Both the position numbers and the translations under genes were made by a program. Positions 1-64,000 of a stretch of DNA of 64,000 bases are shown here, piece after piece (positions within the stretch are counted from its first letter, which is position 1; every line of letters begins with the position of its first letter). A model generated the notes under the pieces. The model worked only from the letters and a program-made list of their open reading frames with translations. It was not told the DNA's origin and did not search any database. The stretch covers positions 252,481 to 316,480 of the forward strand of contig OY282383.1 in NCBI GenBank assembly GCA_958295855.1, read 5' to 3'. Source of the stretch: an uncultured Poribacteria bacterium (GTDB taxonomy: Bacteria; Poribacteria; WGA-4E; WGA-3G).

Positions 1-278
1 ATGACGAGACGCACGCGGTTGTGTTGATTGGTGAAATCGGAGGCACAGCTGAAGAGACAGCAGCGCAGTTCGTGAAGCACAACATGACGAAGCCCGTTGT
101 CGGCTTTATCGCAGGGCAGACTGCACCACCCGGAAAACGGATGGGACACGCAGGCGCGATTATTTCCGGCGGCAAAGGGACTGCTGCCGATAAAATTGCG
201 GCACTCAACCAGGCAGGTGTCGTTGTGGCTGAAAGCATCGCGACGATTGGGCATACCGTCGCACAAGCATTGTCCTAA
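1..278 (+). CDS. sucD: succinyl-CoA synthetase alpha subunit, C-terminal part (5' end outside window)
   Basis: Translation ...[41 protein letters not shown]... matches the conserved SucD C-terminus. The ORF runs in from the window edge and stops at 276-278. Confidence 0.8.
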
Positions 279-295
279 TTTAACTTTTTAATAAT

Positions 296-378
296 TCGGT
301 TTCTGCTCCGATTTTTCCGCATGAGGTATTTACCCCTGCAAAGCAGGGGCGGATACCCGGTTCAAAATCGGGTTTCCG
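296..378. repeat. ~85-bp repeat element (family E: ttcggtttctgctccgatttttccgcatgaggtatttacccctgcaaagcaggggcggatacccggttcaaaatcgggtttc)
   Basis: Near-identical copies at 1600-1690, 63140-63230 and 63290-63370. Partial copies at 36415-36530 and 47685-47770. It contains the cccctgcaaagcagggg hairpin. Confidence 0.85.
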
Positions 379-428
379 GCAAGTTTGTAGCATCTTCCCC
401 CCTAATTAAGGGTATAAAGACTTGCATC

Positions 429-576
429 AGGAATCTCCAACGAGATCTACCACAACGTCACAACTACAACCGAAACCATTAGAACTAGGCAACAACAAAA
501 AATCAGAAACCTCCGACGAGATCTGCCACAACGTCACAACTACAGCAGAAACCATTGGAACTAAGCAATAATAAAA
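429..576. repeat. two tandem copies of repeat family A (ctccgacgagatctaccacaacgtcacaactacagcagaaaccattggaactaggcaataacaaaaaatcagaaac)
   Basis: Same ~70-bp unit recurs at 4330-4410, 7805-7900, 14530-14600, 14690-14760 and, in frame, inside trpE (3575-3700) and the 7908 ORF (8585-8650). Confidence 0.85.
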
Positions 577-1421
577 ATTGGAAAAAACCCGTGAAGAAAG
601 ACATCGGTTTCTTGCTCTCAAAGAAACAACGACATGAACCCATCACCGTGCTGACCTGCTACGATTATCCTACTGCGCGCTTGCAAGACAAGGCCGGGAT
701 TGACATCGTCTTTGTCGGCGATAGCGTCGGCACGAATGTGCTTGGCTATAAGAGCGAGGCAGAGGTGACAATGGCGGATATGCTGCATCACCTGAAAGCA
801 GTGCGCCGCGGCGTGACAGATGCTTACCTCCTCGTTGACATGCCTTACGCCGCCGATCGGCATGTCAAACAGGCACTCGCAAACGCCAACCTCTTCTTAT
901 CGCACGGGGCAGATGGCGTTAAATTAGAGGGCGGCGTTGAAAAAGTGCCGATTATCAACGCCTTAACCGAACAAGGCATAGAGACATGCGCCCACATCGG
1001 GCACACTCCGCAAATCCACGGTACAAAAGCCATCACCCATGGAAAAACAGTTGCGAAAGCGAAAGCACTCATCGAAACAGCATCAACACTCGCAGACGCT
1101 GGGGCGAAACTCATCGTCCTCGAGAAAATTACCGAAGAGGTGAGCCAGCTCATCACTCGCACTGCGCCCATCCCAACTATCGGTATTGGGGCAGGGCGAT
1201 TCTGCGACGGGCAAGTCCTCGTTATTAATGATATATTAGGTATAGGCCCCCCTTTCAAACATGCCAAACGTTATCAGGATTACAACCACCTGACCTTTGA
1301 GGCAATATCCCGGTATAAGCGGGAGGTTGAACTCGGCAGTTTTCCAACGGATGCCAACGTCACGCACATCCCTTCAGACAAGCTGGCACGGGTGCAGAAG
1401 TGGTTCAAATCGAATTTTTAA
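555..1421 (+). CDS. panB: 3-methyl-2-oxobutanoate hydroxymethyltransferase (ketopantoate hydroxymethyltransferase)
   Basis: Translation ...ITVLTCYDYPTARLQDKAGIDIVFVGDSVGTNVLGYKSEAEVTMADMLHHLKAVRRG... is the typical PanB core. The annotated start at 555 is a TTG inside a repeat copy, so the true start is uncertain (possibly the GTG near 592). Confidence 0.85.
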   Translation: MELSNNKNWKKPVKKDIGFLLSKKQRHEPITVLTCYDYPTARLQDKAGIDIVFVGDSVGTNVLGYKSEAEVTMADMLHHLKAVRRGVTDAYLLVDMPYAADRHVKQALANANLFLSHGADGVKLEGGVEKVPIINALTEQGIETCAHIGHTPQIHGTKAITHGKTVAKAKALIETASTLADAGAKLIVLEKITEEVSQLITRTAPIPTIGIGAGRFCDGQVLVINDILGIGPPFKHAKRYQDYNHLTFEAISRYKREVELGSFPTDANVTHIPSDKLARVQKWFKSNF

Positions 1422-1439
1422 CAATTCCCTCTTTCATCA

Positions 1440-2110
1440 ATTCGGTCTTTCATCAATTCAGTTTCAAGGGTAGGCACAAGGCACTACCCCTACGGATTTT
1501 TCCGTAAGAGTTGCAATCCCCAAGGAACCGGGCGGGAGGGAAGCAAAGCGTGGGAAGAAGCTGCTCAAAATCGGTCTTTCATCAATTCGGTTTCAAGGGT
1601 AGGCACAAGGCACTACCCCTACGGATTTTTCCGCATGAGGTATTTACCCCTGCAAAGCAGGGGCGGATACCCGGTTCAAAATCGGGTTTCGTAATGAGTT
1701 CTAGAGCACTCCCTGCTAATTAAGCCTTCAAAACCGAAAAACACTTGCAGCAAAAACCTCCGACGAGAGCTACTCTGTAGGGGCAGTGCCTTGTGCCTGC
1801 CCGTCAGAACAATCCTGACGTTTGCCACTATTTTCAATAGTGGTTAAACTTCCTGATTGCTCTGCAAGGAAAGACAAAAAAAGTTGCATAAGAAACCTCC
1901 GACGAGATCTACTCTGTAGGGGCAGTGCCTTGTGCCTGCCCGTCAGAACTATCCTGCCAATGGTATTTGCCCCTGCTTTGCAGGGGTTTCATACCAATGC
2001 TGATTGCTCTGCAAGGAAAGACAAAAAAAGTTGCATAAGAAACCTCCGACGAGATCTACAGTGCATTGTCAGAACCATCACGCAACCTGATTACTCCGCA
2101 AGGAATGACA
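1440..2110. repeat. composite repeat block (families E, D = gtaggggcagtgccttgtgcctgccc, A, B hairpins and MITE TIR tccgcaaggaatgac)
   Basis: Seen in sequence: 1455-1492 and 1590-1625 match family D. 1570-1690 is a family E copy. 1745-1810, 1895-1990 and 2035-2100 repeat the ctccgacgag.../gcccctgctttgcagggg modules. Confidence 0.8.
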
Positions 2111-2663
2111 GAAAGTTTGCCAATAAATCCTTTCCAGCAGCCGTCAAAATAGACTCCGGATGAAACTGCACACCCCAGACAGGCAAAGTCTTATGCCGAA
2201 TCCCCATGATTTCATCCCGGTCTGTCCACGCCGTGATCTTCAGACACGCCGGCAACGTCTCCCCCTTCACAATCAACGAGTGATACCGCGTCGCCTCAAA
2301 CGGGTTATCCAAGCCTTCGAAGAGCTCTGCGCCATCGTGGATTATCATGGACGTTTTACCATGCATTAACCGGTCTGCCCTGACTACCTCGCCGCCGAAA
2401 ACATCCCCGATGCACTGATGTCCAAGGCATACGCCTAAAATTGGCACCTTTCCAGCAAAGTGCCGGATGACATCGTTGGAGATGCCCGCTTCTCGCGGCG
2501 AGCAAGGCCCTGGCGAAATGACAATCCGTTCTGGAGCAAGTGCCTCCAGTGCATCTAGCGAGACTTTTCTGCTCCGATGCACCGCCAATTCGGCACCGAG
2601 TTCGCCCAGATACTGCACGAGGTTGTAAGTAAATGAGTCATAGTTGTCAATTATTAAAACCAT
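2091..2663 (-). CDS. trpG: anthranilate/aminodeoxychorismate synthase glutamine amidotransferase component
   Basis: [23 protein letters not shown]...[12 protein letters not shown]...FHPES is the class I glutamine amidotransferase signature. The C-terminal tail ...FLSFLAE is encoded by a MITE terminal inverted repeat. Confidence 0.8.
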
Positions 2664-2724
2664 TGTTTACCACCATAAGTGTTGCCACTGGCATATTGCC
2701 CCTGCAAGCAGGGGTGAATGTCAT

Positions 2725-4320
2725 CTACGCCCTTAAGAGCCCTTGTTCTGCCATCTCAATGGCACTGAGCAACGCCCGCGCCTTGTTCATCGTTTCGTAA
2801 TACTCGGTTTCGGGAACGGAATCCGCGACGATGCCGCCGCCCGCTTGTACGTAAGCAACGCTGTCCTTGATGACTGCAGTGCGGATAGTAATCGCCGTGT
2901 CAGCACTTCCTGAAAAACTGAAGTACCCCACTACACCGCCGTAGGGACCCCTGCGTGTCGGCTCCAGTTCGTCAATGATTTCCATGGCACGTATCTTTGG
3001 AGCACCGGATAGCGTCCCCGCCGGGAGGCACGCACGAATCACATCGAAAGCGGTGAGATTCTCGCGCAACCTCCCGATAACATGCGAGACAATGTGCATC
3101 ACGTGTGAGAAGCGTTCGACTATCATAAAATCAGTCACTTCAACGGTGTGATATTCACATACCCGCCCGAGATCGTTACGCCCTAAATCGACGAGCATGA
3201 CGTGCTCGGCGCGCTCCTTCGGATCGGCCAGCAGTGTCTGTTCCAATTCGACATCTTCTTCCGCTGTTTTGCCACGCGGCAGGGTGCCTGCAATCGGGCG
3301 TGTTTGGACAAGCCCATCTTCTACCCGCACCATCATCTCTGGCGATGCCCCTACAATGTCAAAACTATCAAACTTCAGGTAATACATATAGGGCGATGGA
3401 TTCACCACCCGCAACGCCCGATAGACATCAAACGAATCCACGGATACCGGACAACTGAACCGTTGCGAAGGCACAACCTGTATGATGTCGCCTGCGGCTA
3501 TGTATTTCTGGGCGCGCAGCACCGCCTCTTCGTAAGCAGCCTTCGTAAAATTCGATCTTTTGTCCTTGCCTAGCTCCAGCGGTTTCTGCTGTAGTTGTGA
3601 CGCAGGGGAAGATCTCGTCGGAGGTTCCTGAGGCCCCGCCTTTGCAGGTAGGCCCCGCGGCACGGTTTCCCCTACATCCGGGCAACCTAACGCTCCTACT
3701 GGAGGAGATTTGAGCTTCTCAACCACTGATTCAATGGTTGCAATCGCATCGGCGTAAGCCGCATCCACATCTCCATCAATGTGAGCGTTCGCCACAACCT
3801 TAATCTGATGATTGACATGGTCAAACACCAAAAGCGTCTCCACAATCATGAAGAAACAATCCGGAATTTGCAGTTCATCTACTGTGTTATCCGGGAGTTC
3901 CTCAACAAAGCGCGCCATGTCATAACTCATATAGCCCACCGCCCCGCCGTGGAACTGTGGTAACCCTTCGACTTTAACGGGCTGGTAATTCTGCATCACC
4001 CCTTCAAGGGCTTGCAACGGATCGTCGCACACCTGTGATACTGTTTCACCTTTCGACAGATACTCGATCGTCACCTGATGCCCCTTGCTATGGAAAAGCA
4101 CAGACGGTTGACTCCCCAAAAATGAATAGCGTGCAACCGTTTCGCCGCCTTCAACGCTCTCCAATAAAAACGCAAAGGCATCGGGCATCAATTTGTAAAA
4201 TGCGGACACCGGTGTCTCCATATCTGCCAAAATGGGCCGATAAACCGGTATCGTGTTTCCTGATTTCGCTTTTTCGCGAAATTCCTTCAGTGTCGGATAA
4301 TACATCAATAACTCCCACAT
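2725..4320 (-). CDS. trpE: anthranilate synthase component I with in-frame repeat-derived insertion
   Basis: Chorismate-binding enzyme motifs (LLESVEGGETVARYSFLG, PSPYMYYL, GAPK..RAMEII, GYFSFSG). Residues ~KLKSPPVGALGCPDVGETVPRGLPAKAGPQEPPTRSSPASQLQQKPLELGKDKRS are encoded by a family A repeat plus a hairpin (plus-strand 3575-3700). Confidence 0.85.
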   Translation of the reverse strand: MWELLMYYPTLKEFREKAKSGNTIPVYRPILADMETPVSAFYKLMPDAFAFLLESVEGGETVARYSFLGSQPSVLFHSKGHQVTIEYLSKGETVSQVCDDPLQALEGVMQNYQPVKVEGLPQFHGGAVGYMSYDMARFVEELPDNTVDELQIPDCFFMIVETLLVFDHVNHQIKVVANAHIDGDVDAAYADAIATIESVVEKLKSPPVGALGCPDVGETVPRGLPAKAGPQEPPTRSSPASQLQQKPLELGKDKRSNFTKAAYEEAVLRAQKYIAAGDIIQVVPSQRFSCPVSVDSFDVYRALRVVNPSPYMYYLKFDSFDIVGASPEMMVRVEDGLVQTRPIAGTLPRGKTAEEDVELEQTLLADPKERAEHVMLVDLGRNDLGRVCEYHTVEVTDFMIVERFSHVMHIVSHVIGRLRENLTAFDVIRACLPAGTLSGAPKIRAMEIIDELEPTRRGPYGGVVGYFSFSGSADTAITIRTAVIKDSVAYVQAGGGIVADSVPETEYYETMNKARALLSAIEMAEQGLLRA

Positions 4321-4562
4321 GTAGAAAACTTACATCAAAAATCTCCGACGAGATCTACCACAACGTCACAACTACAGCAGAAACCGCCGGAACTAGGCAA
4401 TAACAAAAAATCAGAAACCTCCGACGAGATCTACAGTGCATCGTCAGAACTATCCTGCCAATGGTATTTGCCCCTGCTTTGCAGGGGTTTCATACCAAGT
4501 TGTGAATTTTAATGAACAACTTTTTTATTTCTTACTTATGCTGATTACTCCGCAAGGAATGA
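4321..4562. repeat. composite MITE-like element (family A module, gcccctgctttgcagggg hairpin, TIR ctccgcaaggaatgac)
   Basis: Same module order is seen at 35040-35345, 47800-47950 and 54465-54700. Confidence 0.8.
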
Positions 4563-4916
4563 CAAAGAACCTACAACACGCGTTGACTCTCCATCGGGGG
4601 AGACTTCCCGAAAAAAGCAGGAACGATAGCCGGTATGACACGCTGCTACCTTCTGCTCAACCTTTATGAGCAGGGCATCGCCATCACAATCTACTGCGAT
4701 AGATTTGACTGTCTGTGTATGCCCTGAAGTCTCCCCCTTTCTCCACAATTTCTGTCGGGAGCGGCTCCAGAAGCAGACACGGCCTGTAGCCAAGGTCTCT
4801 TTTATCGCTTCCGGGTTCATATATCCAAGCATCAGCACTTCATTGTTTGTGACATCCTGAATTATCGCCGCGACCAGCCCATCGCGGTCGTATTTAAGTT
4901 CAGATAAAATTTGCAT
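4545..4916 (-). CDS. hisI: phosphoribosyl-AMP cyclohydrolase
   Basis: ...[50 protein letters not shown]...DCDGDALL... is the HisI signature. The C-terminal LSFLAE tail comes from a MITE TIR. Confidence 0.8.
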
Positions 4917-4929
4917 TCAGATTTCCCTC

Positions 4930-5040
4930 CCTAAAGTAGTAGGCCCGCTCCGCGTGCCGTACACACCTAAAGTAGTAGGCCCGCTCCGCGTGCCGTACAC
5001 ACCTAAAGTCGTAGTACGCTCCGCGTGCCGTACACACACA
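4930..5040. repeat. three tandem copies of family C palindromic repeat (aaagtagtaggcccgctccgcgtgccgtacacacct)
   Basis: Period ~35 bp with no unique spacers. Other copies at 5812-5848, 7665-7698, 9573-9600, 9976-10040 and 27785-27815. Variants lie inside murD. Confidence 0.85.
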
Positions 5041-5629
5041 ATGGTAAAAAATAAAAAAACCTTATGCCACCGGGATTTGTGTGCATAAGGCTTAAAGATA
5101 ACATCAAAAACAGTCCAGACCCAATTTCGTTTAAGGATATTACCCCTGCAAAGCAGGGGAAAATACAATTAGCGCGCACACTCCCCCTCGATGGAATTGG
5201 AGCACCGCCAATGCCAATCGCGTCCGTTTCTATTCAAACTGGCATGTGAAAAGAAAAACATAAAAACACTCCGACGAGATCTACAACGCAGTTAAGACTA
5301 CATAACGCAGTCAACGCACTAGGCATAGACAAAAACTCTTTTCTGCGCTTGTGTCAAGATTATAAGTTAATGATACCCTATTTTTCCTGCTGTGTCAAAT
5401 TTTTTTGATTTTTCATCAATTCAGTTTTGCGGCGTAATGGTATCAGCCCCTGCAAAGCAGGGGCAACATGCCAGCGTCAAAATCGGGTTTCTTATTAGTT
5501 CTAGAGTACTCCCTGCTAATTAAGCGTATAAACACTTGCAGCAAAAACCTCCGACGAGATCTACAGAGCATCGTCAGAACTATCCTGCATTCTCAATTCT
5601 CCGCAAGGAATGACGAAAAACAAAAAAAC

Positions 5630-5658
5630 TTGCAAAAGGCGCAGCAATATGGTATTAT
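5630..5658 (+). promoter_or_regulatory. sigma70-like promoter (ttgcaa-17 nt-tattat)
   Basis: -35 ttgcaa at 5630-5635, 17-nt spacer, -10 tattat at 5653-5658. It lies ~40 bp upstream of the riboswitch. Confidence 0.4.
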
Positions 5659-5689
5659 ATAGCCATAACAATTGAATAAACTAACGGTT

Positions 5690-5965
5690 CAGGTGCCGAA
5701 TGTCGGTATCTACCCCTGCAAGCAGGGGTAAATGCCCATTACGGAGAATAGGGAAGCGCGGTGAGAATCCGCCACGGCCCCGCCACTGTGAACGATCTTT
5801 TGCTCTAATGAAAAGTAGTAGGCACGCTCCGCGTGCCGTACACACAAATCGACGGGAAGATTTTGTAGAGCAAACTTTGGCTTGCAACTGGTATCTGCCC
5901 CTGCTTTGCAGGGGTTTAATGCCAATGCCCCAAAAGATCGGAAGTCAGGAGACCTGCCTGCATCG
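5690..5965 (+). promoter_or_regulatory. cobalamin (AdoCbl) riboswitch
   Basis: Core AATAGGGAAGCGCGGTGAGAATCCGCCACGGCCCCGCCACTGTGAACG at 5747-5794 matches the conserved GGUGnnAAUCC / CGCCACUGU blocks. The B12 box AGTCAGGAGACCTGCC sits at 5943-5958. The variable region between them contains a family C repeat (5812-5848) and a family B hairpin (5893-5920). Confidence 0.75.
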
Positions 5966-6364
5966 TGTTTCACGCATCTGCTTTCGCGGGAAAGCAGTGG
6001 AACTGCGCGCAGCAGTATCCTGTCAAATGTAGGAAGGGCGAAGTTAGTCACGCATTGGAAATGCGTGCTGAAGTTCTCCCCGATAGAAAGCATAGAGTCT
6101 GCAGGATCCGCCTCATAATCTGTGTCGCCTTGTCCCCTGTCTTTTCTATTATGAAAGCAGGGGTTTCTTGTTTCATAGGGCATTCACCCCTGCTCGCAGG
6201 GGCAATTGCCAGAAGGAGGATTTCGGCGAAGAAGGTTTAGTCACGCATTTTTAATGCATGCTGAAGTTCGTAGCCGAAATTTACTATTAAAAAGTATGAA
6301 CAGATTTTTTTTCACTTGGCGGCATTTCTCAAAGGCATTCACCCCTGCTCGCAGGGGAAACCAT

Positions 6365-7666
6365 ATGCCAGTGTCGAAATCTTACAGACCGCGCTCGCTC
6401 CTACGATTATGCGCGATGCTCTTCACGTTCCTGGTTAGTTCCGCACTTGCACAAACAGAGATAAGCAGTTACCCCGCAAAGCGGGGAAACATACAAAAGC
6501 AAAACATCGCCGTTATCATCAATGCACTGGATAATGACGACTTAAACATCACCACTACACTTTCAATTATCGATCTCGATGAACCCAATGAGAAACGAGC
6601 TGTTGACGGTGAGATACTCCCTATCGGTGATGTACCAAGTGGGCTCCTCATTCACGGGCATCTTGCCTATATCTCCCGTTTCGAGTGGAGTTCGGTGCCT
6701 CGCGGCAGCATCTTAATTGTCAACTTGGAACGGCGAGAGATTATTGGCGAAATTCCGATCGGATACGGGGCTTACCCACAAAGCCTCGCGCTTGTTAATC
6801 CAAACAAAATGTACGTCACATGCGATAACGTCCATCAGGTACAGGTCATTGACATCCCCAACCGCAATGTGACGAAGATTATTACGCATCCTTCCTTCAA
6901 CAAAACGACCGGCATCACGCTGCTCAACGGAAAGGCATACGTCACCAATTCAGCTTGGGAGTGGGATGCGGAAGCGGGCAAATCTATTTATCATGAGAGT
7001 AGCGTCACGGTGATTGATACCGAGTCAGACACCGTCTTGAAGTCTATTCCAATGCCCATCAATGCAGGTGGCATCCTCAACGACGGCGAATCCACAGTGA
7101 TTGTAAAAACAACTGGCGATTCTAATCTGATTTCTGGGAATCTTGTCCTAATTGACGCGACTACCGATGAAATTGTCAAAACCGTTGCACTCAAGGTGAC
7201 TCCAGGAGCCTTTGCAATCAATTCACACAAACAATTGTTTATTCAGGGAGGATGGCAGAACCCCGGTCTACTTATCTACAACGTGCCGACGCAAAAGTGG
7301 ATTCGAGACAAAAATGACGCACTTGTCGATGTCGGCGGCGGGGCCGGGATGACTTTCGCACCGGACGGAAGCCTTTATATCACTTATCCTGACTGGACCG
7401 GGGGAGGGTTATCTCTCGTTCGTGTTCTGGGGCCAGATGGAACCCTGCGCAAAACCTATCAAGCCGGGCACGGTACCAACAATATTGCAATTGCACAGAT
7501 TGTCCCCCGTCCCGAAGATGTGAACGACGACGGGTTTATCGACCTGGCAGATCTGACAATTGCCAGTCGGTACTTAGGCACCAGCGGCGTTGGAATAATT
7601 GGGGATGTCAACGGCGATGGTATCGTTGACATCCGTGACTTGGTGCGTATTGCCCAGCATATATAG
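6365..7666 (+). CDS. secreted YVTN-type beta-propeller protein with C-terminal dockerin-like repeats
   Basis: Signal-peptide-like N-terminus MPVSKSYRPRSLLRLCAMLFTFLVSSALA. Repeated ...YVTC/YVTN... beta-propeller strands. C-terminal DVNDDGFIDLADL / DVNGDGIVDIRDL dockerin-type Ca-binding repeats. A hairpin repeat encodes SSYPAKRGNI near the N-terminus. Confidence 0.7.
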   Translation: MPVSKSYRPRSLLRLCAMLFTFLVSSALAQTEISSYPAKRGNIQKQNIAVIINALDNDDLNITTTLSIIDLDEPNEKRAVDGEILPIGDVPSGLLIHGHLAYISRFEWSSVPRGSILIVNLERREIIGEIPIGYGAYPQSLALVNPNKMYVTCDNVHQVQVIDIPNRNVTKIITHPSFNKTTGITLLNGKAYVTNSAWEWDAEAGKSIYHESSVTVIDTESDTVLKSIPMPINAGGILNDGESTVIVKTTGDSNLISGNLVLIDATTDEIVKTVALKVTPGAFAINSHKQLFIQGGWQNPGLLIYNVPTQKWIRDKNDALVDVGGGAGMTFAPDGSLYITYPDWTGGGLSLVRVLGPDGTLRKTYQAGHGTNNIAIAQIVPRPEDVNDDGFIDLADLTIASRYLGTSGVGIIGDVNGDGIVDIRDLVRIAQHI

Positions 7667-7905
7667 TAGTAGGCACGCTCCGCGTGCCGTATACAAAAGT
7701 GTAGGAGCGCGAAAAGATTTTACCCCTGCTTTGCAGGGGTAAAATACCAGTGTCACAATCTGGTTACTTTTTAGTTGTAGAGTGCTCCCTGCTAATTGCG
7801 GTTGCATGAGAAATCTCCGACGACATCTTCCACTGCGTCACAACTACAACCAAAACCATTGGAACTAGGCAATAACAAAAGATCAGAAACCTCCGACGAG
7901 AGCTA
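7665..7905. repeat. composite repeat block (families C, B, E tail, A)
   Basis: agtagtaggcacgctccgcgtgccgtatac, then ttttacccctgctttgcaggggtaaaatacc, then ...ctccctgctaattg..., then a family A copy. Confidence 0.8.
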
Positions 7906-7907
7906 CA

Positions 7908-9974
7908 ATGCCGTTAAAACTACAGAACGCAGTCAACACACTAGGCATAGACAAAAAATTGCTATTGCTCCCACTGCTTGTCGTCGCTTGCACAACGGAA
8001 ACGAAAGAGAATCCGTTGGCATGGCAGATTACCTTTTTTTCGCTCGGTGCCAAGGTACAGTTTCACAACGAACCACCGATAGCGCGGATTTCTGCCTTCA
8101 ATTCTGACAGAATGCTGGTTGCACAACTCAATTTCCCTGGACCACCCCGACAGATAGAATCGCTCTATTTTGAATGGCAGGAAGGGGAAACCTATAGATT
8201 TGAAGCGGCTTTGCACACGGGGCAAATCAGTGTTCAAACGGTGACTGCCCCGCGTGTGCATGCCCCCGGCAATTTAGAGATTGCTATCCCTTACGGTGCA
8301 GCGAGGCAAGCGACAACGGATGCAACCGCGTCAAAGGCACTCGTGGTACAAGGGAGCGAAATGACAGCCACGCTCATCGTTACAAACGGCAATGCCCCAG
8401 CTACCTTTGAGGTGGAGCTCTGCTTACCATCTACGCTCGATGTCGTCCAATTGCCGATAGAATGGCAAACCGAGACGAACGGCACCGAGACTTGTCTGTT
8501 TACCGCTGGCACCTTTCGCGTTGCATCCGAGGTCTGGTATCGTGAATTAGTTTTGAAAATTCCCCAGAATGGCTTTAAAAACTTACATCAGACGAGAGCT
8601 ACCACAACGTCACAACTACAGCAGAAACCACCCCAACTAGGCAATAACAAAAAACCAAAAATTGCAGGTATCGTCCGTTTTAAGACAGATACCGCACAAA
8701 CTTGGACGCAAAGGACAGAAGTGCAGTTGCGTTCGGCAACAGTAGCAGAAATCGCCGAGCACCTCTCCATAGAATCTATCCAAATGCCTACGGATGTAGC
8801 CGGCATCCCCCATCTGCAGCGACAAACCGATACCATCTATTACCAGCGCCCTTTGTTCCGTTGGTTAAAAATGCCCCAAACTGATGCCTTTCAACCCATA
8901 GCCTACCAGACCGTGCGGCTCCGCAATCAAGCCCAAGAAACTATCCATGTCGTCGTCTCTTCCATCAACCGAGATACGAAGAGTGGCGCAGCAGTGAGGT
9001 TTCTTGCACCGCCGGATGCCGTGAACGCCGGCACAGACCGGAGCATCAGTTTCGCCAGTTTGCCAGGCGGTGAAGTGACAGCAATTCCGCTGCCCATCTA
9101 CTTTCAGTCCCCCCATAGGAGCGATCTCCGAATCGCGACAGGCGAATACGAACGTGACATTGCAGTGAAGGTATGGGGAAGCGACGCGACAATCCTTCGC
9201 GAACAACGCCCACTCCATCTCATCGTTCCAAACCGACATGCGCTGTTTGTGAGTGGGATAGCAATCATCGCGAGCTGCATCGGGCTGATAGTGCTGCTGC
9301 CCTTTAACGAGCGAAGACACAAGCAGTTCTTCGCTCGTTTCACGACTAAACAACTCATCGTCATCGCCCTATTTGGCACAACGATCTTTGTCGTAGTTAT
9401 CGTGCCGTCAACGCTGTTTCTCAACCTCATCCGCGCCCTCCTTGGGCCCGTCTCTGTCTTGCTGACAGGCTTAATTAATGAGACGCTCTATTACGCGTTG
9501 CTGACAGCGTTGCTAATTTATATTAACGGAGCCCCCAGAGCATCCCGCATTACCAGAACCAAAGTAGTAGGCACGCTCCGCGTGCCGTACACAGCTGTCC
9601 ACAAAAGCCGGCCAACCCACGGTAAAGGGGGTGTCATCTTGCTTGTCTCCGCAGTGCGCTTACTTCTCGGCGGGGTTACGTTCGGGCTTTTCACGCCGAT
9701 GACGATTATCTATACAGGCACGAGCGTCCTCCTGCTTGAGACGGGATTTCTGCTCGTACAAAGGCGCGGTTTGCTGGCGTGGGCACTCGTGCTCGGCATC
9801 TGCGATGCAATCGCCGTCTACGTCGATTTTCAACTCTCTATCCTGTTCTACCGCCTCTTTTACGCCGATTGGTATATTATCCTCCGAATTCTGGTGGAGG
9901 GGTTTGCGTATACCTTTATCGGTGTGCTGCTCGGTGCCAGATTAGGACGCGGCCTCCGGCGCGTAGCCGATTAA
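7908..9974 (+). CDS. lipoprotein with large extracytoplasmic domain and C-terminal ~6-TM region (hypothetical)
   Basis: Lipobox-like KKLLLLPLLVVAC. Likely TTG start near 7959, because the first 17 codons are repeat-derived. C-terminal hydrophobic helices. Family A (8585-8650) and family C (9573-9600, peptide VVGTLRVPYT) repeats lie in frame. Confidence 0.55.
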   Translation: MPLKLQNAVNTLGIDKKLLLLPLLVVACTTETKENPLAWQITFFSLGAKVQFHNEPPIARISAFNSDRMLVAQLNFPGPPRQIESLYFEWQEGETYRFEAALHTGQISVQTVTAPRVHAPGNLEIAIPYGAARQATTDATASKALVVQGSEMTATLIVTNGNAPATFEVELCLPSTLDVVQLPIEWQTETNGTETCLFTAGTFRVASEVWYRELVLKIPQNGFKNLHQTRATTTSQLQQKPPQLGNNKKPKIAGIVRFKTDTAQTWTQRTEVQLRSATVAEIAEHLSIESIQMPTDVAGIPHLQRQTDTIYYQRPLFRWLKMPQTDAFQPIAYQTVRLRNQAQETIHVVVSSINRDTKSGAAVRFLAPPDAVNAGTDRSISFASLPGGEVTAIPLPIYFQSPHRSDLRIATGEYERDIAVKVWGSDATILREQRPLHLIVPNRHALFVSGIAIIASCIGLIVLLPFNERRHKQFFARFTTKQLIVIALFGTTIFVVVIVPSTLFLNLIRALLGPVSVLLTGLINETLYYALLTALLIYINGAPRASRITRTKVVGTLRVPYTAVHKSRPTHGKGGVILLVSAVRLLLGGVTFGLFTPMTIIYTGTSVLLLETGFLLVQRRGLLAWALVLGICDAIAVYVDFQLSILFYRLFYADWYIILRILVEGFAYTFIGVLLGARLGRGLRRVAD

Positions 9975-9975
9975 A

Positions 9976-10040
9976 GTAGTAGGCATGCTCCGCGTGCCGT
10001 ACACAGTTTAAAGTAGTAGGCATGCTCCGCGTGCCGTACA
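9976..10040. repeat. two tandem family C repeats
   Basis: aaagtagtaggcatgctccgcgtgccgtacacag appears twice. Confidence 0.85.
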
Positions 10041-10105
10041 CAGCATAGACCTGTCTTGCCTCCTTACTTCTCCGCAAGGAAAGGCGAAAAAGAGGAACTA
10101 TTACA

Positions 10106-11821
10106 ATGAAGCCAATTCAGTTTTTGAGTCTACTCTGTTTGCTAATCGCGCTGCCCATTGTAGGGGTAGTGCCTTGTGCCTACCCTGCCGATATGAACGT
10201 CTTATGGGTTCGGGCGGGGGCAGTGCTCGAAACAGAACATAAACACAACGGTGAACCCAAAATCAACGTTGCAACCATATCTGAAGGGACAACACAAGCA
10301 TTAACAAATACACCAACAATCCAGCGGCTTGATGCGAAGCGTGTGCTGTTGCAATTTGCATGGCAGCCCAACCAAGCCTATCGGTTTCGCATAAATAATG
10401 CCGTAACAGCGGCGACCGCGCCGCTTAAACCGCTCCCGTATCTCATTCGCACAGTCGAATTAGATGGGCTTCTATCGCTCCTCGAAAATCTGCGGCAGCC
10501 CGCGAAACCAACAGCGATTACCCTAGGGCAAAGTAGCACGCACCCCCCGCGGGTTTCCGTACACAGCCGTCCACAAAATGCCCAGAAACTCGCCATCGCA
10601 ACCGACACCGGGCACCTCGCGATTCTCAATCCGCTCACAGGCGAAACGCTTTGGAACACCCGCATCTCGGAAGGCTACGTCAAGCATCTCGCATTTAACC
10701 ACGATAACACCATCCTCTACATTGGGGAACAGGCAGCGGACGGATTTATCTATGCTTATGCTCTGTCGCAGTCTAAACCAGTACTGCTCTGGAAATACCG
10801 CACCGCCGACGACATTGAAACCTCCACACCGAGTGACCCGGGCAGCGTCTACGCTTATGTTAGTTACCCCGGCGCAGCGTGCATCCGAGTCCTGCCCAAC
10901 GGTGATGCCCTCGTCGCCAGCGTGCATTCGTGGACACACAACGGCACGCCACAGCGGAAGTCACAACTCTACCGGTTTAACGGAAAAACAGGCGATGTAG
11001 CATGGAAATGGCCCAGCGAGGGCGCGTCGCCGAAGGTGCTGCGTTGGTTTGACATAAGTGCTGATGGAAAAACGCTGTCCCTGTTAACAGACAACAGCGG
11101 CAAGGGCAACGGCAGACTCAGCGTTCTTGATGTCGACTCCGGCACAGAACAATGGCACGCCAGTTTTGAACCGCTCACGCCCTATTTTGAAGGTGTTAGC
11201 TTTTGGCGCGGTGTTAGCATGGCACCCGATGGTAAGTTCATCAACGTTACAACGGACGACGGACGTGCCTTCATCTTTGACGCGACTGATTCCGAACCGA
11301 TTTGGCATGAAAACTTGGCGACACCGCTCGAGGTCAGCGGCGTGCCGATTATCGCCACAACTGGCACTATTGGTGCGACAGATGCTGCCGCGCTCTTTGT
11401 CACGGGCGATACATACATCCCCTATCATCTCCAGCAGGGCGCGCAACGTCCTTCCACCGCGCACCCGAACGGGATGACGCTATTCGCCTACTCATGGCGT
11501 GGCGAAAAGGCCTGGCAGTGGAAACTAGAGAATATGCCGCAAGGCTTACGCATTGATGCGAAAGGGCGTTATGCTGCGTTGGCTGTCTCCAAGCGGAGCC
11601 AAAACCCGAACGAGAGTCTACACGGCGTTTCCGTGTTTGACCTGACAGCAGAAGGTAGTGGCTTGGCAAAATACCTCTACACCTACCGTACGGAAGGGCA
11701 ACTCCCCTACGATACGCTTGCCATCAGTGCGGATGGCACGCTCATCGCCATCGTTGAGAGGCCGATTGTAATGCCAGATGAGACGGTGCGTGGGAAAAAT
11801 CGGGTGCATGTGCTGTATTGA
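10106..11821 (+). CDS. secreted PQQ/WD40-like beta-propeller repeat protein (hypothetical)
   Basis: N-terminal signal peptide. Repeated ...ETLWNTRISEGYVKHLAF... and ...GDVAWKW... propeller-like blades. A family D repeat encodes VGVVPCAYP in the signal region. Confidence 0.6.
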   Translation: MKPIQFLSLLCLLIALPIVGVVPCAYPADMNVLWVRAGAVLETEHKHNGEPKINVATISEGTTQALTNTPTIQRLDAKRVLLQFAWQPNQAYRFRINNAVTAATAPLKPLPYLIRTVELDGLLSLLENLRQPAKPTAITLGQSSTHPPRVSVHSRPQNAQKLAIATDTGHLAILNPLTGETLWNTRISEGYVKHLAFNHDNTILYIGEQAADGFIYAYALSQSKPVLLWKYRTADDIETSTPSDPGSVYAYVSYPGAACIRVLPNGDALVASVHSWTHNGTPQRKSQLYRFNGKTGDVAWKWPSEGASPKVLRWFDISADGKTLSLLTDNSGKGNGRLSVLDVDSGTEQWHASFEPLTPYFEGVSFWRGVSMAPDGKFINVTTDDGRAFIFDATDSEPIWHENLATPLEVSGVPIIATTGTIGATDAAALFVTGDTYIPYHLQQGAQRPSTAHPNGMTLFAYSWRGEKAWQWKLENMPQGLRIDAKGRYAALAVSKRSQNPNESLHGVSVFDLTAEGSGLAKYLYTYRTEGQLPYDTLAISADGTLIAIVERPIVMPDETVRGKNRVHVLY

Positions 11822-12072
11822 TTTTTCGTCATTCCTTGCGGAGAATTGAGAATGCAAGATAGGTATAACAATGCCCTATAAATCTCGTCGGAAGTTTCTG
11901 ATTAAAGCAATAAGGATATTACCCCCGCTTTGCAGGGGCAAATACAATTCTGTCACCGCCCGCTCTCTTATTTAGTTCGCCCGTAGGAGGGCACCCCGAA
12001 TCCCGATTTATTCCGTGGCGGTGACAAAAAACTGAAACCTAAATAGTCTTAGGAAAACAATGAATCAGCCTT

Positions 12073-12101
12073 GACAAATTCTGCCATTCAATGTATACTT
12101 A
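12073..12101 (+). promoter_or_regulatory. sigma70-like promoter (ttgaca-17-tatact)
   Basis: ttgaca at 12073-12078 and tatact at 12096-12101, upstream of the 12148 CDS. Confidence 0.4.
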
Positions 12102-12147
12102 TAGAAAGTACAAATGGCTAACACGCATCCAATTAATAGGAATCAAA

Positions 12148-13374
12148 ATGCAACATTTCACAGATGCAGCGTTGCTACAAATTATTGAAGACGACGAATC
12201 TGATCGCGTTGAGTTCAAGGAGTCTTTGTCTGGCAGTGCTCCGAAAGAAATCAGAGAAGCCATCTGTGCTTTTGCCAACGATTTGCCTCGCTACGAAAAA
12301 CCGGGATTCGTTTTCGTCGGAGTGAGGAAAGACAAAACTATTGTAGGGCTACCGGTTACAGATGAATTGCTCCGACAGTTGGCGGATATGAAAACTGATG
12401 GTAATATTGTGCCCCCGCCATCCCTGACAGTAGAAAAGCGTGTGCTGAAAGGCAAAGAAGTTGCTGTAGTTAAGGTGGAACCAACTGACTCACCGCCAGT
12501 TCGCTTCAAGGGCATTATCCGTATCCGTATCGGGCCTCGCCGAGGCATTGCTACCGCGCAGGATGAAAGGATTCTCAATGAAAAGCGTCGGCACAAAGAT
12601 GCCCCTTTCGACATTCAACCGGTTCTCGCGTCAGACCTATCCGATCTCAACCTAAGCCAATTTGAACACGAATATCTGGTGCAAGCCTTTGACCCTGACA
12701 TATTAGAAGCCAATGAACGCACGCTTGAAGAACGCCTAGCGGTAACGAAAATGATTGCCGCAACTGATGAGCCATTCGTGACTGTGATGGGAATCCTCGT
12801 ACTGGGCAAAAACCCACAAGATTTTCTTCCAGGGGCTTACGTGCAATTTCTCAGAATTGATAATATTCAATTAACAGACGATAGGGATATTCGTGATAGC
12901 GAGGCCATCAGGGGAGCAATCCCTGATATCCTCCGTCGTCTGGACGATAAACTGATAGCACACAATCGCACAGAGGTTGATTTCACGACTAGCCCTGTCG
13001 AACAAAGTACAGCACTTTATCCTATCCCGGCGTTGCAACAAATCATCCGGAATGCTGTTATGCACAGAACTTATGAAGCAACTCATGCACCGGTTCGCGT
13101 GTCATGGTTCAACGACCGCGTTGAAGTTTTAAGCCCCGGCGGTGCTTTTGGCGCAATAACGGTTGAAAATTTCGGGCAGCCCGATTTAACTGATTATCGC
13201 AACCCAAATCTGGCAGAAGCGATGAGAATCCTCGGTTATGTGCAAAAGTTTGGCATAGGAATACAGATAACTAGAAGTCTCCTGAAAAAAGCAGGCCATC
13301 CTGAACCAGAATTTGCAATCCTTGATAATTACGTGCGGGCAACCATAAAACTAGCACGCAAGCAAGAAATTTAA
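12148..13374 (+). CDS. AlbA_2 (Schlafen-like) DNA-binding domain protein with C-terminal HATPase-like domain (often misannotated RecG-like)
   Basis: MQHFTDAALLQIIEDDESDRVEFKESL...AICAFANDL...VFVGV is the typical AlbA_2 N-terminus. The C-terminal half resembles the ATPase-like domain that accompanies it. Confidence 0.6.
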   Translation: MQHFTDAALLQIIEDDESDRVEFKESLSGSAPKEIREAICAFANDLPRYEKPGFVFVGVRKDKTIVGLPVTDELLRQLADMKTDGNIVPPPSLTVEKRVLKGKEVAVVKVEPTDSPPVRFKGIIRIRIGPRRGIATAQDERILNEKRRHKDAPFDIQPVLASDLSDLNLSQFEHEYLVQAFDPDILEANERTLEERLAVTKMIAATDEPFVTVMGILVLGKNPQDFLPGAYVQFLRIDNIQLTDDRDIRDSEAIRGAIPDILRRLDDKLIAHNRTEVDFTTSPVEQSTALYPIPALQQIIRNAVMHRTYEATHAPVRVSWFNDRVEVLSPGGAFGAITVENFGQPDLTDYRNPNLAEAMRILGYVQKFGIGIQITRSLLKKAGHPEPEFAILDNYVRATIKLARKQEI

Positions 13375-13415
13375 GGGTATTTTACCCCTGCTTTGTAGGG
13401 GAAACCGATACCACC

Positions 13416-14438
13416 ATGACAATGCCTATTCCAGTTTTAACTTTCTTCAACAATAAAAGCGGAGTTGGTAAGACATCCCTCGTTTATCATCTCGCGTGGA
13501 TGTTATCCGACATCGGCTATCGAGTACTTGCCTGCGACCTCGACCCACAGGCAAACCTCACTAGTATGTTTATCAATGAGGAACGCCTAGAAGTACTGTG
13601 GCCTGACAGCGGCGCGCGAAAAACTATCTATAATGCCCTCCAACCGCTTTTGGACGGAACGGGAGACATTGAGCCACCTCACTTGGAGAATATAACACAC
13701 GAACGGCTAACGCAAGAATTAAGCCTCATCGTCGGCGACCTCATGCTATCTTCAACCGAAGATGAACTTTCGAGCCAATGGCCGGAGTGTTTGGACCGGC
13801 GTCCCCGTGCCTTCCGCGTCATCTCGGCACTATGGCGAATTTTGCAAAGGGCGGCGAGCGACCGGCAATCCAATATTGTCTTGGTAGATGTGGGGCCCAA
13901 CCTAGGGGCCTTGAATAGGGCGGTGCTAGTCGCTACTGATTACGTTATCGTTCCACTTGGAGCCGACCTATTTTCACTCCAAGGGCTGCGGAATCTCGGC
14001 CCGACGCTACAAGAGTGGCGAAAGGGGTGGCAAGAGAGACGTAGCCGCAACCCTATCCCTGATTTACAGATGCCCAATGGATTGATTCAACCGATTGGCT
14101 ATGTGGTGCAGCAACACGGGATTCGTCTGGAACGTCCAATTAAGGCTTACGACAAGTGGGTTAACCGGATGCCGGCAGAATACGCCCGAAACCTGCTAGG
14201 CAATAACAAGGGCCCTTACGCCAAAACACCGGCAGAAGATAAAGAAAATGCCCTCGCTACTGCCAAGCATTATCGCAGCATCGTCCCGATGGGACAGGAA
14301 GCGCGCAAACCGATTTTCCACCTCACCACGGCCGATGGAGCTATCGGCAGCCACGCTGCTGCTGCCCGCACCGCGTACAAGGATTTCAGGATTTTGTCAG
14401 AAAAGATAATCGACAGAATAGGAATTAGGAAGGCGTAA
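13416..14438 (+). CDS. ParA/MinD-family ATPase with C-terminal extension
   Basis: Deviant Walker A FFNNKSGVGKTS, then ACDLDPQANLT, then the ...VDVGPNLGALN...ATDYVIVPLGADLFSLQGL pattern. Confidence 0.7.
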   Translation: MTMPIPVLTFFNNKSGVGKTSLVYHLAWMLSDIGYRVLACDLDPQANLTSMFINEERLEVLWPDSGARKTIYNALQPLLDGTGDIEPPHLENITHERLTQELSLIVGDLMLSSTEDELSSQWPECLDRRPRAFRVISALWRILQRAASDRQSNIVLVDVGPNLGALNRAVLVATDYVIVPLGADLFSLQGLRNLGPTLQEWRKGWQERRSRNPIPDLQMPNGLIQPIGYVVQQHGIRLERPIKAYDKWVNRMPAEYARNLLGNNKGPYAKTPAEDKENALATAKHYRSIVPMGQEARKPIFHLTTADGAIGSHAAAARTAYKDFRILSEKIIDRIGIRKA

Positions 14439-14519
14439 ATATTCCGCAACAAGCGCGTTAATCTATTCGGGCGCGAGCCCTGTGCCTTGCACCACTCTCA
14501 AGCCTTTGCTGTCGATGCA

Positions 14520-14770
14520 AAAGAGAAACATCAGAAATCTCCGACGAGATCTTCCACTGCGTCACAACTACAGCAGAAACCACCAGAACTAGGCAAGAAC
14601 AAAAGTCTGAATCTCTGTGCTAATTGTCGCCGTTGGGTGCAGCTTCCCACGTTCATATTTTGACAAGGAAGGTTTTCGAAATACATCATCAGGAACCTCC
14701 GACGAGAGCTACCACAACGTCACAACCACAGCAGAAACCACCAGAACTAGGCAAGAACAAAAAATTTGAC
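14520..14770. repeat. two family A repeat copies
   Basis: atctccgacgagatcttccactgcgtcacaactacagcagaaaccaccagaactaggcaagaacaaaag at 14530-14600 and 14695-14762. Confidence 0.85.
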
Positions 14771-14877
14771 TGCTAACCAATCCATCAATTGCAGCCTCCA
14801 GGTCCCCGAGGGACGTACCACAGGCAAGTCTAAATCTTCTCAGTCGTTCTCCTAACATGATTGTGATACCCATCAGT

Positions 14878-15111
14878 TTACTTCAAGGAGAGGAAAAGTG
14901 CGATAAGCGCGATAATCGCAGCAGCACAACCTGCAGCGGCACCGACTTTGCCCCACATGGCAGATGCGGCTTCCTCTTTCCCCTCCAGTTTGCCGCGTAT
15001 CCAACCCAACTCTCGACTTACCTGCTGCTTCCACTCTTCCGTTTTCTCTATGAAGTTCTCTGTTTTCTCAATGAAGTTCAAAACGCGTTCTTTGAAGTCC
15101 TCATCAGTCAT
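14878..15111 (-). CDS. small tail-anchored membrane protein (XhlA-like coiled-coil + TM; hypothetical)
   Basis: MTDEDFKERVLNFIEKTENFIEKTEEWKQQV...GAAAGCAAAIIALIALFLSLK. Internal 7-aa tandem duplication and a C-terminal TM helix. Start chosen at the ATG ending at 15111. Confidence 0.35.
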   Translation of the reverse strand: MTDEDFKERVLNFIEKTENFIEKTEEWKQQVSRELGWIRGKLEGKEEAASAMWGKVGAAAGCAAAIIALIALFLSLK

Positions 15112-15398
15112 GATACTTCTCCTGATAACCTTGGGCGGATTGCTTGAATTTGACCGCGGAGCGAATGTGAGACATAAACTCCGCCTGTCTTGCAAGGAAT
15201 TTGGTGTTAGATATACGGTAAACATGAAAAGTGTAGGGGGAGCAAAGGTTTTGTTGTTCCCCCTACCTTTACTGTCTATTCTGTTAGCGTTTCATTGATT
15301 TTACTTGTGTCATTAGTAACCTGACAAATCTAGTTGTTCCTAGGACAGGCAGGTTCGCTAAAAACGACTCTTCCGACAACTTTGGACTAGCCAAATCG

Positions 15399-15980
15399 CT
15401 AAGATTCATCAGTTGTTACAAGCGCTAGTTTGATTAGAAAGGAGAGGACGCTTTCGATATCCTCTGGGCTCACGTCCCAACCATACTCTCCGGCAACCTG
15501 TCGCACCTCTCCTATTGTACTTTTCCCTCTCCAATTGACAATGTAGTGGACTTTTGCCGCGATGGAAAGCTTGTTAAAATCGTTAGAGATCTCCTGGGCG
15601 TTGAGGTTCTGAAGTGTTTTGTCCCATTTCCGGAAGTCAGGTTTTTGCTGGGTAGCCTCCCAGATGTTTTTAGCATCAGGGGTTAGAGAATAAGCGTGCC
15701 TGCGAATTTCTCCGAAAGCGTTTCGTTCAATTGAAGTGGAAGTAAAAGACTCCGTGACTTCATTGAGGACACCATAGTTTACTAGCCCATCTAGGTGCTC
15801 TGCAATGAAACTACTATAAGGTCCGTAATAGTGTGCGGAGAATCCAAAATTTTCTTTAAGCAAAACGCTGAGAAAATAGATTTTCTTTTGGAGGAGGGTT
15901 CTCCCCTGTAAACCTGTCTCTCCTTCCCTCGCAATAACAAGTAGAAGGACATCGACAATGTGCATGTTGTCTCCTTTCAT
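15399..15980 (-). CDS. Panacea-domain (DUF4065/GepA-like) protein, copy 1
   Basis: LLQKKIYFLSVLL...HYYGPYSSFIAEHLD fits the Panacea LQKLLYF...GPV core. The C-terminal 60 aa are nearly identical to the paralog at 22204-22785. The ~120-bp 3' flank (15301-15420) is also duplicated at 22120-22230. Confidence 0.55.
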   Translation of the reverse strand: MKGDNMHIVDVLLLVIAREGETGLQGRTLLQKKIYFLSVLLKENFGFSAHYYGPYSSFIAEHLDGLVNYGVLNEVTESFTSTSIERNAFGEIRRHAYSLTPDAKNIWEATQQKPDFRKWDKTLQNLNAQEISNDFNKLSIAAKVHYIVNWRGKSTIGEVRQVAGEYGWDVSPEDIESVLSFLIKLALVTTDES

Positions 15981-16162
15981 GAAGAACGCAAAATTTTCTG
16001 GATTTCGCTTTCCTCTTTTCCTGAGATTGTTTCGTACGGGGCATAGACTTGAATTGTCTCTAAAGCAGAGGTATCGGCGGAGTGTCTTACGAAAAACAGT
16101 TCACTTGCATAATCGCTCATAGCCCTTGGTTCCGACTGATTCTCGTCAAAAAGGGACAGCAT
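15977..16162 (-). pseudogene. remnant of HD-protein C-terminus (homologous to end of 22782-24179 gene)
   Basis: MLSLFDENQSEPRAMSDYASELFFVRHSADTSALETIQVY... aligns with ...ITIFDENQSEPRAMSDYASELFFARPATDNEASLETVQVY... at the C-terminus of the HD protein. No upstream HD body is present. Confidence 0.45.
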
Positions 16163-16316
16163 TTGTAGCGTATAGACACATACCTTCCCGCCTTAGTCCC
16201 ATAGGGACGGCATGTATATAGAAAACATTCGCTCCTCTTTTTAGCCCCGTAGGGGCGGCATGTATTGGAGGTTCAAACCTGAACATCATTTAGAAGCCAA
16301 AAATTTTACACATCCA

Positions 16317-17933
16317 TCACTCACCGAAGATGTCATCATGTAACTCCTCATAGACTGCCATACCAGGTTGAATGAGTGGGGCGAGAATATCTCTCATGAA
16401 ACTGTCTATGTTGTTTCCCATTCGTGATGGCTTGAAAGCCTCTCGCGCAGCGTGGTGGAGGTCTTGAACAATAGATTTCAGATCAGCGGCATCTTTGACA
16501 ACTTTACGCAATTCCTCAATCTTATCGGGCTTGTTTTCCTTTTCACCTAACTTAGTCAGCACCTCATCATCTATCAGGTAACTTTCAATTGTTCGCCGTG
16601 ACAAAGTGCGGATGCCTTTTTGGGCATACCTCTCTTTTGCCGAATCGGTTGCATAATCCCCGTCTCGGAGCCTGACGATTTTCGCCCTTTTCGCAATTGC
16701 CGTTATAACAGGAATCAGATTTGTGTCAGCGTTTTCTACATCTTTTCTGCCCCCGATGGAAACAAAAAGTGTTTCAGGGTGATGCTTCTCAAAAATCTGA
16801 TTATAGCACGCGGCATCAAAGCCTTCGGAAGCATCTTCGATTTTGCCTTCACAGAGAACAATCTGCTCGGGTACCACTAATTCGGAGAGGTCATCAAGGG
16901 TGACTTCATAGATGCGCGCCCAGAGATTTGAATCCGGCGGAGTGGGTATAAGCGTTACAGGTTCGTCGAAGTCGTGCCTATCAAAATTAAGGAAAACGAC
17001 AGATTTCGGACACTTTCGCCAGAGATCTTGCGCCTTGCGCACCATGCCAATGGAATGGGTCGCAATCCAAAGTTGGGACTTGTCAGGAATAAGGTTGTAA
17101 AGTTCCTCAAGGAGTTGTCCCTGAAGTTTCGTGTGCATGTGGGATTCAGGTTCGTCAATGCAAATGATGGTTTCGTCGTATTCAGCCTTTGTGACTATGA
17201 CATCCAGGAGCAGATCTAGTGCCGCCTTTTCCCCGCTGGCGAGATTCTGATATGAAAACCTCTCGCTTGTCCCTTTGTCAAATTGGAAGAATCCTCCGTC
17301 TGCCGGATGTCCCAAGTTCTTTAAAACCAATTTTGGGTCGTTGAATAGTCTACATATTGCGCCGCGGAGTTCGCCAAGAATCTCGTCTTGAAGCTCGGTT
17401 AAACTTTTCCCGTGTTGTCCGATTTCCGAACTACGCTCTAGCCATCGAGATGCTAACCTCCAATAATTTGATACAACAGCCTCATCATTTTCTATCAGGC
17501 TGACAAGCCGACGTTCCTTTAGTGGATTGTCCCTGTTGATGGTATGCGAATGAGTCATCGTATAGTTTCTGTAGGCGGAACGCGCGCTCACGCATTTGTC
17601 CCATTCATAGTCCGAGTACGGGTCTCCTCCGTGGAATTCTACATTTACGCAATCCGATATAAAACCACCTAAGAATCCAAGAAGGCTTTCTGATGGATAA
17701 TCACTAGATTTGACATAGTACTCCAAGATTTGGTAATAGTCATCCGATGTTTTAGTTTCATCTGTTGGAATGGGTGATAAATAGGTATAGAACTTCAGAC
17801 CCTCAAACACCGAGGACTTTCCGCATCCGTTGGGACCTATCATGACCACGAGCTTCGCCGTTTCAGGTAAGCCTTCAATAGTTAGGTCTGTGAAACGTTT
17901 GAAATTTTTCAGTTTAATCGATTTTATCTTCAT
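16317..17933 (-). CDS. OLD-family ATP-dependent endonuclease-like protein (ABC-type ATPase + C-terminal TOPRIM-like domain)
   Basis: Start at MKIKSIKLKNFKRFTDL. Walker A GPNGCGKSS, Walker B ICIDEPESHMH, then WIATHS. C-terminal VLCEGKIED...IGGRKD...RLRDGDY resembles the TOPRIM E / DxD motifs. The ORF's upstream 76 codons are repeat-derived. Confidence 0.7.
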   Translation of the reverse strand: MKIKSIKLKNFKRFTDLTIEGLPETAKLVVMIGPNGCGKSSVFEGLKFYTYLSPIPTDETKTSDDYYQILEYYVKSSDYPSESLLGFLGGFISDCVNVEFHGGDPYSDYEWDKCVSARSAYRNYTMTHSHTINRDNPLKERRLVSLIENDEAVVSNYWRLASRWLERSSEIGQHGKSLTELQDEILGELRGAICRLFNDPKLVLKNLGHPADGGFFQFDKGTSERFSYQNLASGEKAALDLLLDVIVTKAEYDETIICIDEPESHMHTKLQGQLLEELYNLIPDKSQLWIATHSIGMVRKAQDLWRKCPKSVVFLNFDRHDFDEPVTLIPTPPDSNLWARIYEVTLDDLSELVVPEQIVLCEGKIEDASEGFDAACYNQIFEKHHPETLFVSIGGRKDVENADTNLIPVITAIAKRAKIVRLRDGDYATDSAKERYAQKGIRTLSRRTIESYLIDDEVLTKLGEKENKPDKIEELRKVVKDAADLKSIVQDLHHAAREAFKPSRMGNNIDSFMRDILAPLIQPGMAVYEELHDDIFGE

Positions 17934-18162
17934 ATAATACACTCCTAAACGTTGAATTGGTATGATTGCGGAGGCAACCCCTGTCCAGTCACATACTGCG
18001 CCGCTGGAGCGGAAGAGGGGAGCCTCGGTGCGATGCTCCTCTTTAGCCCTATAAGGGCGACATGTGTATAGTACCGCGGGCCCACCCTCCCCCTTAGCAC
18101 CAGCGGGGGCGACATGTGTCGAATGAAAACCAAAAATTAATGGGAGGATGGAGGTGTTCATT

Positions 18163-18270
18163 GTCTGAATCGCGGATTACGCAGATTACGCGGATTAACG
18201 CGGAGAAGAGCAGAACCCCTCTTAAAATCCGCGTTTATCCGTGTTATCCGTGATAATCCGCGATTCAGAC
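18163..18270. repeat. 108-bp palindromic element with GCGGATTA-type iterons
   Basis: gtctgaatcgcggattacgcagattacgcggattaacgcggag...ctcttaaaatccgcgtttatccgtgttatccgtgataatccgcgattcagac. The 17-bp terminal inverted repeats enclose 3-4 tandem 9-bp units on each arm. Confidence 0.5.
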
Positions 18271-18323
18271 AAAAAAATAATCCGCGCTCGCAACTCAGAA
18301 ATAAGGAAAACGCGCGACTCCCA

Positions 18324-18354
18324 CACACCTACATCCCTGCATCCCGATACGTCC
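18324..18354. repeat. 31-bp direct repeat copy 1 (cacacctacatccctgcatcccgatacgtc)
   Basis: Second copy at 24334-24364 with 1 mismatch. The two copies flank the MTase + Panacea-2 + HD segment. Confidence 0.7.
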
Positions 18355-18360
18355 ACTTAA

Positions 18361-21300
18361 TTATCCCACAGTGTTTTTCTCTCCTTCCACGCCCATCACT
18401 TTTTCCACAATAGCAACTTCATCATCAGTTAATCCATAAAGCGCGTAAATCAACGCATCAATTTGCCGCTCATCCGCGGCGCTCTCTGCCTTCGGGTTTT
18501 CCCATTTCGCTGACAGAAGCTGTTCCACAAGTTCAATAATCGGTTGTTGCTGCTCAGGTGACACAAGCGGAATAGGTATTTTGCCAACATAGTAGTTATC
18601 AAAGTGCATCGTCATGAGTGCAGAGCAAAAGATAAACCGGTGGGCATACCAATTCACTAGCGTGGAGTTGAATAGGGCAGCAATAAAATTCAGGCTAAAA
18701 TTTGGATTCGTGAGAAACGTATTTTCGACAGTGTCAACTCCTAATATATCACCGGTTTTGTCAACGGTAGCCTTTATTTTTTTGTGCGTCACGATATTCT
18801 GAGAGAGGATTTTCGGCTGAAGTAGCGATTGAATTTTCTTATCGGCAGAATCAAGAGTGTCGCGGTTAGCAAACCCTCTCACACCATCAATTCCGTAGCG
18901 GCTTATATTTCTTCCACCAATCACTTTAATTGCACCAGTAGCGTTCAGGAATTTCTGTACCGACAAACCTCGTACACTCTGGGAAATTTCGCTTAGGTGC
19001 GTCCCGATACGATTTAGCTTTAAACCTAACTGAATTTCATCGCTGGACACATCGCATATCCATGCCTCAAACGTTTTCGGATAGTCTTTGGAAATCTGAG
19101 TCGTTTGGGTAAACGTATCATTGACAAACTTCCGAGCTGTATAGAAATCATTTTTAGACTGGGAACTGTAGACGAAAACAACCTGTTCCAATAAGACATT
19201 CTCAAAAGCCCGTTCAACATCAACGAGAACAATGGCTTTTTCTGACAAAGTGAAAGCTAAGCTCTGCCAAGTTTTAGAATACAATAAGGATTTGGGAACT
19301 ATAAATGCGAGGTTACCATCAGGTTTCATCAAATGATTTTTGGCATAATCAATAAACAGGGCGGCACTGTTTGAATTTCGGGTATCTTGAAGGTTGGCTT
19401 TAATCTGCGCTAGTTCAGCTTTCGGAATTTTAGCACCATAAGGGGGATTGCCGATGGCAATGTCAAACCCATCTTTCACACCGAACATCCACTCCGTGTC
19501 AAAGAAATCGGCGACAGCGTTCTGGTCATACGCATCCCAGGTGGCAATTTTCTGGGCCTCTCCAACACTCGCTTTTAACCTTTTCTCACGAACCGTGTAC
19601 GCCTTCTGAAGTTTTTCACGTAATTGATTGCGCGTCCGTTCTGTCTGCAGCTGAGCAACCTGTTCCGCTATCTTGTTTTGCTCACTCCCCACCCAGTGCA
19701 CATGCTGGGCTATCAATGCCTGCTTCAATTGTTCCCGAACGCCTGCCTCTTGGCGGATGTACCGGAGTTTTCGTTGCCGGGTGTTCGCGTTGAAATACCT
19801 CTGGCGGATAGCACCAATTTCAGCGCGTATCTGCCGAATGTTGTCGGTTTCAAGCAACAGCTGCTGGGCGTCTGTATTTAGCCCAATGAGGGTATTGGCA
19901 GCAACGAACTTCACTTCCAGATTGGGCAGCGGCCGAATGCCGTAGTTTGCCGCGCGGTTCTCGTTCGGCACCTGCTCAATGATGAGCGAGATGAAAAAGC
20001 GGAGTTTGGCAATCGTGACAGCGATGGGTTGAATGTCCACGCCATAAATGCCGTTTTGGATAAGGTAGAGCTTGCGTCCGTAGTCGTTGTAGCGGTTCGC
20101 TTCGGAGAACACCTGCTCGATACCCGCAAGTGCAGCTTCGCGGCTTTGCAGGTCAGGAATTGTTTCTGCCTGCTCGAGTTGTCGCTGTTTCCAGCGTTCA
20201 TTCTGCGGATCCAGTTTTTGGAGAATCAGCACCAGTTTATTGAGAATGCCCATCGGGAAAGCACCAGAACCGACTGCCGGATCGATGATTTTGAGTTCGT
20301 CTATCGCTTGAATCATTGACATGATTTCATCTTCATAGATGAGGTGTTTATTGGGATTATCTTCCGTACCTTGCCGGTCATAGGCAAGGAGATCTTCGCG
20401 GAGCCTGCCCTCCAAGCCCTCCCCGTGGCCGTCGGAGGGTTCAACCTTCTGAAGGAAATAGGCGATGAGCGCCTCGTCTACCATGTAATCAACTATCTGC
20501 CGTGGGGTATAGTAGGAGCCGGTGGCTTTGCGCGCGGTGGACTGTGTTTCCGGATTAGACGCGCCGAGCAGATTCTCAAACACCTGCCCGAGCAGTTCCG
20601 GGTCGAGGGCGACTTCTTGCTCAATGGGCGTGTTTTCCTCTACCGTGAACTTATAGCGGGAAAAGAGCGGAAAGATGCCGTTTTCTTCGTCAAAGAAGAG
20701 TTTTGTCGGGACGTGTAGTTTCCGCCTGTCGTTTGGATTGTCAGTGAAACAATCAACGCGCGCCCCACCATCACCGGGCGCCTCAAACGTATCCAGGCAG
20801 TCGAACAACCCGCCGTTAACAAACGGCACCTGCTTGAGGTACTCCAGAAATGCGTCTGCATCTTGGAGGAGATCCGCGTAGCGATATTTGCTCGCATCTC
20901 GATGATCTGGGTTATTGCGCCTACTAAAGACGCGTTCACTTATCGGCGTATTGAGGGTGGCAAAAAAGAGGTTTTGGAGGACAGCCTGGTAGTAATCGGA
21001 ACGCTCTTCGGTAGACGCGAGCTGCGCTCGCCACTTGTATGTTACCCCGCTTTGCGGGGAAGCATACCTGTCCCCGGTAGAACTGGCATGGGGCTCGCTA
21101 TCTCTCAGAAACGCTTGCGCGCCTTCTCTCTCAAAAAGTGCCGGAGGCACCAACCCCTTTTCCTTCAGAAACCAGATAAAGAGGAGCCGTGTTATCAGCC
21201 GGATGCCCTGCATCGCATTCGCTGCATCCGGAAATCTACAGGCCGCCTTTGCCCAATCATACCATTTCTCAAGGTCTCGGTAAAAACGGCGGTTGAGTGC

Positions 21301-21972
21301 CTCCGTATTGAGAATGCCCTCCCACACCTTATGGAGCGTATCAAAGTTATGAACGCCTTCGGTTTCAATCAGTCTATTGAGGTGGAGTTCGGCGAGGATG
21401 TCTAGATGCGCGCGGTGCGGGGAATTCAAGTTTATGTCTTTGATGAGCGTGACTTTCTCCAGCACCCGCTTTTCAGGCTCGCGTTTGTGCCTTCGCCGGT
21501 TGATAATCGCGAGGGTCAGAAAAGCACTAGACCGGAATATCACCATGATGGGCTGCGGGAGCTGTCTATTGATAAAGCGGGTAATGTCGGAGAGTTGTGT
21601 ACGTGTATAACTCCCCTCGGCAAGTTGCACGGCAACGAACATGTAGGAACGCATCAGTGTGTCGTCTATGTCCGTGCTCTCAAAGAGTGATTTCTGCTGA
21701 GTTATCTGCGCGTTAATCTCAGTATCCGTCACTTGCAAGACTAAGTAAAATGCCTGCCAGTCGTTAATGCGGAGTTTGTGAGAGGGGTTGGCGGTTTCTG
21801 CGGCAGCGGCCTTGAGGCGTTGGTACCTGTCGCTATCTATACCGTCGTTTCCGACCCTCCTGCTGTGGTAGCCGAGGGTGTTGAGGAACGCGGTGGCGGC
21901 TTCCCTGAGGGGTTGTTCATCGAAGTGCCGGAGGTTCGCCTCAATGTTATGTTTGATGGTGTCTGAATTCAT
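18361..21972 (-). CDS. large N6-adenine DNA methyltransferase, PglX/type IIG-like (NPPY motif)
   Basis: Motif I IIDPAVGSGAF and motif IV FDIAIGNPPYG, 1203 aa. ATG chosen at MNSDTIKHN (21972); the longer ORF would need a TTG at 22008. No recognisable nuclease motifs were seen by eye. Confidence 0.75.
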   Translation of the reverse strand: MNSDTIKHNIEANLRHFDEQPLREAATAFLNTLGYHSRRVGNDGIDSDRYQRLKAAAAETANPSHKLRINDWQAFYLVLQVTDTEINAQITQQKSLFESTDIDDTLMRSYMFVAVQLAEGSYTRTQLSDITRFINRQLPQPIMVIFRSSAFLTLAIINRRRHKREPEKRVLEKVTLIKDINLNSPHRAHLDILAELHLNRLIETEGVHNFDTLHKVWEGILNTEALNRRFYRDLEKWYDWAKAACRFPDAANAMQGIRLITRLLFIWFLKEKGLVPPALFEREGAQAFLRDSEPHASSTGDRYASPQSGVTYKWRAQLASTEERSDYYQAVLQNLFFATLNTPISERVFSRRNNPDHRDASKYRYADLLQDADAFLEYLKQVPFVNGGLFDCLDTFEAPGDGGARVDCFTDNPNDRRKLHVPTKLFFDEENGIFPLFSRYKFTVEENTPIEQEVALDPELLGQVFENLLGASNPETQSTARKATGSYYTPRQIVDYMVDEALIAYFLQKVEPSDGHGEGLEGRLREDLLAYDRQGTEDNPNKHLIYEDEIMSMIQAIDELKIIDPAVGSGAFPMGILNKLVLILQKLDPQNERWKQRQLEQAETIPDLQSREAALAGIEQVFSEANRYNDYGRKLYLIQNGIYGVDIQPIAVTIAKLRFFISLIIEQVPNENRAANYGIRPLPNLEVKFVAANTLIGLNTDAQQLLLETDNIRQIRAEIGAIRQRYFNANTRQRKLRYIRQEAGVREQLKQALIAQHVHWVGSEQNKIAEQVAQLQTERTRNQLREKLQKAYTVREKRLKASVGEAQKIATWDAYDQNAVADFFDTEWMFGVKDGFDIAIGNPPYGAKIPKAELAQIKANLQDTRNSNSAALFIDYAKNHLMKPDGNLAFIVPKSLLYSKTWQSLAFTLSEKAIVLVDVERAFENVLLEQVVFVYSSQSKNDFYTARKFVNDTFTQTTQISKDYPKTFEAWICDVSSDEIQLGLKLNRIGTHLSEISQSVRGLSVQKFLNATGAIKVIGGRNISRYGIDGVRGFANRDTLDSADKKIQSLLQPKILSQNIVTHKKIKATVDKTGDILGVDTVENTFLTNPNFSLNFIAALFNSTLVNWYAHRFIFCSALMTMHFDNYYVGKIPIPLVSPEQQQPIIELVEQLLSAKWENPKAESAADERQIDALIYALYGLTDDEVAIVEKVMGVEGEKNTVG

Positions 21973-22003
21973 GTCAGGCCTGCTTTTTCCACTAAAACGG
22001 AAA

Positions 22004-22118
22004 GGCAACTCCCCTACGATGAGCGTGCCATCAGGGCGGATGGCACGCTCATCGCCATCGTTGAGAGGCCGATTGTAATGTCAGATGAGACGGTGCGTGG
22101 GAAAAATCGGGTGCATGT
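22004..22118. repeat. 115-bp duplicate of the 3' end of the 10106-11821 gene (copy of 11698-11812)
   Basis: ggcaactcccctacgat...ggatggcacgctcatcgccatcgttgagaggccgattgtaatg.cagatgagacggtgcgtgggaaaaatcgggtgcatgt is ~94% identical between the two positions. Confidence 0.75.
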
Positions 22119-22203
22119 TTAGTAACCTGACAAATTTAGTTGTTTTAGGACAGGCAGGTTCGCTAAAAATGACTCTTCCGACAACTTTGGAGCGGCCAAA
22201 TCG

Positions 22204-22785
22204 CTAAGATTCATCAGTTGTTACAAGCTTTAGTTTGGTTAGAAAGGAGAGGACGCTTTCGATATCCTCTGGGCTCACGTCCCAACCATACTCTTCGGCA
22301 ACCTGTCGCACCTCTCCTATTGTACTTTTCCCTCTCCAATTGACAATGTAGTGGACTTTTGCCGCGATGGAAAGCTTGTTAAAATCGTTAGAGATAGGCT
22401 GGGCGTTAATCAACTCTAGTGCTGCTTTCCATTTTGGAAAATCCGGTTCTTCTTCGAGGTCACTCCATACCTCGCGGCCCCCCTCGGCCAGGGAGTAGGT
22501 GTGCCGGCGAATTTCGCCGAAAACATTTTGATCTTTTGAAGCTGTCGCGAAGGATTCTATCTTTTCATTAAGGAATCCATGGGCAACTAAACTATCTAGG
22601 TGCCCCGCAACCACGCTACTGTAAGGACCGTAGCGATGCGCGGTGAAGTCAAAATTAACTTCCATCAGCACAGATAGAAAGTAGACTTTTTTTTGGAGGA
22701 GCGTTCTCCCTCGTAGTTCGCCCCTGTCTTCGCTATTCACAACGAGTAGAAGAATGTCTATGGTGTACATTTCATTACCTTTCAA
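22204..22785 (-). CDS. Panacea-domain (DUF4065/GepA-like) protein, copy 2
   Basis: LLQKKVYFLSVLM...HRYGPYSSVVAGHLD. Its start overlaps the stop of the upstream HD gene (ATGA). Paralog of 15399-15980. Confidence 0.55.
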   Translation of the reverse strand: MKGNEMYTIDILLLVVNSEDRGELRGRTLLQKKVYFLSVLMEVNFDFTAHRYGPYSSVVAGHLDSLVAHGFLNEKIESFATASKDQNVFGEIRRHTYSLAEGGREVWSDLEEEPDFPKWKAALELINAQPISNDFNKLSIAAKVHYIVNWRGKSTIGEVRQVAEEYGWDVSPEDIESVLSFLTKLKLVTTDES

Positions 22786-24179
22786 GCAGAGCGTAAAATG
22801 TTTTGAATTTCCGGTTCAAGTGCCGAGCGCCTCTGTTTGCCCGATAGATTATTCCCATCTGGTGATACGTAAACTTGCACCGTTTCTAGAGAAGCTTCGT
22901 TGTCGGTGGCGGGTCTCGCGAAAAACAGTTCACTTGCATAATCGCTCATAGCCCTTGGTTCCGACTGATTCTCGTCAAAAATCGTAATCGCTTCCGCATC
23001 CAGGATGTAACTCCGGCTCCCGTAGTTTGGATTACGCATCTGAAGAGGCCTAATAATTACATAATCGGTATCACTACGGAGATGTGCTGCAATCTTTCGC
23101 TCCAATTCCTGTTTCAGAAGGGAATCATCTTTCATTGCAAGCAGCCTGCGTCTCACCTTGCTATTTGTTTCGTCTTTAAGCCGAAGTTCTGCAACCATTT
23201 TGAAGAGGTTTCGGTTGTAGAGCCTGTTGAAAATTTCACGTGCTTTCTCTTGGGGACAAGCTTTCAAAATATCAATCAGTTTCTCATCATGGTAGGTGAG
23301 ATAGTTTTGAATGAAGCTTTCAGGGTTTTCTTCACTGTATTGATAAAGTTTGGCCATTTGTGTATTGCCGCGCTCTATTGCAAGGGTAATCCCGCGGATA
23401 ATCATCTCATTGGAAATGAGGCTGACCCGGTGCCAATATACCTGCTGTGTCATGTGATATCGCGCAAGCAGGAGTTGTTCAAGGGCATAAATGCCTTTAC
23501 TGCTAACTGCTAGAGAGGTTTCTGTTTTGTCAACCTCAATAAGGCATGATTCAATCAGTTTTTCCAGATCGTATATCCCATATTTAACACCGGCGAAATA
23601 GGAATCGCGTAAGAGGTAGTCCATTTTATCCGCGTCTAATTCGCTAGAGACAATGTCACGCTGCCAGTCTTGTGTATCTTGCCCTTGAATCATGTCAGCT
23701 ACGAAATCCCGTTCATCCTTGTTCAGAATGCCGCGGATGGCCGAGTCAGTCTGAATAATATCTACAGTAATTTTCTCGTGTATCTTTTCGCGCGTAGATC
23801 CCATATCGGTTCGATCCGGCGCGTGCTCATCCAACAAGTACTCCGAAACGTGACTAAATGGCCCGTGCCCAACATCATGAAGTAACGCCGCAAGTCTAAC
23901 CCGCTCTACGTCTTCATTGCATATTCTCGTTGGATGCAATTCTTGGAGCTTTGTGCAAATTCGGCCCGCGATGTGCATCACACCAATTGAATGATCGAAG
24001 CGCGTATGTAACGCCCCCGGATACACCAAAAACGTCATCCCCAACTGCCGAATTCGACGGAGCCGCTGAAACACCGGGGTGTTAATCAGTTTCATTTCCT
24101 TTTCAGAAACTTTGATAAACCCGTGAATCGGGTCGCGCATTTCATGGGAACGTTCTATCATATTAAAATTATACCACAA
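22782..24179 (-). CDS. HD-domain dNTP triphosphohydrolase-like protein (dGTPase/SAMHD1 family)
   Basis: RFDHSIGVMHIAG, LLHDVGHGPFSH and ELDADKMDYLLRDSYFAGV match the H..HD..D and DxDRxDYLxRD signatures of dNTPases. Confidence 0.7.
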   Translation of the reverse strand: MWYNFNMIERSHEMRDPIHGFIKVSEKEMKLINTPVFQRLRRIRQLGMTFLVYPGALHTRFDHSIGVMHIAGRICTKLQELHPTRICNEDVERVRLAALLHDVGHGPFSHVSEYLLDEHAPDRTDMGSTREKIHEKITVDIIQTDSAIRGILNKDERDFVADMIQGQDTQDWQRDIVSSELDADKMDYLLRDSYFAGVKYGIYDLEKLIESCLIEVDKTETSLAVSSKGIYALEQLLLARYHMTQQVYWHRVSLISNEMIIRGITLAIERGNTQMAKLYQYSEENPESFIQNYLTYHDEKLIDILKACPQEKAREIFNRLYNRNLFKMVAELRLKDETNSKVRRRLLAMKDDSLLKQELERKIAAHLRSDTDYVIIRPLQMRNPNYGSRSYILDAEAITIFDENQSEPRAMSDYASELFFARPATDNEASLETVQVYVSPDGNNLSGKQRRSALEPEIQNILRSA

Positions 24180-24333
24180 TATGTTAAGTAATGCAAATTA
24201 AAAATTGAGTAAACTTATGATGATTTTTCACCCTTCACACTGATATTCCCACATTCTAACCTGCCATCTCCACATAAAAGTCTTGCATAATGTCTGAAAT
24301 CAATCAAGGAAAAGCAAATCTTTGATCTGCCCT

Positions 24334-24364
24334 CACACCTACATCCCTGCATCCCGATCCGTCT
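24334..24364. repeat. 31-bp direct repeat copy 2
   Basis: cacacctacatccctgcatcccgatccgtc; see 18324-18354. Confidence 0.7.
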
Positions 24365-24452
24365 GCGCTATCAACGCAATCTCTTCCTCCGACACCGGTG
24401 TGCCGGAGACATCGCCCCACGCCGCGCAAAGTGACACCGAACCCACGTTTTA

Positions 24453-27400
24453 TTAAGATTCGGCAGCGTTATTAAACCCGCGGCTGATAACCAGCCATGT
24501 AATCAGTTCAAATTGAGTCTCTTCCGTGATTTGGTTTTCGGCAATCGGGAGCAGGAAATCCGCACTTGCCTCCAGCTGATCGTTGACTTTCCGATTGTAC
24601 GCTTGGCGAATTGAATCCATCGCGGCATCAATTAGCCTCTCATAAAGCCTCATATCGCTGCCGTTGGCAGTCTCCTCGTTAAACCAGTGACACAGGTTTT
24701 GATTGGGAGTAGTTTTCCCGACACAGAGCGCGCTGAATCGTTCTAAAATCTGTTTCGGATTGGTGAAACCGAGAGAGACTGCACCTTTATCGCTGATATG
24801 GACGAGGTAGTAGGGATAAATCGGATTGAGCTTCTCTCCATCTTCATTCTCCTTCGCCTCGCCGGTTTGTCTTAGACAGAAGATAACGCCCGGTTCAATA
24901 TTTACGGGGGCACCGTCGTGCTTCTGAGGCGCGGTAACAGCGTATAAGCCGAGGGGTGCGTTTCGGAGTTCCACCTCGTTGCTGCGGAGATAGTTAAGGA
25001 GTTGTACGCGGAAATCGCCAAGCGTGAATTGGTTGAGATTCAATTGTGCTTCAATATCTTCAAACTCAAGGATTTCGCTCTGCATGCGGCGCAGCTGCGC
25101 GTCCCGGTGCGTCCAAACCTGCTCCATGCTCTTTTTCTCTTTCAATGAAAGCAGAGCGTCATCACCTGTAGCAGTGAGATTGACGAGTGCCATTCGTGCC
25201 TCAACGCGAGGTTTGAGATTGATATACTCGTCGAGTTCAGGTGTGGGCCAGAAGTTGACAAGCTGGATGTTCTCGTTACGGCTCCCAATCCGGTCAATTC
25301 GTCCGAAACGTTGGATAATGCGGACAGGGTTCCAGTGGATATCGTAATTGACGAGATAACCGCAATCCTGCAGGTTTTGTCCTTCGGAGATACAATCGGT
25401 GGCGATGAGGAGATCGATTTCGGGGGTGGCATGTTTCCCCTGCTTTGTAGGGGTATCAAGATGGGTTCTATCCTTGGAGATTGGGGAGAAATTGGTGAGA
25501 ATCTCGTTGAAATCATTTCTTCCAAGCGTGGTGCTGTTGGCACTGCCTGTGACGACAGCACAGTGAATGTTAAGCGTCTCGGTTGCCCACGCGTGCAAAT
25601 TATCGTAGAGATAATTGGCAGTATCCGCAAAAGCGGTAAAAACGAGAATTTTGCGATTCTCTTTTCCGCATCGGTTTGTTGTGGGGTGCTGCACCTTGGC
25701 AGCGATGAGCCGTTTGAGTTCCTCCAATTTTGCATCCCGGTCGGGTGTCATGTTTTTCGCGATGCTGTAAATTTTCTCCAATTGCACCTTGTCGTCTCGG
25801 AGGTCGGCTAACCAAGCGTCCAGATCGAGGTGTTTATACTGATACACCTCATCTTTCCCTGCTTGTATACCGGTCTGGAGTTCGTCGTCTTCTCCATATT
25901 CTTCGGTTGCCTCGGCAAACGCATCGAAACCACTTTCATGAACCGTTCCCGCGTGTGCGTTCACAAAGTCGCCAATTTCAGACTCACGCGCTTTAATATT
26001 TTCAATAGTGCGTTCCAGCGTCGTTGCAAAGGAGTAGACGCTACTTTCAAGCCGTTTGAGGAAGTTCACCTTCATCATACCGATGAGATTGAACTCGCGC
26101 TGTTGGAGGAGTCTACCGCCATAATGGTGTTGGCACGCTTGTCGGATATATTTTGACGGATTAAAAAGTGAGAGTTTATAGCCATCAATTTGATTGCTGA
26201 TCGCTTGGTAGGTGGGGAATTGCCCTTGCCTGTCAATTTCTGGAAAGATAGACTTTGGAGTCTCATGCTCTGGAAACCCACCGATCTGTTCCATAGAATC
26301 GCTATAGAAGTTCTGAATATGTGTACGGGAACGGGCAATAGTGAGCCGGTCCAAGAGCGAAAAGAAGTCCGCACTGAGGCTTTCCGAAAGATTTTCTTGC
26401 CTTCTTGATTTATCGGGGAGCGGCTCAGTTTCTGTTGTCCATGTCTCAAAATTGCTTTGGGCAGTCTTAAGCGTTGCTCTGATGCTTGGGATACCGGTCC
26501 CTTTAAAGGCATCGTCTTTGTCTTCGGTGATTAAAGAGATTTGGTTCTCCAGATCGGTGAGTCGATTGTTGACTGGGGTGGCAGAGAGCATAAGCACTTG
26601 GGTTTTGCATCCACTCTGGATAATGTCTTCCATTAATTTATTATAACGAGCACCGCGGTTTCGGAAGTTGTGGGATTCATCAATGACGACAAGATCGTAC
26701 CCGTCCCATTCATGATGTGCAAGGTCAATGCCGTTGGATTCACCGCTGTCCCGGCTCAAATCCGTGTGTGCCAGCACAGCATAACGGAACTGATCGGCTT
26801 TCAGTGGATTATTTTTATTGCGAGATTGTGTATGATAAAGCGTCCAGTTTCTTTCCAACTTCTTAGGACACAGCACTAAGACGCGGTAATTTCGCAACTC
26901 AAAGTATTTGATAATAGCGAGTGCCTCGTAGGTTTTGCCTAACCCAACGCTATCAGCGATGATACAACCTTTGTATGCCTTCAGTTTCTGGATACACGCC
27001 TGAACACCGTGTTTTTGAAAGGCGTAGAGTTTCTGCCAGATTTCAGTTTCCTGAAACCGGGGATTTGCTTCGACAAAGGGTGTGTCGTTTGCGTCTGTCA
27101 AGAAATTTTCAAAAAGGTGGTAGAGGGTTTTGTAGTAGATGAATTCGGGGGCTTTGTCTTGATAGGCATTTTCGAGGGTTCGCAGCACCTGTCGTTTTAC
27201 ATCTTCAACCTCGTCGGATTCCCAAAGGTTATCAAACCACGTTTTCAGGTCAGCGCAGTCGCTTTTGCTGTCGACTTCAAGGTTGAGTTCAATATTGCTC
27301 GCCTTTTCGCTTAACCCCAAGCCGCGTACGGTAAAGTTAGCACTCCCGATGAGCGCATCCTCACCGCCGGCCTTCTCAATATAATACATCTTTCCGTGCA

Positions 27401-27755
27401 GGAAATTAGAACGGCGCACCGAGCGGAGCTCCACTTTCTCTTCAATCCAGGCGGCACATGCCTTGGCGAGCTCGCTTTGGGGGAGGTAGTTCTCAAGGCT
27501 TAATCCCGCTTCAGTCAACGCAAACGCCTTGCCCTCCGTTTTTTGCGGGTCCATTCCGCCGATGAAACTCGGTTCACCGAACAGAAAACGGAGGTTATCA
27601 ATGCCAGTCAGCGACTCTTTGAGGGCGTTAAAGGCGTAAATGGTGAAATAGGCGGAGACGATGGAGAGGGAAGCACCCTCTTGGATTTTCTCTCGCAGAA
27701 AATCGGCGACGGTGCCGTACATGCTGTTATCTCGGATGCGGGAGTGTTGGGACAT
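24453..27755 (-). CDS. PLD-family nuclease / SNF2-family helicase fusion protein
   Basis: N-terminal HKD-like motif FLHGKMYYIEKAGGEDALIGSANFTVRG. SNF2 motifs CIIADSVGLGKT (I), VIDESHNFRN (II) and HWNPVRIIQRFGRIDRIGS (VI). A family B hairpin encodes LDTPTKQGKH in frame (25425-25454). Confidence 0.8.
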   Translation of the reverse strand: MSQHSRIRDNSMYGTVADFLREKIQEGASLSIVSAYFTIYAFNALKESLTGIDNLRFLFGEPSFIGGMDPQKTEGKAFALTEAGLSLENYLPQSELAKACAAWIEEKVELRSVRRSNFLHGKMYYIEKAGGEDALIGSANFTVRGLGLSEKASNIELNLEVDSKSDCADLKTWFDNLWESDEVEDVKRQVLRTLENAYQDKAPEFIYYKTLYHLFENFLTDANDTPFVEANPRFQETEIWQKLYAFQKHGVQACIQKLKAYKGCIIADSVGLGKTYEALAIIKYFELRNYRVLVLCPKKLERNWTLYHTQSRNKNNPLKADQFRYAVLAHTDLSRDSGESNGIDLAHHEWDGYDLVVIDESHNFRNRGARYNKLMEDIIQSGCKTQVLMLSATPVNNRLTDLENQISLITEDKDDAFKGTGIPSIRATLKTAQSNFETWTTETEPLPDKSRRQENLSESLSADFFSLLDRLTIARSRTHIQNFYSDSMEQIGGFPEHETPKSIFPEIDRQGQFPTYQAISNQIDGYKLSLFNPSKYIRQACQHHYGGRLLQQREFNLIGMMKVNFLKRLESSVYSFATTLERTIENIKARESEIGDFVNAHAGTVHESGFDAFAEATEEYGEDDELQTGIQAGKDEVYQYKHLDLDAWLADLRDDKVQLEKIYSIAKNMTPDRDAKLEELKRLIAAKVQHPTTNRCGKENRKILVFTAFADTANYLYDNLHAWATETLNIHCAVVTGSANSTTLGRNDFNEILTNFSPISKDRTHLDTPTKQGKHATPEIDLLIATDCISEGQNLQDCGYLVNYDIHWNPVRIIQRFGRIDRIGSRNENIQLVNFWPTPELDEYINLKPRVEARMALVNLTATGDDALLSLKEKKSMEQVWTHRDAQLRRMQSEILEFEDIEAQLNLNQFTLGDFRVQLLNYLRSNEVELRNAPLGLYAVTAPQKHDGAPVNIEPGVIFCLRQTGEAKENEDGEKLNPIYPYYLVHISDKGAVSLGFTNPKQILERFSALCVGKTTPNQNLCHWFNEETANGSDMRLYERLIDAAMDSIRQAYNRKVNDQLEASADFLLPIAENQITEETQFELITWLVISRGFNNAAES

Positions 27756-28080
27756 TATGTTCTCTTTTGTTAGCTCGTGACCGGCACACGCCGTGTGCTT
27801 ACTACTTTTGATTAGCCTGAAGTCAATTTCTCCAACCTATTTGGATTATACAACATTATCTTGTAACATGCAAGAAGAATCATCAACACAGCCACACTCC
27901 CTTGTGCAAAGAGCCAGACTCATCGTCTCTATGCGCGATGCTCCCAAGATGTCTGCTCGTAAAATACGTTATTATTTTTCCAATTGATTGCGGTGCCGCG
28001 CGTCTCGGAAGATGTTCTGCCGCTCCCGCATCATTATTTTCGCCAAACCCCTCTCAAAAAAATGCACAGACGAAAAAAAT

Positions 28081-28108
28081 TTGACAAAGCGGAAAACAAC
28101 GGGTATAA
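28081..28108 (+). promoter_or_regulatory. consensus sigma70 promoter (ttgaca-17-tataat)
   Basis: ttgacaaagcggaaaacaacgggtataat, ~45 bp upstream of the TetR-like reading frame. Confidence 0.45.
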
Positions 28109-28153
28109 TTAACACTGATAAGTTAAATCACTCTGTAAATCAAGGGGAAAGCA

Positions 28154-28459
28154 ATGGGGGTTAAAGAACGGAGAGCACGCGAAAAAGAACAGTTACGGCA
28201 GCAAATTCTTTCTGCGGCACGAGAACTTTTTGTCACTGAGGGGTATGAGCACGTCTCTATGCGAAAGAGTGCCGACAAGATAGAATACTCACCCACAACC
28301 ATCTACCTTTAGATGTTGAAATCACCGGTCAGGTGCTGTGGGCCGCTGTTCATGGTGTGACGTTGCTTCTGATTGATTTCCCTGATTTTCCGTGGCGTGA
28401 GAAAGACACCTTGATAGACATGGTTCTTCAGACGACAATTGAGGGTTTGAAGGGATAGA
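28154..28459 (+). pseudogene. TetR-family regulator pseudogene (in-frame TAG plus internal deletion)
   Basis: N-terminal HTH MGVKERRAREKEQLRQQILSAARELFVTEGYEHVSMRKSADKIEYSPTTIYL, then TAG at 28310-28312. The same frame continues with the TetR C-terminal-like ...VLWAAVHGVTLLLIDFPDFPW.... Only ~100 aa in total. Confidence 0.5.
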
Positions 28460-28564
28460 TTTGAAAGGATTTGGCGAAGGGCACCTGTTTTTTTTGCCTA
28501 TAAGTTAACACCGTTGATTTATTTATCTATGTTCATGTATGTAACATCCGAAAGGAGAATAAAA

Positions 28565-30271
28565 ATGAAAAAGCGAACCCCCTGCTACAAACGCTCTGTT
28601 TCCGCAAAACAAATCCTAAGCGGAAGATGCTTCCATGCCACTTTTGTTATACTAGTTTTTGGGGTATACCTATCGGGCTGCTCAGGGCTGTTCGCCGAAT
28701 CAGTCGATGCGGTGAAACCTGATGCAGCGGCATTCACTTTCGAGCGGTACGACATCGCCACTGGCACCGCGAAACGCCAGACGGTTTTGACAGGATTTCT
28801 TCTCGGCGGCCCTGTCGCGGAGCTTGCTGTAGTGCACATCGACGAGAACGCCAAGCGCTGCTTGCGCCTCTACGCGTTCGGCGAGGGTACCTGGGTGCCG
28901 ACACTCGATGCCACGCTACGTCCCGAAGTGTTGTTCGTCGACGTGGCCAACATCGGTGGCCGTGACCGGTTAATCACATACGCGCGCGGCCACTTGCGCT
29001 GGTTCGATCCCGATTCTGCGATGGAACGCGTGCTTGTGGGGGTTACTTCCAACTTCGAGCCGCCTCGCGGCGGCGACCTCCCGCATGTAGACATCACTCG
29101 GGACGTGAACGGCGATGCCCGCGATGACCTGGTAGTGCCGGATGTTGATGGTTTCTGGGTGTTCGTTCAGATGGGCGATGGCACGTTTGCTGAGAAAGTG
29201 GAGGTGGGTGCCGCTACCAATATGGAGCGGCTCCGCGGTGCCGATGGATATAGATACGCGCCCTGGTCTCAGAGCCGTATCCACGAGATCGACTACAATC
29301 GAGATAATCGCACCGACTTAGTGTTCTGGAACGGTGACCACTTCGCTGTTCATCTCCAGGACGAGCATGGGCTATTTGCCTCGGTGGCCACAACCTTCAC
29401 GACTGATGTGGCATTCGACTCCGACCGGCTCTCCTTACTTGCCACCGGTGACATGACAGGGAGGGTGCTGCACTCGTTGGCCGACATGAACGGCGACGGT
29501 GTCGCCGACTTGGTGGTTTTCGAGCTTGCGGGCAAGGACATCTCCCGCAAGCACTCCAACTACGAGGTGCATTTCGGCGCGCCAACACCCGATGGCGGCA
29601 CCGTGTTCGCACCGGGCATTGACATCGCGTTCCAGTCGGACGAGAGAATCCAGCTCGGGATGGCCCGGCACGACTTCGATCGCGATGGCCAGGTCGACGT
29701 GCTGATCACAACCATCGATCTCAAGTTCCTCGCGGGCAGCCCCTGGAAGAGTATCAAGGGGTTCATGGGTGATGATATCTGGCTGGGGCTCGAGTGCTAC
29801 CAAATGGAAGAAGGCCGCTACCCCGGCACACCCAATACCACCCGCAGAATCGCGTTGGATGGAGTGCCCAGCCATCGCGAGCCGGGGTGGGTGCCACTGG
29901 ACATCGTGCTTCGAGGCGGGACGCACGAGAGCCGGAACACTCAAAAGAGCCACCCGCGCGCGTTCAACACGACTTTGCTCATCGGGGATGTGACCGGCGA
30001 CGGCCGCTCAGACCTGCTCATCGGGGACCACCCTCGCATCATGGCCGTCTTCGCCGGCGTGCCGGGGCCGGACATGTTCGCCCGGCGGCCTCAGGAGGTG
30101 CCGGTCGCCTTTCCCAACGACGAGGAATACACATGGCTGGTGGACCTCAACAAGGACGGGGTGCAGGATGTCCTCATGCATCACCCATTCACGCTACGAG
30201 ATGCCCACGGGGCCCCGAGAATGCCCCCGGGAACCGAGCCGCATCGGGTGACGCTGCTCATCGCCCGATAA
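28565..30271 (+). CDS. secreted FG-GAP (integrin-alpha-like) repeat protein
   Basis: Signal peptide. Repeated DxNGDGxxDLVV-type Ca-binding loops (DVNGDARDDLVV, DYNRDNRTDLVF, DMNGDGVADLVV, DFDRDGQVDVLI, DVTGDGRSDLLI, DLNKDGVQDVLM). Noticeably higher GC than the surrounding DNA. Confidence 0.65.
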   Translation: MKKRTPCYKRSVSAKQILSGRCFHATFVILVFGVYLSGCSGLFAESVDAVKPDAAAFTFERYDIATGTAKRQTVLTGFLLGGPVAELAVVHIDENAKRCLRLYAFGEGTWVPTLDATLRPEVLFVDVANIGGRDRLITYARGHLRWFDPDSAMERVLVGVTSNFEPPRGGDLPHVDITRDVNGDARDDLVVPDVDGFWVFVQMGDGTFAEKVEVGAATNMERLRGADGYRYAPWSQSRIHEIDYNRDNRTDLVFWNGDHFAVHLQDEHGLFASVATTFTTDVAFDSDRLSLLATGDMTGRVLHSLADMNGDGVADLVVFELAGKDISRKHSNYEVHFGAPTPDGGTVFAPGIDIAFQSDERIQLGMARHDFDRDGQVDVLITTIDLKFLAGSPWKSIKGFMGDDIWLGLECYQMEEGRYPGTPNTTRRIALDGVPSHREPGWVPLDIVLRGGTHESRNTQKSHPRAFNTTLLIGDVTGDGRSDLLIGDHPRIMAVFAGVPGPDMFARRPQEVPVAFPNDEEYTWLVDLNKDGVQDVLMHHPFTLRDAHGAPRMPPGTEPHRVTLLIAR

Positions 30272-30396
30272 GCAAAAGTGAAATGCTCTTGTGGGAGGGA
30301 AACCTTGTAAGCCCGATGTTGATTCGCTCTGGATTCCAACATTGTCCTGTCCTCATGGGAGAACTGAATGCCTCTGACTCACTTTTAGCAAACTTT

Positions 30397-30426
30397 TGAC
30401 AAAAAGTCTCAAAACATGCTATTATG
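30397..30426 (+). promoter_or_regulatory. sigma70-like promoter (ttgaca-18-tattat)
   Basis: ttgacaaaaagtctcaaaacatgctattat, upstream of the 30474 CDS. Confidence 0.4.
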
Positions 30427-30473
30427 CATGTATGCATAAATAGCATCAAAACAATTCGCTAAAGGAATAACTG

Positions 30474-31904
30474 ATGAAAAAAGTGAATCCATCTAACTTA
30501 GCGCAAGACTCAAACAACCTTCCCGCAGCAATGGGGGGAACACCTGTTTTTGAAAAAACAACAGAAAAACCTTTTCCTAAATTAGAACAGTGGCACCAAA
30601 TGACTGAAGCGGAGGCACAAGTCGTTTATGAGATGACACTGAGGAACGAACTCTCCGGCGCGTCACCCACTGTTCAGGCATTTGAGCGAATATGGCGTGA
30701 ACGCCATCAGACCCAATTCGCAATGAGCCTTGTCAACGGAACCGCGGCGATACATAGCGCAATGTTCGGGCTCGGGGTCGGCCCGGGGGATGAGGTTATC
30801 TGCCCGACGTACACGTGGATGGGTTCAATTACGCCAGCATTAATGTTGATGGCAAAACCGGTCTTTTGTGAAGTCGATGCGAGGACATTGCTGATTGATG
30901 TGGCTGACGTTCGGCGACGCATAACCGGGCGAACGAAAGCAATTGTAGCGGTGCATCTGTGGGGAAACGTGTGTGATATGGATGCCCTGATGGCACTCAG
31001 CGAGGAAACAGGAGTGCCTGTCATAGAAGATTGCTCTCATGCACACGGTGCCGCTTACAAAGGCAAGCCGTGCGGCAGCATCGGCCATGCAGGCGCGTGG
31101 AGCTTGCAAGGGAGCAAACCGGTGAGTGGGGGCGAAGGGGGAATGCTCGCAACGAACGACGTGACGGTTTTCGAGCGCGCCTGCCTCCTCGGTCAGGTCA
31201 ATCGTTTGCCCGGTAGTGTAGGAGAATCCGGGCTCGATGCTTCGGCCCTGCGCTACAAACATCTCCCGCCGATGGGGCTCGGTGTTAAATTTCGGGCGCA
31301 TCCGTTGGCTATTGGCATTGCCTCAGTGCAGCTGAATAAACGAGATGAACTGAATGCAAACCGCCGCGCTTATATCCAAGAAATATCAGATGGATTGGCA
31401 GATATTCCGGGAGTGCGTCCTGTCGAAAAGTACGAAGGTGCTGAGCCGGCGGGCTTCTTTGGATTTCCTATCCACTACCACGCGGAAGAGATGCATAGGC
31501 TTCCTGCCCCGGCGTTCGCCGATGCCCTCCGCAAAGAGGGTGTCTTGGCGAATAACAACCCTTATCCACTCATAGTCGGTGACGGCGTGCCTGTGTTCTC
31601 AGGGAGCATGTCGACGAACAGCAACCCCTATCCGCTTCTTCATACCCTACCGCTCTTTGCACACGGGCTTGATATCTACACGAACGGACGAGGGGCACTC
31701 TGTACCGCTGACATGGGCGGGGATTATGAAGGGTACGCCGCAGGCGACCTGCCTGTCACTGAAAAAGCGTGTTCGCAATTGATATTTCTGCCGCTGTTAA
31801 CTAAACCTGTTGCAGGCGCAGCCTCGCGGATACTGACAGCGATTCGCAAAATCTCCAATTACGCCGAACTGTTAGTCGAGACTATAGAAAATGGAAAGCC
31901 ATAG
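30474..31904 (+). CDS. DegT/DnrJ/EryC1/StrS-family PLP-dependent aminotransferase
   Basis: ...GTAAIHSAMFGLGVGPGDEVICPTYTW..., AVHLWGNVCDMDAL, IEDCSHAHGA and SLQGSKPVSGGEGG (PLP-lysine region). Confidence 0.75.
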   Translation: MKKVNPSNLAQDSNNLPAAMGGTPVFEKTTEKPFPKLEQWHQMTEAEAQVVYEMTLRNELSGASPTVQAFERIWRERHQTQFAMSLVNGTAAIHSAMFGLGVGPGDEVICPTYTWMGSITPALMLMAKPVFCEVDARTLLIDVADVRRRITGRTKAIVAVHLWGNVCDMDALMALSEETGVPVIEDCSHAHGAAYKGKPCGSIGHAGAWSLQGSKPVSGGEGGMLATNDVTVFERACLLGQVNRLPGSVGESGLDASALRYKHLPPMGLGVKFRAHPLAIGIASVQLNKRDELNANRRAYIQEISDGLADIPGVRPVEKYEGAEPAGFFGFPIHYHAEEMHRLPAPAFADALRKEGVLANNNPYPLIVGDGVPVFSGSMSTNSNPYPLLHTLPLFAHGLDIYTNGRGALCTADMGGDYEGYAAGDLPVTEKACSQLIFLPLLTKPVAGAASRILTAIRKISNYAELLVETIENGKP

Positions 31905-32057
31905 AAATCGCTAACAAATTTTTAACTGAGAAAGAAGGGCAGGCACAAGGCCTGCCTCTACAGAAATAGGAAAACCCATCTCGCCAGAGATTTCGGATGC
32001 GGGGGATGGGCAGGCACAAGGCACTGCCCCTACTATAGAAAATGGAAAAATAGGAAA

Positions 32058-33845
32058 ATGCCGATAGAATTTTCAGCGCAAACTCGCATCCAGAATATTA
32101 AAATCTTAAAGACGAACCCGTTGGATGTTTTAGTCATCGGGGGAGGCATCGTCGGAGCAGGCTTAATTCGTGACCTCGCGCAAAATGGGGGCATCAAAGC
32201 CGGCTTAATTGAGCAAGGCGACTTCGCAAATGGTACGAGCAGCGCCACATCGCAGCTTATCCATGGTGGGTTTCGCTACCTGCTTAAACGCGACATAGAC
32301 CTCGTAAAACAGGCACGCAAGGAACGCGAGATTCTCCTACGCATCGCGCCCAACCTTGTCAAACCGATACCCCTGGCGGTGCTCCGCTACAAAGGTGACC
32401 CGTACCCGCTCGCGGGGATTCAGGTTGCCGCGCATTACTACAATCATCTCTCTCAAACAGATAAGGCTGAGAAATCAAGAGCAATTCGCAATGTGCAAAA
32501 GATACAACAACTCGTCGGTTCTATCGCGACAGATACCCTAAAAGGATGTGTTGTCTTCTGGGATAGTACCGTTGATGACGCGAGGTTGACCCTCGCGACA
32601 CTCAAGGATGCACATCAGCACGGGGCTGTTGTTACAAACTACGTCCGTTTTCTCGATTTTGTTGGACAGCCTGATAAATCAAACCCAATGTACAGGATAG
32701 CCGCTGAAGATGCGATTTCTGGACAACGTTTTGAAATTGCAGCACGAAAAATTGTTTCAACAACGGGGCCCTGGACCGACCGGCTGTGGCGCAAAGACCC
32801 GAGTTACGATGGCGTGCCACGATTGCGGACCGAAAAGGCGAAAGGCATCCACCTCCTCGTACCGCGCTGTGGAGCAGGCGGCGACTCAGTTCCATACGGT
32901 GTCGTAACCTTTACACAGACAGAAAGGTCGCACAACGGAAAACCTCGTGTTATTTTCATTTTGCCCGGCGACCACGATACCTCTATCGTTGGCACCACCG
33001 AAACTACCCCAGAGGGCGAGCCGGGCGCAGTGCGTCCCTCCGAAAGTGAGGTGTTGTATCTGCTTTCAGAAACACAGCGAATTTTCCCAGAGACGACGCT
33101 TGACCGAGGTGCTATTATCGCCGCTTATGCCGGCACCCGGCCCCTCATTGCCCGCAATCAACACCGGTGCACACCTGCACGTCCCGACTTTGCCTCAAGG
33201 GAGCACTTAATTACTGAGAGCCCAAGCGGCGTGATGTATATCTACGGGGGAAAACTGACGACACACCGGCAAATGGCAGAGGAAACCGTGAACTACCTTG
33301 CAGAATCGCTAAGCGTACCGCGCGACTGTAAAACCGCCATTTATCCGCTGCCAAATGCCACAGGAGCAGCACCAAACGGATATGGGGCCCACCCGTCCGG
33401 TTCCCTCCCGCCCGGTTCCTTACAACACTCAACGAGTGCAGTTGGAAACAGTACCTACAAGAAAACAGGACATGGACATCAGACGAACCTGCTGGCGGGG
33501 GACACGGAACGTCTCATCCAGCGGTATGGTAAGGGATACCAGGTGATTCAACAGTTCATCGGCCAGGATGCAACGCTTGCGGAATCCATAAGCCCCTCTC
33601 TCCCGTTCATCAAAGCGGAACTGCTTTACGCCCAGTGGGGCGAAATGGCGATGACGCTGGATGACCTGCTGTGGCGGCGCACCCGAATCGGGTGGACGCA
33701 AGGACAAGGCATCGAGATAGCACCGCAAATCGCGCAATTTCTTGGAGAACGAAACAACTGGAGTCAAGCGAAAATCACAGCAGAGGTTGAGGCGTACCGA
33801 CAACGGATTCGCTGGTTAAATTGTAATTTCCGGCAGGCACTGTAG
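32058..33845 (+). CDS. glpD: FAD-dependent glycerol-3-phosphate dehydrogenase with in-frame repeat insertion
   Basis: DVLVIGGGIVGAGLIRDLAQ...SSATSQLIHGGFRYL is the N-terminal FAD-binding signature. Segment 33345-33500 (..NGYGAHPSGSLPPGSLQHSTSAVGNSTYKKTGHGHQ..) matches the ggcccacccgnccggttcc repeat family. Confidence 0.75.
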   Translation: MPIEFSAQTRIQNIKILKTNPLDVLVIGGGIVGAGLIRDLAQNGGIKAGLIEQGDFANGTSSATSQLIHGGFRYLLKRDIDLVKQARKEREILLRIAPNLVKPIPLAVLRYKGDPYPLAGIQVAAHYYNHLSQTDKAEKSRAIRNVQKIQQLVGSIATDTLKGCVVFWDSTVDDARLTLATLKDAHQHGAVVTNYVRFLDFVGQPDKSNPMYRIAAEDAISGQRFEIAARKIVSTTGPWTDRLWRKDPSYDGVPRLRTEKAKGIHLLVPRCGAGGDSVPYGVVTFTQTERSHNGKPRVIFILPGDHDTSIVGTTETTPEGEPGAVRPSESEVLYLLSETQRIFPETTLDRGAIIAAYAGTRPLIARNQHRCTPARPDFASREHLITESPSGVMYIYGGKLTTHRQMAEETVNYLAESLSVPRDCKTAIYPLPNATGAAPNGYGAHPSGSLPPGSLQHSTSAVGNSTYKKTGHGHQTNLLAGDTERLIQRYGKGYQVIQQFIGQDATLAESISPSLPFIKAELLYAQWGEMAMTLDDLLWRRTRIGWTQGQGIEIAPQIAQFLGERNNWSQAKITAEVEAYRQRIRWLNCNFRQAL

Positions 33846-33875
33846 CATCGCTCCTACAAACCACTTTTTTGTCAT

Positions 33876-34035
33876 TCCTTGCGGAGAATTCAAGTGGCAA
33901 GGTAGGTGTGACAATACACTGTAGATGTCGTCGGAGGTTTTTGACGCAAGGTTTACATAAGGCACCTCTGACGACATCTGTAAGAGTTTTCGAACTACAC
34001 AGACAAGCATGGTACTCTGCAAGGTATGTTAAAAA
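33876..34035. repeat. MITE copy with inverted termini gtcattccttgcggag ... ctctgcaaggtatgttaaaaa
   Basis: Same architecture at 61760-61922, 60420-60640 and 35035-35110. Confidence 0.8.
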
Positions 34036-35028
34036 ATGGAAGTTTACCGCTGGGAAGACCGAAAATTCGGGAAACTACAACCCTTACGCTTTGGCACAGA
34101 ACGCGACTTTGAGGATCTGCTTGAGCAGGATGCAACGCTAGTCCTGGGAGAGCCCATCTGTGTTATCAGCCGACAGCCACCGCTGAGCACTTCAAAACAG
34201 AAGATTGACCTGCTGGCATTAGACCGGCAGGGCAATACTGTTATTATTGAGCTCAAACGGGGAAAACCCTCTCGTACAGCTATCACGCAGATATTAGAAT
34301 ACGCCGCAGGCGTTGCCCAACTTGCTTTCATAGAATTGGAGAAGCTCGCTTACCGTTGGGCCCAACAACAAGGAAACCAGGAATTTTCGTCGCTCACTGC
34401 ACTGCACAGTGAATTCTTTGGATATGAACCAGGCGATATCCCAAAATCGGCATTCAATCGGAAACAGCGGTTGGTACTTATCTCTGAGGGCGTAGATACG
34501 CGCGTACTAGAAGTTGCGGAATACCTGCGAAGCTTAGGGCTTGACCTCACCTACATCTCCTACTTTTCATACCATGCACCGGATGAAATTCTGGTGGCGA
34601 CTGAAACCGTTTTAGGCGGAACGCTTGTCAAGGAAGAAAAACGGAGTTACAGCGGAACCGCCCAGCAATTTATGACGCTTGAGTTGTTTATGGAGACGCT
34701 AAAGGCAAACGAAGCACTCCTACAAATTGCTCATGAATTTCTGGATTACGTTGATACGTGCGGCGCAACGCTCAGGCCCCGCATCGCCAAACTCCGCATG
34801 ACTATCGGAGGCCGCTGGTGGCTCGACTCATATCCGTCAAGGAGGGCTAGCCATTTCCGTATTGATGTCCACGGTGACTTTACACCGCTTCAGGTTGTGG
34901 AGTGCAGAGCGAATTTACCCAACGTGACAGTCAAGAATTTTGGCATGTCTTTTAACATCGCTTCCAAAGCGCATCTCGACTACGCGATTGAGATTTTTGA
35001 ACGCGTGCGGAACTCCATTCTATCCTAA
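34036..35028 (+). CDS. PD-(D/E)xK nuclease-fold protein (restriction-endonuclease-like; hypothetical)
   Basis: IDLLALDRQGNTVIIELKRG matches the D...E-x-K nuclease core. The gene is exactly bracketed by two MITE copies. Confidence 0.4.
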   Translation: MEVYRWEDRKFGKLQPLRFGTERDFEDLLEQDATLVLGEPICVISRQPPLSTSKQKIDLLALDRQGNTVIIELKRGKPSRTAITQILEYAAGVAQLAFIELEKLAYRWAQQQGNQEFSSLTALHSEFFGYEPGDIPKSAFNRKQRLVLISEGVDTRVLEVAEYLRSLGLDLTYISYFSYHAPDEILVATETVLGGTLVKEEKRSYSGTAQQFMTLELFMETLKANEALLQIAHEFLDYVDTCGATLRPRIAKLRMTIGGRWWLDSYPSRRASHFRIDVHGDFTPLQVVECRANLPNVTVKNFGMSFNIASKAHLDYAIEIFERVRNSILS

Positions 35029-35034
35029 CCTTTT

Positions 35035-35345
35035 TGTCATTCCTTGCGGAGCAATCAGGTTGCGTGATAGTTCTGACAATGCACTGTAGATCTCGTCGGA
35101 GGTTTCTGATCTTTTGTTATTGCCTAGTTCTGGGGGTTTCGGCTGTAGTTGTAGGGCGCTCTCTGCTAATTAAGGGTAGGCACAAGGCACTGCGGAAGGG
35201 CAGGCACAAGGCACTGCCCCTACTATTACAAGACTTGCATCAAAAACCTCTGACGAGATCTACGGAGTATTGTCAGACGTGTCTTGCCAATGGTATTTGC
35301 CCCTGCTTTGCAGGGGTTTCATACCCATGCTGATTACTCCGCAAG
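35035..35345. repeat. composite MITE block (TIR, family A/D modules, gcccctgctttgcagggg hairpin, TIR)
   Basis: Seen in sequence. Provides the spurious N-terminal extension MPMVFAPALQGFHTHADYSARKDKN to the next ORF. Confidence 0.8.
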
Positions 35346-35358
35346 GAAAGACAAAAAT

Positions 35359-36534
35359 ATGAACTGGCTTCGTTTTGGACATCCGGAATTCCTCTATTTT
35401 CTATGCGCGATCCCGCCGGTAATTCTGCTGATTCTCTTTGGATTACGGCAGAAACGGAAGGCAATCCTACGATTCCACACCCAGGCGAATCCTACGCATT
35501 TCCGAAACCACACGGTTCAAGCCGGGTTGCTGATGCTGAGCTATGTTCTCGTGACACTTGCAATCGCGCGCCCACAATTCGGCGCAAAACCGGAACCCGT
35601 TGCTGAAAGGTTGGAGGTTATGCTGGCACTTGACATTTCAACCAGTATGCTCGCAACAGATATTAAACCGAATCGGCTACACCACGCGAAAAGTGTTATC
35701 TTCTCACTGCTAGCGCGACTGGAGGGAAATCGTATCGGCTTGCTCCATTTTGCTGAAGCCAGTTTCGTGGTGTGTCCCCTGACAACGGATACCTCTATGC
35801 TCAAGGAATTTTTAGACGCAGTAGAGGCTGAGACGCTCACCCACAGCGGTACTCGTATTGGCAACGCTATTGAGATAGCAAACGCTCGTCTCGATTCAGA
35901 AAAACAGACAGATGCTGCGTCAAACCATCAGGCAGCAACACAGGTTTCCGCTTTGAGCGGCCAGAAGGCACTAATTCTTTTTACTGATGGCGAGGACCAC
36001 GGAGAAGAAGCGGTTGAGGCAGCAAAAGCTGCACATCGGGAGGGTGTGTATATCTATTGCATCGGGGTCGGCACCCCTGAGCAACCGGTTCCTATTCCGC
36101 TTGCGGGCCCGCCCGCCCTTTCCTTGGGGAGTGAAGACAATAAAGGAAAAGACTCCCCGGGGCTTTTCGGATATAAGCGCGATGTCAGCGGGCAACTCGT
36201 GCTAACGGCATTGGATGAAGCACTCCTGCGCGATATTGCCAAAGCGGGAGGTGGTACCTATTATCATGCAAGTACAGATATGGCGCGGTTAACAGCCGAT
36301 TTAGCACGACTGCAGCGTCAAAAATTCAGGGTAAGTTCAAAGGGGGAATATCAAGAACGCTTTCAATTGCTTGTAGGGATTGCCTTAATTCTCCTCGTAT
36401 GTGAATTGCTGTTTTCGTCAATTGGGTTTCTGCTCCGATTTTTCCGTTGCTTGCTTTTTCCCCAAGGAACCGGGCGGGAGGGAAGCAAAGCGGGGAAGAA
36501 GCTGCTCAAAATCGGGTTTCGTAATGAGTTGTAG
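35359..36534 (+). CDS. von Willebrand factor A domain membrane protein (BatA-like)
   Basis: N-terminal TM. MLALDISTSM with a MIDAS-like DxSxS. ILFTDGEDHG. C-terminal TM. The last ~35 codons run into a family E repeat. Confidence 0.65.
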   Translation: MNWLRFGHPEFLYFLCAIPPVILLILFGLRQKRKAILRFHTQANPTHFRNHTVQAGLLMLSYVLVTLAIARPQFGAKPEPVAERLEVMLALDISTSMLATDIKPNRLHHAKSVIFSLLARLEGNRIGLLHFAEASFVVCPLTTDTSMLKEFLDAVEAETLTHSGTRIGNAIEIANARLDSEKQTDAASNHQAATQVSALSGQKALILFTDGEDHGEEAVEAAKAAHREGVYIYCIGVGTPEQPVPIPLAGPPALSLGSEDNKGKDSPGLFGYKRDVSGQLVLTALDEALLRDIAKAGGGTYYHASTDMARLTADLARLQRQKFRVSSKGEYQERFQLLVGIALILLVCELLFSSIGFLLRFFRCLLFPQGTGREGSKAGKKLLKIGFRNEL

Positions 36535-36680
36535 AGTCCTCTCTGCTAATTAAGGGTAGGCACAAGGAAACCCTACCCCTACAGATACAAGACTTGCATC
36601 AGAAACCTCCGACGAGAGCTACAAGCAACTTCAAACTACAGCGAGAAGCACCAGTGCTAGGCAATGACGAAAAACATGCA
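36415..36680. repeat. repeat block (family E partial, family D, family A)
   Basis: ttgggtttctgctccgatttttccg...ggaaccgggcgggagggaagcaaagcgggg...caaaatcgggtttcgtaatgagttgtagag... Confidence 0.75.
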
Positions 36681-36682
36681 AC

Positions 36683-37678
36683 TCAGGCTTTCTTGAGTGT
36701 CATCCCTCCTGGACGGAAACGCATTAAAAGGATGAGGATTACCCCAAAGATTAGGTAGCGTGCACCGCCAAATTGGTAGGGAAGAATCAAACGTAGGATT
36801 TCACCCAAAGATGCGAGAACCGCACCACCTATAAGGGCACCCTTAATGCTCCCCATCCCTCCAAGCACCACCATGCAGAGAATGAGGATAGATTCCCAGA
36901 ATTCAAATGCCTCCGCGCTGAGATTTACCTGAAGTTGTGCAAAAAAAGCACCCCCAAGTGCACCAATAGCTGCACTGACAGCAAAGGCAAGTGACTTATA
37001 GCGACTCACATTGATGCCCATGCTCTCCGCCGCTTGTTCATCCTCCCGGATAGCAACCCATGCTCTCCCGACACGAGAATGCTGCAACCGGTAAGTGACA
37101 AAAACAACGAAAAACAGCAAGACGAGAATATGATAATAGTGGTGCCAATTTTGATAGAGCTCTACTCCGAAGATTGTCGGCGGGGGAATGTTTTTGACAA
37201 ACCCGTTGATATCCCCAATCAGCCACTCTTCATTTTTGACGATACGGAAAAGCAGTTCCCCAAACCCAAACGTGACAATTGCGAAATAGTCACCGGCGAG
37301 GCGCAAAGTAGGAACCCCGCGCAACAACCCCCACATCGCACCATTTAGCACAGCGAGCGGGAGAACCATCCAGTAACTAAACCCAAGCCGCACCATCAAT
37401 AGCCCTGCAGTATAGCCCCCCACAAGATAAAAGCCAACATAGCCGAGGTCTAACAAACCTGTGAACCCACAGACAACATTCAACCCCACCGCGAGTAGCA
37501 TATAGAGTATTGCCTGAACAACAATCCGCAGGAGATAATCCCCACTGGGGAGCTGCAGGAAAATACCATAGTTTGCCGACATGTAATAGGTGAAGGCATC
37601 TACGAGGAACAACAGAGTTGGAAGGAAACAAACAAGCAAACAGAGAACTATGTTTTTTAGTGTGAATTTATCTCGCAT
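36683..37678 (-). CDS. livM: branched-chain amino acid ABC transporter permease
   Basis: Polytopic permease typical of LivM. Confidence 0.8.
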   Translation of the reverse strand: MRDKFTLKNIVLCLLVCFLPTLLFLVDAFTYYMSANYGIFLQLPSGDYLLRIVVQAILYMLLAVGLNVVCGFTGLLDLGYVGFYLVGGYTAGLLMVRLGFSYWMVLPLAVLNGAMWGLLRGVPTLRLAGDYFAIVTFGFGELLFRIVKNEEWLIGDINGFVKNIPPPTIFGVELYQNWHHYYHILVLLFFVVFVTYRLQHSRVGRAWVAIREDEQAAESMGINVSRYKSLAFAVSAAIGALGGAFFAQLQVNLSAEAFEFWESILILCMVVLGGMGSIKGALIGGAVLASLGEILRLILPYQFGGARYLIFGVILILLMRFRPGGMTLKKA

Positions 37679-37994
37679 GTTTTCGTCATTCCTTGCGGAG
37701 AATTGAGATGGCGCTACGCGTCTGACAATACTCGGTAGCTCTCGTCAGAGGTTTTTGATGCAAGTCTTGTAGAGGTAGTACCTTTGTCAAAATGGGGCCC
37801 ACCCGCCCGGTTCCATATTAGTTCTAGGGCTTTTCTTACCTCTTAAGGCATGGGGTAGGAGCGATCTCCGAATCGCGACACCTTCCCGCCCTTTCCTTTA
37901 AAAAGGTTGCATCAAAAACCTCGGACGAGAGCTACAGTGCATTCTTAGACCCCCCCTTGCATTCTGATTACTCAGCAAGGAATGACAAAAGAGG
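37679..37994. repeat. MITE/repeat block between livM and livH
   Basis: TIR ttttcgtcattccttgcggagaattgagatggc, ctctcgtcagaggtttttgatgcaag, ggcccacccgcccggttcc, ...ctcggacgagagctacagtgcatt..., ctcagcaaggaatgacaaaag. Confidence 0.75.
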
Positions 37995-38900
37995 CTATGC
38001 ACGCTTACTTTCTGATTTGCCAAATAGCCCGGACGGTCGAATAAGAATGACAAGAATCATGATAATATAGGCAATTGCTAACCGATAACCAGAGGAAATA
38101 TAGCCGGCACCGAGCACTTCGGCTAAACCGATTAAGATACCACCGAACATAGCCCCTGTAACATTTCCAATACCACCAAGAACAGCAGCGGCAAACGCCG
38201 CAACCCCCTTATAGTATCCCATCGTCGGTTCAATCACTTCGCGCAAGCCCACCATCACTCCAGCAACAGCACCTAAAGCAGAACCAATGGCAAAGGTTAT
38301 CGCAATCACTTGATTCGTCTTGATACCCATCAAATTCGCCGCAACCCGATTTTGGGCACAAGCTCGCATTGCTTTCCCAATCGTAGTCAAATAAATCAGC
38401 CGGTTTAAGGTAATCATTAAAACAACAGCGAGCAGAATGATAAACAGGTCGCGGTAAGGTAACGTAGCACCACCGGGGAGGGCTATCGCGTTTTCGCTCA
38501 AGAAAAAGGCGGGGAGAGATTCACTTGGAAATGAACGCTGCCTCGCTGACCATATCATCCGGGCGAGGTTTTGCAGTACAAGCGAGATGCCAATGGCTGT
38601 AATCAGGGCGGATAAACGAGGCGCGGCCCGAAGCGGACGGTACGCGATGAAGTCAATTAACATGCCGAGCATAGCACAGAGCAGCATACTGAGGGGTAAA
38701 GCCACCCAAAAAGGCAGATTAAAACCCGTCACAAGTACAAACGCAAAGTAGGCACCAAACATGAAAATCTCGCCATGTGCGAAGTTAATCAACTGGATAA
38801 TGCCGTAAACCATGGTGTAACCGACAGCAATAAGTGCGTAGATACCGCCGAGAACCAACCCGTTAATAATTTGCTCTAAAAATTGCGCCACTTTTGTCAT
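37995..38900 (-). CDS. livH: branched-chain amino acid ABC transporter permease
   Basis: MTKVAQFLEQIINGL..GGIYALIAVGYTMVYG... is the LivH signature. Confidence 0.8.
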   Translation of the reverse strand: MTKVAQFLEQIINGLVLGGIYALIAVGYTMVYGIIQLINFAHGEIFMFGAYFAFVLVTGFNLPFWVALPLSMLLCAMLGMLIDFIAYRPLRAAPRLSALITAIGISLVLQNLARMIWSARQRSFPSESLPAFFLSENAIALPGGATLPYRDLFIILLAVVLMITLNRLIYLTTIGKAMRACAQNRVAANLMGIKTNQVIAITFAIGSALGAVAGVMVGLREVIEPTMGYYKGVAAFAAAVLGGIGNVTGAMFGGILIGLAEVLGAGYISSGYRLAIAYIIMILVILIRPSGLFGKSESKRA

Positions 38901-39058
38901 TCCTTGCGGAGAATTGAGATGGCAAGACGCGTCTAAGAATGCACTGTAGCTCTCGTCGGAGGTTTTTGATGCAATCTTTTTTGCGGGGCTTTCTCCATCT
39001 AACGATTTGTCTCAGAGGAGAATTCATAATTAAAATCACAGATTTTTCATATAACTTC

Positions 39059-40249
39059 TTATTCGGGGCTAAGCATTTGCAAAGGCGCGGTCGTAAATGC
39101 ACCATTTTCAACGATCTTAACGTAGGCAGGTTTATTCACGGTGTCCCCATTTTTATCAAAATAGGTTAGCCCAGTAATCCCCTTGTATCCTTCGCCCGGC
39201 GTATCCAACGATGCCAAGTAATCGCGGATAGCTTTTCGATTCTCGCTGAAAGTAGCACTTTCATTGTAGGTATTTTCAATCGATTCAGCGATCATACCGA
39301 CAGCATCATACGAGAGTGCTGCCCAAGTATCCGGTGCGACACCGTAATCGGCTTTGAATGCCTCGGCGACTTTCCCCGCTTCTTCTCCGCCTGCACCGAA
39401 CAGAAAAGGGGTCGTTAGATACGTTCCCTCTGCGGCATCGCCTGCGATTGTGAGAAAATCAGGTGAGTCAATCCCATCTCCACCGAAAAACCGAGCGGTG
39501 ATACCCGCCTCACGCGCTTGTTTGGCAATCAGGCCCGCTTGTCCGTAGAGCCCAGAGATAAAGATACCATCTGGATTTTTTGCTTTAATGCTGGTGAGCT
39601 GTGCTTTAAAATCGGTATTATCCCGGTCGTACGCTTCTGAAGCAACAAGTGTCAGCCCAATTGCTTCCGCTTCGGCGGTGAATGCGTCTGCCAACCCTTT
39701 GCCGTAATCGTCGTTATCATAGAGAACGGCTACAGATTGTAATTCCTTCAAGACGTTCTTAATATATTTGGCGATAAATTTTCCCTGAAAATCGTCTCGA
39801 TACAAATTCCGGAATGCCCAGTCGCTGCCTTCACAGACACTTACATTTGTCGAACCGGGTGACAATGCAACGATGCCGGTACGTTGATAAATAGTTTTAC
39901 CAGCTAACGAACAGGTACTGTTAAAATGCCCGACAACTGCAAGGATTTGTCGGTTATTGGCGATGCGCGTTGCAACGTTAATCGCCTCCTTCCCTTTGCC
40001 GGTATCATCTTCAAAGATAAGCGTTAGTTTCATGCCGTTGATACCACCCGCAGCATTGATTTCTTTTGCTTTGAGCTCAGTACCGCGTTGGATCATTTCG
40101 CCAAACGCCGCGGCATTGCCTGTAAATGGACCGGCCACAGCGACTTTTAACTCTTTCTGCACTTCTCGTGTGTCTTGGCTTGCAGGTTGGCACCCGTATA
40201 AAGCTATAATGCCCGCCAGCAGAAACACCACGAGCCAATCATTTTTCAT
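39059..40249 (-). CDS. livK: branched-chain amino acid ABC transporter substrate-binding lipoprotein
   Basis: Lipobox ...LLAGIIALYGC and the Leu/Ile/Val-binding protein fold signature (KVAVAGPFTGNAAAFGEM..., IGHFNSTCS). Confidence 0.8.
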   Translation of the reverse strand: MKNDWLVVFLLAGIIALYGCQPASQDTREVQKELKVAVAGPFTGNAAAFGEMIQRGTELKAKEINAAGGINGMKLTLIFEDDTGKGKEAINVATRIANNRQILAVVGHFNSTCSLAGKTIYQRTGIVALSPGSTNVSVCEGSDWAFRNLYRDDFQGKFIAKYIKNVLKELQSVAVLYDNDDYGKGLADAFTAEAEAIGLTLVASEAYDRDNTDFKAQLTSIKAKNPDGIFISGLYGQAGLIAKQAREAGITARFFGGDGIDSPDFLTIAGDAAEGTYLTTPFLFGAGGEEAGKVAEAFKADYGVAPDTWAALSYDAVGMIAESIENTYNESATFSENRKAIRDYLASLDTPGEGYKGITGLTYFDKNGDTVNKPAYVKIVENGAFTTAPLQMLSPE

Positions 40250-40593
40250 TTTGTGTATCCTCCAATTGCATCACAAACCTCTTCTGAGCCAAGTTATATA
40301 GAAAAGTCCGTGTGTAAAGGTATATTACCCCTGCTTTGCAGGGGCTAATACCACTCCAGACCTAACTTGCAAGAGTTCATAATAAAAATCTGTGATCTTG
40401 ATTATGAAACTCTCCTTTTCCGCAAGGAACAACGAAAGATCGCTTGTTGTTGGGCCCACCCGGAGCCCTGGTCTTCCAAAGCAAAATGCAGCCCACAACA
40501 ACAAAATCTCGCGTCGCGCTACCTGCACCGTGCCACCATCTCCATAGTCTCTAATGTACAGGCAGGGCCATAGTGTTTGCCCAAGCAGTGAGT

Positions 40594-41373
40594 TTACTTT
40601 ACTGCACCGACTTGCCTAAAGTCAAATTTAAATTCCAACTTATCCTGCTTACCGTTTGAATGGACTCTCCGGATTTCAGGCACAATAATTCTGACATCCG
40701 TTGCGTCAACGTTAAGCCGATCGAAGATTAAGAGGCCCCTTCGTTTCGCACCGGGGAACAACTTGCCACCCTCAAAGATACTATCCTCTATGACGATGCG
40801 CCCCTCCTCCAAGGCCTCAACATCCAGGTACGTCTGGTAGGCGCGAGAGTAAGGATAATACCCACGATACGGTGAGTAGTCGTAAGGATAAGTTGTTGTG
40901 GCGAGATCAAGACGCTGCGGGAAATCTACGTTGTCATAGAGCCCCTCAAAGTAATCAGCGGATAGATTCGCGTATTGCACACCACTTCCATCCATTAACA
41001 CCGCTGTTTCATCGGCTAACACGCGTGGGTTATCCAGATTGTGGACTGTTATTTCAACAACTGTGTAGATAGGCTCTACAGCACCACCTCTTTCGACCGA
41101 GAGATAGGGGTTAATCCTCGGGTCATCGGTGAGCGCAAATATCTCCACTTCATCAAGCGGTTCAATGGTAACAGCAACCCCTTTTTGTTCGACAGTCATG
41201 GCACCTGTCTCAGTATCAACATGGGCGTTAAAGCGGCCTTCAATAGGTTCCATGTAGACTTCAACAGAAGGCTGCGGTTTCACTGCACACCCTGCCAGCA
41301 ACAGACCTACTAAGATGAGCATACCAAAGCATAAATACTTTGTTTGAGTGTCTGTGAAAATTTGAGACATCAT
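40594..41373 (-). CDS. lipoprotein, hypothetical
   Basis: MMSQIF...MLILVGLLLAGCAV lipobox. No recognisable domain. Confidence 0.45.
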   Translation of the reverse strand: MMSQIFTDTQTKYLCFGMLILVGLLLAGCAVKPQPSVEVYMEPIEGRFNAHVDTETGAMTVEQKGVAVTIEPLDEVEIFALTDDPRINPYLSVERGGAVEPIYTVVEITVHNLDNPRVLADETAVLMDGSGVQYANLSADYFEGLYDNVDFPQRLDLATTTYPYDYSPYRGYYPYSRAYQTYLDVEALEEGRIVIEDSIFEGGKLFPGAKRRGLLIFDRLNVDATDVRIIVPEIRRVHSNGKQDKLEFKFDFRQVGAVK

Positions 41374-41447
41374 GAACTTCGCCTCCTTTGTAACTGGATT
41401 TCCAATTTATATTTTACACAAAGACCAATATCATTGTCAAGCATTTT

Positions 41448-42683
41448 TTACGGGGCTGCATCAGTTTTTTCCAATTTTTGGTACTGCGCTGTCAAATTAA
41501 TAGCAATCACGTCCCACAAGCCTGCCATCACCATGGCGGTGATAGAGAACGCTGCCCCAGGAATCGTTTTCACAACGAGGCGTACCAGTTCAATGACACC
41601 AGCACTTCCACCCTTTGCAAAACGATATCCAAAAGAATCGATAATCTGTTTTGCGCGATACCGTTCGTCATAAGTGAGCGGCATATAGAACAACTCTTTC
41701 GCTGCCCGAAAAAATGAGTAATCAAGTGCTTTGAACAACATGTATGCCGTTGCCCCAGTGCGGAGCGACGGAGCAAGGGTGAGGACAAACCCACTGACCA
41801 CATGAACTACCGGAATGCCGATATGGATAATCCTGACCGAAAGAAATCGAAGCGCGAGCGGAACGGCCGCCAATTGTAAGACACAGGATATCCCGCCGAG
41901 CCAGGCATAGAAAGTGCCGTAAAATGCGGTTCTGTCGTCTTTGATCGGGCTTTCAATTTCGGCGAGCCCGTTGAAACGTAGGTCAAGGACGGTTGAGACA
42001 ATCTGGGTACTCAAGATAAGCAAGGCAATAAATACGAGATATCTGGAGCGGAAAAGCGTTTTTACGCCGAGGTGTCCAAGTTGTCCGCCTGCCTCTTCCA
42101 CAGCCGGTTTCGGTTCGCCCGCGAGTTTGTAAGCGATAGCACTGAAAATCGTTGTCGGTAGCAGAGAACCCGCTGTAAATAGCAGTAGCGTTTCAGAACC
42201 TAAAGGTGCTGCCCATCTGCTGACAAGTACACCGCCCACAACGGCGCCGAGTGAGGCAACTGCACAAAATGGCCCATTCACCTGTTTCGCCTGCGCAGGC
42301 GTGAGCGTGCTGTTGACGAACGCCCAGTACTGCTCAATGATAATCACAATGTATGCCTCGCGAAAGACGTAGATGATGGCCGAGGCGACATGCACACCGT
42401 GAGAGAGCGCGAGATAGCACCCCAGAATTAAAGCACCAGACAGGAGCGAGGTTATCGCCAGCGTGCGCGTCGCCCCCTGCCACGAAAGAAGGCGGCCGTA
42501 AACGTAAAGCAGCAGAATCAGGCTCGGCGGAACCGCTATCATTGCGCGCGGGAGGTTTTCCGCACCGTAACTCGCGATGAACAAGGAGGTAGAAACGGCA
42601 CGGATAAACTCGTAGCCGCACAAGAGAAAACTGCCAGCGGCAGAGATGGAAATGGCTGCGTACAGAATATGTCGAGGAAGCAT
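41448..42683 (-). CDS. polytopic membrane transporter (MFS-like; possible nucleotide-transporter/TLC-like family)
   Basis: ~12 predicted TM segments. The ...FKALDYSFFRAAKELFYMPL... segment is reminiscent of the ATP/ADP-translocase-like family. Family assignment is uncertain. Confidence 0.45.
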   Translation of the reverse strand: MLPRHILYAAISISAAGSFLLCGYEFIRAVSTSLFIASYGAENLPRAMIAVPPSLILLLYVYGRLLSWQGATRTLAITSLLSGALILGCYLALSHGVHVASAIIYVFREAYIVIIIEQYWAFVNSTLTPAQAKQVNGPFCAVASLGAVVGGVLVSRWAAPLGSETLLLFTAGSLLPTTIFSAIAYKLAGEPKPAVEEAGGQLGHLGVKTLFRSRYLVFIALLILSTQIVSTVLDLRFNGLAEIESPIKDDRTAFYGTFYAWLGGISCVLQLAAVPLALRFLSVRIIHIGIPVVHVVSGFVLTLAPSLRTGATAYMLFKALDYSFFRAAKELFYMPLTYDERYRAKQIIDSFGYRFAKGGSAGVIELVRLVVKTIPGAAFSITAMVMAGLWDVIAINLTAQYQKLEKTDAAP

Positions 42684-42883
42684 TTTTTTATCCTACAGAT
42701 GATGCGTGGTATTTGCCCCTGCTTTGCAGGGGTTATTACCTTACGGCTGGCAGCGCGCGGGGCAGTGCACTCTAGTTTGTGGGAGGGGTTTGTTCAGGTC
42801 ATAGCCCGCGCAAAGCGGGGGTATAACCTCTTCCCGACTGCATAGCACTGCGTTCCTCTGCTACAGTTGGCACAGCGTTGCTG

Positions 42884-43714
42884 TCAACGCTGCTCTGGTA
42901 TCCTATCCTCCGCCGGCCGCGGCGAGTGAATCCAATGCCCACTCGCATCACTACCTCTCGCAACAATAGCACGTTGGTTCCAACTGTTTGCAGACCGGAC
43001 ATCCGGCGGCACAAATCGCATTGTCAAACCACATCGCCGCCGGTCGGAGATGTTCGGTTCAGAACCGTGCAATAGCAAATCGGAATGCAGAGAGAGCTGC
43101 CCGGCTTTCATCTCAAATGCAACAGGTGCATCGCCATATTGCCCCGGTTGGGTAACTGTCTGGCTCAACACATTCTTCTCCTCAGCCGTGCTCCGTTCAA
43201 ACGCAATTTGCCCGTGTAGATGTGATTTGGGAATAACCGTCATCGCCCCATTTTCAACCGCAGCGTCGTCAATCGCGAGCCACACGGTGACGGTTTTGCT
43301 CGGCGATAGGGGCCAATAGGAGGCATCCTGATGCCAACTTACCTGCTGTTCCTCACCAGGAAGTTTGCAGAAGTAATGGGTTGCCCAGCAGATAAGCGTT
43401 TCGCCCAGCAGATCTTGCACGTAATCCAATATTCTGTCTTCATTAATGAGCTCATAGATGCCGGTGCAGTGCGTCTGCCATCCGTTAATGGAGTAACTAC
43501 TCCATCCTGCGGCCACCGCCTTTTTCATGAGCTGGTCGAAATAGGCGCGGTGTTCCGCTATTTCCGATTCGGAAAAGACATCTAACGGACAGATAAAACC
43601 CTTTTCATTGAAGTGTTGAATTTCAGCGCGCGTTAACGTTGATGGATTGTCGTTTTCAATAGGAAAAAATTGGAGTTTGCGATTTAGTTCTGGCATTGCA
43701 TCGATTATTGCCAT
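42884..43714 (-). CDS. phytanoyl-CoA dioxygenase (PhyH) family Fe(II)/2-oxoglutarate oxygenase
   Basis: WHQDASYW and ...VIPKSHLHG... form the HxD...H facial triad pattern. Confidence 0.75.
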   Translation of the reverse strand: MAIIDAMPELNRKLQFFPIENDNPSTLTRAEIQHFNEKGFICPLDVFSESEIAEHRAYFDQLMKKAVAAGWSSYSINGWQTHCTGIYELINEDRILDYVQDLLGETLICWATHYFCKLPGEEQQVSWHQDASYWPLSPSKTVTVWLAIDDAAVENGAMTVIPKSHLHGQIAFERSTAEEKNVLSQTVTQPGQYGDAPVAFEMKAGQLSLHSDLLLHGSEPNISDRRRCGLTMRFVPPDVRSANSWNQRAIVARGSDASGHWIHSPRPAEDRIPEQR

Positions 43715-43940
43715 CGAAAAACCTCCTGTGCTGTTTGAACACTGCTATAGTGGAACTAGACAAATTATACACATAAAAAAACCAAGGTCAAGCAAAATCT
43801 GATGCACGTCGCATCTGGGCGCAGTGGTATATTACCCCTGCAAAGCAGGGGAAACCGATACCATTACGCCGCAAAACTTCTGCAAATTTTCGGTTTTCTA
43901 GAAGAACGATTGTCTGGCTTAGCGGACAAAAGTCCAATAA

Positions 43941-45665
43941 CTATTCAGCAGATACGTTCTCAATGCCACTGCCTTCTTTAATTCGAAGAATCTGATTCGG
44001 TTTCAGATCGAAAAATTGCTCTGTGAGTCCACTCGGCCACTGGAGTTCAAGGACGTTAATTTGGGTGTATTTTCCGAGCCCAAAGTGAACGCGAAGCGCG
44101 TTTTGAGAAAGATAACTGGAGCCGCTATGAACCTCTTTGACAATCGAAAGTGTGCCATGCGGTGCAGCTTGCAAGCGCATGTTGCAAGCCACAGTGATCT
44201 TCGTGCCAAGGCCGGACGCATTGCTTTGCGTACCGATAGCGTGAATTGTCACCCAGTTGTTGCTGTTACCGCCATCGTTTCGGAGTAGCGTTGCAGGTTG
44301 ATTGGAGTGGTTGAGGAAAATATCAATATCCCCATCGTTATCGTAGTCGCCGAACGCAGCCCCGCGCCCAACTCTTTTGGGCAGTTGTGTCAATCCGACT
44401 TCAGCAGAGACATCGGCAAAGTGATGCCTGCCATCTCGGTGCGCGTTTCGGAAAAGCAGGTCAGCCTGTGCATAAGTAGCATCTGAAAAGCGCGCGATGT
44501 TTTCCTGAAGATGCCCGTTGGCAACGAAAATGTCAAGAAGCCCATCGTTGTTGTAATCTAAAAATTCTACTGCCCACTTAAAATAGGGAAGGGTTACAGC
44601 CCCAATCCCCGAAGCAAAGGAGACATCCGTAAAAAATTGCGTCTTTTCATTGTGATAGAGTAGTACAGGCAGAGAGGAGGCATTACTCACAATAAGATCT
44701 AGGTATCCATCGTTATCGTAATCACCGAACGCGCTTCCCATGCCGCTGCCAGGGATGCCGTTTTCATCGTAGCCGGTTCCAGTGAGGTCTGCAGCCTCGG
44801 TAAAAGTGCCATCACCGTTGTTTCGGTAAAGTAGGTCTGCCTCCATATCGTTCGCGATGTGTAGATCCGGGTAGCCATCATTATCGTAATCGCCGACTGC
44901 CACAGCAAGTCCGAGCGCGCGATGCGAAATCCCAGCTGCTTGGGTGATATCTGTGAAGGTACCGTCGCCGTTATTACGATAGAGAACATCTGGTTCGCTT
45001 ACAAAATGACTGCCGGCAATCCCATCCGTTGGACTACAATAGGTTCGGATGCCGCGTGTCTCCCACCATCGGTTTTCCGCAATAGAAAATTTCATATAGT
45101 TGACAACATAGAGGTCAACATCGCCATCTAAATCGTAATCCAGAAAAGCACAACTCGTTCCCCAGCGGCTATCGCCCACGCCAGCCTTCTGCGTGACATC
45201 GGTAAAAGTGCCATCACCGTTGTTCTGATAGAGCCTGTTGCTTCCATAATTTGTTACATAAATTTCGGGATAGCCATCGTTATTGACATCCGCGGCGGCA
45301 CACCCAACCCCGTATCCGGTATCCCCCACCCCTGCTTTGAGCGTAATGTCGGTAAAAGTGCCATTGCCGTTGTTCCGATAGAGTCTGTTTCGCGGGAGGT
45401 GTGTCTGAGCGGATTGCTCGCCGACTGGCGGCGGGATATGCGTAGCATTGACTATATAAAGGTCAAGGTAACCGTCAGCATCAAAGTCAAAAAAGAGTGC
45501 ACCGGAGCCAAGGGTTTCAATGAGAAACTTCTCACCGCTTCTACCGTCAACATGCCGGAACGCAATTCCCGCAGTCGCAGTAGCATCGACGAATTGAACT
45601 TCGGGATAGGCACGTGTGCTAATGGGAACCACCAAACACAGCAGGATACAGCAGATACATCTCAT
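43941..45665 (-). CDS. secreted FG-GAP/VCBS repeat protein with ASPIC/UnbV-like C-terminus (CRTAC1-like)
   Basis: Many DxDxDGxxDLYVxN / LYRNNGDGTFTD repeats and a signal peptide. Confidence 0.7.
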   Translation of the reverse strand: MRCICCILLCLVVPISTRAYPEVQFVDATATAGIAFRHVDGRSGEKFLIETLGSGALFFDFDADGYLDLYIVNATHIPPPVGEQSAQTHLPRNRLYRNNGNGTFTDITLKAGVGDTGYGVGCAAADVNNDGYPEIYVTNYGSNRLYQNNGDGTFTDVTQKAGVGDSRWGTSCAFLDYDLDGDVDLYVVNYMKFSIAENRWWETRGIRTYCSPTDGIAGSHFVSEPDVLYRNNGDGTFTDITQAAGISHRALGLAVAVGDYDNDGYPDLHIANDMEADLLYRNNGDGTFTEAADLTGTGYDENGIPGSGMGSAFGDYDNDGYLDLIVSNASSLPVLLYHNEKTQFFTDVSFASGIGAVTLPYFKWAVEFLDYNNDGLLDIFVANGHLQENIARFSDATYAQADLLFRNAHRDGRHHFADVSAEVGLTQLPKRVGRGAAFGDYDNDGDIDIFLNHSNQPATLLRNDGGNSNNWVTIHAIGTQSNASGLGTKITVACNMRLQAAPHGTLSIVKEVHSGSSYLSQNALRVHFGLGKYTQINVLELQWPSGLTEQFFDLKPNQILRIKEGSGIENVSAE

Positions 45666-46834
45666 TTTTTGTGGGAGGGGTAGGCATTTCCCGAAGGTTT
45701 AATTGCCTTTTCGAGGGCATGTTGTGCTTCACTGTCCAACCCGAGGTGGGTGTAAACTTGGGCAAGCGTATCCCAATAATTTGACTCAGTTGGGGCAAGG
45801 CGGACAGCGGTTTGTGCATGGAAGAGGGCTTTACCGAGGACTGCCTTCGATTCCATATAGCAGACTGCGATATTATTATGCGCGATGGCGAGTGTCACAT
45901 CGGCAGAAAGTGCCTGCTGATAAGCCGCGATGGCAAGTTTTAGGTTGCCCCGTTTATGGTGAGCATGCCCCAAATTGTAATGTGCAGTGGCCAAAGCCGG
46001 AGACAGAGAAATAGCGCGTTTATAGTTTTCAATCGCTTTCTCAAAGCGGCGGCGCGCTAAGTAAACGATGCCTAGGTTGTTATAGCCTTTTGCATCATCG
46101 GGATGCCTTTTCACCCACAACTGGGCTTTCTCAAGGAGCGGGTCGGTGTGGCGGAGCACTTTGAAGAACGCCATCGTCGATGCCGCTTTTTTCTTTTCTC
46201 CGCGTTTGATATATACCTGAGCGAGTTGATAATGCGCTGCTGTGTTATCCACCTGAATCTTAATGACGCTGTCAAAAGCAGCCATCGCAGCGTCCAAGTG
46301 CCCTTGTTTCGCATACACCTGACCTAGGCCAAAAATCGCACCGGTGTCGTTTGGATTGCGACGCACAGCAAATCTATAAGCTTGTTCTGCCTGCGCCAGA
46401 TCTCCCTGTTTCAGGTACACCTCGCCGAGGCCACTATAGGCATCTCCCCACTCCGCATCAACAGCGATAGCCCGTTTAAACGCCTCGGCAGCGAGCGGGA
46501 AAATGCCCTGCTTCAGGTAAACTAACCCGATATTATAGTGCGGCTCAGCTGTCATAGGCGACAATACGAGTGCCTGCCGATACGCGTCAAGTGCAGCACT
46601 GTATTGCTTCAGCTCAGCATAAGCAACACCGAGCCTGTTATAGATGACAGGGGAATTGGGATGAAGCGCGATGGCTTTTTTGTATTCGGAGATGGCGCGC
46701 TCGAATTCTCCAAGAGAGTGGTGAGTAGATGCATCTCTATAATGCTTTTCAGCAGGTGAAAAATTAGAGAAAGCGATGTTTCCAAAAGCACTAAAAAGGA
46801 TAAATAGGGTGAAATATTTGAACATACGCTTCAC
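45662..46834 (-). CDS. TPR-repeat protein, secreted
   Basis: Signal peptide plus ~9 tandem 34-aa TPR units (AxxxYxxALxxxP...). Confidence 0.7.
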   Translation of the reverse strand: MKRMFKYFTLFILFSAFGNIAFSNFSPAEKHYRDASTHHSLGEFERAISEYKKAIALHPNSPVIYNRLGVAYAELKQYSAALDAYRQALVLSPMTAEPHYNIGLVYLKQGIFPLAAEAFKRAIAVDAEWGDAYSGLGEVYLKQGDLAQAEQAYRFAVRRNPNDTGAIFGLGQVYAKQGHLDAAMAAFDSVIKIQVDNTAAHYQLAQVYIKRGEKKKAASTMAFFKVLRHTDPLLEKAQLWVKRHPDDAKGYNNLGIVYLARRRFEKAIENYKRAISLSPALATAHYNLGHAHHKRGNLKLAIAAYQQALSADVTLAIAHNNIAVCYMESKAVLGKALFHAQTAVRLAPTESNYWDTLAQVYTHLGLDSEAQHALEKAIKPSGNAYPSHKK

Positions 46835-46882
46835 CTCTGGTGTATAGGGGCAGCATCTGTACCGCCCCTACCCAGTGTAATT

Positions 46883-47719
46883 CTAATCGCGATGGGCTTT
46901 AAGACTAGCCCACGTCGTCGCGAGTTTCTCTGCGGGTTCCACCGGTAGAAAATCGCCATCTTTAATCTCGTTGATTTCCGCTTCAGTGATGATGCGGTTG
47001 AAGAGAAACACCTCGTCAATGATACCGGTGAAAAATTCTTCGCCGGGGTGGCGTGCACCAACCATAACGGAGCCATCAATCTCATCAACAGGTGGTGGCT
47101 TATCTCCGCCGCCCGCTTTCTTACCGTCGTTGTAGATAACAACCTCGGATTTGGTGTCATGCGTCACAGCAAGGTGCACCCAGTCATCGGGTTGAATGTC
47201 ATCGGTGATGGCTTTTTGTGCCCAAGCCCCGCCCGCTGTCGACCAGAAATAGGTTTTACTGTCGTTTGTTCTAAAAATCGACGCCCATTTCAAGCTGCCC
47301 GCTGTCACCATGTAATTCCATTCTCGAATTTGATCGTCGCCCCGTTTAACCCAAAAAGCGATCGAGAACTGTTCAGTTAACTGTAACGTATCGTTGATAG
47401 GCACCATCACATGCTGTTGCTTTGTTCCATCGAACTCCAAGGCCTTGCCGAACTGCCCATCTACCCATGTGGGGTTTTGGATGAGTTCCCCATCATGTCC
47501 ATGAACAGAGCTATCTTTAGCATCTCCCCCTTTTCCTTCATCAAAAGAGAGGTATAAAACGAGGGATTTGTCATCCAACCCTGCATATAACGGTGTAGTA
47601 AGGGTGAAGACCACGAATATTGTGACAAACACTCCTATAAATTGTCCTAATTTGCACACAGTGAATTCCTCCTTCTCATCAATTCGGTTTCTGCTCCGAT
47701 TTTTCCAGGTGGCAAGCAC
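46883..47719 (-). CDS. LamG/concanavalin-A-like lectin domain protein
   Basis: N-terminal TM/signal. ...LYLSFDEGKGGDAKDSSVHGHDGEL...GKALEFDG... resembles Laminin_G_3. Confidence 0.55.
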   Translation of the reverse strand: MLATWKNRSRNRIDEKEEFTVCKLGQFIGVFVTIFVVFTLTTPLYAGLDDKSLVLYLSFDEGKGGDAKDSSVHGHDGELIQNPTWVDGQFGKALEFDGTKQQHVMVPINDTLQLTEQFSIAFWVKRGDDQIREWNYMVTAGSLKWASIFRTNDSKTYFWSTAGGAWAQKAITDDIQPDDWVHLAVTHDTKSEVVIYNDGKKAGGGDKPPPVDEIDGSVMVGARHPGEEFFTGIIDEVFLFNRIITEAEINEIKDGDFLPVEPAEKLATTWASLKAHRD

Positions 47720-47968
47720 CTCCGCTTTGCGGGGGTATTATCCTTTGTGTCAAAATCGGGTTTCTTTTTAGTTGTAGAGTGTTCCCCGCTAATTAATGCA
47801 TCGAAAACCTCTGACGAGAGCTACAGTGCATTGTGAGACGTGTCTTGCCAATGGTATTTGCCCCTGCTTTGCAGGGGTTTCATACCAAGTTGTGAATGGC
47901 CAATGAACAACTTTTTTATTTCTTACATTTGCTGATTACTCCGCAAGGAATGACAAAAACACGAGAAA
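47685..47968. repeat. repeat/MITE block
   Basis: Family E partial, then a family B hairpin, then ...ctctgacgagagctacagtgcattgtgagacg...tatttgcccctgctttgcaggggtttcatacc...tccgcaaggaatgacaaaa. Confidence 0.8.
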
Positions 47969-49732
47969 TCAGCATGCACCACACTTCTTGCAAACGGTAG
48001 TATCACATTCGCTCGTCATAAACCCTTTTTCGTGCTTGTTGAATTCTAACTGTAGGAATTGGGGTTTAACATTGAGATCGAGATGATCCCAAGGATTTAT
48101 CTCATCAAATGGGCGTTGGCGGATCGCGTAAAAATCGGGGGCTAACCCGTGGTTACGGAAGGCTTGGTTCCATGATGCCCCGCGGGCAAGTTCTAGGATA
48201 ACCTTTCCAAGGCGCCGGTCGCCCCGTGCAAAGGCTGCTTCCTGGTGTGCGAGTCTAGCACTCGCGGACCCGACCTTTATGCTTCCGAGTTGGTTAATTT
48301 CGCGTCTCAGAAAATCAAGTTTTCGGGCAATGGTTTTGGGAGGTTCCATGGCAACCCACTGAAAAGGCGTATGCGGCTTAGGCACCATTGGAGAAATCGT
48401 AAAACTAATACGGCCCATCCTCCCAGTTCGCTTTGCATAAGGGAGAAGAATCGTTCGCATCTCTTTAGCCATATCCACAATCGCTGTCACATCCGCAGGG
48501 GTTTCATGAGGGACTCCGATGAGGAAGTATAAGCGAAGATTGAGAATATCACGCTTCAACGCCTCTTCAAAGACATAATAGAGCCGTTCCCGCGGAATTG
48601 CTTTATTCACAACCTTTTGAAGTTCTTCAGTCGCCACTTCGGGAGCAATCGTAATTGTGCCTTGTTCGCTGTCAGCAAGTGCATCAAGTAAAGGGGCTCG
48701 TACTGTCTCCGCGCGAAGTGAAGCACATGAGATGCGAAACCCTCGTGCTACCAAGCCAGTTGCTATCTCGTCAATTTGCGGATGGTCGGATATGGAGGCC
48801 CCGACTAACCCAATTCTGTCCGTAATGCCTCTTGCTCTTTCTGCGAGTGCCAGCGTATTTTGCACGGAGCGATGCCTCGGCCATCGACGGGCGTAATCTG
48901 CCACACAAAAACGACACTGCCTGCCACAACCACGCACGATCTCAATCAGATGCGCATTTGCAAACTCAGTATTCGGCGTATGAATATGTGTACAGGTTTG
49001 GACATCATCAAGTTTCGGCACCGCGGCGGCACGAATTCGTGGCGGTACATCCGGTTGTGGGCGGACCTGCTGGATAGTTCCATCATCTCGATAGGTTACG
49101 TCATAAAAACGTGGGACATAGAGCCCTGTAACCGTCGCGAGTGTTTTAAGCAATTCGGTTTTGGACGGGTGGTATGTACCCCGCTTTGCGGGGTTTCCGC
49201 CTTTTGCGCTCTGCTTCCATTCCTGAAAGTGTGCCATGAGTTCATGGATAACAACCTCAGCTTCTCCGACAACAAACACATCTATGAAGTCAGCAATCGG
49301 TTCTGGATTGTAGGAAATATTAATGCCGCCTGCTATCACAAGCGGTTCCCATTCCGAACGTTCCTCGGCAAGTGGTGGGATGTTCGCCAACTCCAAGGTG
49401 CGCGGAATATTAACATAATCCGATTCAAATGAGACCGAAAAACCGATGATGTCGAACCGGTTAAGTGCCGTTTGCGTCTCAAAAGAAAAGAGCCGCGTTT
49501 TCTGGCTGACAAGCTTCCGAAGATATTCAGATTCAGGCACGAAGACACGCTCGCAAGCCGTATCGTCTCGGCTGTTGAGCGTAGCATAGATAACCTGAAC
49601 GCCAAGACTCGACATCCCAAGTTGATAGGTACTCGGGTAGACGAGCGCGAAGCGGTTCGGTTTTCTGAAATTCAGACGTGGGTTTCCGTGTTCTTCGCTC
49701 AGCAGGTGTTGGTAGTGCTCTTGTAAATTCAA
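47969..49732 (-). CDS. B12-binding-domain-like / radical SAM protein (TIGR03960-like)
   Basis: CxxxCxxC cluster VRGCGRQCRFC. N-terminal ...ALVYPSTYQLGMSSLGVQVIY... A hairpin repeat encodes GGNPAKRGTYHPS in frame (49170-49205). Confidence 0.7.
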   Translation of the reverse strand: MNLQEHYQHLLSEEHGNPRLNFRKPNRFALVYPSTYQLGMSSLGVQVIYATLNSRDDTACERVFVPESEYLRKLVSQKTRLFSFETQTALNRFDIIGFSVSFESDYVNIPRTLELANIPPLAEERSEWEPLVIAGGINISYNPEPIADFIDVFVVGEAEVVIHELMAHFQEWKQSAKGGNPAKRGTYHPSKTELLKTLATVTGLYVPRFYDVTYRDDGTIQQVRPQPDVPPRIRAAAVPKLDDVQTCTHIHTPNTEFANAHLIEIVRGCGRQCRFCVADYARRWPRHRSVQNTLALAERARGITDRIGLVGASISDHPQIDEIATGLVARGFRISCASLRAETVRAPLLDALADSEQGTITIAPEVATEELQKVVNKAIPRERLYYVFEEALKRDILNLRLYFLIGVPHETPADVTAIVDMAKEMRTILLPYAKRTGRMGRISFTISPMVPKPHTPFQWVAMEPPKTIARKLDFLRREINQLGSIKVGSASARLAHQEAAFARGDRRLGKVILELARGASWNQAFRNHGLAPDFYAIRQRPFDEINPWDHLDLNVKPQFLQLEFNKHEKGFMTSECDTTVCKKCGAC

Positions 49733-49949
49733 TTTTTTTTGCCTTTTTCGTTTTTCCTTGCGGAGTAATCAGATTGCATTTTTCTCCACAAAGTTCGGTG
49801 GAGGTTTGTGATACAATGCATTTGTCTAGCAAGTTTTGGCTTGCAAGCTTCGCCGCGTCTGTCTAGCAAGTGGGCATGCCCTGTTGCACTGCGGGTATAT
49901 TTTCTCTATTATCCTCCACATCACCAGAGAGCCCTAGTATCGGAAGATG

Positions 49950-50254
49950 ATTCCCCTCCCACACAAAACTGCATCGCCCCGATGCACGTCGCATCTGGGC
50001 GCAGAGGGTGCAAACCCCTGCTTTGCAGGGGTTCATGCCTATTCGCCGCAAATCATAGAAAACAAAGCCGATGCACGTCGCATCTGGGCGCAGAGGGTGC
50101 AAACCCCTGCTTTGCAGGGGTTCATGCCTATTAGCCGCAAAATTTCATCTATCCTTCGACTCAGTTGGGAGATGGTATTTGCCCCGCAAAGCGGGGTGTA
50201 CACCCTCATGACTATTTGTTGGCTAAAGATGCTTGCCCCGCTTTGCGGGGGTAA
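49950..50254. repeat. repeat block including an ~88-bp tandem duplication (49975-50062 / 50063-50150) and several family B hairpins
   Basis: ccgatgcacgtcgcatctggggcgcagagggtgcaaacccctgctttgcaggggttcatgcctatt appears twice, followed by ccccgcaaagcgggg and ccccgctttgcgggg hairpins. Confidence 0.8.
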
Positions 50255-51496
50255 TCACTTTTTGCCTTTTTTTTGAACGCGAAGAAACGCAGGAATATCC
50301 CAATCTGTCTCGGTCTGACGCGTGGGCTGGTCATTAGGAGGCGAAGGGGGCCGTTCTTTCTTTTTTGTTACAGGCGATGGTGGGCTGGGCTCAGTACGCC
50401 GGCTATCAGTGCCTCCACCCGAAAAGTCAGCAGGCGTTCTTCTACGCGATCGCCTATTTGGCGAGGCCCGGCCTGGCTGTGTGTAAGATGGCCGAGGCTC
50501 GGCATATTCCTCTGCCTCATCGTATTCCGAGTCAGAATCGAAACCAGTTGCAATAACAGTCACCAGGACTTCATCTCCCAATTCTAGTTCATCTTTGTAG
50601 ACAAGCCCAAAGATAATCTGTGCATCCATCGAGTTCTCTTGAATAACTCGCATTGCTTCATCCAATTCGTGCATCATGAAATCGGGCGGGGACGTGATGT
50701 TCACAATCATGCCCACAGCGCCTGCGATGTCGGTTTGTTCAAGGAGGGGCGATTGGATGGCGGATTCAGCGGCGACTTGTGCGCGGTTATCGCCTGTTGC
50801 ACGGCCCATGCCCATCAACGCACTCCCGGCTCCACGCATAATTGCTTGAACATCCGCGAAGTCAACGTTAATTTCGCCGGAATCTGTGACGATGTCGGAG
50901 ATGCTCTGAACGCCATGCAGTAGAATCTGGTCACCGACACGGAAGGCTTCCCGGATTGGGAGTTTCCTATCCATTGAATCAATCAACCGTTGGTTGGGCA
51001 CAACAATGACTGAATCGGCTGCTTCGCGGAGCTCTTGCACCCCATTCTCAGCATGTTCCGCGCGCCGCCTGCCCTCAAAATTAAAGGGACGCGTTACCAC
51101 GCCGATGGTTAAAGCATTCCGTTCTCGAGCCAAAGCCGCGATGAGCGGTGCCGCGCCGGTGCCTGTACCGCCGCCCATCCCCGCTGTGATGAAAACCATG
51201 TTGGCATCAGTAACAATGGCCTCCAGCCGTTCCCTATCTTCCTCAGCTGCTTGTCTGCCCACCTCCGGGTTCGCGCCAGAACCTAAACCTTCAGTTGTGT
51301 TAATCCCAATCTGGATTTGCGTAGCGCCATGACACGTCATCAGTGCTTGCTGATCGGTGTTGACAGCGTAAAATTCAATGCCGGTTAACCCCGCTTCAAT
51401 CATCCGTTTGACAGCGTTTCCACCTGCCCCGCCGACACCGACGACCTTGATTTTTGCTTGCAAACTTTCAAATTCTTCTTGTTCAAATTTTATCAT
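50255..51496 (-). CDS. ftsZ: cell division protein FtsZ
   Basis: GVGGAGGNAV and the tubulin signature GGGTGTGAAP. C-terminal DIPAFLR peptide. Confidence 0.95.
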   Translation of the reverse strand: MIKFEQEEFESLQAKIKVVGVGGAGGNAVKRMIEAGLTGIEFYAVNTDQQALMTCHGATQIQIGINTTEGLGSGANPEVGRQAAEEDRERLEAIVTDANMVFITAGMGGGTGTGAAPLIAALARERNALTIGVVTRPFNFEGRRRAEHAENGVQELREAADSVIVVPNQRLIDSMDRKLPIREAFRVGDQILLHGVQSISDIVTDSGEINVDFADVQAIMRGAGSALMGMGRATGDNRAQVAAESAIQSPLLEQTDIAGAVGMIVNITSPPDFMMHELDEAMRVIQENSMDAQIIFGLVYKDELELGDEVLVTVIATGFDSDSEYDEAEEYAEPRPSYTQPGRASPNRRSRRRTPADFSGGGTDSRRTEPSPPSPVTKKKERPPSPPNDQPTRQTETDWDIPAFLRVQKKGKK

Positions 51497-52020
51497 CTCG
51501 AATTTCAGCTACCATCTCAATACGACAGCAACCTAATTCCCTCCTATTTTAGGTTTTTCGACGTTCCTTGCGGAGAATTTAGGTAGCAAGTTAGGGCTGC
51601 CAACACAGGGTAAATCTCGGAATGCACCTCGCATTTGGGCGCAACGTGCATTCACGCGCAACTTGGTGCGAAACGAAGCCTGTAGCGCAATTGTGCTTTG
51701 CCCTATATTCTCTCAACGGAAGCGAGGAAGTCCTCTCTTGTTTAAACCGCATCGGGGTTACAAACCCTTCCCGCAGTAAATTATAATGCATTTCCAAAGT
51801 TAAGTCAAGTGTTCCTATTGTTTTTAGGGCATTTCGTTTTAAGAAATAGGTTTATGTTTGTGAAGGGCGCGTGTGGCTGGATGCTCGAACGGGTTCGGGA
51901 TGGCGCACACGAGCCCGAACCCGTTGGGGAACCCTCCTCACACAAATTGTTGAAAAACGAAATAGCCCTCTTGTTTTAAGCATGGATATTCGAGATTCGG
52001 AGATTGCTCCTACAAGGCAT

Positions 52021-53259
52021 CTAATATCCAAACCACTCTTTTATCCGCTGCAGCATCCTACCAAATGCGTTGTGACGTTGCTGTAAGGAGTGCTCTAATG
52101 CTTGACGCCGCTGTTTTTCGCCATAAAGTACAAGTCCAATACTCGTTGCATACATCGGATGATTCACACGATCTGTTAAGCCTCGCAGTCCTTTTGGATA
52201 GCCGACTTGAACGCGGAGCGGAATGATAGCTTCAGCGAGTTCTGGCAAGCCATCCATAAGTGACGTACCTCCCGTGAGTACCAGGCCCCCGGGGAGTGAT
52301 ATATCCCCCAGTTCATTCGCAATAGCTTCTAAGATTTCTGCCATCCGGTATTCAATATTTTGTGCGAGATCAATGCGCTCGATAAAACGGGGCCGGTTGG
52401 AGCCGACAGTCACCGGAATTGAATCGGCGGTATCATGATTCACCAATTCTGTCCAGGCACACCCTCGATGAAGTTTGAGTTCCTCTGCTTCAGGAAGCGT
52501 GACTTTTAAGTACTGGGCGATGTCGTTGGTAACATGTTTCCCCCCGACAGGGAGGACAGCTGTGTGTTGGATAGAATCTTCTTTGTAGACGATAATTTCG
52601 GTTGTGCCGCCTCCAATATCAACGAGGGCAATGCCGACTTCGCGTTCATCTCGCGACACGACTGCTTGCGCAGCGGCGAGCGGCCCAACAACAAGCGTTT
52701 CGATCTCAAGTCCCTCCGGGTCGCCCGCCCTTTTGATACTATTGCACAGATTCTCAATCGCGGTAGTCCCCCCTATAATGAGGTAGGCGTAGGCTTCAAG
52801 GCGCGCGCCAGACATTCCAACAGGCTCCTTAATCCGGTCCTGGGCATCAACGACGAAATTCTGTTCAATGACATGCAGGACTTGCCGATCTGCCGGGATA
52901 GAAATTGCCTCCGCCGCTACCATCGCCCGATGAACATCATTCTGGGTAATTTCGGGGCTATTCGTTACGGAAACAACGCCGTGTGACATCTGCCCAACAA
53001 TGTGTTCACCGGAAATGCCAGCACACACGGAGTCTATTTTAATACCTGCCATCAATTCCGCATCCGAAATCGCCTTGCGGATCGCCTCTGTGGTTTGCTT
53101 AAGATCCACCACAATCCCCCCTCGCAAGCCTTCGGAGGGGGCATGCCCAACGCCAATGATTTCAATTTTTTCAGATTCCCCTTTCAATGTATTTCCAACG
53201 ACTACAGAAATTTTGCTTGAACCTACATCCAGCCCGGCAATAATATTTTGTCTAGGCAT
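52021..53259 (-). CDS. ftsA: cell division protein FtsA
   Basis: Actin-like ATPase: GLDVGSSKISVVV, DIGGGTTE and LTGGTSLMDGL. Confidence 0.9.
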   Translation of the reverse strand: MPRQNIIAGLDVGSSKISVVVGNTLKGESEKIEIIGVGHAPSEGLRGGIVVDLKQTTEAIRKAISDAELMAGIKIDSVCAGISGEHIVGQMSHGVVSVTNSPEITQNDVHRAMVAAEAISIPADRQVLHVIEQNFVVDAQDRIKEPVGMSGARLEAYAYLIIGGTTAIENLCNSIKRAGDPEGLEIETLVVGPLAAAQAVVSRDEREVGIALVDIGGGTTEIIVYKEDSIQHTAVLPVGGKHVTNDIAQYLKVTLPEAEELKLHRGCAWTELVNHDTADSIPVTVGSNRPRFIERIDLAQNIEYRMAEILEAIANELGDISLPGGLVLTGGTSLMDGLPELAEAIIPLRVQVGYPKGLRGLTDRVNHPMYATSIGLVLYGEKQRRQALEHSLQQRHNAFGRMLQRIKEWFGY

Positions 53260-54297
53260 TTACTTTTTTTCACCTCCTAAATAGATTGTATTTTCAAACC
53301 TTGCATCTACATAAGTGTATGTTGCCTCGGAACTGTCACCAACAGGTGAGCGCATCCAAAGTTTTTGCTGTTTTAAGAATAGAGCAATATGATGAATCCC
53401 CAAGTCAATCATGTCTGCAGCAATCCATGCTGGAAACCGCATCGTGTTGAACTGAATTTTAATCTTCTGCGAATTTCGGGCATCAATACTTTCTATATTC
53501 CTTGCGAGTTCCGGCTCCTCAAACAAGGCGGTTTTTAAGACATCAATTCCTAATTGGACATCAGCCGTTTGGACAAGCGTACCAATTTTAGGCAATTTAT
53601 CGCCTTCTGCAACAAGTGTAACCACGGTATCGGGGAAGGTATCGTCACGCATTGAAAATCCGTGACTAACTTCTCCCCCTCCCACACCCGGGCGGGCCGG
53701 GACGCGAACCGCTTCAACGCTGATAGATTCTAGCACATGTCCTTCAATATCTATTAAAAAAAGCACATTATCGCGGCCTGTGGGCGTCCTGACTGATGGA
53801 TATTTTAGCCTAGCAAAGGGTTCACGCTCCGTAACTTCAATGGTAAGCATCCGCTTCATCAAATGTCTGGACACTCGAGCATCCTTAATATAGCTGAGAC
53901 TCTCCTGGAGATAAGCAGCAGTCTGTTCTTCCGAATTTGTGAGGATATTGTCTAATTTCGCACCTAACACATCATAAACTTGCACCTCAGTATAGTGTAG
54001 GTTTCCGAAAATCTCCAGCGAAATGTGCTCAACACTGAAAAAACGCAACACCGTCTTACCGAGAAATGACAAGGTAACCACGAGCGCGATGATGAAGATT
54101 AGCCGCCGCCAAAGGTACACCTTCGAGCTAGTACGCCTCCCAACCGGTTGGACATGCCTTGCGCTATAAGCATTTCTCCCCCGCTTTGCGGGGGTAATAC
54201 GCCACCTCCGCACATTTCCCCCGCGAGAGCCTCTTTGCGAGCCAGATATAATCTTCATCCAACATATTCCTTTTCCGCATGCCTTGCGGAGTACCAC
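53260..54297 (-). CDS. ftsQ: cell division protein FtsQ (POTRA domain)
   Basis: Position between ddl/murC and ftsA. Single TM LIFIIALVVTLSFL followed by a POTRA-like region. The N-terminal ~40 codons include a hairpin repeat (RITPAKRGRN), so the start is uncertain. Confidence 0.6.
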   Translation of the reverse strand: MVLRKACGKGICWMKIISGSQRGSRGGNVRRWRITPAKRGRNAYSARHVQPVGRRTSSKVYLWRRLIFIIALVVTLSFLGKTVLRFFSVEHISLEIFGNLHYTEVQVYDVLGAKLDNILTNSEEQTAAYLQESLSYIKDARVSRHLMKRMLTIEVTEREPFARLKYPSVRTPTGRDNVLFLIDIEGHVLESISVEAVRVPARPGVGGGEVSHGFSMRDDTFPDTVVTLVAEGDKLPKIGTLVQTADVQLGIDVLKTALFEEPELARNIESIDARNSQKIKIQFNTMRFPAWIAADMIDLGIHHIALFLKQQKLWMRSPVGDSSEATYTYVDARFENTIYLGGEKK

Positions 54298-54653
54298 GCG
54301 CCCTCTGTAGTTTCAAGGCCCTTACAGCTCTCGTCAGAGGACTCTTAGGTAGGCCTTGCAGCACAACCCTCTTTAGCCCCAGCGGGGCGGTATGTGTATA
54401 GAAACACGGCCATCCCTAGATGATAAACCCCAGCGGAGCGAAGCGAAATGTGTAGAGAGACGAAAGACTCCGACGAGATTTACAGTGCAACGTCGGAACT
54501 ACCCTGCACTCTCAATTCTCCGCAAGGAATGACGAAAGACTCCGACGACATCTACAGTGCATTGTTAGAATTATCCTGCCAATGGTATTTTCCCCTGCTT
54601 TGCAGGGGTTTCATACCAAGTTGTGAATGGCCAATGAACAACTTTTTTATTTC
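54298..54653. repeat. repeat block (family F ctctttagcccc..ggggcgg.atgtgtatag ×2, family A/MITE, family B hairpin)
   Basis: Seen in sequence; compare 16190-16275 and 18000-18130. Confidence 0.8.
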
Positions 54654-56057
54654 TTACTTATGCTGATTACTCCGCAAGGAATGACGAAAAACACTACGTG
54701 CCTCTAAGCCTTCCAAGAATTCCCGGCCAACTTTACTGATGTCACCCGCCCCTAGCGTAATTACAATATCGCCTGGCTGCGTGAGCTGCAGGAGCACTTC
54801 GGGAACTTCATCCGTGTTTGGAACATAGATGACGTGTCTATGCCCGTGCACCCGTATTGCCTCCGCCAACTTTTCAGCGGTGACGTTTTCAATAGGGGAT
54901 TCTCCAGCACCATAGATTGACGTAACAATCAGCACATCAGCTTGATAAAAGGAGCGAGAGAACTCATCCGCCAAATCTCTTACGCGCTGGTGCCGATGTG
55001 GCTGAAAGACACCAACGATGCGGCGTTTGTAACCATCGCGTGCTCCACTTAGGGCCGCCTTCAACTTGGCTGGATTGTGGGCATAATCGTCTACAACGAT
55101 AATGTCATCCACTTCACCGAGCACTTCAAAACGGCGGTGCACGCCTTGAAACGACTCAAGGCTACTCCGGATATCATCGAACGGGATGCCTAGTTCAAGC
55201 CCCACGGCTATCGCTGCCAAAGAGTTCGAGATATTATGTCGCCCTGGCATTTTGAGATGGATTTCGCCATACGTCTTGCCATTTTTGCGAACCTGATAGC
55301 GGGATGTGGGCCCTTCCACAGCAATGCCTTCAGCAGTTAGATCCGCGTTCGTTTCAAGGCCGTATGTCAGATACCGTTTTTCAACGCGTGGAATGAACTT
55401 TTGAATATTTTCCCCATCTAAGCAGAGCACGGCAAGGCCGTAGAAAGGCACCTTATTGACAAACTTTAGGAAAGTCTCACTAATCTCGTCAACGCTGCTG
55501 TAATAATCAAGATGGTCGGCATCAACTGAAGTCACAACTGCAACGGTTGGGTAGAACATCTCTATCGAACCGTACGCCTCGTCCGCTTCGACTACCATGA
55601 CATCGCCTTTGCCACTTCGTGCATGGCTGCCGTTCACCAACTTACCGCCCACCACAACCGTCGGATCAAGGCTTCCGAGCACGGCCGCAGTCATCGCAGT
55701 CGTCGTCGTTTTCCCATGAGTTCCGCTGACTGCGACGCTGTAGCGCATCCGCGTAATCTCATTAAGCATCTCAGCACCCCGAACGATGGGGATTTTCTGT
55801 GTCTGTGCAGCAACGAGTTCCGGATTGTCGGGTGGAATAGCCGGCGACATAACGACAACATCCGCGCCGTTGACATGCGCGGCTGCATGACTGTAGTAGA
55901 GGGTTGCCCCACGCGCACGTAGGTGTTCCGTTGTTTCTGACTTTCGGATATCTGAACCTGTGACGTGGAAACCGAAGTCAAGCAGGATTTCAGTAATTCC
56001 ACTGAGGCCGGCACCGCCGATACCTATAACATGGATATGTTGTGTTTTTCCAAACAT
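54654..56057 (-). CDS. murC: UDP-N-acetylmuramate--L-alanine ligase
   Basis: Start MFGKTQHIHVIGIGGAGLSGIAEIL. Mur ligase motifs. The C-terminal tail runs into a MITE TIR. Confidence 0.85.
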   Translation of the reverse strand: MFGKTQHIHVIGIGGAGLSGITEILLDFGFHVTGSDIRKSETTEHLRARGATLYYSHAAAHVNGADVVVMSPAIPPDNPELVAAQTQKIPIVRGAEMLNEITRMRYSVAVSGTHGKTTTTAMTAAVLGSLDPTVVVGGKLVNGSHARSGKGDVMVVEADEAYGSIEMFYPTVAVVTSVDADHLDYYSSVDEISETFLKFVNKVPFYGLAVLCLDGENIQKFIPRVEKRYLTYGLETNADLTAEGIAVEGPTSRYQVRKNGKTYGEIHLKMPGRHNISNSLAAIAVGLELGIPFDDIRSSLESFQGVHRRFEVLGEVDDIIVVDDYAHNPAKLKAALSGARDGYKRRIVGVFQPHRHQRVRDLADEFSRSFYQADVLIVTSIYGAGESPIENVTAEKLAEAIRVHGHRHVIYVPNTDEVPEVLLQLTQPGDIVITLGAGDISKVGREFLEGLEARSVFRHSLRSNQHK

Positions 56058-56336
56058 TCTTTCTACATTCCTTATTCCTTGCGGAGCGCGTTTACTATGA
56101 AAAATCAGATGGTGGAAGCAAGATCGTTCATCGACTTCACGATAAATCTCGTCAAAGGAGAAGTTCAACACGCATTGAAAATGCGTGGCTAATCCTTGCT
56201 GCAACACGCATAAGACACGAACCTCTCTCTAATGCATCGCAAATCTGTAGCTGCAGTGCCTTGTGCCTGCCCACTCCACTTGCGTCAGAAACCTCCGACG
56301 AGATCTACAGTGCAGCGCCAGACCTATCTTGCATTC

Positions 56337-57527
56337 TCAATTCTCCGCAAGGAATGACGAATAAATAGATTGCGCGATGTCATCGCTTGCGCGTGGCTTC
56401 CCAAGTGCTCGGCTTTTGGATACCATCTGTTGATACATTTTCTCATTCATTGTTATTCGGACAAGATGTTCAACGAGTGCATCTGCTGTCAAAATGTGCT
56501 GTTCAAGCACAACTGCTGCCCCGGCACTCGCAATAGTTTGCGCGTTTAAGACTTGGTTATTTCCCGTTTGCGCGGGTAAGGGAATAAAAATAGCAGGGAT
56601 GCCACATGCGGTGACTTCAGAGACAGTCATTCCACCCGCTCTGCACACCATGACATCAGCAATGCTATAAACCTCCTCAACAGCATCAAAGAAAGGTTGG
56701 ACCCGAGATAGGAGCTTCTTTTCAGATGTGGCACTTACCTTATGCTGTGCTTGATACGCTGCCTGTACTGCTTCAGCGTCAGCTGCACCAGTTTGATGCA
56801 CCACCTGGAGCCGGTCTGCAAACGCAGTTAATTGAGGTAGGGCTGCCACCATTGCCTCATTGATTGCACGGGCCCCTTGACTTCCGCCCATGACAAACAC
56901 CGTTTTCCGATTCGGAGACAATCCGAATTTGCTATAAGTTGCTTCACGTCTGGGAGACGCGCTGATTGCAGGACGGATAGGGTTTCCTGTCACTTCAACA
57001 ATCCTTGTAGAAGCACCCTTGTAGGGGCAGTGCCTTGTGCCTGCCCACGCTTTCATAGGTTCCAGCGCGAGATAGACAGCTTTCGCCCAACGCGCCAAAA
57101 TACCATTGGTTAACCCAACAGAAGCATTCTGTTCCTGGATTGCTATCGGAATTTTGCGCAGTGCCCCGGCAAAAAGCACGGGCCCAGAAACATATCCGCC
57201 TGTTCCAATAACTATATCTGGCTTCAGCTGTTTCATATACCTTAACGATTGGCTGAGCCCCCGACAGACTTTCCAGATAACAGGGAACCACTGTAAAGTC
57301 AGACGGCGCGGAAAACCGGCGACAGAAATAGGCAGAAAACGGAAGCCATGTTGGGGCACGAGCGTTGATTCCAATCGTCCGTCACCACCAATGAAGACAA
57401 TATCAACGGTCTCATCTAAGCGTCTTAGTGCTTGTGCGATGCCGATAGCTGGATAGATATGCCCACCTGTTCCACCACCTGACATCACAATTGTGGGAGG
57501 GGTTTGTAACCCCGATAGTGTCCTCAT
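56337..57527 (-). CDS. murG: UDP-N-acetylglucosamine--N-acetylmuramyl-(pentapeptide) pyrophosphoryl-undecaprenol N-acetylglucosamine transferase
   Basis: IVMSGGGTGGHIYPAIGIAQAL. Contains the family D repeat-encoded WAGTRHCPYKG (57020-57050). The C-terminus SSFLAEN comes from a MITE TIR. Confidence 0.85.
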   Translation of the reverse strand: MRTLSGLQTPPTIVMSGGGTGGHIYPAIGIAQALRRLDETVDIVFIGGDGRLESTLVPQHGFRFLPISVAGFPRRLTLQWFPVIWKVCRGLSQSLRYMKQLKPDIVIGTGGYVSGPVLFAGALRKIPIAIQEQNASVGLTNGILARWAKAVYLALEPMKAWAGTRHCPYKGASTRIVEVTGNPIRPAISASPRREATYSKFGLSPNRKTVFVMGGSQGARAINEAMVAALPQLTAFADRLQVVHQTGAADAEAVQAAYQAQHKVSATSEKKLLSRVQPFFDAVEEVYSIADVMVCRAGGMTVSEVTACGIPAIFIPLPAQTGNNQVLNAQTIASAGAAVVLEQHILTADALVEHLVRITMNEKMYQQMVSKSRALGKPRASDDIAQSIYSSFLAEN

Positions 57528-57604
57528 CCCAAATCACTCCTAAAATGTTGCGTCAGAAACCTCCGACGAGATCTACAGTGCAACGTCAGAACTACCTTGC
57601 ATTC

Positions 57605-58720
57605 TCACTTCTCCGCAAGGAATGACGAAAACCTTGAGACATTGAGTAGAATACCAACACCTAACAAACTGAAGAGAATAGATGAACCGCCATAACTTAT
57701 AAAGGGTAACGTAATCCCTTTTGTCGGTAAGATGCCTGTGACAACCCCAATGTTAATGAATGCTTGTAAACCAATCAGCGTTGTAATGCCCGTAGCGAGC
57801 AGCGATCCAAACAGATCACTAGCATATCGGGCGATGTGCACGCCTCGCCACACAAACAACATGAAAAGCATTGTTACGCCTGCAGTCCCGAGGAACCCGA
57901 ACTCTTCTCCCAATACTGCAAAGATAAAATCTGTGTGCGGATAGGGGAGGCGCACAATTTTCATCACACTACTGTCAATGCCGGCACCGAACAAGCCCCC
58001 CCATTCAAGTGCACTGAGCGAGTGCGTTAACTGATAGTTCGTTGCATCGGGTGATTTCAACATCGCAAAATAATCACTGAACCGTTGCAGTCTATATGGA
58101 TCTCTAATTATCAATAAGCCCAGAAGGCCGCCACCTGCGCCGGCAAGTGCGACGGCATGCATGATGCGAATGCCTCCGATAAATAGCACGATACAGACAG
58201 TTAACGCCAATAGAAACGCGGAACCGAAGTCCGGCTGGCTCGCCACGAGGCCAAAAGCTGCCGCTAAAATTAGCACATTCGGTAGCACACCGTTTAAAAA
58301 ACTTTTCACTCGTTGTGGGTTTCGGCTCACAAAATTCGCGACATGGATGACTAACGCTATCTTAGCAAATTCAACAGGTTGAATATTCACTGGAGAATTG
58401 CCGATTCGGATCCAACGGTTAAATCTGCCGCCTTCCGCCCCTTGTACCCCAGTGCCAAGGAACGGCACAAAAACCAGTAATAACCCGACAAACCCGAGAA
58501 TCAAAAAGAAATTCGCATACAGTGTATAAATTCTGTAAGGCAAATAGGAGACCACCAACATTCCTATCAACCCGATGCTACAGGCGATAATGTGTATCCG
58601 CAAATAACGGTAACTATAACCGTCATACAATCTTGAGGACAGGAGATGGCTTGAGCTATACACCATCAAGATACCTATTGCAACGAGGCAGCATGTGAGC
58701 ATAAGTAGCCATCTATCCAT
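57605..58720 (-). CDS. ftsW: peptidoglycan glycosyltransferase FtsW (SEDS family)
   Basis: Polytopic SEDS protein. Start chosen at MDRWLLMLTCCLV. The longer ORF upstream (to 58918) consists of two family D repeats. Confidence 0.8.
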   Translation of the reverse strand: MDRWLLMLTCCLVAIGILMVYSSSHLLSSRLYDGYSYRYLRIHIIACSIGLIGMLVVSYLPYRIYTLYANFFLILGFVGLLLVFVPFLGTGVQGAEGGRFNRWIRIGNSPVNIQPVEFAKIALVIHVANFVSRNPQRVKSFLNGVLPNVLILAAAFGLVASQPDFGSAFLLALTVCIVLFIGGIRIMHAVALAGAGGGLLGLLIIRDPYRLQRFSDYFAMLKSPDATNYQLTHSLSALEWGGLFGAGIDSSVMKIVRLPYPHTDFIFAVLGEEFGFLGTAGVTMLFMLFVWRGVHIARYASDLFGSLLATGITTLIGLQAFINIGVVTGILPTKGITLPFISYGGSSILFSLLGVGILLNVSRFSSFLAEK

Positions 58721-58901
58721 TCGCCCAGTAGGGGCAGTGCCTTGTGCCTGCCCATCCCACCCCGATTTCCACCCTCGCCCGGACTTCTGGTTAAATGGTT
58801 TCCGCCCCAGACTCCGCTGCTGTACGGGCGATGCCGCAGTGCTCGCCCGTTGCCACTTGTTGTGTCGTAGGGGTAGAGCCTTGTGCCTACCCTGTCCACG
58901 G

Positions 58902-60419
58902 TTACGACTCCAGCGCATTCACGGCCTCCTTAAATGCTGCCCCACGTGCCTTATAGTTGGGGTACATATCAAAACTCGCATTTGCAGGTGACAATAGGAC
59001 GATATCGCCCGGTGTCGCGTGTGTGTAAGCAACCTGCACTGCCTCCGCCATGGTTCTAGTGTTCATTATGTTTGTTAACTTTGCAAGTGTCTTCTGAATT
59101 TGCTGTGTGTGCGCCCCGAGCAGAACTGCCCCTTTGACATGCGCCTGAACCATCTGACTGAGTGGGGTATAGTCGTTTCCTTTATCGTAGCCGCCCATTA
59201 TGAGCAAAATTCGTCTTTGAAAAGTAGCAGGCACACCCCGTGGGTTTCCGTCGCCAACCAAGGATTCAAGCGCCGCCTTCACAGCTGCCACATTTGTCGC
59301 TTTTGAGTCATTGATAAATTCAACACCGTTCAGCATTCTAACCGGTTCAAAGGCGTGGGCTAAAGCAGGATGCGACCTGTCGAATCCTTGGAGTGCTGCT
59401 CGTATTTGCGCCGGTGCCACCTCAAAAATCTGGCCTACAGCAATTGCGGCGAGTACGTTCCGGACGTTGTGCGCTCCCCGAAGGGGAATGTCATCAACAT
59501 CACAAATCCACTGCGAAGTAGCAGGCACACTCCGTGTGCCGTCGCCCAAGTTAGCGAAGAGCCCCATGCCCCCTTCATAAGTTTGAAGATATGTTTGAGG
59601 GTACCACCCTTCTTTAAAAGTAGCAGGCACACTCCGTGTGCCGTCGCCATCAAAGTAGACTGCTTTTGCCGAGGTGAACTCAGCAAAACGGGCAACGCGC
59701 GCATCGGCACAGTTTAGTACTATCCAGTCTGCCGCAGTTTGATTTTGATATATCTTCTGTTTTGCTTTGCAATACGCTGACATTGTTCGATGCCTGTCTA
59801 AGTGGTCGCGCGATAGATTCAGCACAACACTCACCGCCGGCTGAAAGGTGACAGTGCTCTCCAATTGAAAACTGCTCGCTTCAACAACAACGATGTCCCG
59901 GGACGTAAGGTGCTGGACTTCTGCGGCTAACGGAACACCGATATTGCCAGCTACACAAACCCGGGAACCGGGCGGGCGGGAAGCTTTCAGGATAGCGGCA
60001 GTCAGAAGTGTTGTTGTTGATTTCCCTTTTGTTCCAGTAATCGCTACAATAGGCGCAGAACATACCCTCGCTGCCACCTCCAATTCTGCAAGAATCGGGA
60101 TGTTTCGCGCTTGAGCCTCGCACAAGATCGGAATATCCAGCGGAACGCCAGGGGACACAACAATGTAGTCAGCATGCGCAATACACTCCTCTCCATGCCC
60201 ACCTAGATGAAATTCGTAGGGGCAGTGCCTTGTGCCTGCCCTGCCGTACCCCGCCACACCTTTCAGTGCCGCGATTTCTGATGATAAAGCATCAGAGCCG
60301 CGCGAGTCTGTAACAGCCACAACTGCCCCGAGCGCATCTAACAATTTTGCAACAGCGAGTCCGCTTCGGTTTAACCCAAATACAGTGACCCGTTTCCCTG
60401 AAAATTCGTTTTTTAACAT
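58902..60419 (-). CDS. murD: UDP-N-acetylmuramoylalanine--D-glutamate ligase with multiple in-frame repeat insertions
   Basis: MLKNEFSGKRVTVFGLNRSGLAVAKLL, ITGTKGKSTTT and HNVRNVLAAIAV. GDGTRSVPAT appears twice and GDGNPRGVPAT once (family C repeats at 59620-59650, 59515-59545, 59215-59250). GTRHCPY comes from family D (60218-60245). Confidence 0.85.
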   Translation of the reverse strand: MLKNEFSGKRVTVFGLNRSGLAVAKLLDALGAVVAVTDSRGSDALSSEIAALKGVAGYGRAGTRHCPYEFHLGGHGEECIAHADYIVVSPGVPLDIPILCEAQARNIPILAELEVAARVCSAPIVAITGTKGKSTTTLLTAAILKASRPPGSRVCVAGNIGVPLAAEVQHLTSRDIVVVEASSFQLESTVTFQPAVSVVLNLSRDHLDRHRTMSAYCKAKQKIYQNQTAADWIVLNCADARVARFAEFTSAKAVYFDGDGTRSVPATFKEGWYPQTYLQTYEGGMGLFANLGDGTRSVPATSQWICDVDDIPLRGAHNVRNVLAAIAVGQIFEVAPAQIRAALQGFDRSHPALAHAFEPVRMLNGVEFINDSKATNVAAVKAALESLVGDGNPRGVPATFQRRILLIMGGYDKGNDYTPLSQMVQAHVKGAVLLGAHTQQIQKTLAKLTNIMNTRTMAEAVQVAYTHATPGDIVLLSPANASFDMYPNYKARGAAFKEAVNALES

Positions 60420-60639
60420 TCCTTGCGGAGTACTATGCTCCCTCCTGTAGTTTCAAAGCACTTACAAATCTCGTCGGAGGACTCTTAGGTAAAGCTTTTT
60501 ATCTGTTAGTTTCAAAGTGCTTACAAATCTCGTCAGAGGACTCTTAGGTAAACCTTGCATAAAAAACCTCCGACGAGAGCTATAGTGCATTGTTAGAGTT
60601 ATGAAGCAATCTGATTTCTCCGCAAGGGATGCTGGAAGA
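60420..60639. repeat. MITE with inverted termini cattccttgcggag ... ctccgcaagggatg and internal duplicated 60-bp unit
   Basis: Seen in sequence. Confidence 0.85.
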
Positions 60640-61758
60640 TCACCTTAATTTAAGGGTACTTAGGGCTATGAGCACTAAAATCAGTCCCACAATCCAAAAC
60701 CGGATAACTACCTTAGATTCTTTCCAACCTGACAGTAGGAAGTGGTAATGGATAGGTGACATCTTGAAGACCCTTTTGCCAAACGTCCGAAACCACCAGA
60801 CCTGGATGATAACGGACAGAGCTTCCACAACGAAAATAGCACCCACAATGACAAGGAGAAACTCCTGTTTTATTAGCACAGCCACTGTCCCAAGCGTCGC
60901 ACCCAGTGACAGAGACCCGGTATCCCCCATAAACACTTGGGCCGGATGCCCATTATACCATAAAAATCCTAACCCCGCCCCCACTAACGCAGCACAAAAA
61001 ATCGCGGTAACTTCCCCACCGTCCGGAAAATGAAAAATGTTGAGGTACTCGGCAATCTGGTTGTGGCTCGTCATATACCCCAACACGCCTAAGGTGCCTG
61101 CCACAAATAGGGTGCATCCAATGGCTAACCCATCCATACCATCTGTTAGATTGACTGCATTAGAAGTGCCAACAATCACCAAGGTAACAAAAGGAATAAA
61201 CAGAATTCCCAAATTCGGTTGCACCGTTTTGAAGAACGGGAGGCTTAGCGAAGTACGGGTTGCAACATCGCCCGCTTGCACGGGACCCCATTGGTAAAGA
61301 TAACCAGCAATCGCCAAAGCCCCCACAGTTTGGAGCGCAATCTTATGCCAACCACGAAGCCCTAAGGATTGTTGTTTAACCAGTTTGCTATAATCATCTA
61401 GAAAGCCGAGCCCGCCGAACCAGAGCATTGTCAGAACCATCAGGTAGATATAGGGCTGATCGAGGCGAGCCCAGAACACTACTGATATTAACACAGAAAC
61501 AATGATGAGAACGCCCCCCATTGTTGGCGTGCCAGCTTTGCTCTGCTTTTCGCTATGCTGTTGGGCTTCAGCCACCTCCTCCTGAATATGCTCCCCGATG
61601 CGCAACTGTTTTAACTTCTCTATCATAAAAGGGCCCAATACGAGCGAAATGAGAAGGGCAGTAGCTGTTGCATAAATCGCGCGAAAGCTAATATAGCGAA
61701 AGACGTTGAATGGCGAAAAGACTTCAATCAGATTCTCAAAAAAGAGATGATAAAACAT
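60640..61758 (-). CDS. mraY: phospho-N-acetylmuramoyl-pentapeptide transferase
   Basis: Start MFYHLFFENL. Conserved MraY polytopic pattern. The upstream 12 codons of the ORF are MITE-derived. Confidence 0.9.
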   Translation of the reverse strand: MFYHLFFENLIEVFSPFNVFRYISFRAIYATATALLISLVLGPFMIEKLKQLRIGEHIQEEVAEAQQHSEKQSKAGTPTMGGVLIIVSVLISVVFWARLDQPYIYLMVLTMLWFGGLGFLDDYSKLVKQQSLGLRGWHKIALQTVGALAIAGYLYQWGPVQAGDVATRTSLSLPFFKTVQPNLGILFIPFVTLVIVGTSNAVNLTDGMDGLAIGCTLFVAGTLGVLGYMTSHNQIAEYLNIFHFPDGGEVTAIFCAALVGAGLGFLWYNGHPAQVFMGDTGSLSLGATLGTVAVLIKQEFLLVIVGAIFVVEALSVIIQVWWFRTFGKRVFKMSPIHYHFLLSGWKESKVVIRFWIVGLILVLIALSTLKLR

Positions 61759-61922
61759 TTTTTCGTTTTTCCTTGCGGAGAATTGAAAATGCAAGATACA
61801 TCTAACAATGCACTATAGCTCTCGTCGGAGGTTTTTTATGCAAGGTTTACCTAAGAGTCCTCTGACGAGATTTGTAAGGGCTTTGAAACTACAGGAGCGA
61901 GTGTGGTACTCCGCAAGGCATG
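61759..61922. repeat. MITE copy (ttttcgtttttccttgcggag ... gtactccgcaaggcatgttaaaaag)
   Basis: Same architecture as 33876-34035. Confidence 0.85.
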
Positions 61923-63167
61923 TTAAAAAGCTGTGTTCTGGAGCTTTCCATCCTGCTTCAATTTGGCAAAACTTGCCCCCGCTTGGCTGAGCAGATTCGT
62001 TGCATAAGAATAGGTTAATCCTTTTTTCTCCTGATGCACTGAAAATGCTAAATCGATCAGTCGCGAAACTAACTGTGGAAATTCAATTCCTTCCTGCTCC
62101 CATAGGTAAAAACTGAATGAGCCAGGTATCGTATTGATTTCGTTCACATAGACATGTTCCGATGCATCCACAAGGAAATCAATACGAGCGACACCCGCGC
62201 AGTCTAAAACCTGAAAACTTCGTGTCGCAAGCTCCTGAATATGTAACGTCAATTTTTCGGAAATGGGTGCAGGAATTTTGCGCTCTGCCCCTGCCATCCC
62301 GGAAGATTCCGCCTCTTGATGGATATATTTATCCTCAAAACTCAGAAAATTGGACTGAGCCACGGGTTGCTCGCAAACAGAAGGTGTTAACTCATGGCTA
62401 CCCATCACTGAACAGTTGATTTCACGTGCCTCTTCCACACCTTGTTCGATAAGAATCCTGCGGCAGTACTGCCCGGCGAGCTCAACAGCAGGGAGGAGTT
62501 CCACACGACTTTTCACAGAACTGACACCGATGCTTGAACCGCTCATTGCGGGTTTCACGAAGAGCGGGTAGGATAGCATGGCTTCTACCTTTTTGATGAT
62601 GTCGGGGCCAAGCGTTTCCCACTGGTACTGCGTCCACCACAAATAGGGGAGAATTGGCAACTTATTCTCATTGAGAATCGCCTTCATCATGATTTTATCC
62701 ATACCCACAGCGGAACCCCCTACACCTGCTCCAACGTACGGGAGATGCATCAACTCAAGCAGCCCTTGGAGCGTTCCATCTTCGCCGTGCGCACCGTGTA
62801 TCGATGGAAACACGACATCAACAGGGAGCTCCATTTTCTTCCGAAACCACTGTTTGGTGTAAACAACGAACTTGGGAACGGCATCAAATTCAACAGTCAC
62901 CTTGTCAAAATCGGACGAACGCGGCAGGCTCCCGTCGGTGAATACGCTCAAATCACGAAGACCTTCGCCGGTTAACCACTCGCCCTCCTTGGTTACATAA
63001 ATGGGGATGACGTGATAGTTTTCTTCCAGAGCCGCACAGACCTGATGTGCGGTGACGATAGAGACTTCGTGCTCCGGGGAGCGGCCTCCAAAAATGAGGG
63101 CTACATTATGTTTAGACATTTTTTTTAACATTCCGTTAATTGGGTTTCTGCTCCGATTTTTCCGCAT
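61923..63167 (-). CDS. ddl: D-alanine--D-alanine ligase
   Basis: ...KHNVALIFGGRSPEHEVS... and an ATP-grasp fold. The true start is probably the internal Met near 63119 (MSKHN), because the first 16 codons run into a family E repeat. Confidence 0.8.
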   Translation of the reverse strand: MRKNRSRNPINGMLKKMSKHNVALIFGGRSPEHEVSIVTAHQVCAALEENYHVIPIYVTKEGEWLTGEGLRDLSVFTDGSLPRSSDFDKVTVEFDAVPKFVVYTKQWFRKKMELPVDVVFPSIHGAHGEDGTLQGLLELMHLPYVGAGVGGSAVGMDKIMMKAILNENKLPILPYLWWTQYQWETLGPDIIKKVEAMLSYPLFVKPAMSGSSIGVSSVKSRVELLPAVELAGQYCRRILIEQGVEEAREINCSVMGSHELTPSVCEQPVAQSNFLSFEDKYIHQEAESSGMAGAERKIPAPISEKLTLHIQELATRSFQVLDCAGVARIDFLVDASEHVYVNEINTIPGSFSFYLWEQEGIEFPQLVSRLIDLAFSVHQEKKGLTYSYATNLLSQAGASFAKLKQDGKLQNTAF

Positions 63168-63464
63168 GAGGTATTTACCCCTGCAAAGCAGGGGCGGATA
63201 CCCGGTTCAAAATCGGGTTTCTTATCAGTTGTAGGCTCTCTGATGCTAATTAAGGTTGCGTAAAAAACCTCCAACGAGATCTTTCGCCAATTCAGTTTCT
63301 GCTCCGATTTTTCCGCATGAGGTATTTACCCCCGCAAGCGGGGAATGCACCCTCTGCAAAATCGGGTTTCTTATGAATTGGAGCCTGTTTCATGCTAACT
63401 AAACTTGCGTAAAAAACCTCCAACGAGAGCTATAGTGCAATGTTAGAGGCACCCGCAGGCATTT
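63120..63464. repeat. two family E repeats plus family A fragments and MITE TIR
   Basis: 63140-63230 and 63290-63370 are near-identical to 296-378. Confidence 0.85.
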
Positions 63465-64000
63465 TCAATTCTCCGCAAGGGATGCCGAAGAGTCCTCGTT
63501 GTAGTTGTCGGGCAAATCGTTCTCAAAAAGGACAACATCCCCGGGTTTTAAGAGCTTCGCCAAATATTGTCGTACCTCTACAAGGTTCATGGCGATAATA
63601 ACTTGTTGGCTTGGGTAATTGGCTGCTTTCAAGCCGCTTAATATCGGGGTAGTTCTTGAAGGGCCCACTAAGATAACAAGGTCACATACCTCGGCAGCTT
63701 GCAAACCAAAGCGTTTATTATCTTCGTATTCCCTTTCACCGAGTTCCACCATGCCGGGTGTCACCAGCACCTTTTTTCCATGCCCAATCTCGGCGAGTAC
63801 TTCAAGTGCCGCTTTCGCACCAACAGGATTCGCGTTGAAACTATCGTCGATGATAGTTACATTTCCTGCCCCGGCTGTCAACTGCAAGCGATGCGCGACA
63901 GGTTCTACGTTCGCAATCGCTTCACGAATCTCTTCTAGCGTCATCCCGCATGCTAAGGCGACACCCATCGCGGCAAGGATGTTAGAGACGTTATGTTTAC
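63465..64000 (-). CDS. murF: UDP-N-acetylmuramoyl-tripeptide--D-alanyl-D-alanine ligase, C-terminal part (5' end outside window)
   Basis: ...IDDSFNANP, LVTPGMVELG and LVILVG form the Mur ligase C-terminal domain. The tail SASLAEN is MITE-derived. Confidence 0.8.
   Translation of the reverse strand, partial: KHNVSNILAAMGVALACGMTLEEIREAIANVEPVAHRLQLTAGAGNVTIIDDSFNANPVGAKAALEVLAEIGHGKKVLVTPGMVELGEREYEDNKRFGLQAAEVCDLVILVGPSRTTPILSGLKAANYPSQQVIIAMNLVEVRQYLAKLLKPGDVVLFENDLPDNYNEDSSASLAEN

Follow-up and report, generated by a model that had tools for sequence, protein, structure and literature searches.

Organization of the locus

We analyzed a window of 64,000 nucleotides from an uncultured Poribacteria bacterium (GCA_958295855.1 OY282383.1:252481-316480). 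Only two ORFs longer than 700 aa were found in the whole 64 kb. One codes for a PLD (HKD) nuclease fused to an SNF2 ATPase, hereafter the helicase, and the other for an N6-adenine methylase (Table 1). An earlier note on this DNA had described an 1100-aa fusion and a 1203-aa methylase in the same orientation; both, with all the motifs cited there, were confirmed by ORF analysis, Pfam and direct reading. The methylase ORF spans 18361..22008 (-) and encodes 1215 aa from a TTG start, and in the source genome it is called from Met13 (nt 21972), at 1203 aa. Helicase and methylase genes are not neighbours in the window: 2.4 kb with an HD gene and a 193-aa gene lie between them. Together with an ABC ATPase gene and a second 193-aa gene, all six genes are located on one strand. 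The earlier note did not mention four of them (the HD gene, both 193-aa genes and the ABC-ATPase-Toprim gene), the DUF4391 domain of the methylase, or how common the family is. Its statement that DrmA/DrmB and PglZ/BrxC are missing nearby held for the whole window, and Pfam, PADLOC and NCBIfam scans of the neighbours gave no match to these or to DUF499.

Table 1. Genes, domains, motifs and repeats of the locus (window coordinates)
Feature	Position	Strand	Basis
PLD(HKD)-nuclease/SNF2 ATPase fusion (helicase), 1100 aa	24453..27755	-	ORF, source-genome gene call
PLD catalytic motif H120-x-K122...G137-S-A-N140-F-T142	27330..27398	-	Sequence reading
SNF2 ATPase core, about aa 240-860	25176..27038	-	Motif location
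Walker A GLGKT, aa 271-275	26931-26945	-	Sequence reading
DESH, aa 359-362	26670-26681	-	Sequence reading
Motif VI QRFGRIDRIG, aa 815-824	25284-25313	-	Sequence reading
Helicase C-terminal region, aa 861-1100, without recognised domain	24456..25175	-	Pfam
34-nt element, copy 1, directly 3' of helicase stop codon	24330..24363		Repeat search, alignment
HD gene (embedded gene 1), SAMHD1/dGTPase-like phosphohydrolase	22782..24161, ORF to 24179	-	Pfam, PADLOC, source gene call
193-aa gene, first copy (embedded gene 2)	22204..22785	-	ORF; PADLOC/NCBIfam
DUF4391/MmeI-like gamma-class N6-adenine methylase with C-terminal TRD, 1203 aa	18361..21972	-	Pfam, homology
N-terminal DUF4391-related domain, aa 1-205	21358..21972	-	PF14335, AF2 model
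Helical spacer, aa 206-560	20293..21357	-	MmeI_hel in homologues, AF2 model
Methyltransferase catalytic region	19123..20292	-	Pfam, motifs
Motif I DPAVGSG, aa 564-570 (1203-aa numbering)	20263-20283	-	Sequence reading
NPPY, aa 842-845 (1203-aa numbering)	19438-19449	-	Sequence reading
Target recognition domain (TRD), TaqI_C-like	18364..19122	-	Pfam TaqI_C, ORF residues 1029-1146
34-nt element, copy 2, directly 3' of methylase stop codon	18320..18353		Repeat search, alignment
ABC ATPase with OLD/AriB-like Toprim C-terminus, 538 aa	16317..17933	-	Pfam, PADLOC, source gene call
HD-gene 3'-end remnant, non-coding, upstream of second 193-aa gene	16063..16152		Direct repeat, alignment
193-aa gene, second copy	15399..15980	-	Paralogue of first copy

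Predicted restriction and modification subunits

The helicase matched Pfam families PLDc_2 (43.5 bits), SNF2-rel_dom (49.2 bits), Helicase_C (47.8 bits) and RE_NgoFVII (32.4 bits), the last being a PLD family of restriction endonucleases. Its match to the PADLOC model C3a139 'HKD+Snf2' was full-length (412.7 bits, residues 102-1056 aligned to model positions 95-922 of 948). Besides the motifs in Table 1, HGKMYYIE (120-127), GSAN (137-140) and SATP (391-394) were read from the sequence. All of these motifs are invariant among close homologues, and K274, D359, E360, H362, Q815, R819 and R822 are invariant in 80/80 family members. The C-terminal 240 residues had no Pfam match and their AF2 model was of poor quality; a reader domain could be located here. 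PLD-helicases in the PDB sequence set showed no detectable sequence match to this protein, which is predicted to be the motor-nuclease (restriction) subunit.

The methylase matched Eco57I (73.7 bits), TaqI_C (33.3 bits) and N6_Mtase in Pfam, and its motif I and NPPY are parted by an insertion of ~270 aa. Among 43 family members D564, G568 and N842-P-P are invariant and Y845 is present in 42, with W in the remaining one. The N-terminus was matched by PF14335 (DUF4391) at E=1.6e-4, with a score of 22.1 bits that is below the Pfam gathering score of 29.9, and 27 of the 42 homologues also matched this family (best 5e-7). Comparing a profile with a single sequence gave a weak result (hhalign probability 3.9%). 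The domain was modelled by AF2 with a pLDDT of 81; no solved structural relative, (D/E)xK motif or REase fold was found for it. Judged from these searches, the N-terminus is a DUF4391 domain and not a nuclease, and it occupies the position of the nuclease in Type IIL/IIG enzymes. The earlier impression of a methylase with no obvious nuclease was borne out, and a solitary Type IIG enzyme with an intact nuclease domain, which would have spoken against a two-component system, is not what this polypeptide encodes.

The spacer is mostly helical in the AF2 model, and the corresponding region matched MmeI_hel in 11/42 homologues. The TRD is the most divergent part of the methylase (mean pairwise identity 0.23); for example, identity to one related methylase is 66% as far as aa ~845 and drops to ~31% beyond it. 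Such diversification is as expected for a specificity module, consistent with the predicted role of the methylase as modification and specificity subunit.

Conservation of the gene pair

A pattern search of GTDB species genomes identified at least 595 relatives (from 600 matches listed). Synteny was assessed in the best 80 of these loci and 2 others, and 77 of the 82 were informative. Among these best loci, 69/77 had a homologous DUF4391-methylase downstream of the helicase on the same strand, in many phyla, and the window methylase is homologous to these 69 over its full length. Helicase and methylase form a conserved operon: the gap is below 150 nt in 34 loci and 0-20 nt in many, and it holds embedded genes in 31. 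The closest relative among the matches listed, with a helicase 78% identical to ours, has the two genes 14 nt apart. Two loci (L008 and L009) had no methylase downstream. Clustering of ORFs in the 10-kb flanks of the 82 related loci revealed no other universal partner.

Given that the methylase follows on the same strand in 69/77 informative loci, the pair is, on comparative grounds, a conserved two-component module and not a remnant. The recurrence of the pairing in other genomes, which the earlier note had proposed to survey, favours its two-component reading over a remnant. A decayed or reduced DISARM class 1, BREX or BR type 2/MANTIS locus, from which DrmA/B, PglZ/BrxC, or the DUF499 ATPase together with DUF3780 would have disappeared, is extremely unlikely. 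Weak HMM similarities to DrmD (127-151 bits), DrmMI (55 bits) and PglX (27-52 bits) can be cited for it, as can the N-terminal HKD-Swi2/Snf2 helicase and N6-methylase of BR type 2 (PMC12839542). However, every HMM score was far under its curated cut-off, no partner gene was present in the window or recurrent in the flanks of the 82 related loci (DrmA/B and pglZ/brxC included), the pair is closely spaced and has been conserved across phyla, and neither gene of the window is decayed.

Divergence of the helicase correlated with that of the DUF4391 domain (r=0.71), weakly with that of the catalytic region (0.19) and not with that of the TRD (0.03). Among helicase segments, the C-terminal region (aa 861-1100) tracked DUF4391 divergence best (r=0.72). 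The correlation falls with distance from the helicase gene, so plain genetic linkage and recombination could explain this co-divergence.

The two-gene arrangement occurs commonly in public genomes and is annotated there, with PGAP naming its products helicase-related protein, DUF4391 domain-containing protein and N-6 DNA methylase. It is mentioned in passing in the literature without characterization (Milman et al. 2023, PMC9881135, Table 3), and our literature search found no experimental work on the HKD-SNF2 plus DUF4391-methylase family. By its gene content and conservation, the system appears to be an intact member of a widespread, uncharacterized two-gene R-M-like defence family.

Type III-linked relatives and loss of the nuclease site

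In 6 genome loci and 3 plasmids, a standalone DUF4391 gene directly follows the helicase gene and is followed by a Type III Mod gene and usually Res. True Mod/Res genes were present only in distant relatives of the window system. In the window, too, DUF4391 follows the helicase in the same orientation, with two embedded genes intervening. Across the loci compared, DUF4391 is the constant partner of the helicase, either fused to a gamma-class methylase or standalone before Type III Mod and Res.

The PLD site differs between these groups. H120, K122 and N140 are intact in 72/72 length-checked locus helicases paired with a fused DUF4391-methylase, and the PLD residues are degenerate in 9/9 Type III-linked helicases (H replaced by Q, N or D in 8/9, K lost in 9/9). 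The latter relatives carry or carried their own Res nuclease gene, and loss of the PLD site complements the presence of this nuclease.

This complementarity bears on whether the two proteins are merely neighbours, with the methylase a self-sufficient Type IIG/IIL enzyme, the label that REBASE and HMMs of the PADLOC kind would give it, and the PLD-SNF2 protein a separate stand-alone defence nuclease. The best PADLOC matches of the methylase were indeed REase_MTase_IIG models (186 bits), related Type II restriction-modification enzymes homologous to Cj0031 have been treated as Type IIG (PMC9881135, PMC5608340), and PLD-helicase defence proteins can stand alone (NCBIfam NF042964; SauUSI). However, the IIG models align to the methylase only downstream of their nuclease segment, its N-terminus is DUF4391 without (D/E)xK or REase fold, and the helicase scored 149 bits against NF042964, for which the cut-off is 1100. 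Same-strand adjacency in 69/77 loci, often with a gap of 0-20 nt, is unlike chance, and the PLD site decays exactly in loci with a Res nuclease. We consider independent function very improbable.

Retention of the ATPase and loss of the nuclease in Type III-linked helicases also suggest that the ancestral or general role of the helicase may differ from cleavage and may be, e.g., remodelling, loading or sensing. The same observation, that a role conserved in proteins without an active nuclease (by degenerate motif) is not cleavage, would fit a PLD-SNF2 effector that depends on modification (Type IV-like, SauUSI-type) or acts in some other way without the methylase, the latter being kept for another purpose, e.g., to mark self DNA against another nuclease or for epigenetic phase variation. 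SauUSI is a Type IV enzyme with an identical N-terminal PLD plus SF2 layout (cited in bioRxiv 10.64898/2026.09.23.753747), and the 240 uncharacterized C-terminal residues could serve as reader. On the other hand, Pfam, PADLOC and NCBIfam revealed no modified-base reader domain (SRA, EVE, YTH or ASCH), the strict link to a methylase whose TRD diversifies fast is a classical R-M signature, and a Type IV enzyme coupled to an m6A-making host methylase risks self-attack. Methylase-independent action is thus improbable.

Additional genes of the locus

The HD gene product (459 aa in the source call) matched Pfam HD (52.7 bits) and HD_assoc_2 (71.8 bits) and PADLOC dGTPase (41.6 bits). Its stop codon is overlapped by 4 nt by the first 193-aa gene, and in two unrelated metagenome contigs an HD homologue (45% identity) immediately precedes a homologue of this 193-aa gene. 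The first 193-aa protein is weakly similar to the C-terminal (DarT-binding) region of DarG (PADLOC DarG, E=2e-7; NCBIfam antitoxin_DarG, E=1.7e-4); no Pfam match was found for either copy at E<=0.01, or for the first at E<=1. The two copies share 68% aa identity overall and are near-identical over the final ~65 residues and over ~95 nt of the 3' flank. The HD remnant is a direct repeat, 89% identical to 22892-22981 inside the intact HD gene. The two copies of the 34-nt element are 94% identical, and the one following the methylase overlaps a terminator-like hairpin. The ABC ATPase matched AAA_15/AAA_21 in Pfam and AriAB (97 bits over 295-573), AriA, Old and PtuA in PADLOC, and signatures LCEG and RDGDY were read from its translation.

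In relatives, embedded genes code for Schlafen AlbA_2+HATPase_c_4, DUF1016/YhcG, Fic and OLD proteins, which are the usual R-M/BREX-embedded families and match the 'embedded defence' pattern (bioRxiv 10.1101/2024.01.29.577857). The intergenic and downstream positions are an insertion hotspot, and the HD plus 193-aa pair and the ABC-ATPase-Toprim gene plus 193-aa paralogue are most likely independent back-up defence cassettes.

A functional unit larger than two genes, as in the multi-ATPase systems MANTIS and MADS, to which the ABC ATPase, possibly along with the 193-aa proteins, would belong as an integral third component, is unlikely, but it has several points in its favour. In 8 further loci, which belong to different phyla, the gene immediately following the methylase in the same orientation codes for an ABC ATPase, the Enterobacter plasmid version contains an embedded OLD-like ATPase, and methylase loading in MANTIS requires a second ATPase (bioRxiv 10.64898/2026.09.23.753747). 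Such an ATPase is nevertheless absent from most loci; the window ATPase and the 8-locus family share the P-loop region only, i.e., they are different families; and OLD/PARIS-type ATPases function as stand-alone systems. In addition, the window ATPase is flanked by the 34-nt element and 3' cassette ends like those of the HD cassette, which argues for its arrival as a separate cassette.

Proposed function

We assign a probability of roughly two in three (0.65) to a reading of the core as an ATP-dependent, R-M-like system of two genes, with specificity and self-marking provided by the methylase and cleavage by the PLD-SNF2 protein. Neither protein is truncated, and every catalytic motif is present and conserved. 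Points against this reading are the 2.4 kb between the two genes in the window, the DUF4391 score below the gathering threshold and the two loci that have no downstream methylase. By analogy with Type IIG/IIL enzymes, BREX PglX and Type III Mod, the methylase would recognize a short, probably asymmetric site and methylate host DNA. DUF4391 may be an adaptor that couples the methylase to the PLD-SNF2 protein through physical contact. With one HKD motif per protomer, a dimer is needed to form one PLD active site, and the PLD-SNF2 protein would be expected to dimerize. PLD active sites are built by dimerization in Nuc and BfiI. MtsD, the PLD-SF2 effector of MANTIS, is dimeric, with BfiI described by comparison (bioRxiv 10.64898/2026.09.23.753747). 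When bound to its site on foreign DNA that is unmethylated, the methylase would allow the PLD-SNF2 dimer to translocate or remodel at the expense of ATP and to cleave the DNA. Recognition with its hemimethylation logic, DUF4391-helicase contact and cleavage are inferred. There are analogues in the literature: in MANTIS/Gao_RL, a dimeric PLD-SF2 effector acts downstream of site recognition by the methylase (same preprint), and Pin17FIII, a 'Type IIG' enzyme of Bacteroidota that has an SNF2 helicase encoded upstream and that we cite as an analogue, alone methylates the asymmetric GGYGAB (PMC5608340).

Comparison with known systems

On the best reading, the system resembles MANTIS or Type III in its working and is a member of neither, nor of DISARM or BREX. 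DISARM has a PLD nuclease, an SNF2 helicase and a large Eco57I-like adenine methylase, and BREX a PglX-like methylase, but DrmA/DrmB and PglZ/BrxC of DISARM class 1 and BREX are absent from the window and its relatives. The PLD domain characteristic of DrmC is present but fused to SNF2 and not separate. DrmA (large helicase) and DrmB (DUF1998) had no match in the cluster or its neighbours, and PglZ and BrxC had none in the window and were not recurrent in the flanks. As a candidate DrmD, the helicase scored 151 and 106 bits against NCBIfam NF038317/NF038318, with cut-offs of 610 and 950, and as a candidate BREX-1 PglX the methylase scored 52.4 bits against BREX_1_MTaseX (NCBIfam, cut-off 500). 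The DISARM-like or BREX-like label of the earlier note is therefore not retained as a statement of membership.

Hma/Type-1 BR also combines an SNF2 helicase-nuclease fusion with a methylase and is a hotspot of embedded defence genes, but it includes a DUF499 ATPase, and its helicase bears a PD-(D/E)xK nuclease at the C-terminus. The window helicase matched the PADLOC HmaA model only partially (83 bits, 547-826), with no DUF499.

Type III R-M systems (EcoP15I Mod/Res) likewise consist of two genes for a TRD-carrying methylase and a helicase-nuclease subunit, and relatives of our helicase and DUF4391 are attached to bona fide Type III Mod/Res operons. However, Mod is a beta-class methylase (N6_N4_Mtase) and Res a ResIII helicase with a C-terminal PD-(D/E)xK nuclease, whereas the window pair has an Eco57I-type gamma-class methylase and an SNF2 protein with an N-terminal PLD nuclease, and we do not classify it as Type III.

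A nuclease coupled to an SF2 motor is also found in Type ISP enzymes (LlaGI/LlaBIII), SauUSI, CglI/NgoAVII and PbeA, and in the last three the nuclease is of the PLD type, as in the window protein with its RE_NgoFVII match. Differences are that each Type ISP enzyme is one polypeptide with a nuclease of the Mrr type, SauUSI lacks a methylase and depends on modification, CglI/NgoAVII have PLD nuclease and ATPase as two separate proteins, and phosphorothioation and a CxC ABC ATPase are linked to Pbe.

MANTIS/Gao_RL (Type-2 DUF499-centred BREX-related, MtsA-D) shares an N-terminal HKD/PLD plus SF2 Swi2/Snf2-type ATPase effector with a catalytic His at nearly the same position (H122 in MtsD, H120 in the window helicase), one PLD motif per protomer, implying a dimer with a single active site, and an N6-adenine methylase whose own TRD supplies site recognition. 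The BR type 2/MANTIS pairing of HKD-SF2/Snf2 effector and N6-adenine methylase is thus present in the window. In contrast, the system lacks the DUF499 AAA+ loader (MtsA; no Pfam match anywhere, the sole ATPase in the cluster besides the helicase being the ABC-type AAA_15/AAA_21 protein) and DUF3780 (MtsB; not among the Pfam matches of the two 193-aa proteins), and its methylase is an MmeI/Eco57I-like gamma-class enzyme with a DUF4391 domain.

Type IIL/IIG enzymes (MmeI, Eco57I, Cj0031, DrdV) share the MmeI_hel-like spacer, a gamma-class methylase with NPPY and the TaqI_C-like TRD, in the same order of motif I, NPPY and C-terminal TRD. The window methylase is not assigned to this type, having no PD-(D/E)xK nuclease in the same polypeptide: DUF4391 replaces the N-terminal PD-(D/E)xK domain and the predicted nuclease is in trans on the motor protein, so cleavage would be ATP-dependent. 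Better comparators than DISARM and BREX are MmeI-type Type IIL/IIG enzymes, with DUF4391 in place of the cis nuclease, and the PLD-SF2 effectors of MANTIS/Gao_RL, Pbe and SauUSI.

Gene content of the locus

Both proteins described in the earlier note are encoded by genuine open reading frames (ORFs), and the PLD, SNF2 and methylase motifs it cites are all there, as judged by Pfam matches and motif reading. In the helicase, we read H120-G-K122...G137-S-A-N140, GLGKT (271-275), DESH (359-362) and QRFGRIDRIG (815-824) from the sequence; the methylase matched the Eco57I, TaqI_C and N6_Mtase families and contains DPAVGSG (564-570) and NPPY (842-845). ORF reading placed the two genes in a set of six with the same orientation, which spans 15.4 to 27.8 kb of the window on the minus strand. 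The remaining four (HD, ABC ATPase and two 193-aa genes) were absent from the earlier note. G+C content was 0.45-0.49 over 15-28 kb versus 0.53-0.56 in the flanks, consistent with an acquired island. The window encodes no DrmA/B, PglZ, BrxC or DUF499 protein (HMM scans of neighbours were negative), and no ORF there exceeds 700 aa except for helicase and methylase; ORF sizes and scans thus bear out the previously reported absence of the DISARM partners DrmA/DrmB and the BREX partners PglZ/BrxC.

Features of the gene cluster and its surroundings, in window coordinates
Feature	Position (nt)	Strand	Remarks
Schlafen AlbA_2 + HATPase_c_4 protein	12091-13374	+	just beyond cluster
ParA-like AAA_31 ATPase	13416-14438	+	follows Schlafen gene, just beyond cluster
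Two 76-nt direct repeats	14529-14604 and 14687-14762		91% identical, 158 nt apart
Second 193-aa gene	15399..15980	-	downstream of methylase
ABC ATPase with OLD/AriB-like Toprim end	16317..17933	-	downstream of methylase
Mosaic duplication	15295-16230 vs 22100-23050		193-aa gene twice, 68% aa identity
34-nt element	18320-18353 and 24330-24363		94% identical; immediately after methylase and helicase stop codons
Methylase ORF	18361..22008	-	source genome call from Met13 = 1203 aa
First 193-aa gene	22204..22785	-	between helicase and methylase
HD/HD_assoc_2 phosphohydrolase	22782..24161/24179	-	between helicase and methylase
Helicase	24453..27755	-	1100 aa; Pfam PLDc_2, RE_NgoFVII, SNF2-rel_dom, Helicase_C
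330-aa protein	34036-35028	+	PADLOC PDC-S11, 90 bits; weak SduA_C/NucS_C nuclease domains
TPR-repeat protein	45662-46834	-	multiple overlapping tblastn matches to TPR part of L001/L002 TIR-TPR proteins

An AF2 model of the 1100-aa helicase, built with 40 homologues of 69-86% identity, had a pLDDT of 49, too poor for a fold search or for comparison with SauUSI or MtsD (the PLD-SF2 effector of MANTIS/Gao_RL). Sequence searches of the PDB with the helicase, using both the single sequence and a profile, returned generic SNF2/DEAD proteins only, and those with the methylase gave no match.

Conservation of the helicase-methylase pair

The helicase belongs to a large family, with at least 8000 database matches, many of them at 67-86% identity. 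Pattern scanning of a single genome for each GTDB species confirmed at least 595 relatives (595 of the 600 matches listed), and we examined the loci of the best 80 of these, together with two obtained by exact look-ups. In five of the 82 loci the sequence ended too near the helicase to be informative. A methylase was present directly downstream, on the same strand, in 69 of the 77 informative loci, and all 69 were homologous to the methylase of the window across the N-terminal, middle and catalytic regions. The survey of adjacency proposed in the earlier note therefore upholds its label of a two-component methylation/restriction system; its alternative, a remnant, is excluded, since the pair is intact here and kept in relatives.

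The gap between the two genes was shorter than 150 nt in 34 loci (0-20 nt in many) and longer than 400 nt in 31, where it contained one to three genes, nearly always on the same strand. In the nearest relative among the matches listed (L003, Candidatus Poribacteria, 78% identity) the gap is 14 nt, which makes the 2.4-kb insertion in the window a recent event. Clustering of flanking ORFs of at least 200 aa in the examined loci identified helicase and methylase as the only universal genes, and no recurrent ORF of DrmA, BrxC or PglZ size was found among them. The family is very common but uncharacterised, and the present locus is one of its ordinary, intact members.

Two Candidatus Poribacteria loci (L008 and L009) showed a homologous methylase ~5.7 kb upstream of the helicase and none downstream, and the PLD motif of L009 has K122 changed to R. 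These loci could be rearranged, or the methylase could be part of another system truncated where the locus sequence ends.

DUF4391 domain of the methylase

The best matches of the methylase were PADLOC Type IIG models, with an alignment that begins only at residue ~385 (model position ~311), beyond the nuclease segment of the model. The earlier observation that the methylase has no obvious nuclease held: its N-terminus is a DUF4391 domain, and not a single (D/E)xK tripeptide occurs in the first 330 residues. PF14335 (DUF4391) matched the window domain with E=1.6e-4 and 27 of 42 methylase homologues (best 5e-7), with no competing family, and MmeI_hel matched the middle region in 11 of the 42. 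When the N-terminal alignment was compared by hhalign with a single standalone DUF4391 sequence, the match was weak (probability 3.9%), so the assignment rests on Pfam matches across homologues and on synteny. From the missing nuclease segment, the lack of (D/E)xK and the DUF4391 match, we infer an MmeI-type IIL/IIG enzyme in which DUF4391 replaces the cis nuclease.

In pairwise comparisons of 43 loci, helicase identity correlated with identity of the DUF4391 domain of the methylase (r=0.71), whereas the correlation was weak for the spacer (0.28) and catalytic region (0.19) and absent for the TRD (0.03). The TRD is also the most divergent part of the methylase; the methylase of L002, a Poribacteria-like locus, is 66% identical to that of the window up to aa ~845 and ~31% identical thereafter. 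This co-divergence fits a role of DUF4391 as helicase-facing adaptor, with specificity parts freely swapped; however, linkage alone could explain it, given that the correlation falls with DNA distance.

No TRD shufflon was detected, and no inverted repeats of at least 30 nt occur in 14-29 kb of the window. On the Lactococcus cremoris plasmid pJM1F (L090, 1692-10185), helicase and N-6 methylase precede an inverted gene fragment with a TaqI_C domain and an invertase of the Mpi family, an arrangement that resembles a TRD shufflon serving a related system. In another related locus (L081), a 466-aa ORF directly after the helicase (13267-14667) is an odd additional DUF4391-like fusion, in which sigma-70 region 1.2/2 domains accompany a faint match to DUF4391; next come a Schlafen gene, a 339-aa ORF and the DUF4391-methylase, in that order.

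Type III-linked relatives and the PLD site

Six informative genome loci lack a fused methylase (L070, L072, L073, L074, L077 and L079), Clostridium carboxidivorans P7 and Salirhabdus euzebyi among them. In all six, the gene immediately following the helicase encodes a standalone DUF4391 protein (PF14335 E=2.8e-62 in L077); next come a Type III Mod (N6_N4_Mtase) and, where the sequence extends, Res (ResIII + RE_endonuc). The same four-gene layout is annotated on Desulforapulum, Acinetobacter and Enterobacter plasmids, where PGAP calls the products 'helicase-related protein', 'DUF4391 domain-containing protein', 'site-specific DNA-methyltransferase' and 'DEAD/DEAH box helicase'. Fused or standalone, DUF4391 is the invariant partner of the helicase.

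Residues were compared in 80 family helicases of at least 950 aa, and the ATPase motifs were invariant in all 80. H120, K122 and N140 were intact in each of the 72 helicases of this set paired with a fused DUF4391-methylase, whereas PLD residues were degenerate in 9/9 Type III-linked helicases (the six genome loci and three plasmids, L086-L088). Replacements in the six genome loci were H to Q, N or D, K to R or S, and N to D or P. Thus, the PLD site persists exactly in those operons that lack another nuclease and is lost beside Res. Judged from these residues, the split is our strongest evidence that the PLD domain would be the working nuclease of the two-gene form (helicase plus fused DUF4391-methylase), and it implies that the Type III-linked helicase may be a nuclease-dead SNF2 accessory of Type III restriction-modification (R-M).

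Embedded and neighbouring genes

Schlafen AlbA_2+HATPase_c_4 proteins were found in 11 of the 31 long helicase-methylase gaps of relatives and DUF1016/YhcG nucleases in seven; Fic, Bro-N and REP-type transposase families also recurred. In addition, an ABC ATPase follows the methylase in eight loci, and the Enterobacter plasmid version has an embedded OLD-family nuclease. Such embedding has been described in Hma, BREX, DISARM and Type I systems (bioRxiv 10.1101/2024.01.29.577857), and the present locus represents 'embedded defence' in one further host system.

The gene for the HD protein (~460 aa) is translationally coupled to one for a ~190-aa protein that resembles the C-terminal region of DarG, and this pairing is conserved. 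The HD protein contains HD...DADKMDYLLRD, which we take to be a SAMHD1/dGTPase-type signature. The pair recurs in unrelated metagenome contigs with 45% identity (L083, 37-1984; L084, 743-2678), and a metagenome scan for the 193-aa protein gave three loci only. PADLOC has no specific model for this pair, a candidate two-gene defence cassette that possibly acts via dNTP depletion.

The mosaic duplication includes tracts near 100% identical (one of ~65 nt, one of ~300 nt), which suggests gene conversion. Copies of the 193-aa gene are near-identical over their final ~200 nt and for ~95 nt past the gene end, and a ~200-nt non-coding remnant of the HD gene 3' end precedes the second copy. Both 34-nt elements sit at the 5' edge of inserted cassettes, and the methylase copy overlaps a terminator-like hairpin; this element may be a cassette boundary mark or a recombination site. 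The simplest reading would be two related cassettes with common ends, one inserted after each core gene, the second having had its HD gene replaced by the ATPase-Toprim gene. Toprim signatures 'LCEG' and 'RDGDY' were identified in the 538-aa ABC ATPase (AAA_15/AAA_21), whose best PADLOC match is the fused PARIS protein AriAB (97 bits); a longer 614-aa ORF with a 76-aa N-terminal extension is unused by the source annotation.

The Schlafen protein just beyond the cluster is of the same family as those embedded in the related loci. The 76-nt repeats fall within non-coding DNA that separates the ParA-like gene from the defence cluster, and each starts with a minus-strand terminator-like hairpin. 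The 330-aa protein, 6 kb from the cluster, is a candidate further defence gene. TIR-domain proteins occur downstream of the methylase, in operon orientation, in L001 (18274-19989) and L002 (19588-21399), the two closest Poribacteria-like loci, as TIR+TPR proteins of ~570-600 aa, and in L089 (10906-11823), as an annotated TIR protein of a Parabacteroides plasmid. Likeness of the TPR-repeat protein in the window to the L001/L002 proteins is best read as repeat similarity only.

Proposed mechanism and implications

Nuc and BfiI have one HKD motif per chain and form the active site by dimerisation. Because the helicase has one HKD motif per chain, a dimer would be needed for its active site. MtsD is reported to dimerise likewise (bioRxiv 10.64898/2026.09.23.753747). 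For a family in which domain content, operon conservation and nuclease complementarity are direct observations, we propose that the methylase TRD would read a short, probably asymmetric site and the methylase would mark host DNA; on unmodified DNA, it would license through DUF4391 a PLD-SNF2 dimer, which would spend ATP on translocation or remodelling and then cut.

A more far-reaching reading, tentative and with a probability of about 40%, is that HKD-SNF2 and DUF4391 constitute a portable module, docked by DUF4391 on unrelated methylase/specificity subunits (MmeI-like here, Type III Mod elsewhere), that the two-gene form is a distinct minimal ATP-dependent R-M class, and that the nuclease-dead SNF2 is an accessory remodeller of the Type III enzyme. 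As part of the same reading, the two-gene form would in effect be a Type IIL enzyme in which an adaptor recruiting a dimeric PLD-SNF2 translocase has taken the place of the cis nuclease, with no need of a DUF499/BrxC-type loader. We know of no R-M system for which an accessory remodeller of a classical Type III enzyme has been described.

If the proposed model holds, thousands of database 'Type IIG' methylases would be specificity subunits of a two-protein ATP-dependent system, the R-M/defence content of genomes would be counted differently, and DUF4391 would have a function. The family would also offer a simpler model than MANTIS, BREX or DISARM for methylase licensing of a motor-nuclease, namely how a site-bound, probably hemimethylating methylase does so with two proteins and no loader ATPase. 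PLD-site decay in Type III-linked relatives serves as a natural experiment pointing to the cutting subunit. Interest lies in the family and not in this locus: in its nuclease-less Type IIL-like methylase, the DUF4391 adaptor hypothesis and the natural complementarity test that singles out the PLD domain as the nuclease.

Comparison with known systems

The DISARM-like or BREX-like assignment of the earlier note pointed to the wrong family. Both memberships were rejected on the missing partners and on scores (DrmD, 151 bits versus a cut-off of 610; PglX, 52 versus 500). Type III membership was rejected on methylase class and nuclease type, and Type IIG/IIL membership on the methylase being without a cis nuclease. 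The best HMM for the helicase was PADLOC C3a139 'HKD+Snf2' (412.7 bits), a model that goes back to a catalogue of genes found close to type III CRISPR loci and not to any defined system (PMC6546367).

The helicase-methylase arrangement has been seen earlier, without analysis (PMC9881135 Table 3; likened by description). Also likened by description, Pin17FIII of Prevotella intermedia is a 1117-aa 'Type IIG' enzyme with an SNF2 helicase upstream, and it methylates GGYGAB when expressed alone (PMC5608340). The same tight pair is annotated as 'SNF2-related protein' and 'N-6 DNA methylase' on a Parabacteroides plasmid. Our literature search yielded no experimental work on the two-gene system and, for DUF4391, passing mentions in two papers only.

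Hma (BR type 1) requires DUF499 and a C-terminal PD-(D/E)xK nuclease; membership was rejected, as DUF499 is missing and the score is sub-threshold. For MANTIS/BR type 2, the defining components are a DUF499 ATPase and a DUF3780 protein (PMC12839542); neither is present here, and membership was likewise rejected, with sub-threshold scores. Mechanistically, MANTIS/Gao_RL is nevertheless the nearest precedent: site recognition by a methylase complex precedes the action of its dimeric PLD-SF2 effector, inverted site pairs are preferred and host DNA is hemimethylated (bioRxiv 10.64898/2026.09.23.753747). The two-gene system would belong among ATP-dependent R-M-like systems with a PLD-SF2 effector.

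Follow-up and report, generated by a model that had tools for sequence, protein, structure and literature searches.

Positions 22,204 to 24,179 of the 64,000-nucleotide stretch of Poribacteria DNA that we analyzed (hereafter the window) hold two co-directional open reading frames, both on the minus strand and both genuine genes. The first encodes an HD-domain protein related to SAMHD1 and EF1143, and the second encodes a small winged-helix protein of the YwgA family. From sequence comparisons, we conclude that the two genes are a widespread two-gene module whose function is a prediction. Our favored reading, held tentatively and rated slightly below an even chance, is that the pair is a toxin-antitoxin-like module in which a dNTPase is restrained by its partner. 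The coupling of an antitoxin-like partner to a dNTPase-like HD enzyme agrees with all of the computed results and is partly supported by them. The features of the region are listed in Table 1.

Table 1. The gene pair, its junction and its neighbors in the window.
Feature	Coordinates	Strand	Length	Description and basis
HD gene	22782..24161	(-)	459 aa from ATG (MIERSH...)	SAMHD1/EF1143-class predicted dNTP triphosphohydrolase
Small partner gene	22204..22770	(-)	188 aa from ATG (MYTID...)	YwgA-family, tandem winged-helix, DarG C-terminal-like; distant Panacea relative
Spacer AAGGTAATGAA	22771..22781	(-)	11 nt	HD stop (TGA 22784-22782) to partner ATG (22770); read from the sequence
Promoter-like site TTTGCA-18-(TG)TATAAT	24168..24197	(-)		Consensus scan, 10/12 matches, extended -10
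PLD(HKD)-SNF2 helicase, upstream neighbor	24453..27755	(-)	1100 aa	Pfam PLDc_2, SNF2-rel_dom, Helicase_C; PADLOC C3a139 'HKD+Snf2' 1e-124
Eco57I-type N6-adenine methyltransferase, downstream neighbor	18361..22008	(-)	1215 aa	Pfam Eco57I 2.6e-20, TaqI_C, N6_Mtase; PADLOC REase_MTase_IIG 2e-55
AAA_15/AAA_21 ATPase, OLD/AriA-like	16317..17933	(-)		Pfam AAA_15, AAA_21; PADLOC AriAB 2e-28

An earlier note on this DNA had the HD stop codon overlapping the partner start as ATGA. That overlap is absent. Instead, the genes are separated by a spacer with an AAGG Shine-Dalgarno-like element inside it, and the sole start codon that overlaps the HD stop is a TTG at 22785 (TTGA). All 21 of 21 aligned homologs of the partner begin at the MYTID/MHIID methionine, which is the ATG that we assigned. 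The HD reading frame can be extended to a TTG at 24179, and tblastn alignments of its homologs begin at the ATG, residue 1. The same spacing recurs in most Poribacteria loci (for example, an HD match ending at 9986 and a partner starting at 10001), and genuine overlaps of 4 to 11 nt between the two genes occur in the distant homologous loci L045, L046 and L051. The promoter-like site ends 6 nt before the HD ATG. Five such sites were found in the region against 3.2 expected, a count that is not above chance. The site is weak evidence that the pair is perhaps transcribed from a promoter of its own, in which case the transcript might be leaderless.

The HD protein matches Pfam HD (PF01966; 6e-14, 52.7 bits, cutoff 22) and HD_assoc_2 (PF19276; 7e-20, 71.8 bits, cutoff 23.1). 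In a phmmer search of the PDB, it matched the Aquifex structure 2hek (4e-46), EF1143 (2o6i, 9e-42) and SAMHD1 (about 1e-33), and its predicted place in a dNTPase-like HD family is thereby upheld by domain models and solved structures alike. The metal-binding residues H57, H95-D96 and D181 and the catalytic dyad H128-E129 are present, and the catalytic and metal residues align to 2hek and 9mr6. Residues H52/H57, H95-D96, H104, H128-E129 and D176/D178/K179/D181/R185/D186 are invariant in 23 paired orthologs. We conclude that the protein is, as judged by its sequence, a SAMHD1/EF1143-class (COG1078/YdhJ) enzyme with all catalytic residues intact. Two motifs had been ascribed to it: H..HD is indeed there, whereas the second, given as DxDRxDYLxRD, reads DxDKxDYLxRD (D-A-D-K-M-D-Y-L-L-R-D, which includes D181), with lysine in place of arginine. 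We also asked whether the gene could be the housekeeping dgt. The protein scored 30.3 bits against a cutoff of 152.35 for the NCBIfam Dgt-type dGTPase model TIGR01353 and 27.8 bits against a cutoff of 400 for the antiphage_dGTPase model NF041026, with matches confined to about 90 N-terminal residues. These scores place it outside the Dgt family and rule out the dgt reading. Among PADLOC models it matches the dGTPase model only, and there only over residues 24-114.

The partner had been called a Panacea (DUF4065) protein, and the comparisons point to a superfamily-level resemblance rather than to Pfam membership. No match to SocA_Panacea/DUF4065 (PF13274) was found even at E<=10, which excludes the partner as a bona fide Panacea member; 3 of 150 diverse relatives match PF13274 weakly (best 1.9e-4), and among the homologs listed (120 in each search) there was none with a precomputed Pfam domain. 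The resemblance runs through the C-terminal domain of DarG (DarG-CTD). At the sequence level the support is weak: the partner matches the PADLOC DarG model at 2.6e-7, aligned to positions 180-322 of 329 only, and NCBIfam antitoxin_DarG at 1.9e-4 (20.8 bits; cutoff 250), and its family profile matches 7yk3_B, the DarG-CTD, at 1.4e-4. In structural comparison, 167 of 188 residues match the DarG-CTD across both winged-helix units, the sole full-length structural match. Neither the N-terminal ADP-ribosyl glycohydrolase macrodomain of DarG nor any nucleotidyltransferase match was found in the 188-aa partner. The fold match itself is strong, and the further connection to DUF4065 rests on the published statement that DUF4065 proteins are homologous to the DarG domain (PMC13621843) together with the three weak Pfam matches. 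Several relatives are named 'uncharacterized protein YwgA' by JGI, and the family has at least 980 clusters at 50% identity and no Pfam model. We conclude that the partner is a YwgA/DarG-CTD-like relative and not a Pfam Panacea member.

The winged-helix fold raises the possibility that the partner is only a PadR/MarR-like transcriptional autoregulator, with no direct inhibition, and that the HD protein acts alone as single-gene anti-phage dGTPases do. The structural matches that follow the DarG-CTD are of the PadR, MarR and RTP winged-helix types, family members match Pfam RTP, PadR, HTH_45 and TrmB weakly, and the promoter-like site described above immediately precedes the HD gene. The generic winged-helix structural matches, however, have much lower Z and extend over no more than about 80-95 residues, whereas the full-length match is specific to the DarG-CTD, a protein-binding inhibitor, and in-frame HD-YwgA fusions (see below) are easier to reconcile with a protein partner than with a repressor. 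We regard a purely transcriptional role as improbable. The two roles are mutually compatible, because many type II antitoxins both repress and inhibit.

In 35 of 42 genome loci, both genes are intact and the HD gene directly adjoins the partner. The two are likewise adjacent in 6 of 7 look-ups in metagenomes and on 5 of the 7 viral contigs, and the order is HD first and partner second. This adjacency is beyond chance. The paired loci come from about nine phyla (Poribacteria, Gammaproteobacteria, Terriglobia, Limisphaerales, Dehalococcoidia, Stahlbacteria, Acidobacteriaceae, Smithella and Bathyarchaeia). The co-occurrence that the earlier note had proposed to look for is seen here with a YwgA-family protein as the partner instead of a Pfam DUF4065 member. 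With its 11-nt spacer here and overlaps of -4 to -11 nt elsewhere, the pair has the tightly spaced, conserved bicistronic arrangement by which type II toxin-antitoxin systems are recognized. It is present on predicted viral contigs; a tblastn search with the partner found no match in phages and, among plasmids, one weak match to a Haloarcula plasmid with no HD gene nearby.

Loci in which the pair has decayed are asymmetric. The HD gene is deleted or truncated beside an intact partner in five loci (L001, L004, L012, L021 and L027), and the reverse was seen once, in L041, where an apparently intact HD gene stands beside a partner cut to 63 aa. L041 argues against the HD protein being obligately lethal without its partner. 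Lone partner genes occur in L043 and L044, and an IS element lies between the two genes in L050. A partner 'frameshift' in L030 falls in an A-run and is probably an assembly error. The two proteins are joined in frame in P0365 (635 aa) and possibly a second time in L036. We set L036 aside as firm evidence, since a 96%-identical unfused sequence, P0360, differs from it by a frameshift and the fusion may be an assembly error. In a mixed alignment centered on P0365, a natural fusion, MAFFT aligned the YwgA 'YGPYS' motif onto an HD 'HGPFS' motif.

The window pair sits in a restriction-like defense island of a sponge-symbiont genome, and the GC content of the island is lower than that of its flanks. 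Besides its TaqI_C specificity domain, the methyltransferase shows a weak match to DUF4391 at its N terminus. The true start of the ATPase is probably M77 of the reading frame 16317..18161, as its tblastn alignments with orthologs start at residues 70-77. Helicase orthologs, 65-77% identical, adjoin the pair in many Poribacteria loci. A gammaproteobacterial sponge MAG (L008) carries the entire island at 65-77% amino-acid identity, and the island appears to have moved between phyla. Other defense contexts include a type I restriction-modification system (L045), ParE/PIN toxin-antitoxin genes adjoining the pair (L049), and the order SNF2-HD-YwgA-...-DUF1156 (L046).

Such a setting could mean that the pair belongs to the flanking PLD-SNF2/methylase/ATPase system as an integral accessory, coupling restriction to nucleotide depletion and not autonomous. 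In about 24 loci of the Poribacteria type, an ortholog of the helicase, of the methylase or of both is found within 10 kb of the pair. In the window and in L003, the pair is lodged between helicase and methylase, and the order in L046 also favors this reading. The position of the pair relative to the system varies, however: in most loci it follows the ATPase. Moreover, the pair occurs without this system in L015, L016, L018, L023, L024, L028, L033-L040, L048 and L051. We consider an integral accessory role very unlikely.

Outside Poribacteria, the pair lies mostly among housekeeping genes. At 18 loci without the helicase/methylase system, the 115 neighboring reading frames are mostly metabolic or housekeeping and few match defense models; in L050 and L051, the pair lies between glnS and trpC/smpB. 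These neighbors favor a reading in which the HD protein is a housekeeping enzyme that sanitizes or balances dNTP pools, YwgA is an allosteric or localizing subunit, the pair corresponds to B. subtilis ywfO-ywgA, and the position in a defense island is incidental. JGI names relatives of the two proteins 'HD superfamily phosphohydrolase' and 'YwgA', and ywfO and ywgA are presumably consecutive names in the positional scheme of B. subtilis. In addition, the Firmicute relatives have the look of core genes: ywfO is among the genes co-evolving with polC (PMC3814617), and a YwfO-like gene was kept in the minimal JCVI-Syn3.0 genome (PMC4993169). Against a housekeeping role stand the patchy and variable location of the pair within one phylum, the repeated pseudogenization or deletion of the HD gene and the IS element between the genes in L050, the apparent transfer of the whole island between phyla, the presence of the pair on predicted viral contigs, and the fact that the closest structural relative of the partner is an antitoxin domain. 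Taken together, we consider a housekeeping function unlikely, while giving it real weight.

Under the toxin-antitoxin-like reading that we prefer, the observed features of the pair (its family membership, intact active site, tight conserved linkage, partner fold and local island context) lead us to infer dNTPase activity, physical binding, inhibition, a trigger and an anti-phage role as follows. When free, the HD protein would hydrolyze dNTPs and stall the replication of both phage and host DNA. The YwgA-family partner, probably made from the same transcript, would bind the enzyme and hold it off until a trigger removed or titrated the partner; candidate triggers are infection, loss of a labile partner, or a phage nucleic-acid or replication protein. 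The DarG-CTD mimics ssDNA on DarT, and the allosteric sites of SAMHD1 accept oligonucleotides. By analogy, the partner may occupy a nucleic-acid or allosteric site of the HD enzyme. In the window, where it is lodged inside the PLD-SNF2/methyltransferase/ATPase system, the module would probably be an added layer of defense.

In favor of this toxin-antitoxin-like reading, we counted the intact catalytic residues, the cross-phylum linkage, the toxin-first gene order, the match to the DarG domain, the local defense island, and the precedents of Clover and of the HD(YdhJ)+Panacea pairs predicted by Kurata et al. (both described below), along with two indirect hints, namely the asymmetric decay (five HD losses against one partner loss) and the one or two fusions. 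Counted against it were L041, the lone partners, the mostly housekeeping neighbors at 18 loci, the core-like Firmicute relatives, and the fold that the partner shares with PadR/MarR-type DNA-binding regulators. Further, a protein inhibitor is not required, because SAMHD1-family enzymes are normally self-regulated by nucleotides. A C-terminal tail, ...DESDDIPF, is found in one third of close partner relatives and resembles the tip of bacterial SSB. It enters into a speculative idea to which we assign little probability, that YwgA proteins are decoy sensors that mimic nucleic acid or an SSB tail and clamp the SAMHD1-like dNTPase shut; phage replication or ssDNA-binding proteins would pull them off, with the tail as bait in the relatives that carry it, and so bring on nucleotide depletion. 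SAMHD1-class enzymes would then be controlled by a protein inhibitor.

Understanding of how bacteria protect themselves from their own nucleotide-depleting immune enzymes is at an early stage; Clover, an example of such control, was worked out only in 2025. If YwgA is a direct protein inhibitor or sensor, the pair would represent a second, protein-based control logic for SAMHD1-class dNTPases, a large family that lacks annotation would gain a function, and the toxins known to be paired with the DarG-CTD/Panacea antitoxin fold would come to include a nucleotide hydrolase. The JGI names hint that B. subtilis ywfO-ywgA belongs here, and if that were confirmed, a model organism would be at hand for a quick test. 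Even if the pair proved to be a housekeeping enzyme with its regulatory subunit, this would be something new in the biology of the bacterial SAMHD1 relatives.

The pair can be compared with several known systems. B. subtilis ywfO-ywgA is a putative counterpart: JGI gives partner relatives the label 'YwgA', and from their names we take ywfO and ywgA to be neighboring genes; they differ in being chromosomal, core-like genes with no known role in defense. YwfO has been described as a related HD phosphohydrolase (PMC4993169), and we found essentially no functional literature on YwgA or YwfO. The earlier note did not recognize the pairing as described. Dataset S1 of Kurata et al. 2022 (PMC8832971) does hold seven predicted PanAT pairs, from thermophilic Clostridia, with the toxin cluster T34/pT33 ('HD domain-containing protein', CDD YdhJ); all are marked 'notest' and are absent from the main text, so that the pairing has been predicted and to that extent the claim stands in part. 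The NetFlax paper does not mention an HD toxin, and the 'embedded defense systems' preprint and its supplements have no HD, dNTPase or PF19276 entry. In the T34/pT33 pairs, as here, a YdhJ/COG1078-type HD gene lies directly upstream of a gene for a Panacea-type small protein, toxin then antitoxin. The gaps are -4, 0 or -17 nt there and 11 nt here, and their partners passed a DUF4065 search, whereas the window partner has no PF13274 match.

The pair shares with DarTG the toxin-then-antitoxin order of darT-darG, the two-winged-helix fold of the DarT-inhibiting DarG domain (PDB 7yk3) and a QK..YF....YGPYS motif common to the partner and that domain. It differs in having neither a macrodomain nor DarT, and its putative toxin is an HD nucleotide hydrolase, whereas DarT is a DNA ADP-ribosyltransferase. 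With SAMHD1, an antiviral nucleotide-depletion effector, and with EF1143 and Aquifex 2hek, the HD protein shares strong similarity and, as predicted here, the chemistry of HD-superfamily dNTP triphosphohydrolases. SAMHD1, EF1143 and the single-gene Dgt-family dGTPases have no dedicated partner gene; the window HD protein has one and lies outside the Dgt family. In Clover, the defense dNTPase CloA is restrained by the nucleotidyltransferase CloB (PMC12265719). Both systems consist of an HD dNTPase gene and a partner gene, with the HD motif and HE dyad conserved, and in the window pair both the dNTPase activity and the restraint are putative. The one PADLOC model that the window HD protein matches is dGTPase, with a match limited to the N-terminal 90 residues, and its partner is a small non-enzymatic winged-helix protein, in contrast to CloB, a Pol-beta-type nucleotidyltransferase that makes an inhibitory nucleotide.

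The stretch 22204-24179 holds two ORFs in the same direction on the minus strand, the HD gene and the gene for its small YwgA-family partner. ORF calling permitted TTG starts at 24179 for the HD gene and at 22785 for the small gene. Both were rejected: in tblastn, homolog matches to the HD protein start at the methionine of MIERSH, and the small protein's relatives, 21 in the alignment, all start at the methionine corresponding to ATG 22770. The homolog-supported ATG starts therefore leave an 11-nt gap between the genes, and the ATGA overlap of stop and start described in the earlier note is replaced by the spacer AAGGTAATGAA. Most related Poribacteria loci have the identical spacing, and in three more distant loci (L045, L046 and L051) the genes genuinely overlap, by 4 to 11 nt. 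From this recurrent short spacing and the distant overlaps, we conclude that tight operon-like coupling is a trait of the family. Just 6 nt separate the HD ATG from a promoter-like sequence with an extended -10, TTTGCA-18-TGnTATAAT. A transcript starting there would have little or no leader; the site is identified solely by its fit to the consensus, and sites of this kind are no more frequent in the region than expected by chance.

Features of the HD-YwgA pair and its surroundings, in window coordinates
Feature	Position	Strand	Length	Remark
HD protein ORF	22782-24161	-	459 aa	ATG 24161, stop TGA 22784-22782
Small protein (YwgA) ORF	22204-22770	-	188 aa	ATG 22770, stop at 22204
Promoter-like site	24168-24197			
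PLD(HKD)-SNF2 helicase	24453-27755			flanks pair
Eco57I-type adenine methylase	18361-22008			flanks pair; TaqI_C, weak N-terminal DUF4391 match
OLD/AriA-like ATPase	16317-17933			after methylase
Schlafen AlbA_2/HATPase_c_4 protein and ParA-like AAA_31 ATPase	12091-14438			low-GC edge of island

The HD protein matched the Pfam models HD and HD_assoc_2, both above threshold, and aligned over about 350 residues with solved SAMHD1-family structures: Aquifex 2hek (4e-46), 9mr6 (2e-42), E. faecalis EF1143 (2o6i, 9e-42), and human and mouse SAMHD1 (~1e-33). We rejected identification as a Dgt-type dGTPase (TIGR01353, 30 bits, cutoff 152) or as an 'antiphage_dGTPase' (28 bits, cutoff 400); Dgt-type models align with only the N-terminal ~90 residues. 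Across an alignment of 23 orthologs, every one with a small partner, the metal ligands H57, H95-D96 and D181 (in DADKMDYLLRD), the His-Glu dyad H128-E129 and other active-site residues were invariant. Because the HD motif and HE dyad are the elements required for dNTP hydrolysis in the Clover paper (PMC12265719), the HD protein is predicted to be an active dNTP triphosphohydrolase, with both activity and substrate range deduced from sequence.

For the small protein, a Pfam search gave zero matches, even at E<=10, and the homologs listed in two database searches (120 each) carry no precomputed Pfam domains; several have the JGI name 'uncharacterized protein YwgA'. An exhaustive profile search (E<=1e-3) returned 980 family clusters at 50% identity, nearly all of stand-alone proteins of ~180-195 aa. 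Sequence matches, weak but consistent, fall in the C-terminal half of DarG, an antitoxin (PADLOC DarG, 2.6e-7, model positions 180-322 of 329; NCBIfam antitoxin_DarG, 1.9e-4), and the family profile matched PDB 7yk3_B at 1.4e-4 via the common motif QK..YF....YGPYS. An AlphaFold2 model (pLDDT 87, pTM 0.86) predicts two winged-helix units connected by helices. Of the solved structures, a single one matched the model over its whole length, the C-terminal domain of DarG in complex with DarT (Foldseek E=1.8e-5, probability 1.0, TM 0.67). Homology of DUF4065 (Panacea) proteins to this domain is stated in a 2026 paper (PMC13621843), and 3 of 150 diverse family members gave weak matches to PF13274, the best at 1.9e-4. 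Given the DarG-domain likeness, this homology and the lack of a Pfam match, the 'Panacea' label of the earlier note probably holds at the superfamily level but failed at the family level.

Separately, about a third (40/120) of the small protein's close, poribacterial relatives end in ...DESDDIPF (e.g. P0006, P0011, P0030 and P0047; loci L002, L005, L007 and L009), as do only 2 of 150 representatives at 50% identity. This tail is closely similar to the C-terminal tip of bacterial SSB, where many proteins of replication and repair dock; the window protein ends ...TTDES, without it.

The pairing extends well beyond this locus. Scanning one genome per species for relatives of the small protein yielded 42 loci, most from Candidatus Poribacteria (sponge symbionts) and the remainder from Gammaproteobacteria, Terriglobia, Limisphaerales, Dehalococcoidia, Stahlbacteria, Acidobacteriaceae, Smithella and Bathyarchaeia. 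Both genes were intact and adjacent in 35 of the 42, and the pair was present in 6 of 7 metagenome look-ups (one, L050, with an IS element between the genes) and on 5 of 7 predicted viral contigs. Gene order is reversed, partner first, in the bathyarchaeial L040, and L042, located where a contig ends, gave a partial match. Decay was asymmetric: five genomes had lost HD by internal deletion or truncation with the partner intact (L001, L004, L012, L021 and L027), versus one, L041, with HD intact and the partner shortened to 63 aa. One natural in-frame HD-YwgA fusion (P0365, 635 aa) looks genuine; a second (L036:8533-10522) is set apart by a frameshift from P0360, an unfused protein of 96% identity, and could be an artefact of assembly. 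In one poribacterial genome (L003:8628-11177), HD is followed by two tandem small-gene paralogs, whose products share 73% and 63% identity with the window protein.

The window pair sits between the helicase and the methylase of a restriction-like system. This PLD-SNF2 helicase, Eco57I/TaqI_C methylase and OLD/AriA-like ATPase system is conserved in Poribacteria (window 16317-27755, loci L002-L026), and orthologs of its genes (45-77% identity) border the pair in ~24 Poribacteria-type loci. The genes there usually run helicase, methylase, (ATPase), HD, YwgA; the pair lies between helicase and methylase only in the window and in L003, with its paralog group. From this variable position we conclude that the pair behaves as a cassette moving relative to the system. 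That it should be an integral accessory of the flanking restriction-like system is very improbable. The ATPase ORF (16317-18161, 614 aa) has a 76-residue N-terminal extension matched by no ortholog; the real start is probably ATG 17933 (MKIKSIKLKNF...). The island (~12-28 kb of the window) has a GC of 0.44-0.49, below its flanks (0.51-0.60), and recurs at 65-77% amino-acid identity in a gammaproteobacterial sponge MAG (L008), which suggests horizontal transfer.

We consider a toxin-antitoxin-like module the most likely reading of the pair, at somewhat less than even odds. Under this reading, the free SAMHD1-class enzyme would deplete dNTPs, co-translated YwgA would bind it and keep it inactive, in the way that DarT is restrained by the homologous domain of DarG, and a trigger such as infection would release it. 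The DarG C-terminal domain is reported to inhibit DarT via ssDNA mimicry (Deep et al. 2023, cited in PMC13621843), and SAMHD1 allosteric sites can accept oligonucleotides (PMC7854603); by analogy, the partner may occupy a nucleic-acid or allosteric site of HD. A defence dNTPase held back by its partner gene has a recent precedent in Clover (PMC12265719). Against the toxin-antitoxin-like reading, HD is kept without its partner in L041, SAMHD1-type enzymes can be self-regulating, the fold of the partner is shared with DNA-binding repressors, Firmicute relatives resemble core genes and many lineages have housekeeping neighbourhoods. Three further settings of the pair are of a defence type: it adjoins type I R-M fragments in L045, has an SNF2 helicase on one side and a DUF1156 protein on the other in L046, and lies by ParE/PIN toxin-antitoxin genes in L049. 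At 18 loci lacking the helicase/methylase system, however, the 115 neighbouring ORFs were mostly metabolic or housekeeping with few defence matches, an argument against defence islands being the general setting of the pair; its neighbours in L050 and L051 are glnS on one side and trpC/smpB on the other. A housekeeping enzyme with a regulatory subunit is a less likely account. A purely transcriptional regulator is a distinctly unlikely role for the partner.

No functional description of the pair was found in the literature searched. Dataset S1 of Kurata et al. 2022 lists seven predicted PanAT pairs of toxin cluster T34/pT33, an 'HD domain-containing protein' with the CDD domain YdhJ, toxin first and antitoxin second with gaps of -4, 0 or -17 nt; all are marked 'notest' and go unmentioned in the main text (PMC8832971). 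The HD-Panacea pairing, which the earlier note did not recognise as described, has thus been catalogued computationally and never studied. Taken together, the observation behind that note is partly confirmed and its interpretation partly supported. The toxin-antitoxin-like function is putative, a role in defence does not extend to all lineages, and a published dataset already contains the pairing. The module is widespread, coherent and possibly testable in B. subtilis. It resembles Panacea/DarG-CTD-type antitoxin modules on the partner side and partner-regulated dNTPase systems on the HD side, and compared with the catalogued HD-Panacea pairs the window locus is divergent, its partner going undetected by the Pfam model.

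Follow-up and report, generated by a model that had tools for sequence, protein, structure and literature searches.

Palindromic elements of Rickettsia were, in work by Ogata and colleagues from 2000 and 2002, reportedly found in frame within many genes, essential ones included, at positions on the protein surface that the fold tolerates. The RPE-1 elements measure about 100-150 nt and are known only from Rickettsia. The small dispersed repeats of cyanobacteria, as Elhai and colleagues are said to have described in 2008, are very short mobile palindromes located within genes and structured RNAs.

A REP is defined as a 20-40-nt unit with GTAG (or GTGG) placed 0-2 nt 5' of a hairpin (PMC6006769). 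In-frame GTAG/CGTC REPs within ORFs were catalogued in 2013 (Di Nocera, De Gregorio & Rocco, PMC3733652), in a survey whose portions considered here include PVC-group bacteria and class Rickettsia RPE-4 and RPE-6 among the in-ORF repeats. According to the same portions, most of these REPs are intergenic and a minority lie wholly in real ORFs, where they add about 7-30 residues, sometimes twice per gene; REP termini supply stop codons; the PVC-group cases come from Opitutus terrae and Rhodopirellula baltica; and the authors proposed that such REPs sit neutrally in linkers or loops (PMC3733652). In-frame intragenic REPs have been known since 2013, and the murD gene described here is a further, well-documented example.

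Here we describe four REP elements of two families in a poribacterial gene for UDP-N-acetylmuramoyl-L-alanine--D-glutamate ligase (murD, 58902..60419, minus strand, 505 aa), located in a 64-kb stretch of DNA that is referred to as the window. We consider it highly probable that both families are GTAG-tagged REPs mobilised by a RAYT transposase, with selection keeping the in-frame, stop-free copies in permissive loops. The locus resembles the 'REP-decorated' proteins of the 2013 survey in having short 5'-GTAG hairpins in frame inside real ORFs; in the portions considered, that survey lists no Poribacteria and no Mur ligase, and the supplements contain no family with a GGCAC core (PMC3733652). 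Its host genes serve mainly replication and repair (PMC3733652), whereas the hosts here are essential cell-wall and division genes; one gene, murD, holds four elements of two families, and nearly identical genomes differ in filled and empty alleles.

A preliminary description of this locus had likened the murD repeats to the Rickettsia palindromic elements, and this comparison is apt, as both are inserted into ORFs in frame at structurally permissive sites; the repeat itself is a GTAG-tagged REP of a REP-RAYT system. Unlike RPE-1, the elements are 26-32 nt long, GTAG-tagged and RAYT-associated, and the bacteria that carry them are free-living or host-associated, with genomes of 5 Mb; they work like RPE and are no RPE, because of this length and their occurrence in Poribacteria and Planctomycetota, and similarity in sequence between the two would not be expected. 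The cyanobacterial repeats, compared by description, offer a parallel in a C-type copy located in a cobalamin riboswitch, with differences in sequence and phylum. In anatomy the elements resemble the REP-RAYT and REPIN systems (Nunvar 2010; Bertels & Rainey 2011, PMC3116915; Quentin et al. 2018, PMC6006769), with which they share the GTAG tag, the hairpin and a REP-bracketed RAYT. They differ from these systems in the identity of a 23-nt core between two phyla and in the high intragenic share (9 of 25 copies in the window).

The murD ORF is intact and lies within a syntenic dcw cluster. Its product has all three Pfam domains (MurD-like_N, Mur_ligase_M, and Mur_ligase_C), its PDB sequence matches are MurD proteins (E 4e-64), and its AF2 model (pTM 0.83) reaches a TM of up to 0.88 against MurD structures. 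The P-loop and catalytic residues are invariant, and the Mur-ligase core of the repeat-bearing protein is intact.

Three C-type copies are packed within 430 nt of murD, all on the plus (GTAG) strand, opposite to the direction of the gene, and all read in one common frame. Sites 2 (59620..59648) and 3 (59518..59546) hold two exact copies of the 29-mer GTAGCAGGCACACTCCGTGTGCCGTCGCC, for which no matches are expected in shuffled sequences, and both encode GDGTRSVPAT (aa 258-267 and 292-301, respectively). Site 4 (59224..59255) holds a 32-nt element, GTAGCAGGCACACCCCGTGGGTTTCCGTCGCC, which is 3 nt longer and encodes GDGNPRGVPAT (aa 389-399); it represents a recurrent 'GGGTTTCC' subvariant and not random decay. 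The preliminary description had recognised these three in-frame copies and overlooked a fourth element of the other family, a G-type REP at site 1 (60216..60241, plus strand; GTAGGGGCAGTGCCTTGTGCCTGCCC), whose peptide AGTRHCPY (aa 61-68) falls within a hypervariable loop. The preservation of the reading frame noted there holds for all four, which are predicted to be translated as loop extensions of 8-11 residues. Only one of the six frames contains a stop codon in the C-type as in the G-type element; an open frame in any single copy is thus unsurprising, and what truly limits an insertion is whether it changes the length by a number divisible by three. The hairpin at site 2 has a 7-bp stem and a 3-nt loop (dG -7.4 kcal/mol, z -3.7) and is perfect in both exact copies, whereas that at site 4 is weak (z -0.08), its folding largely lost and yet the copy retained.

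Could the peptides be ancestral MurD sequence that happens to resemble the repeat, or could murD be a pseudogene in decay or an artefact of the assembly? Sites 1 and 2 are variable loops of similar length in other Poribacteria, and murD is split into two ORFs on the related contig L005, as such a reading would have it. The ortholog alignment proposed in the preliminary description speaks against ancestry: among 120 poribacterial MurD homologs, the same peptides occur in the closest relatives alone (P0002 and P0006, 90-93% identical), while about 115 orthologs, roughly 65% identical, carry short loops of their own in place of the repeat peptides, and E. coli MurD has nothing at the four positions, site 4 mapping between its residues 336 and 338. 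Furthermore, the DNA equals a dispersed REP consensus base for base, the inserts are present in the independent assemblies L001, L002 and L005, and the ORF, its catalytic residues and the synteny of its cluster are intact. The frameshift in L005 is probably a sequencing error, because that contig carries many 1-nt indels elsewhere, and we set it aside as evidence of an out-of-frame insertion. An ancestral, pseudogene or artefact origin is largely refuted, and we hold it to be extremely improbable. As to protein searches, a query consisting of three copies of the peptide DGDGTRSVPATF would return single-copy matches only at E >10.

The four REP sites are the sole internal indel hot spots across the 120 MurD proteins, and at three of the four a distant lineage (P0044) carries independent, unrelated inserts. 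In the model, which superposes on solved MurD structures, the inserts map to coil loops, in agreement with the surface loops expected beforehand; three of them coincide with low-pLDDT segments, with values <50 over aa 57-64 (site 1) and aa 391-399 (site 4), and the insert at site 3 forms the loop between strands E286-292 and E301-307. From the fold topology, the insert loops would be distant from the active site.

Both murD repeat families are GTAG-tagged REPs. In the C-type, GTAG is followed after 2 nt by a fully paired, GC-rich stem of 7 bp (GGCACAC/GTGTGCC) with a TCC loop; in the G-type, GTAG stands directly 5' of a stem of 6 bp and a wobble pair, followed by a 1-nt bulge and 2 more bp. 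Both conform to the REP unit definition, and both have stems of the required kind (at least 7 fully paired bp with a GC-rich base and 2-5 nt in the loop, or else a long hairpin with a bulge), the G-type fold being a borderline 'long hairpin'; both also occur in many dispersed copies, which in the window are mostly extragenic. They are not MITEs, as the filled and empty sites described below lack a target-site duplication.

The matches listed place the exact C core in more than 119 genome stretches from Planctomycetota and Poribacteria and the exact G 26-mer in more than 120 metagenome contigs. Planctomycete C-type copies are usually inverted doublets, a feature shared with REPINs, whereas the poribacterial copies, those of the window included, are mostly singlets or direct tandem arrays in the same orientation. 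The same peptides occur in unrelated real planctomycete proteins, between Pfam domains, at two Pfam-confirmed loci (L012 and L095); most other long ORFs that span REPs in high-GC planctomycete loci look spurious and were rejected. The C core sequence did not occur in the literature searched, where palindromic repeats of Poribacteria were found only as CRISPR mentions.

The window contains 10 C-type and 15 G-type copies, of which 16 lie outside protein-coding ORFs, though ORFs cover most of the window. The preliminary description had called the murD family abundant in intergenic DNA; it is indeed a dispersed repeat, but within the window the exact murD subtype is restricted to murD, and the intergenic C copies (at 4936, 4972, 7666, 9976, and 10013) belong to a sister subfamily, GTAGTAGGCAyGCTCCGCGTGCCGTACAC, which is about 79% identical to the murD copies and has compensatory changes in the stem. 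All of these are on the plus strand. Two form a tandem at 4936-4964 and 4972-5000, one (7666..7694) abuts the stop codon of ORF 6206-7666, and two more form a tandem at 9976-10004 and 10013-10041, directly 3' of the stop codon of ORF 7908-9974. This last ORF (plus strand) encodes a putative 688-aa membrane protein, taken as a real gene on its length and predicted membrane helices since it has no Pfam match, and contains in frame and on the same strand a further copy of the sister subfamily (9564..9592; KVVGTLRVPYT). A PQQ-like beta-propeller protein (ORF 10106-11821, predicted start) has a G-type copy (10160..10185, plus strand; IVGVVPCAYPA) in its signal-peptide region. A cobalamin riboswitch (5674-5975; RF00174, 64.4 bits) contains a C-type copy (5815..5843, plus strand) in its variable region, which is expanded to a 135-nt insert against 53 model positions. 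At Rfam gathering thresholds, this riboswitch was the only match in the window, and no family fits the repeats.

Comparison of near relatives revealed filled and empty alleles. At site 3, L003, L004 and L006 have 12 nt (AATGGGGTAGCG) where the window has 33 nt, a net gain of 21 nt. The element at site 2 is also present in L001 and L005, and L003, L004 and L006 carry unrelated sequence there; it stands in place of an ancestral loop of similar length and therefore represents no net insertion, so that the earlier view of peptides inserted between conserved segments does not hold for site 2. Site 1 holds a G-type element in the window and a C-type element of equal length at the same position in strain L005. 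In murG, a G-type REP (57021..57046, plus strand) lies in frame, changes RL to WAGTRHCPY with a net gain of 21 nt, and is absent from L001 and L005 (97.4% nt identity in murG) as well as from L003, L004 and L006; it is a recent gain of this genome only. The N-terminal tail of FtsW carries two G-type REPs on the plus strand, one at 58867..58892 (GQGRHKALPL; +24 nt), again in this genome only, and another at 58728..58753 (QAQGTAPTG), which L001 shares and of which L005 has a partial duplication. This tail is conserved in frame throughout the clade, every indel in it being a multiple of three. Overall, the murG copy and one of the two FtsW-tail copies are missing from a relative at 96-97% identity, and whole-REP-unit differences are found in murD, murG, murF and the FtsW tail between genomes 96-98% identical. 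REP movement is recent and ongoing in this lineage. A 39-nt murD segment absent from L001 was also considered as a dispersed repeat and rejected; it matches a KEGMYPQTY stretch of more distant relatives, so that it is probably ancestral and was deleted in L001.

The window and L001 differ by 13 indels within genes, 11 of which have lengths divisible by three, and by 13 in intergenic DNA, of which 3 do (Fisher p = 0.005; without two indels at gene termini, 1.5e-4). The net lengths are +21, +24 and +27, next to the replacement at site 2, and at filled sites target bases are replaced; with no fixed insert length, each event must also have lost target bases or undergone later trimming. Two empty sites show a CTTR motif.

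The murD copies might instead be mainly local, one founder having seeded the others by intragenic duplication, by slipped or template-switch repair at hairpins, or by gene conversion. The copies at sites 2 and 3 are identical over 31 nt, lie 102 nt apart and share orientation and frame, which suits such an origin; so do an additional tandem 31-nt copy that adjoins site 4 in L005 (the contig with many 1-nt indels), the recurrence of the 'GGGTTTCC' subvariant at three nearby sites of that contig, and the single orientation of all 10 C-type copies in the window. Yet the flanking DNA of the murD copies is not duplicated, the family is dispersed through the window and two phyla together with a cognate RAYT, site 1 holds different families in the window and in L005, and no tandem donor copy lies next to the G-type elements recently gained by murG and ftsW. 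We consider it unlikely that local copying is the main source of the murD elements; it can be a contributor, and it is compatible with transposition.

Transposition is favoured by the association of both families with RAYT genes. On a Poribacteria chromosome (L101), C-type REPs lie on both sides of a 213-aa ORF with HUH, WQ and YIxxNP motifs that matches the NCBIfam model NF047646 'REP-associated tyrosine transposase' (E 2.8e-14, versus 0.07 for an IS200 model), although the poribacterial RAYT scores below the curated cutoffs (Pfam, 21.0 versus 23; NF047646, 53 versus 80). The same architecture is present in L248, L249 and L250, so that in four genomes a conserved Y1/HUH transposase whose best match is the NCBI RAYT model adjoins C-type REPs. 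Among the best 120 of 1350 homologs of the L101 protein, those from Poribacteria are 72-95% and those from Planctomycetes 57-66% identical, and some were named RayT by JGI. For the G-type, the 26-mer abuts the stop codon of a second RAYT in L138 and L234, G-type copies flank a RAYT-like ORF in L137, and one copy lies inside the RAYT ORF itself in L171. At the family level, a cognate RAYT is thus flanked by the same REPs, as in REP-RAYT systems; the NF047646 scores, 53 and 69 bits, are specific to RAYT and lie below the cutoff of 80. These transposases surfaced only once a metagenome scan had given closer seeds; a phmmer search with E. coli RayT against 6323 ORFs of the first 125 loci gave no match, no transposase recurred when the ORFs around the repeats were clustered all against all, and a sequence search of the poribacterial RAYT against the PDB gave no match at E up to 1. 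The window has no RAYT, and the 5,501,248-bp contig of this genome has none among the best 120 of 1350 homologs and 10 clusters; RAYT mobilisation in this genome is for that reason something we infer.

Under the transposition model, a Y1/HUH RAYT would mobilise REPs as single-stranded hairpins, which would land throughout the genome; in essential genes, the only copies that persist are those with a net length change divisible by three, a stop-free frame (true of five of the six) and a place in a permissive surface loop. MurD has exactly four such loops, all of them filled in this lineage. The murD inserts are most likely neutral passengers and not functional motifs. Retention for usefulness, whether as hairpins in the polycistronic dcw mRNA (acting on processing, stability or translational pausing) or as selected peptide loop motifs, appears very improbable. 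REPs of other bacteria do influence mRNA stability and termination, according to the portions of the 2013 survey considered (PMC3733652), and a selected role would fit the perfect hairpin of both exact copies, the conservation of the 23-nt core across phyla and the density of the dcw cluster, which has 8 copies in 14 kb versus none in relatives of about 80% identity. However, recognition by a conserved RAYT explains the core conservation, presence varies among genomes 96-98% identical, one and the same site holds different families, the site-4 copy persists despite its lost hairpin, identical peptides recur in unrelated proteins and linkers, and model confidence is low at the insert regions.

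A broader reading, which we regard as decidedly improbable when its three parts are taken jointly, holds that the C-type REP and its RAYT form one ancient system of Planctomycetota and Poribacteria, with an unchanged core and transposases of about 60% identity; that this system keeps generating variation in the length of essential enzymes of the cell envelope in this lineage; and that the repeated filling of the same four MurD loops by different REP families reflects, instead of mere tolerance, DNA-site targeting or selection for hairpins in the dcw mRNA.

The observations define a REP-RAYT pair common to two phyla. As contigs labelled Pirellula staleyi DSM 6068 contain this pair and the species is in culture, the insertion of REPs into genes is open to experiment. 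For metagenome-assembled poribacterial genomes, such inserts exaggerate the variation in gene length, and genes may be called as split or over-extended because of them. The filled and empty alleles of nearly identical genomes show the process under way, the difference in indel length between genes and spacers is a direct measure of the selective filter, and murD gives a base-pair view of how a selfish hairpin repeat can lengthen loops in an essential enzyme that is a drug target, with no apparent damage to it.

In this Poribacteria genome, the murD gene (positions 58902-60419, minus strand) encodes a 505-aa protein that carries the domains MurD-like_N, Mur_ligase_M and Mur_ligase_C, gives strong hits among solved MurD structures and keeps its P-loop and catalytic residues unchanged. 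The preliminary description placed three copies of a palindromic repeat in this ORF. All three were confirmed, and they share one frame: an exact 29-mer at 59620-59648 (site 2) and 59518-59546 (site 3), each encoding GDGTRSVPAT, and a copy 3 nt longer at 59224-59255 (site 4), encoding GDGNPRGVPAT. That count was nevertheless incomplete, as it missed a fourth element from a second family (GTAGGGGCAGTGCCTTGTGCCTGCCC) at 60216-60241 (site 1), which encodes AGTRHCPY. We refer to the two GTAG-tagged REP families as C-type and G-type, respectively. The exact 29-mer had no matches in shuffled sequence, and the murD C-type copies agree with the canonical consensus, including its GTCGCC tail. The C-type family had also been described as abundant in intergenic DNA of the window; related copies do occur there, but they form a sister subfamily that has about 79% identity to its murD counterparts and differs from them by compensatory stem changes (CGC/GCG in the intergenic copies, CAC/GTG in murD).

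Alignment with insertion-free orthologs supports the proposed interpretation of these peptides as in-frame repeat insertions rather than ancestral sequence. Among 120 poribacterial MurD proteins, the REP peptides are common to P0002 and P0006 only (90-93% identical), the positions hold either unrelated residues or none in P0003-P0005 (79-82% identical), and about 115 orthologs at about 65% identity lack the peptides and have short loops there. In nucleotide alignments, site 3 comprises 33 nt in the window versus 12 nt in relatives, and every distant ortholog lacks the site 4 segment; the site 2 element substitutes for a loop of similar length, and site 1 is occupied by the G-type element in the window and the related strain contig L001, and by a C-type element of equal length in the related contig L005. 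Across the phylum, in this set of 120, MurD has no internal indel hot spots other than the four REP sites, and P0044, from a distant lineage, bears independently acquired inserts of unrelated sequence at three of them. An AlphaFold model of the protein (pLDDT 80, pTM 0.83) superposes on MurD structures solved previously, at TM scores of up to 0.88. It places each of the four peptides in coil, in line with the loops anticipated in the preliminary description, and REP peptides coincide with three of its four stretches below pLDDT 50. On E. coli MurD, the sites correspond to residues 50/51, about 228-240, 245/246, and between 336 and 338, the last being immediately ahead of the strand leading to K348. 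Judging from the Rossmann-like fold topology, the REP loops probably lie on the face away from the ligands.

Both families begin with GTAG followed by a hairpin. In the C-type element, 2 nt separate GTAG from a hairpin whose GC-rich, 7-bp stem is perfectly paired and closes a 3-nt loop (dG -7.4 kcal/mol, z -3.7), an anatomy that equals the published operational REP definition (PMC6006769). Its core, GTAGYAGGCACRCTCCGYGTGCC, is present exactly in more than 119 reference-genome stretches, and nearly all of the matches listed are from Planctomycetota or Poribacteria, arranged usually as inverted doublets, as in REPINs, in planctomycetes and as singlets or direct arrays in Poribacteria. More than 120 metagenome contigs (GC 32% to 72% among the matches listed) contain the exact G-type 26-mer, often beside partners with covarying stems. 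Read directly, each element contains a stop codon in just one of its six frames. The GTAG strand of all 10 C-type copies in the window is the plus strand, regardless of gene orientation, and the G-type copies occur in both orientations; GC skew of the plus strand is negative throughout, and together with the one-sided C-type orientation this would be consistent with replication-coupled insertion into one particular strand.

A search with E. coli RayT, a REP-associated tyrosine (Y1/HUH) transposase (RAYT), gave no matches near the first set of loci, and in metagenome loci it retrieved Y1_Tnp ORFs above the Pfam cutoff. In two of these loci (L138 and L234), the exact G-type 26-mer adjoins the RAYT stop codon, with related REPs upstream and, inverted, downstream. 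Use of the metagenome RAYTs as seeds yielded two more ORFs. The one in L137, which has no Pfam match of its own, is RAYT-like by similarity to the L138 protein (E 4e-27) and is flanked by G-type REPs. The other, a 213-aa ORF on a Poribacteria chromosome (L101), lies between C-type REPs, one of which ends at its start codon; it scores 21.0 bits against Pfam Y1_Tnp (cutoff 23), matches the NCBIfam model 'REP-associated tyrosine transposase' at E 2.8e-14 versus 0.07 for the NCBIfam IS200 model, and carries the motifs NHVH, WQ and YIRKNP. It has 1350 homologs, and among the best 120 of these, poribacterial proteins are 72-95% and planctomycete proteins 57-66% identical, and some are named RayT by JGI. 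Four L101-type homologs were assigned to genomes with C-type REPs, and in L248, L249 and L250 such REPs again directly flank the RAYT gene. These directly flanked genes identify the C-type family, on sequence grounds, as a genuine REP belonging to a REP-RAYT system that spans two phyla. A RAYT ORF can itself host REPs: that of L171 (1-501; PF01797, 26.4 bits) has two in frame between its HUH and WQ motifs, one being the exact G-type 26-mer, read as GQAQGTAPTG.

Comparison of the window with L001 (murD 96.5%, murG 97.4% identical) captured elements in filled and empty states, a sign of continuing mobility and of selective filtering. Only in the window does murG carry a G-type element, which changes RL to WAGTRHCPY (net +21 nt), and the FtsW N-terminal tail a +24-nt G-type element; L001 and L005 have a C-type element in the FtsW tail (RRSVPAT) and, in murF, a G-type element read in the frame used in murD and murG. 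The dcw regions of the window and L001 contain eight C- and G-type copies each, and none were found in the dcw regions of relatives at about 80% identity. Nearly all larger indels between L001 and L005 (about 98.5% identical) are repeat units. Between the window and L001, indel lengths are multiples of three in 11 of 13 cases inside genes, both exceptions being at gene termini, versus 3 of 13 in intergenic regions (Fisher p = 0.005; 1.5e-4 with internal indels only). At the two recent G-type insertions (57021-57046 and 58867-58892), the empty L001 allele has CTTR (CTTA, CTTG) in exactly the place of the filled allele's CTAC, which complements the GTAG tag, and the new 21 or 24 nt lie 5' of CTAC on the coding strand; CTTR at both may reflect a target preference (n=2). 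At murD site 4, L005 carries an additional C-type copy of 31 nt in tandem (5694-5724 of that contig; GGCTAGCGACGGCACGGGGTGTGCCTGCTAC), which breaks murD into two ORFs (411 and 98 aa). Since ftsZ on the same contig contains many 1-nt indels, this frameshift may stem from faulty sequencing even if the additional copy is genuine.

In total, 9 of the 25 C- and G-type copies in the window are inside protein-coding ORFs: four in murD, one in murG, two in the FtsW tail, one in a 688-aa membrane-protein ORF and one in the signal-peptide region of a beta-propeller protein. The same C-type element, encoding the same peptides, lies between Pfam domains of real proteins in planctomycete genomes from metagenomes, namely between PSD4 and PSCyt3 (L012) and between a helicase core and DUF3516 (L095). 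Another C-type REP (5815-5843) sits in the variable region of a cobalamin riboswitch at 5674-5975 (RF00174, 64 bits; 302 nt versus a 189-position model), together with a hairpin repeat, CCCCTGC...GCAGGGG, at about 5878-5928; the ORF antisense to the riboswitch (5710-6183) was rejected as spurious.

Several other repeats are associated with genes of the window. The D3 repeat of about 100 nt is in frame both in trpE (3550-3646; ORF 2725-4320, minus strand), as SQLQQKPLELGKDKR between the two Pfam domains of anthranilate synthase component I, and in the membrane-protein ORF 7908-9974 (about 8555-8660), as SQLQQKPPQLGNNKK; thus, in-frame repeat insertion in this genome goes beyond the REP families. 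At least five genes (trpG, hisI, murG, ftsW and murF; repeat at 2091-2110, 4545-4565, 56337-56360, 57605-57630 and 63465-63490) take their final codons and their stop from the D6 repeat, with TTCTCCGCAAGGAATGAC, and their products end in SFLAE, SFLAEN, SFLAEK or SLAEN; in relatives without D6, MurG and FtsW have other C-termini, which extend further by about 20 aa and 2 aa, respectively. In ftsQ (ORF 53260-54297, minus strand), a 27-nt in-frame insert near the N-terminus (GCGGAGGTGGCGTATTACCCCCGCAAA, 54185-54211), found only in the window, resembles the CCCC(T/C)GC hairpin repeats yet is unique at up to 3 mismatches. The mraY gene lies between long inverted repeats I1 and I5 (60410-60630 and 61770-61930; arms of 121 and 88 nt, each with 91% complementarity) made of intergenic repeat families of about 90 nt, and the dcw spacers are much longer than in repeat-free relatives. 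A 300-nt direct repeat (15341-15640 and 22146-22445, 91% identical) overlaps paralogous 193-aa ORFs (15399-15980 and 22204-22785) in a region (about 12-28 kb) whose large ORFs, of helicase, methylase-like and HD-domain types, give it the look of a defence island.

We consider it very likely that REP-RAYT elements insert and are filtered by selection into permissive loops, where the copies would persist as neutral passengers; their mobilisation would be due to a RAYT resident in the window genome. A 2013 catalogue of tagged REPs already lists in-frame GTAG and CGTC REPs in ORFs, including those of PVC-group bacteria, notes REPs as suppliers of stop codons, proposes a neutral position of in-ORF REPs in loops or linkers, and counts RPE-4 and RPE-6 of Rickettsia among the tagged REPs (PMC3733652). 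Neither the C-type core nor any Mur ligase was found in those of its supplements that were searched, and the core sequence was not found in the literature searched. Relative to that catalogue, the present data add a new phylum and a new REP-RAYT pair common to two phyla, essential cell-wall genes as hosts, the occupation of all four permissive loops of one enzyme by two REP families, and alleles that are filled in one genome and empty in a near-identical one.
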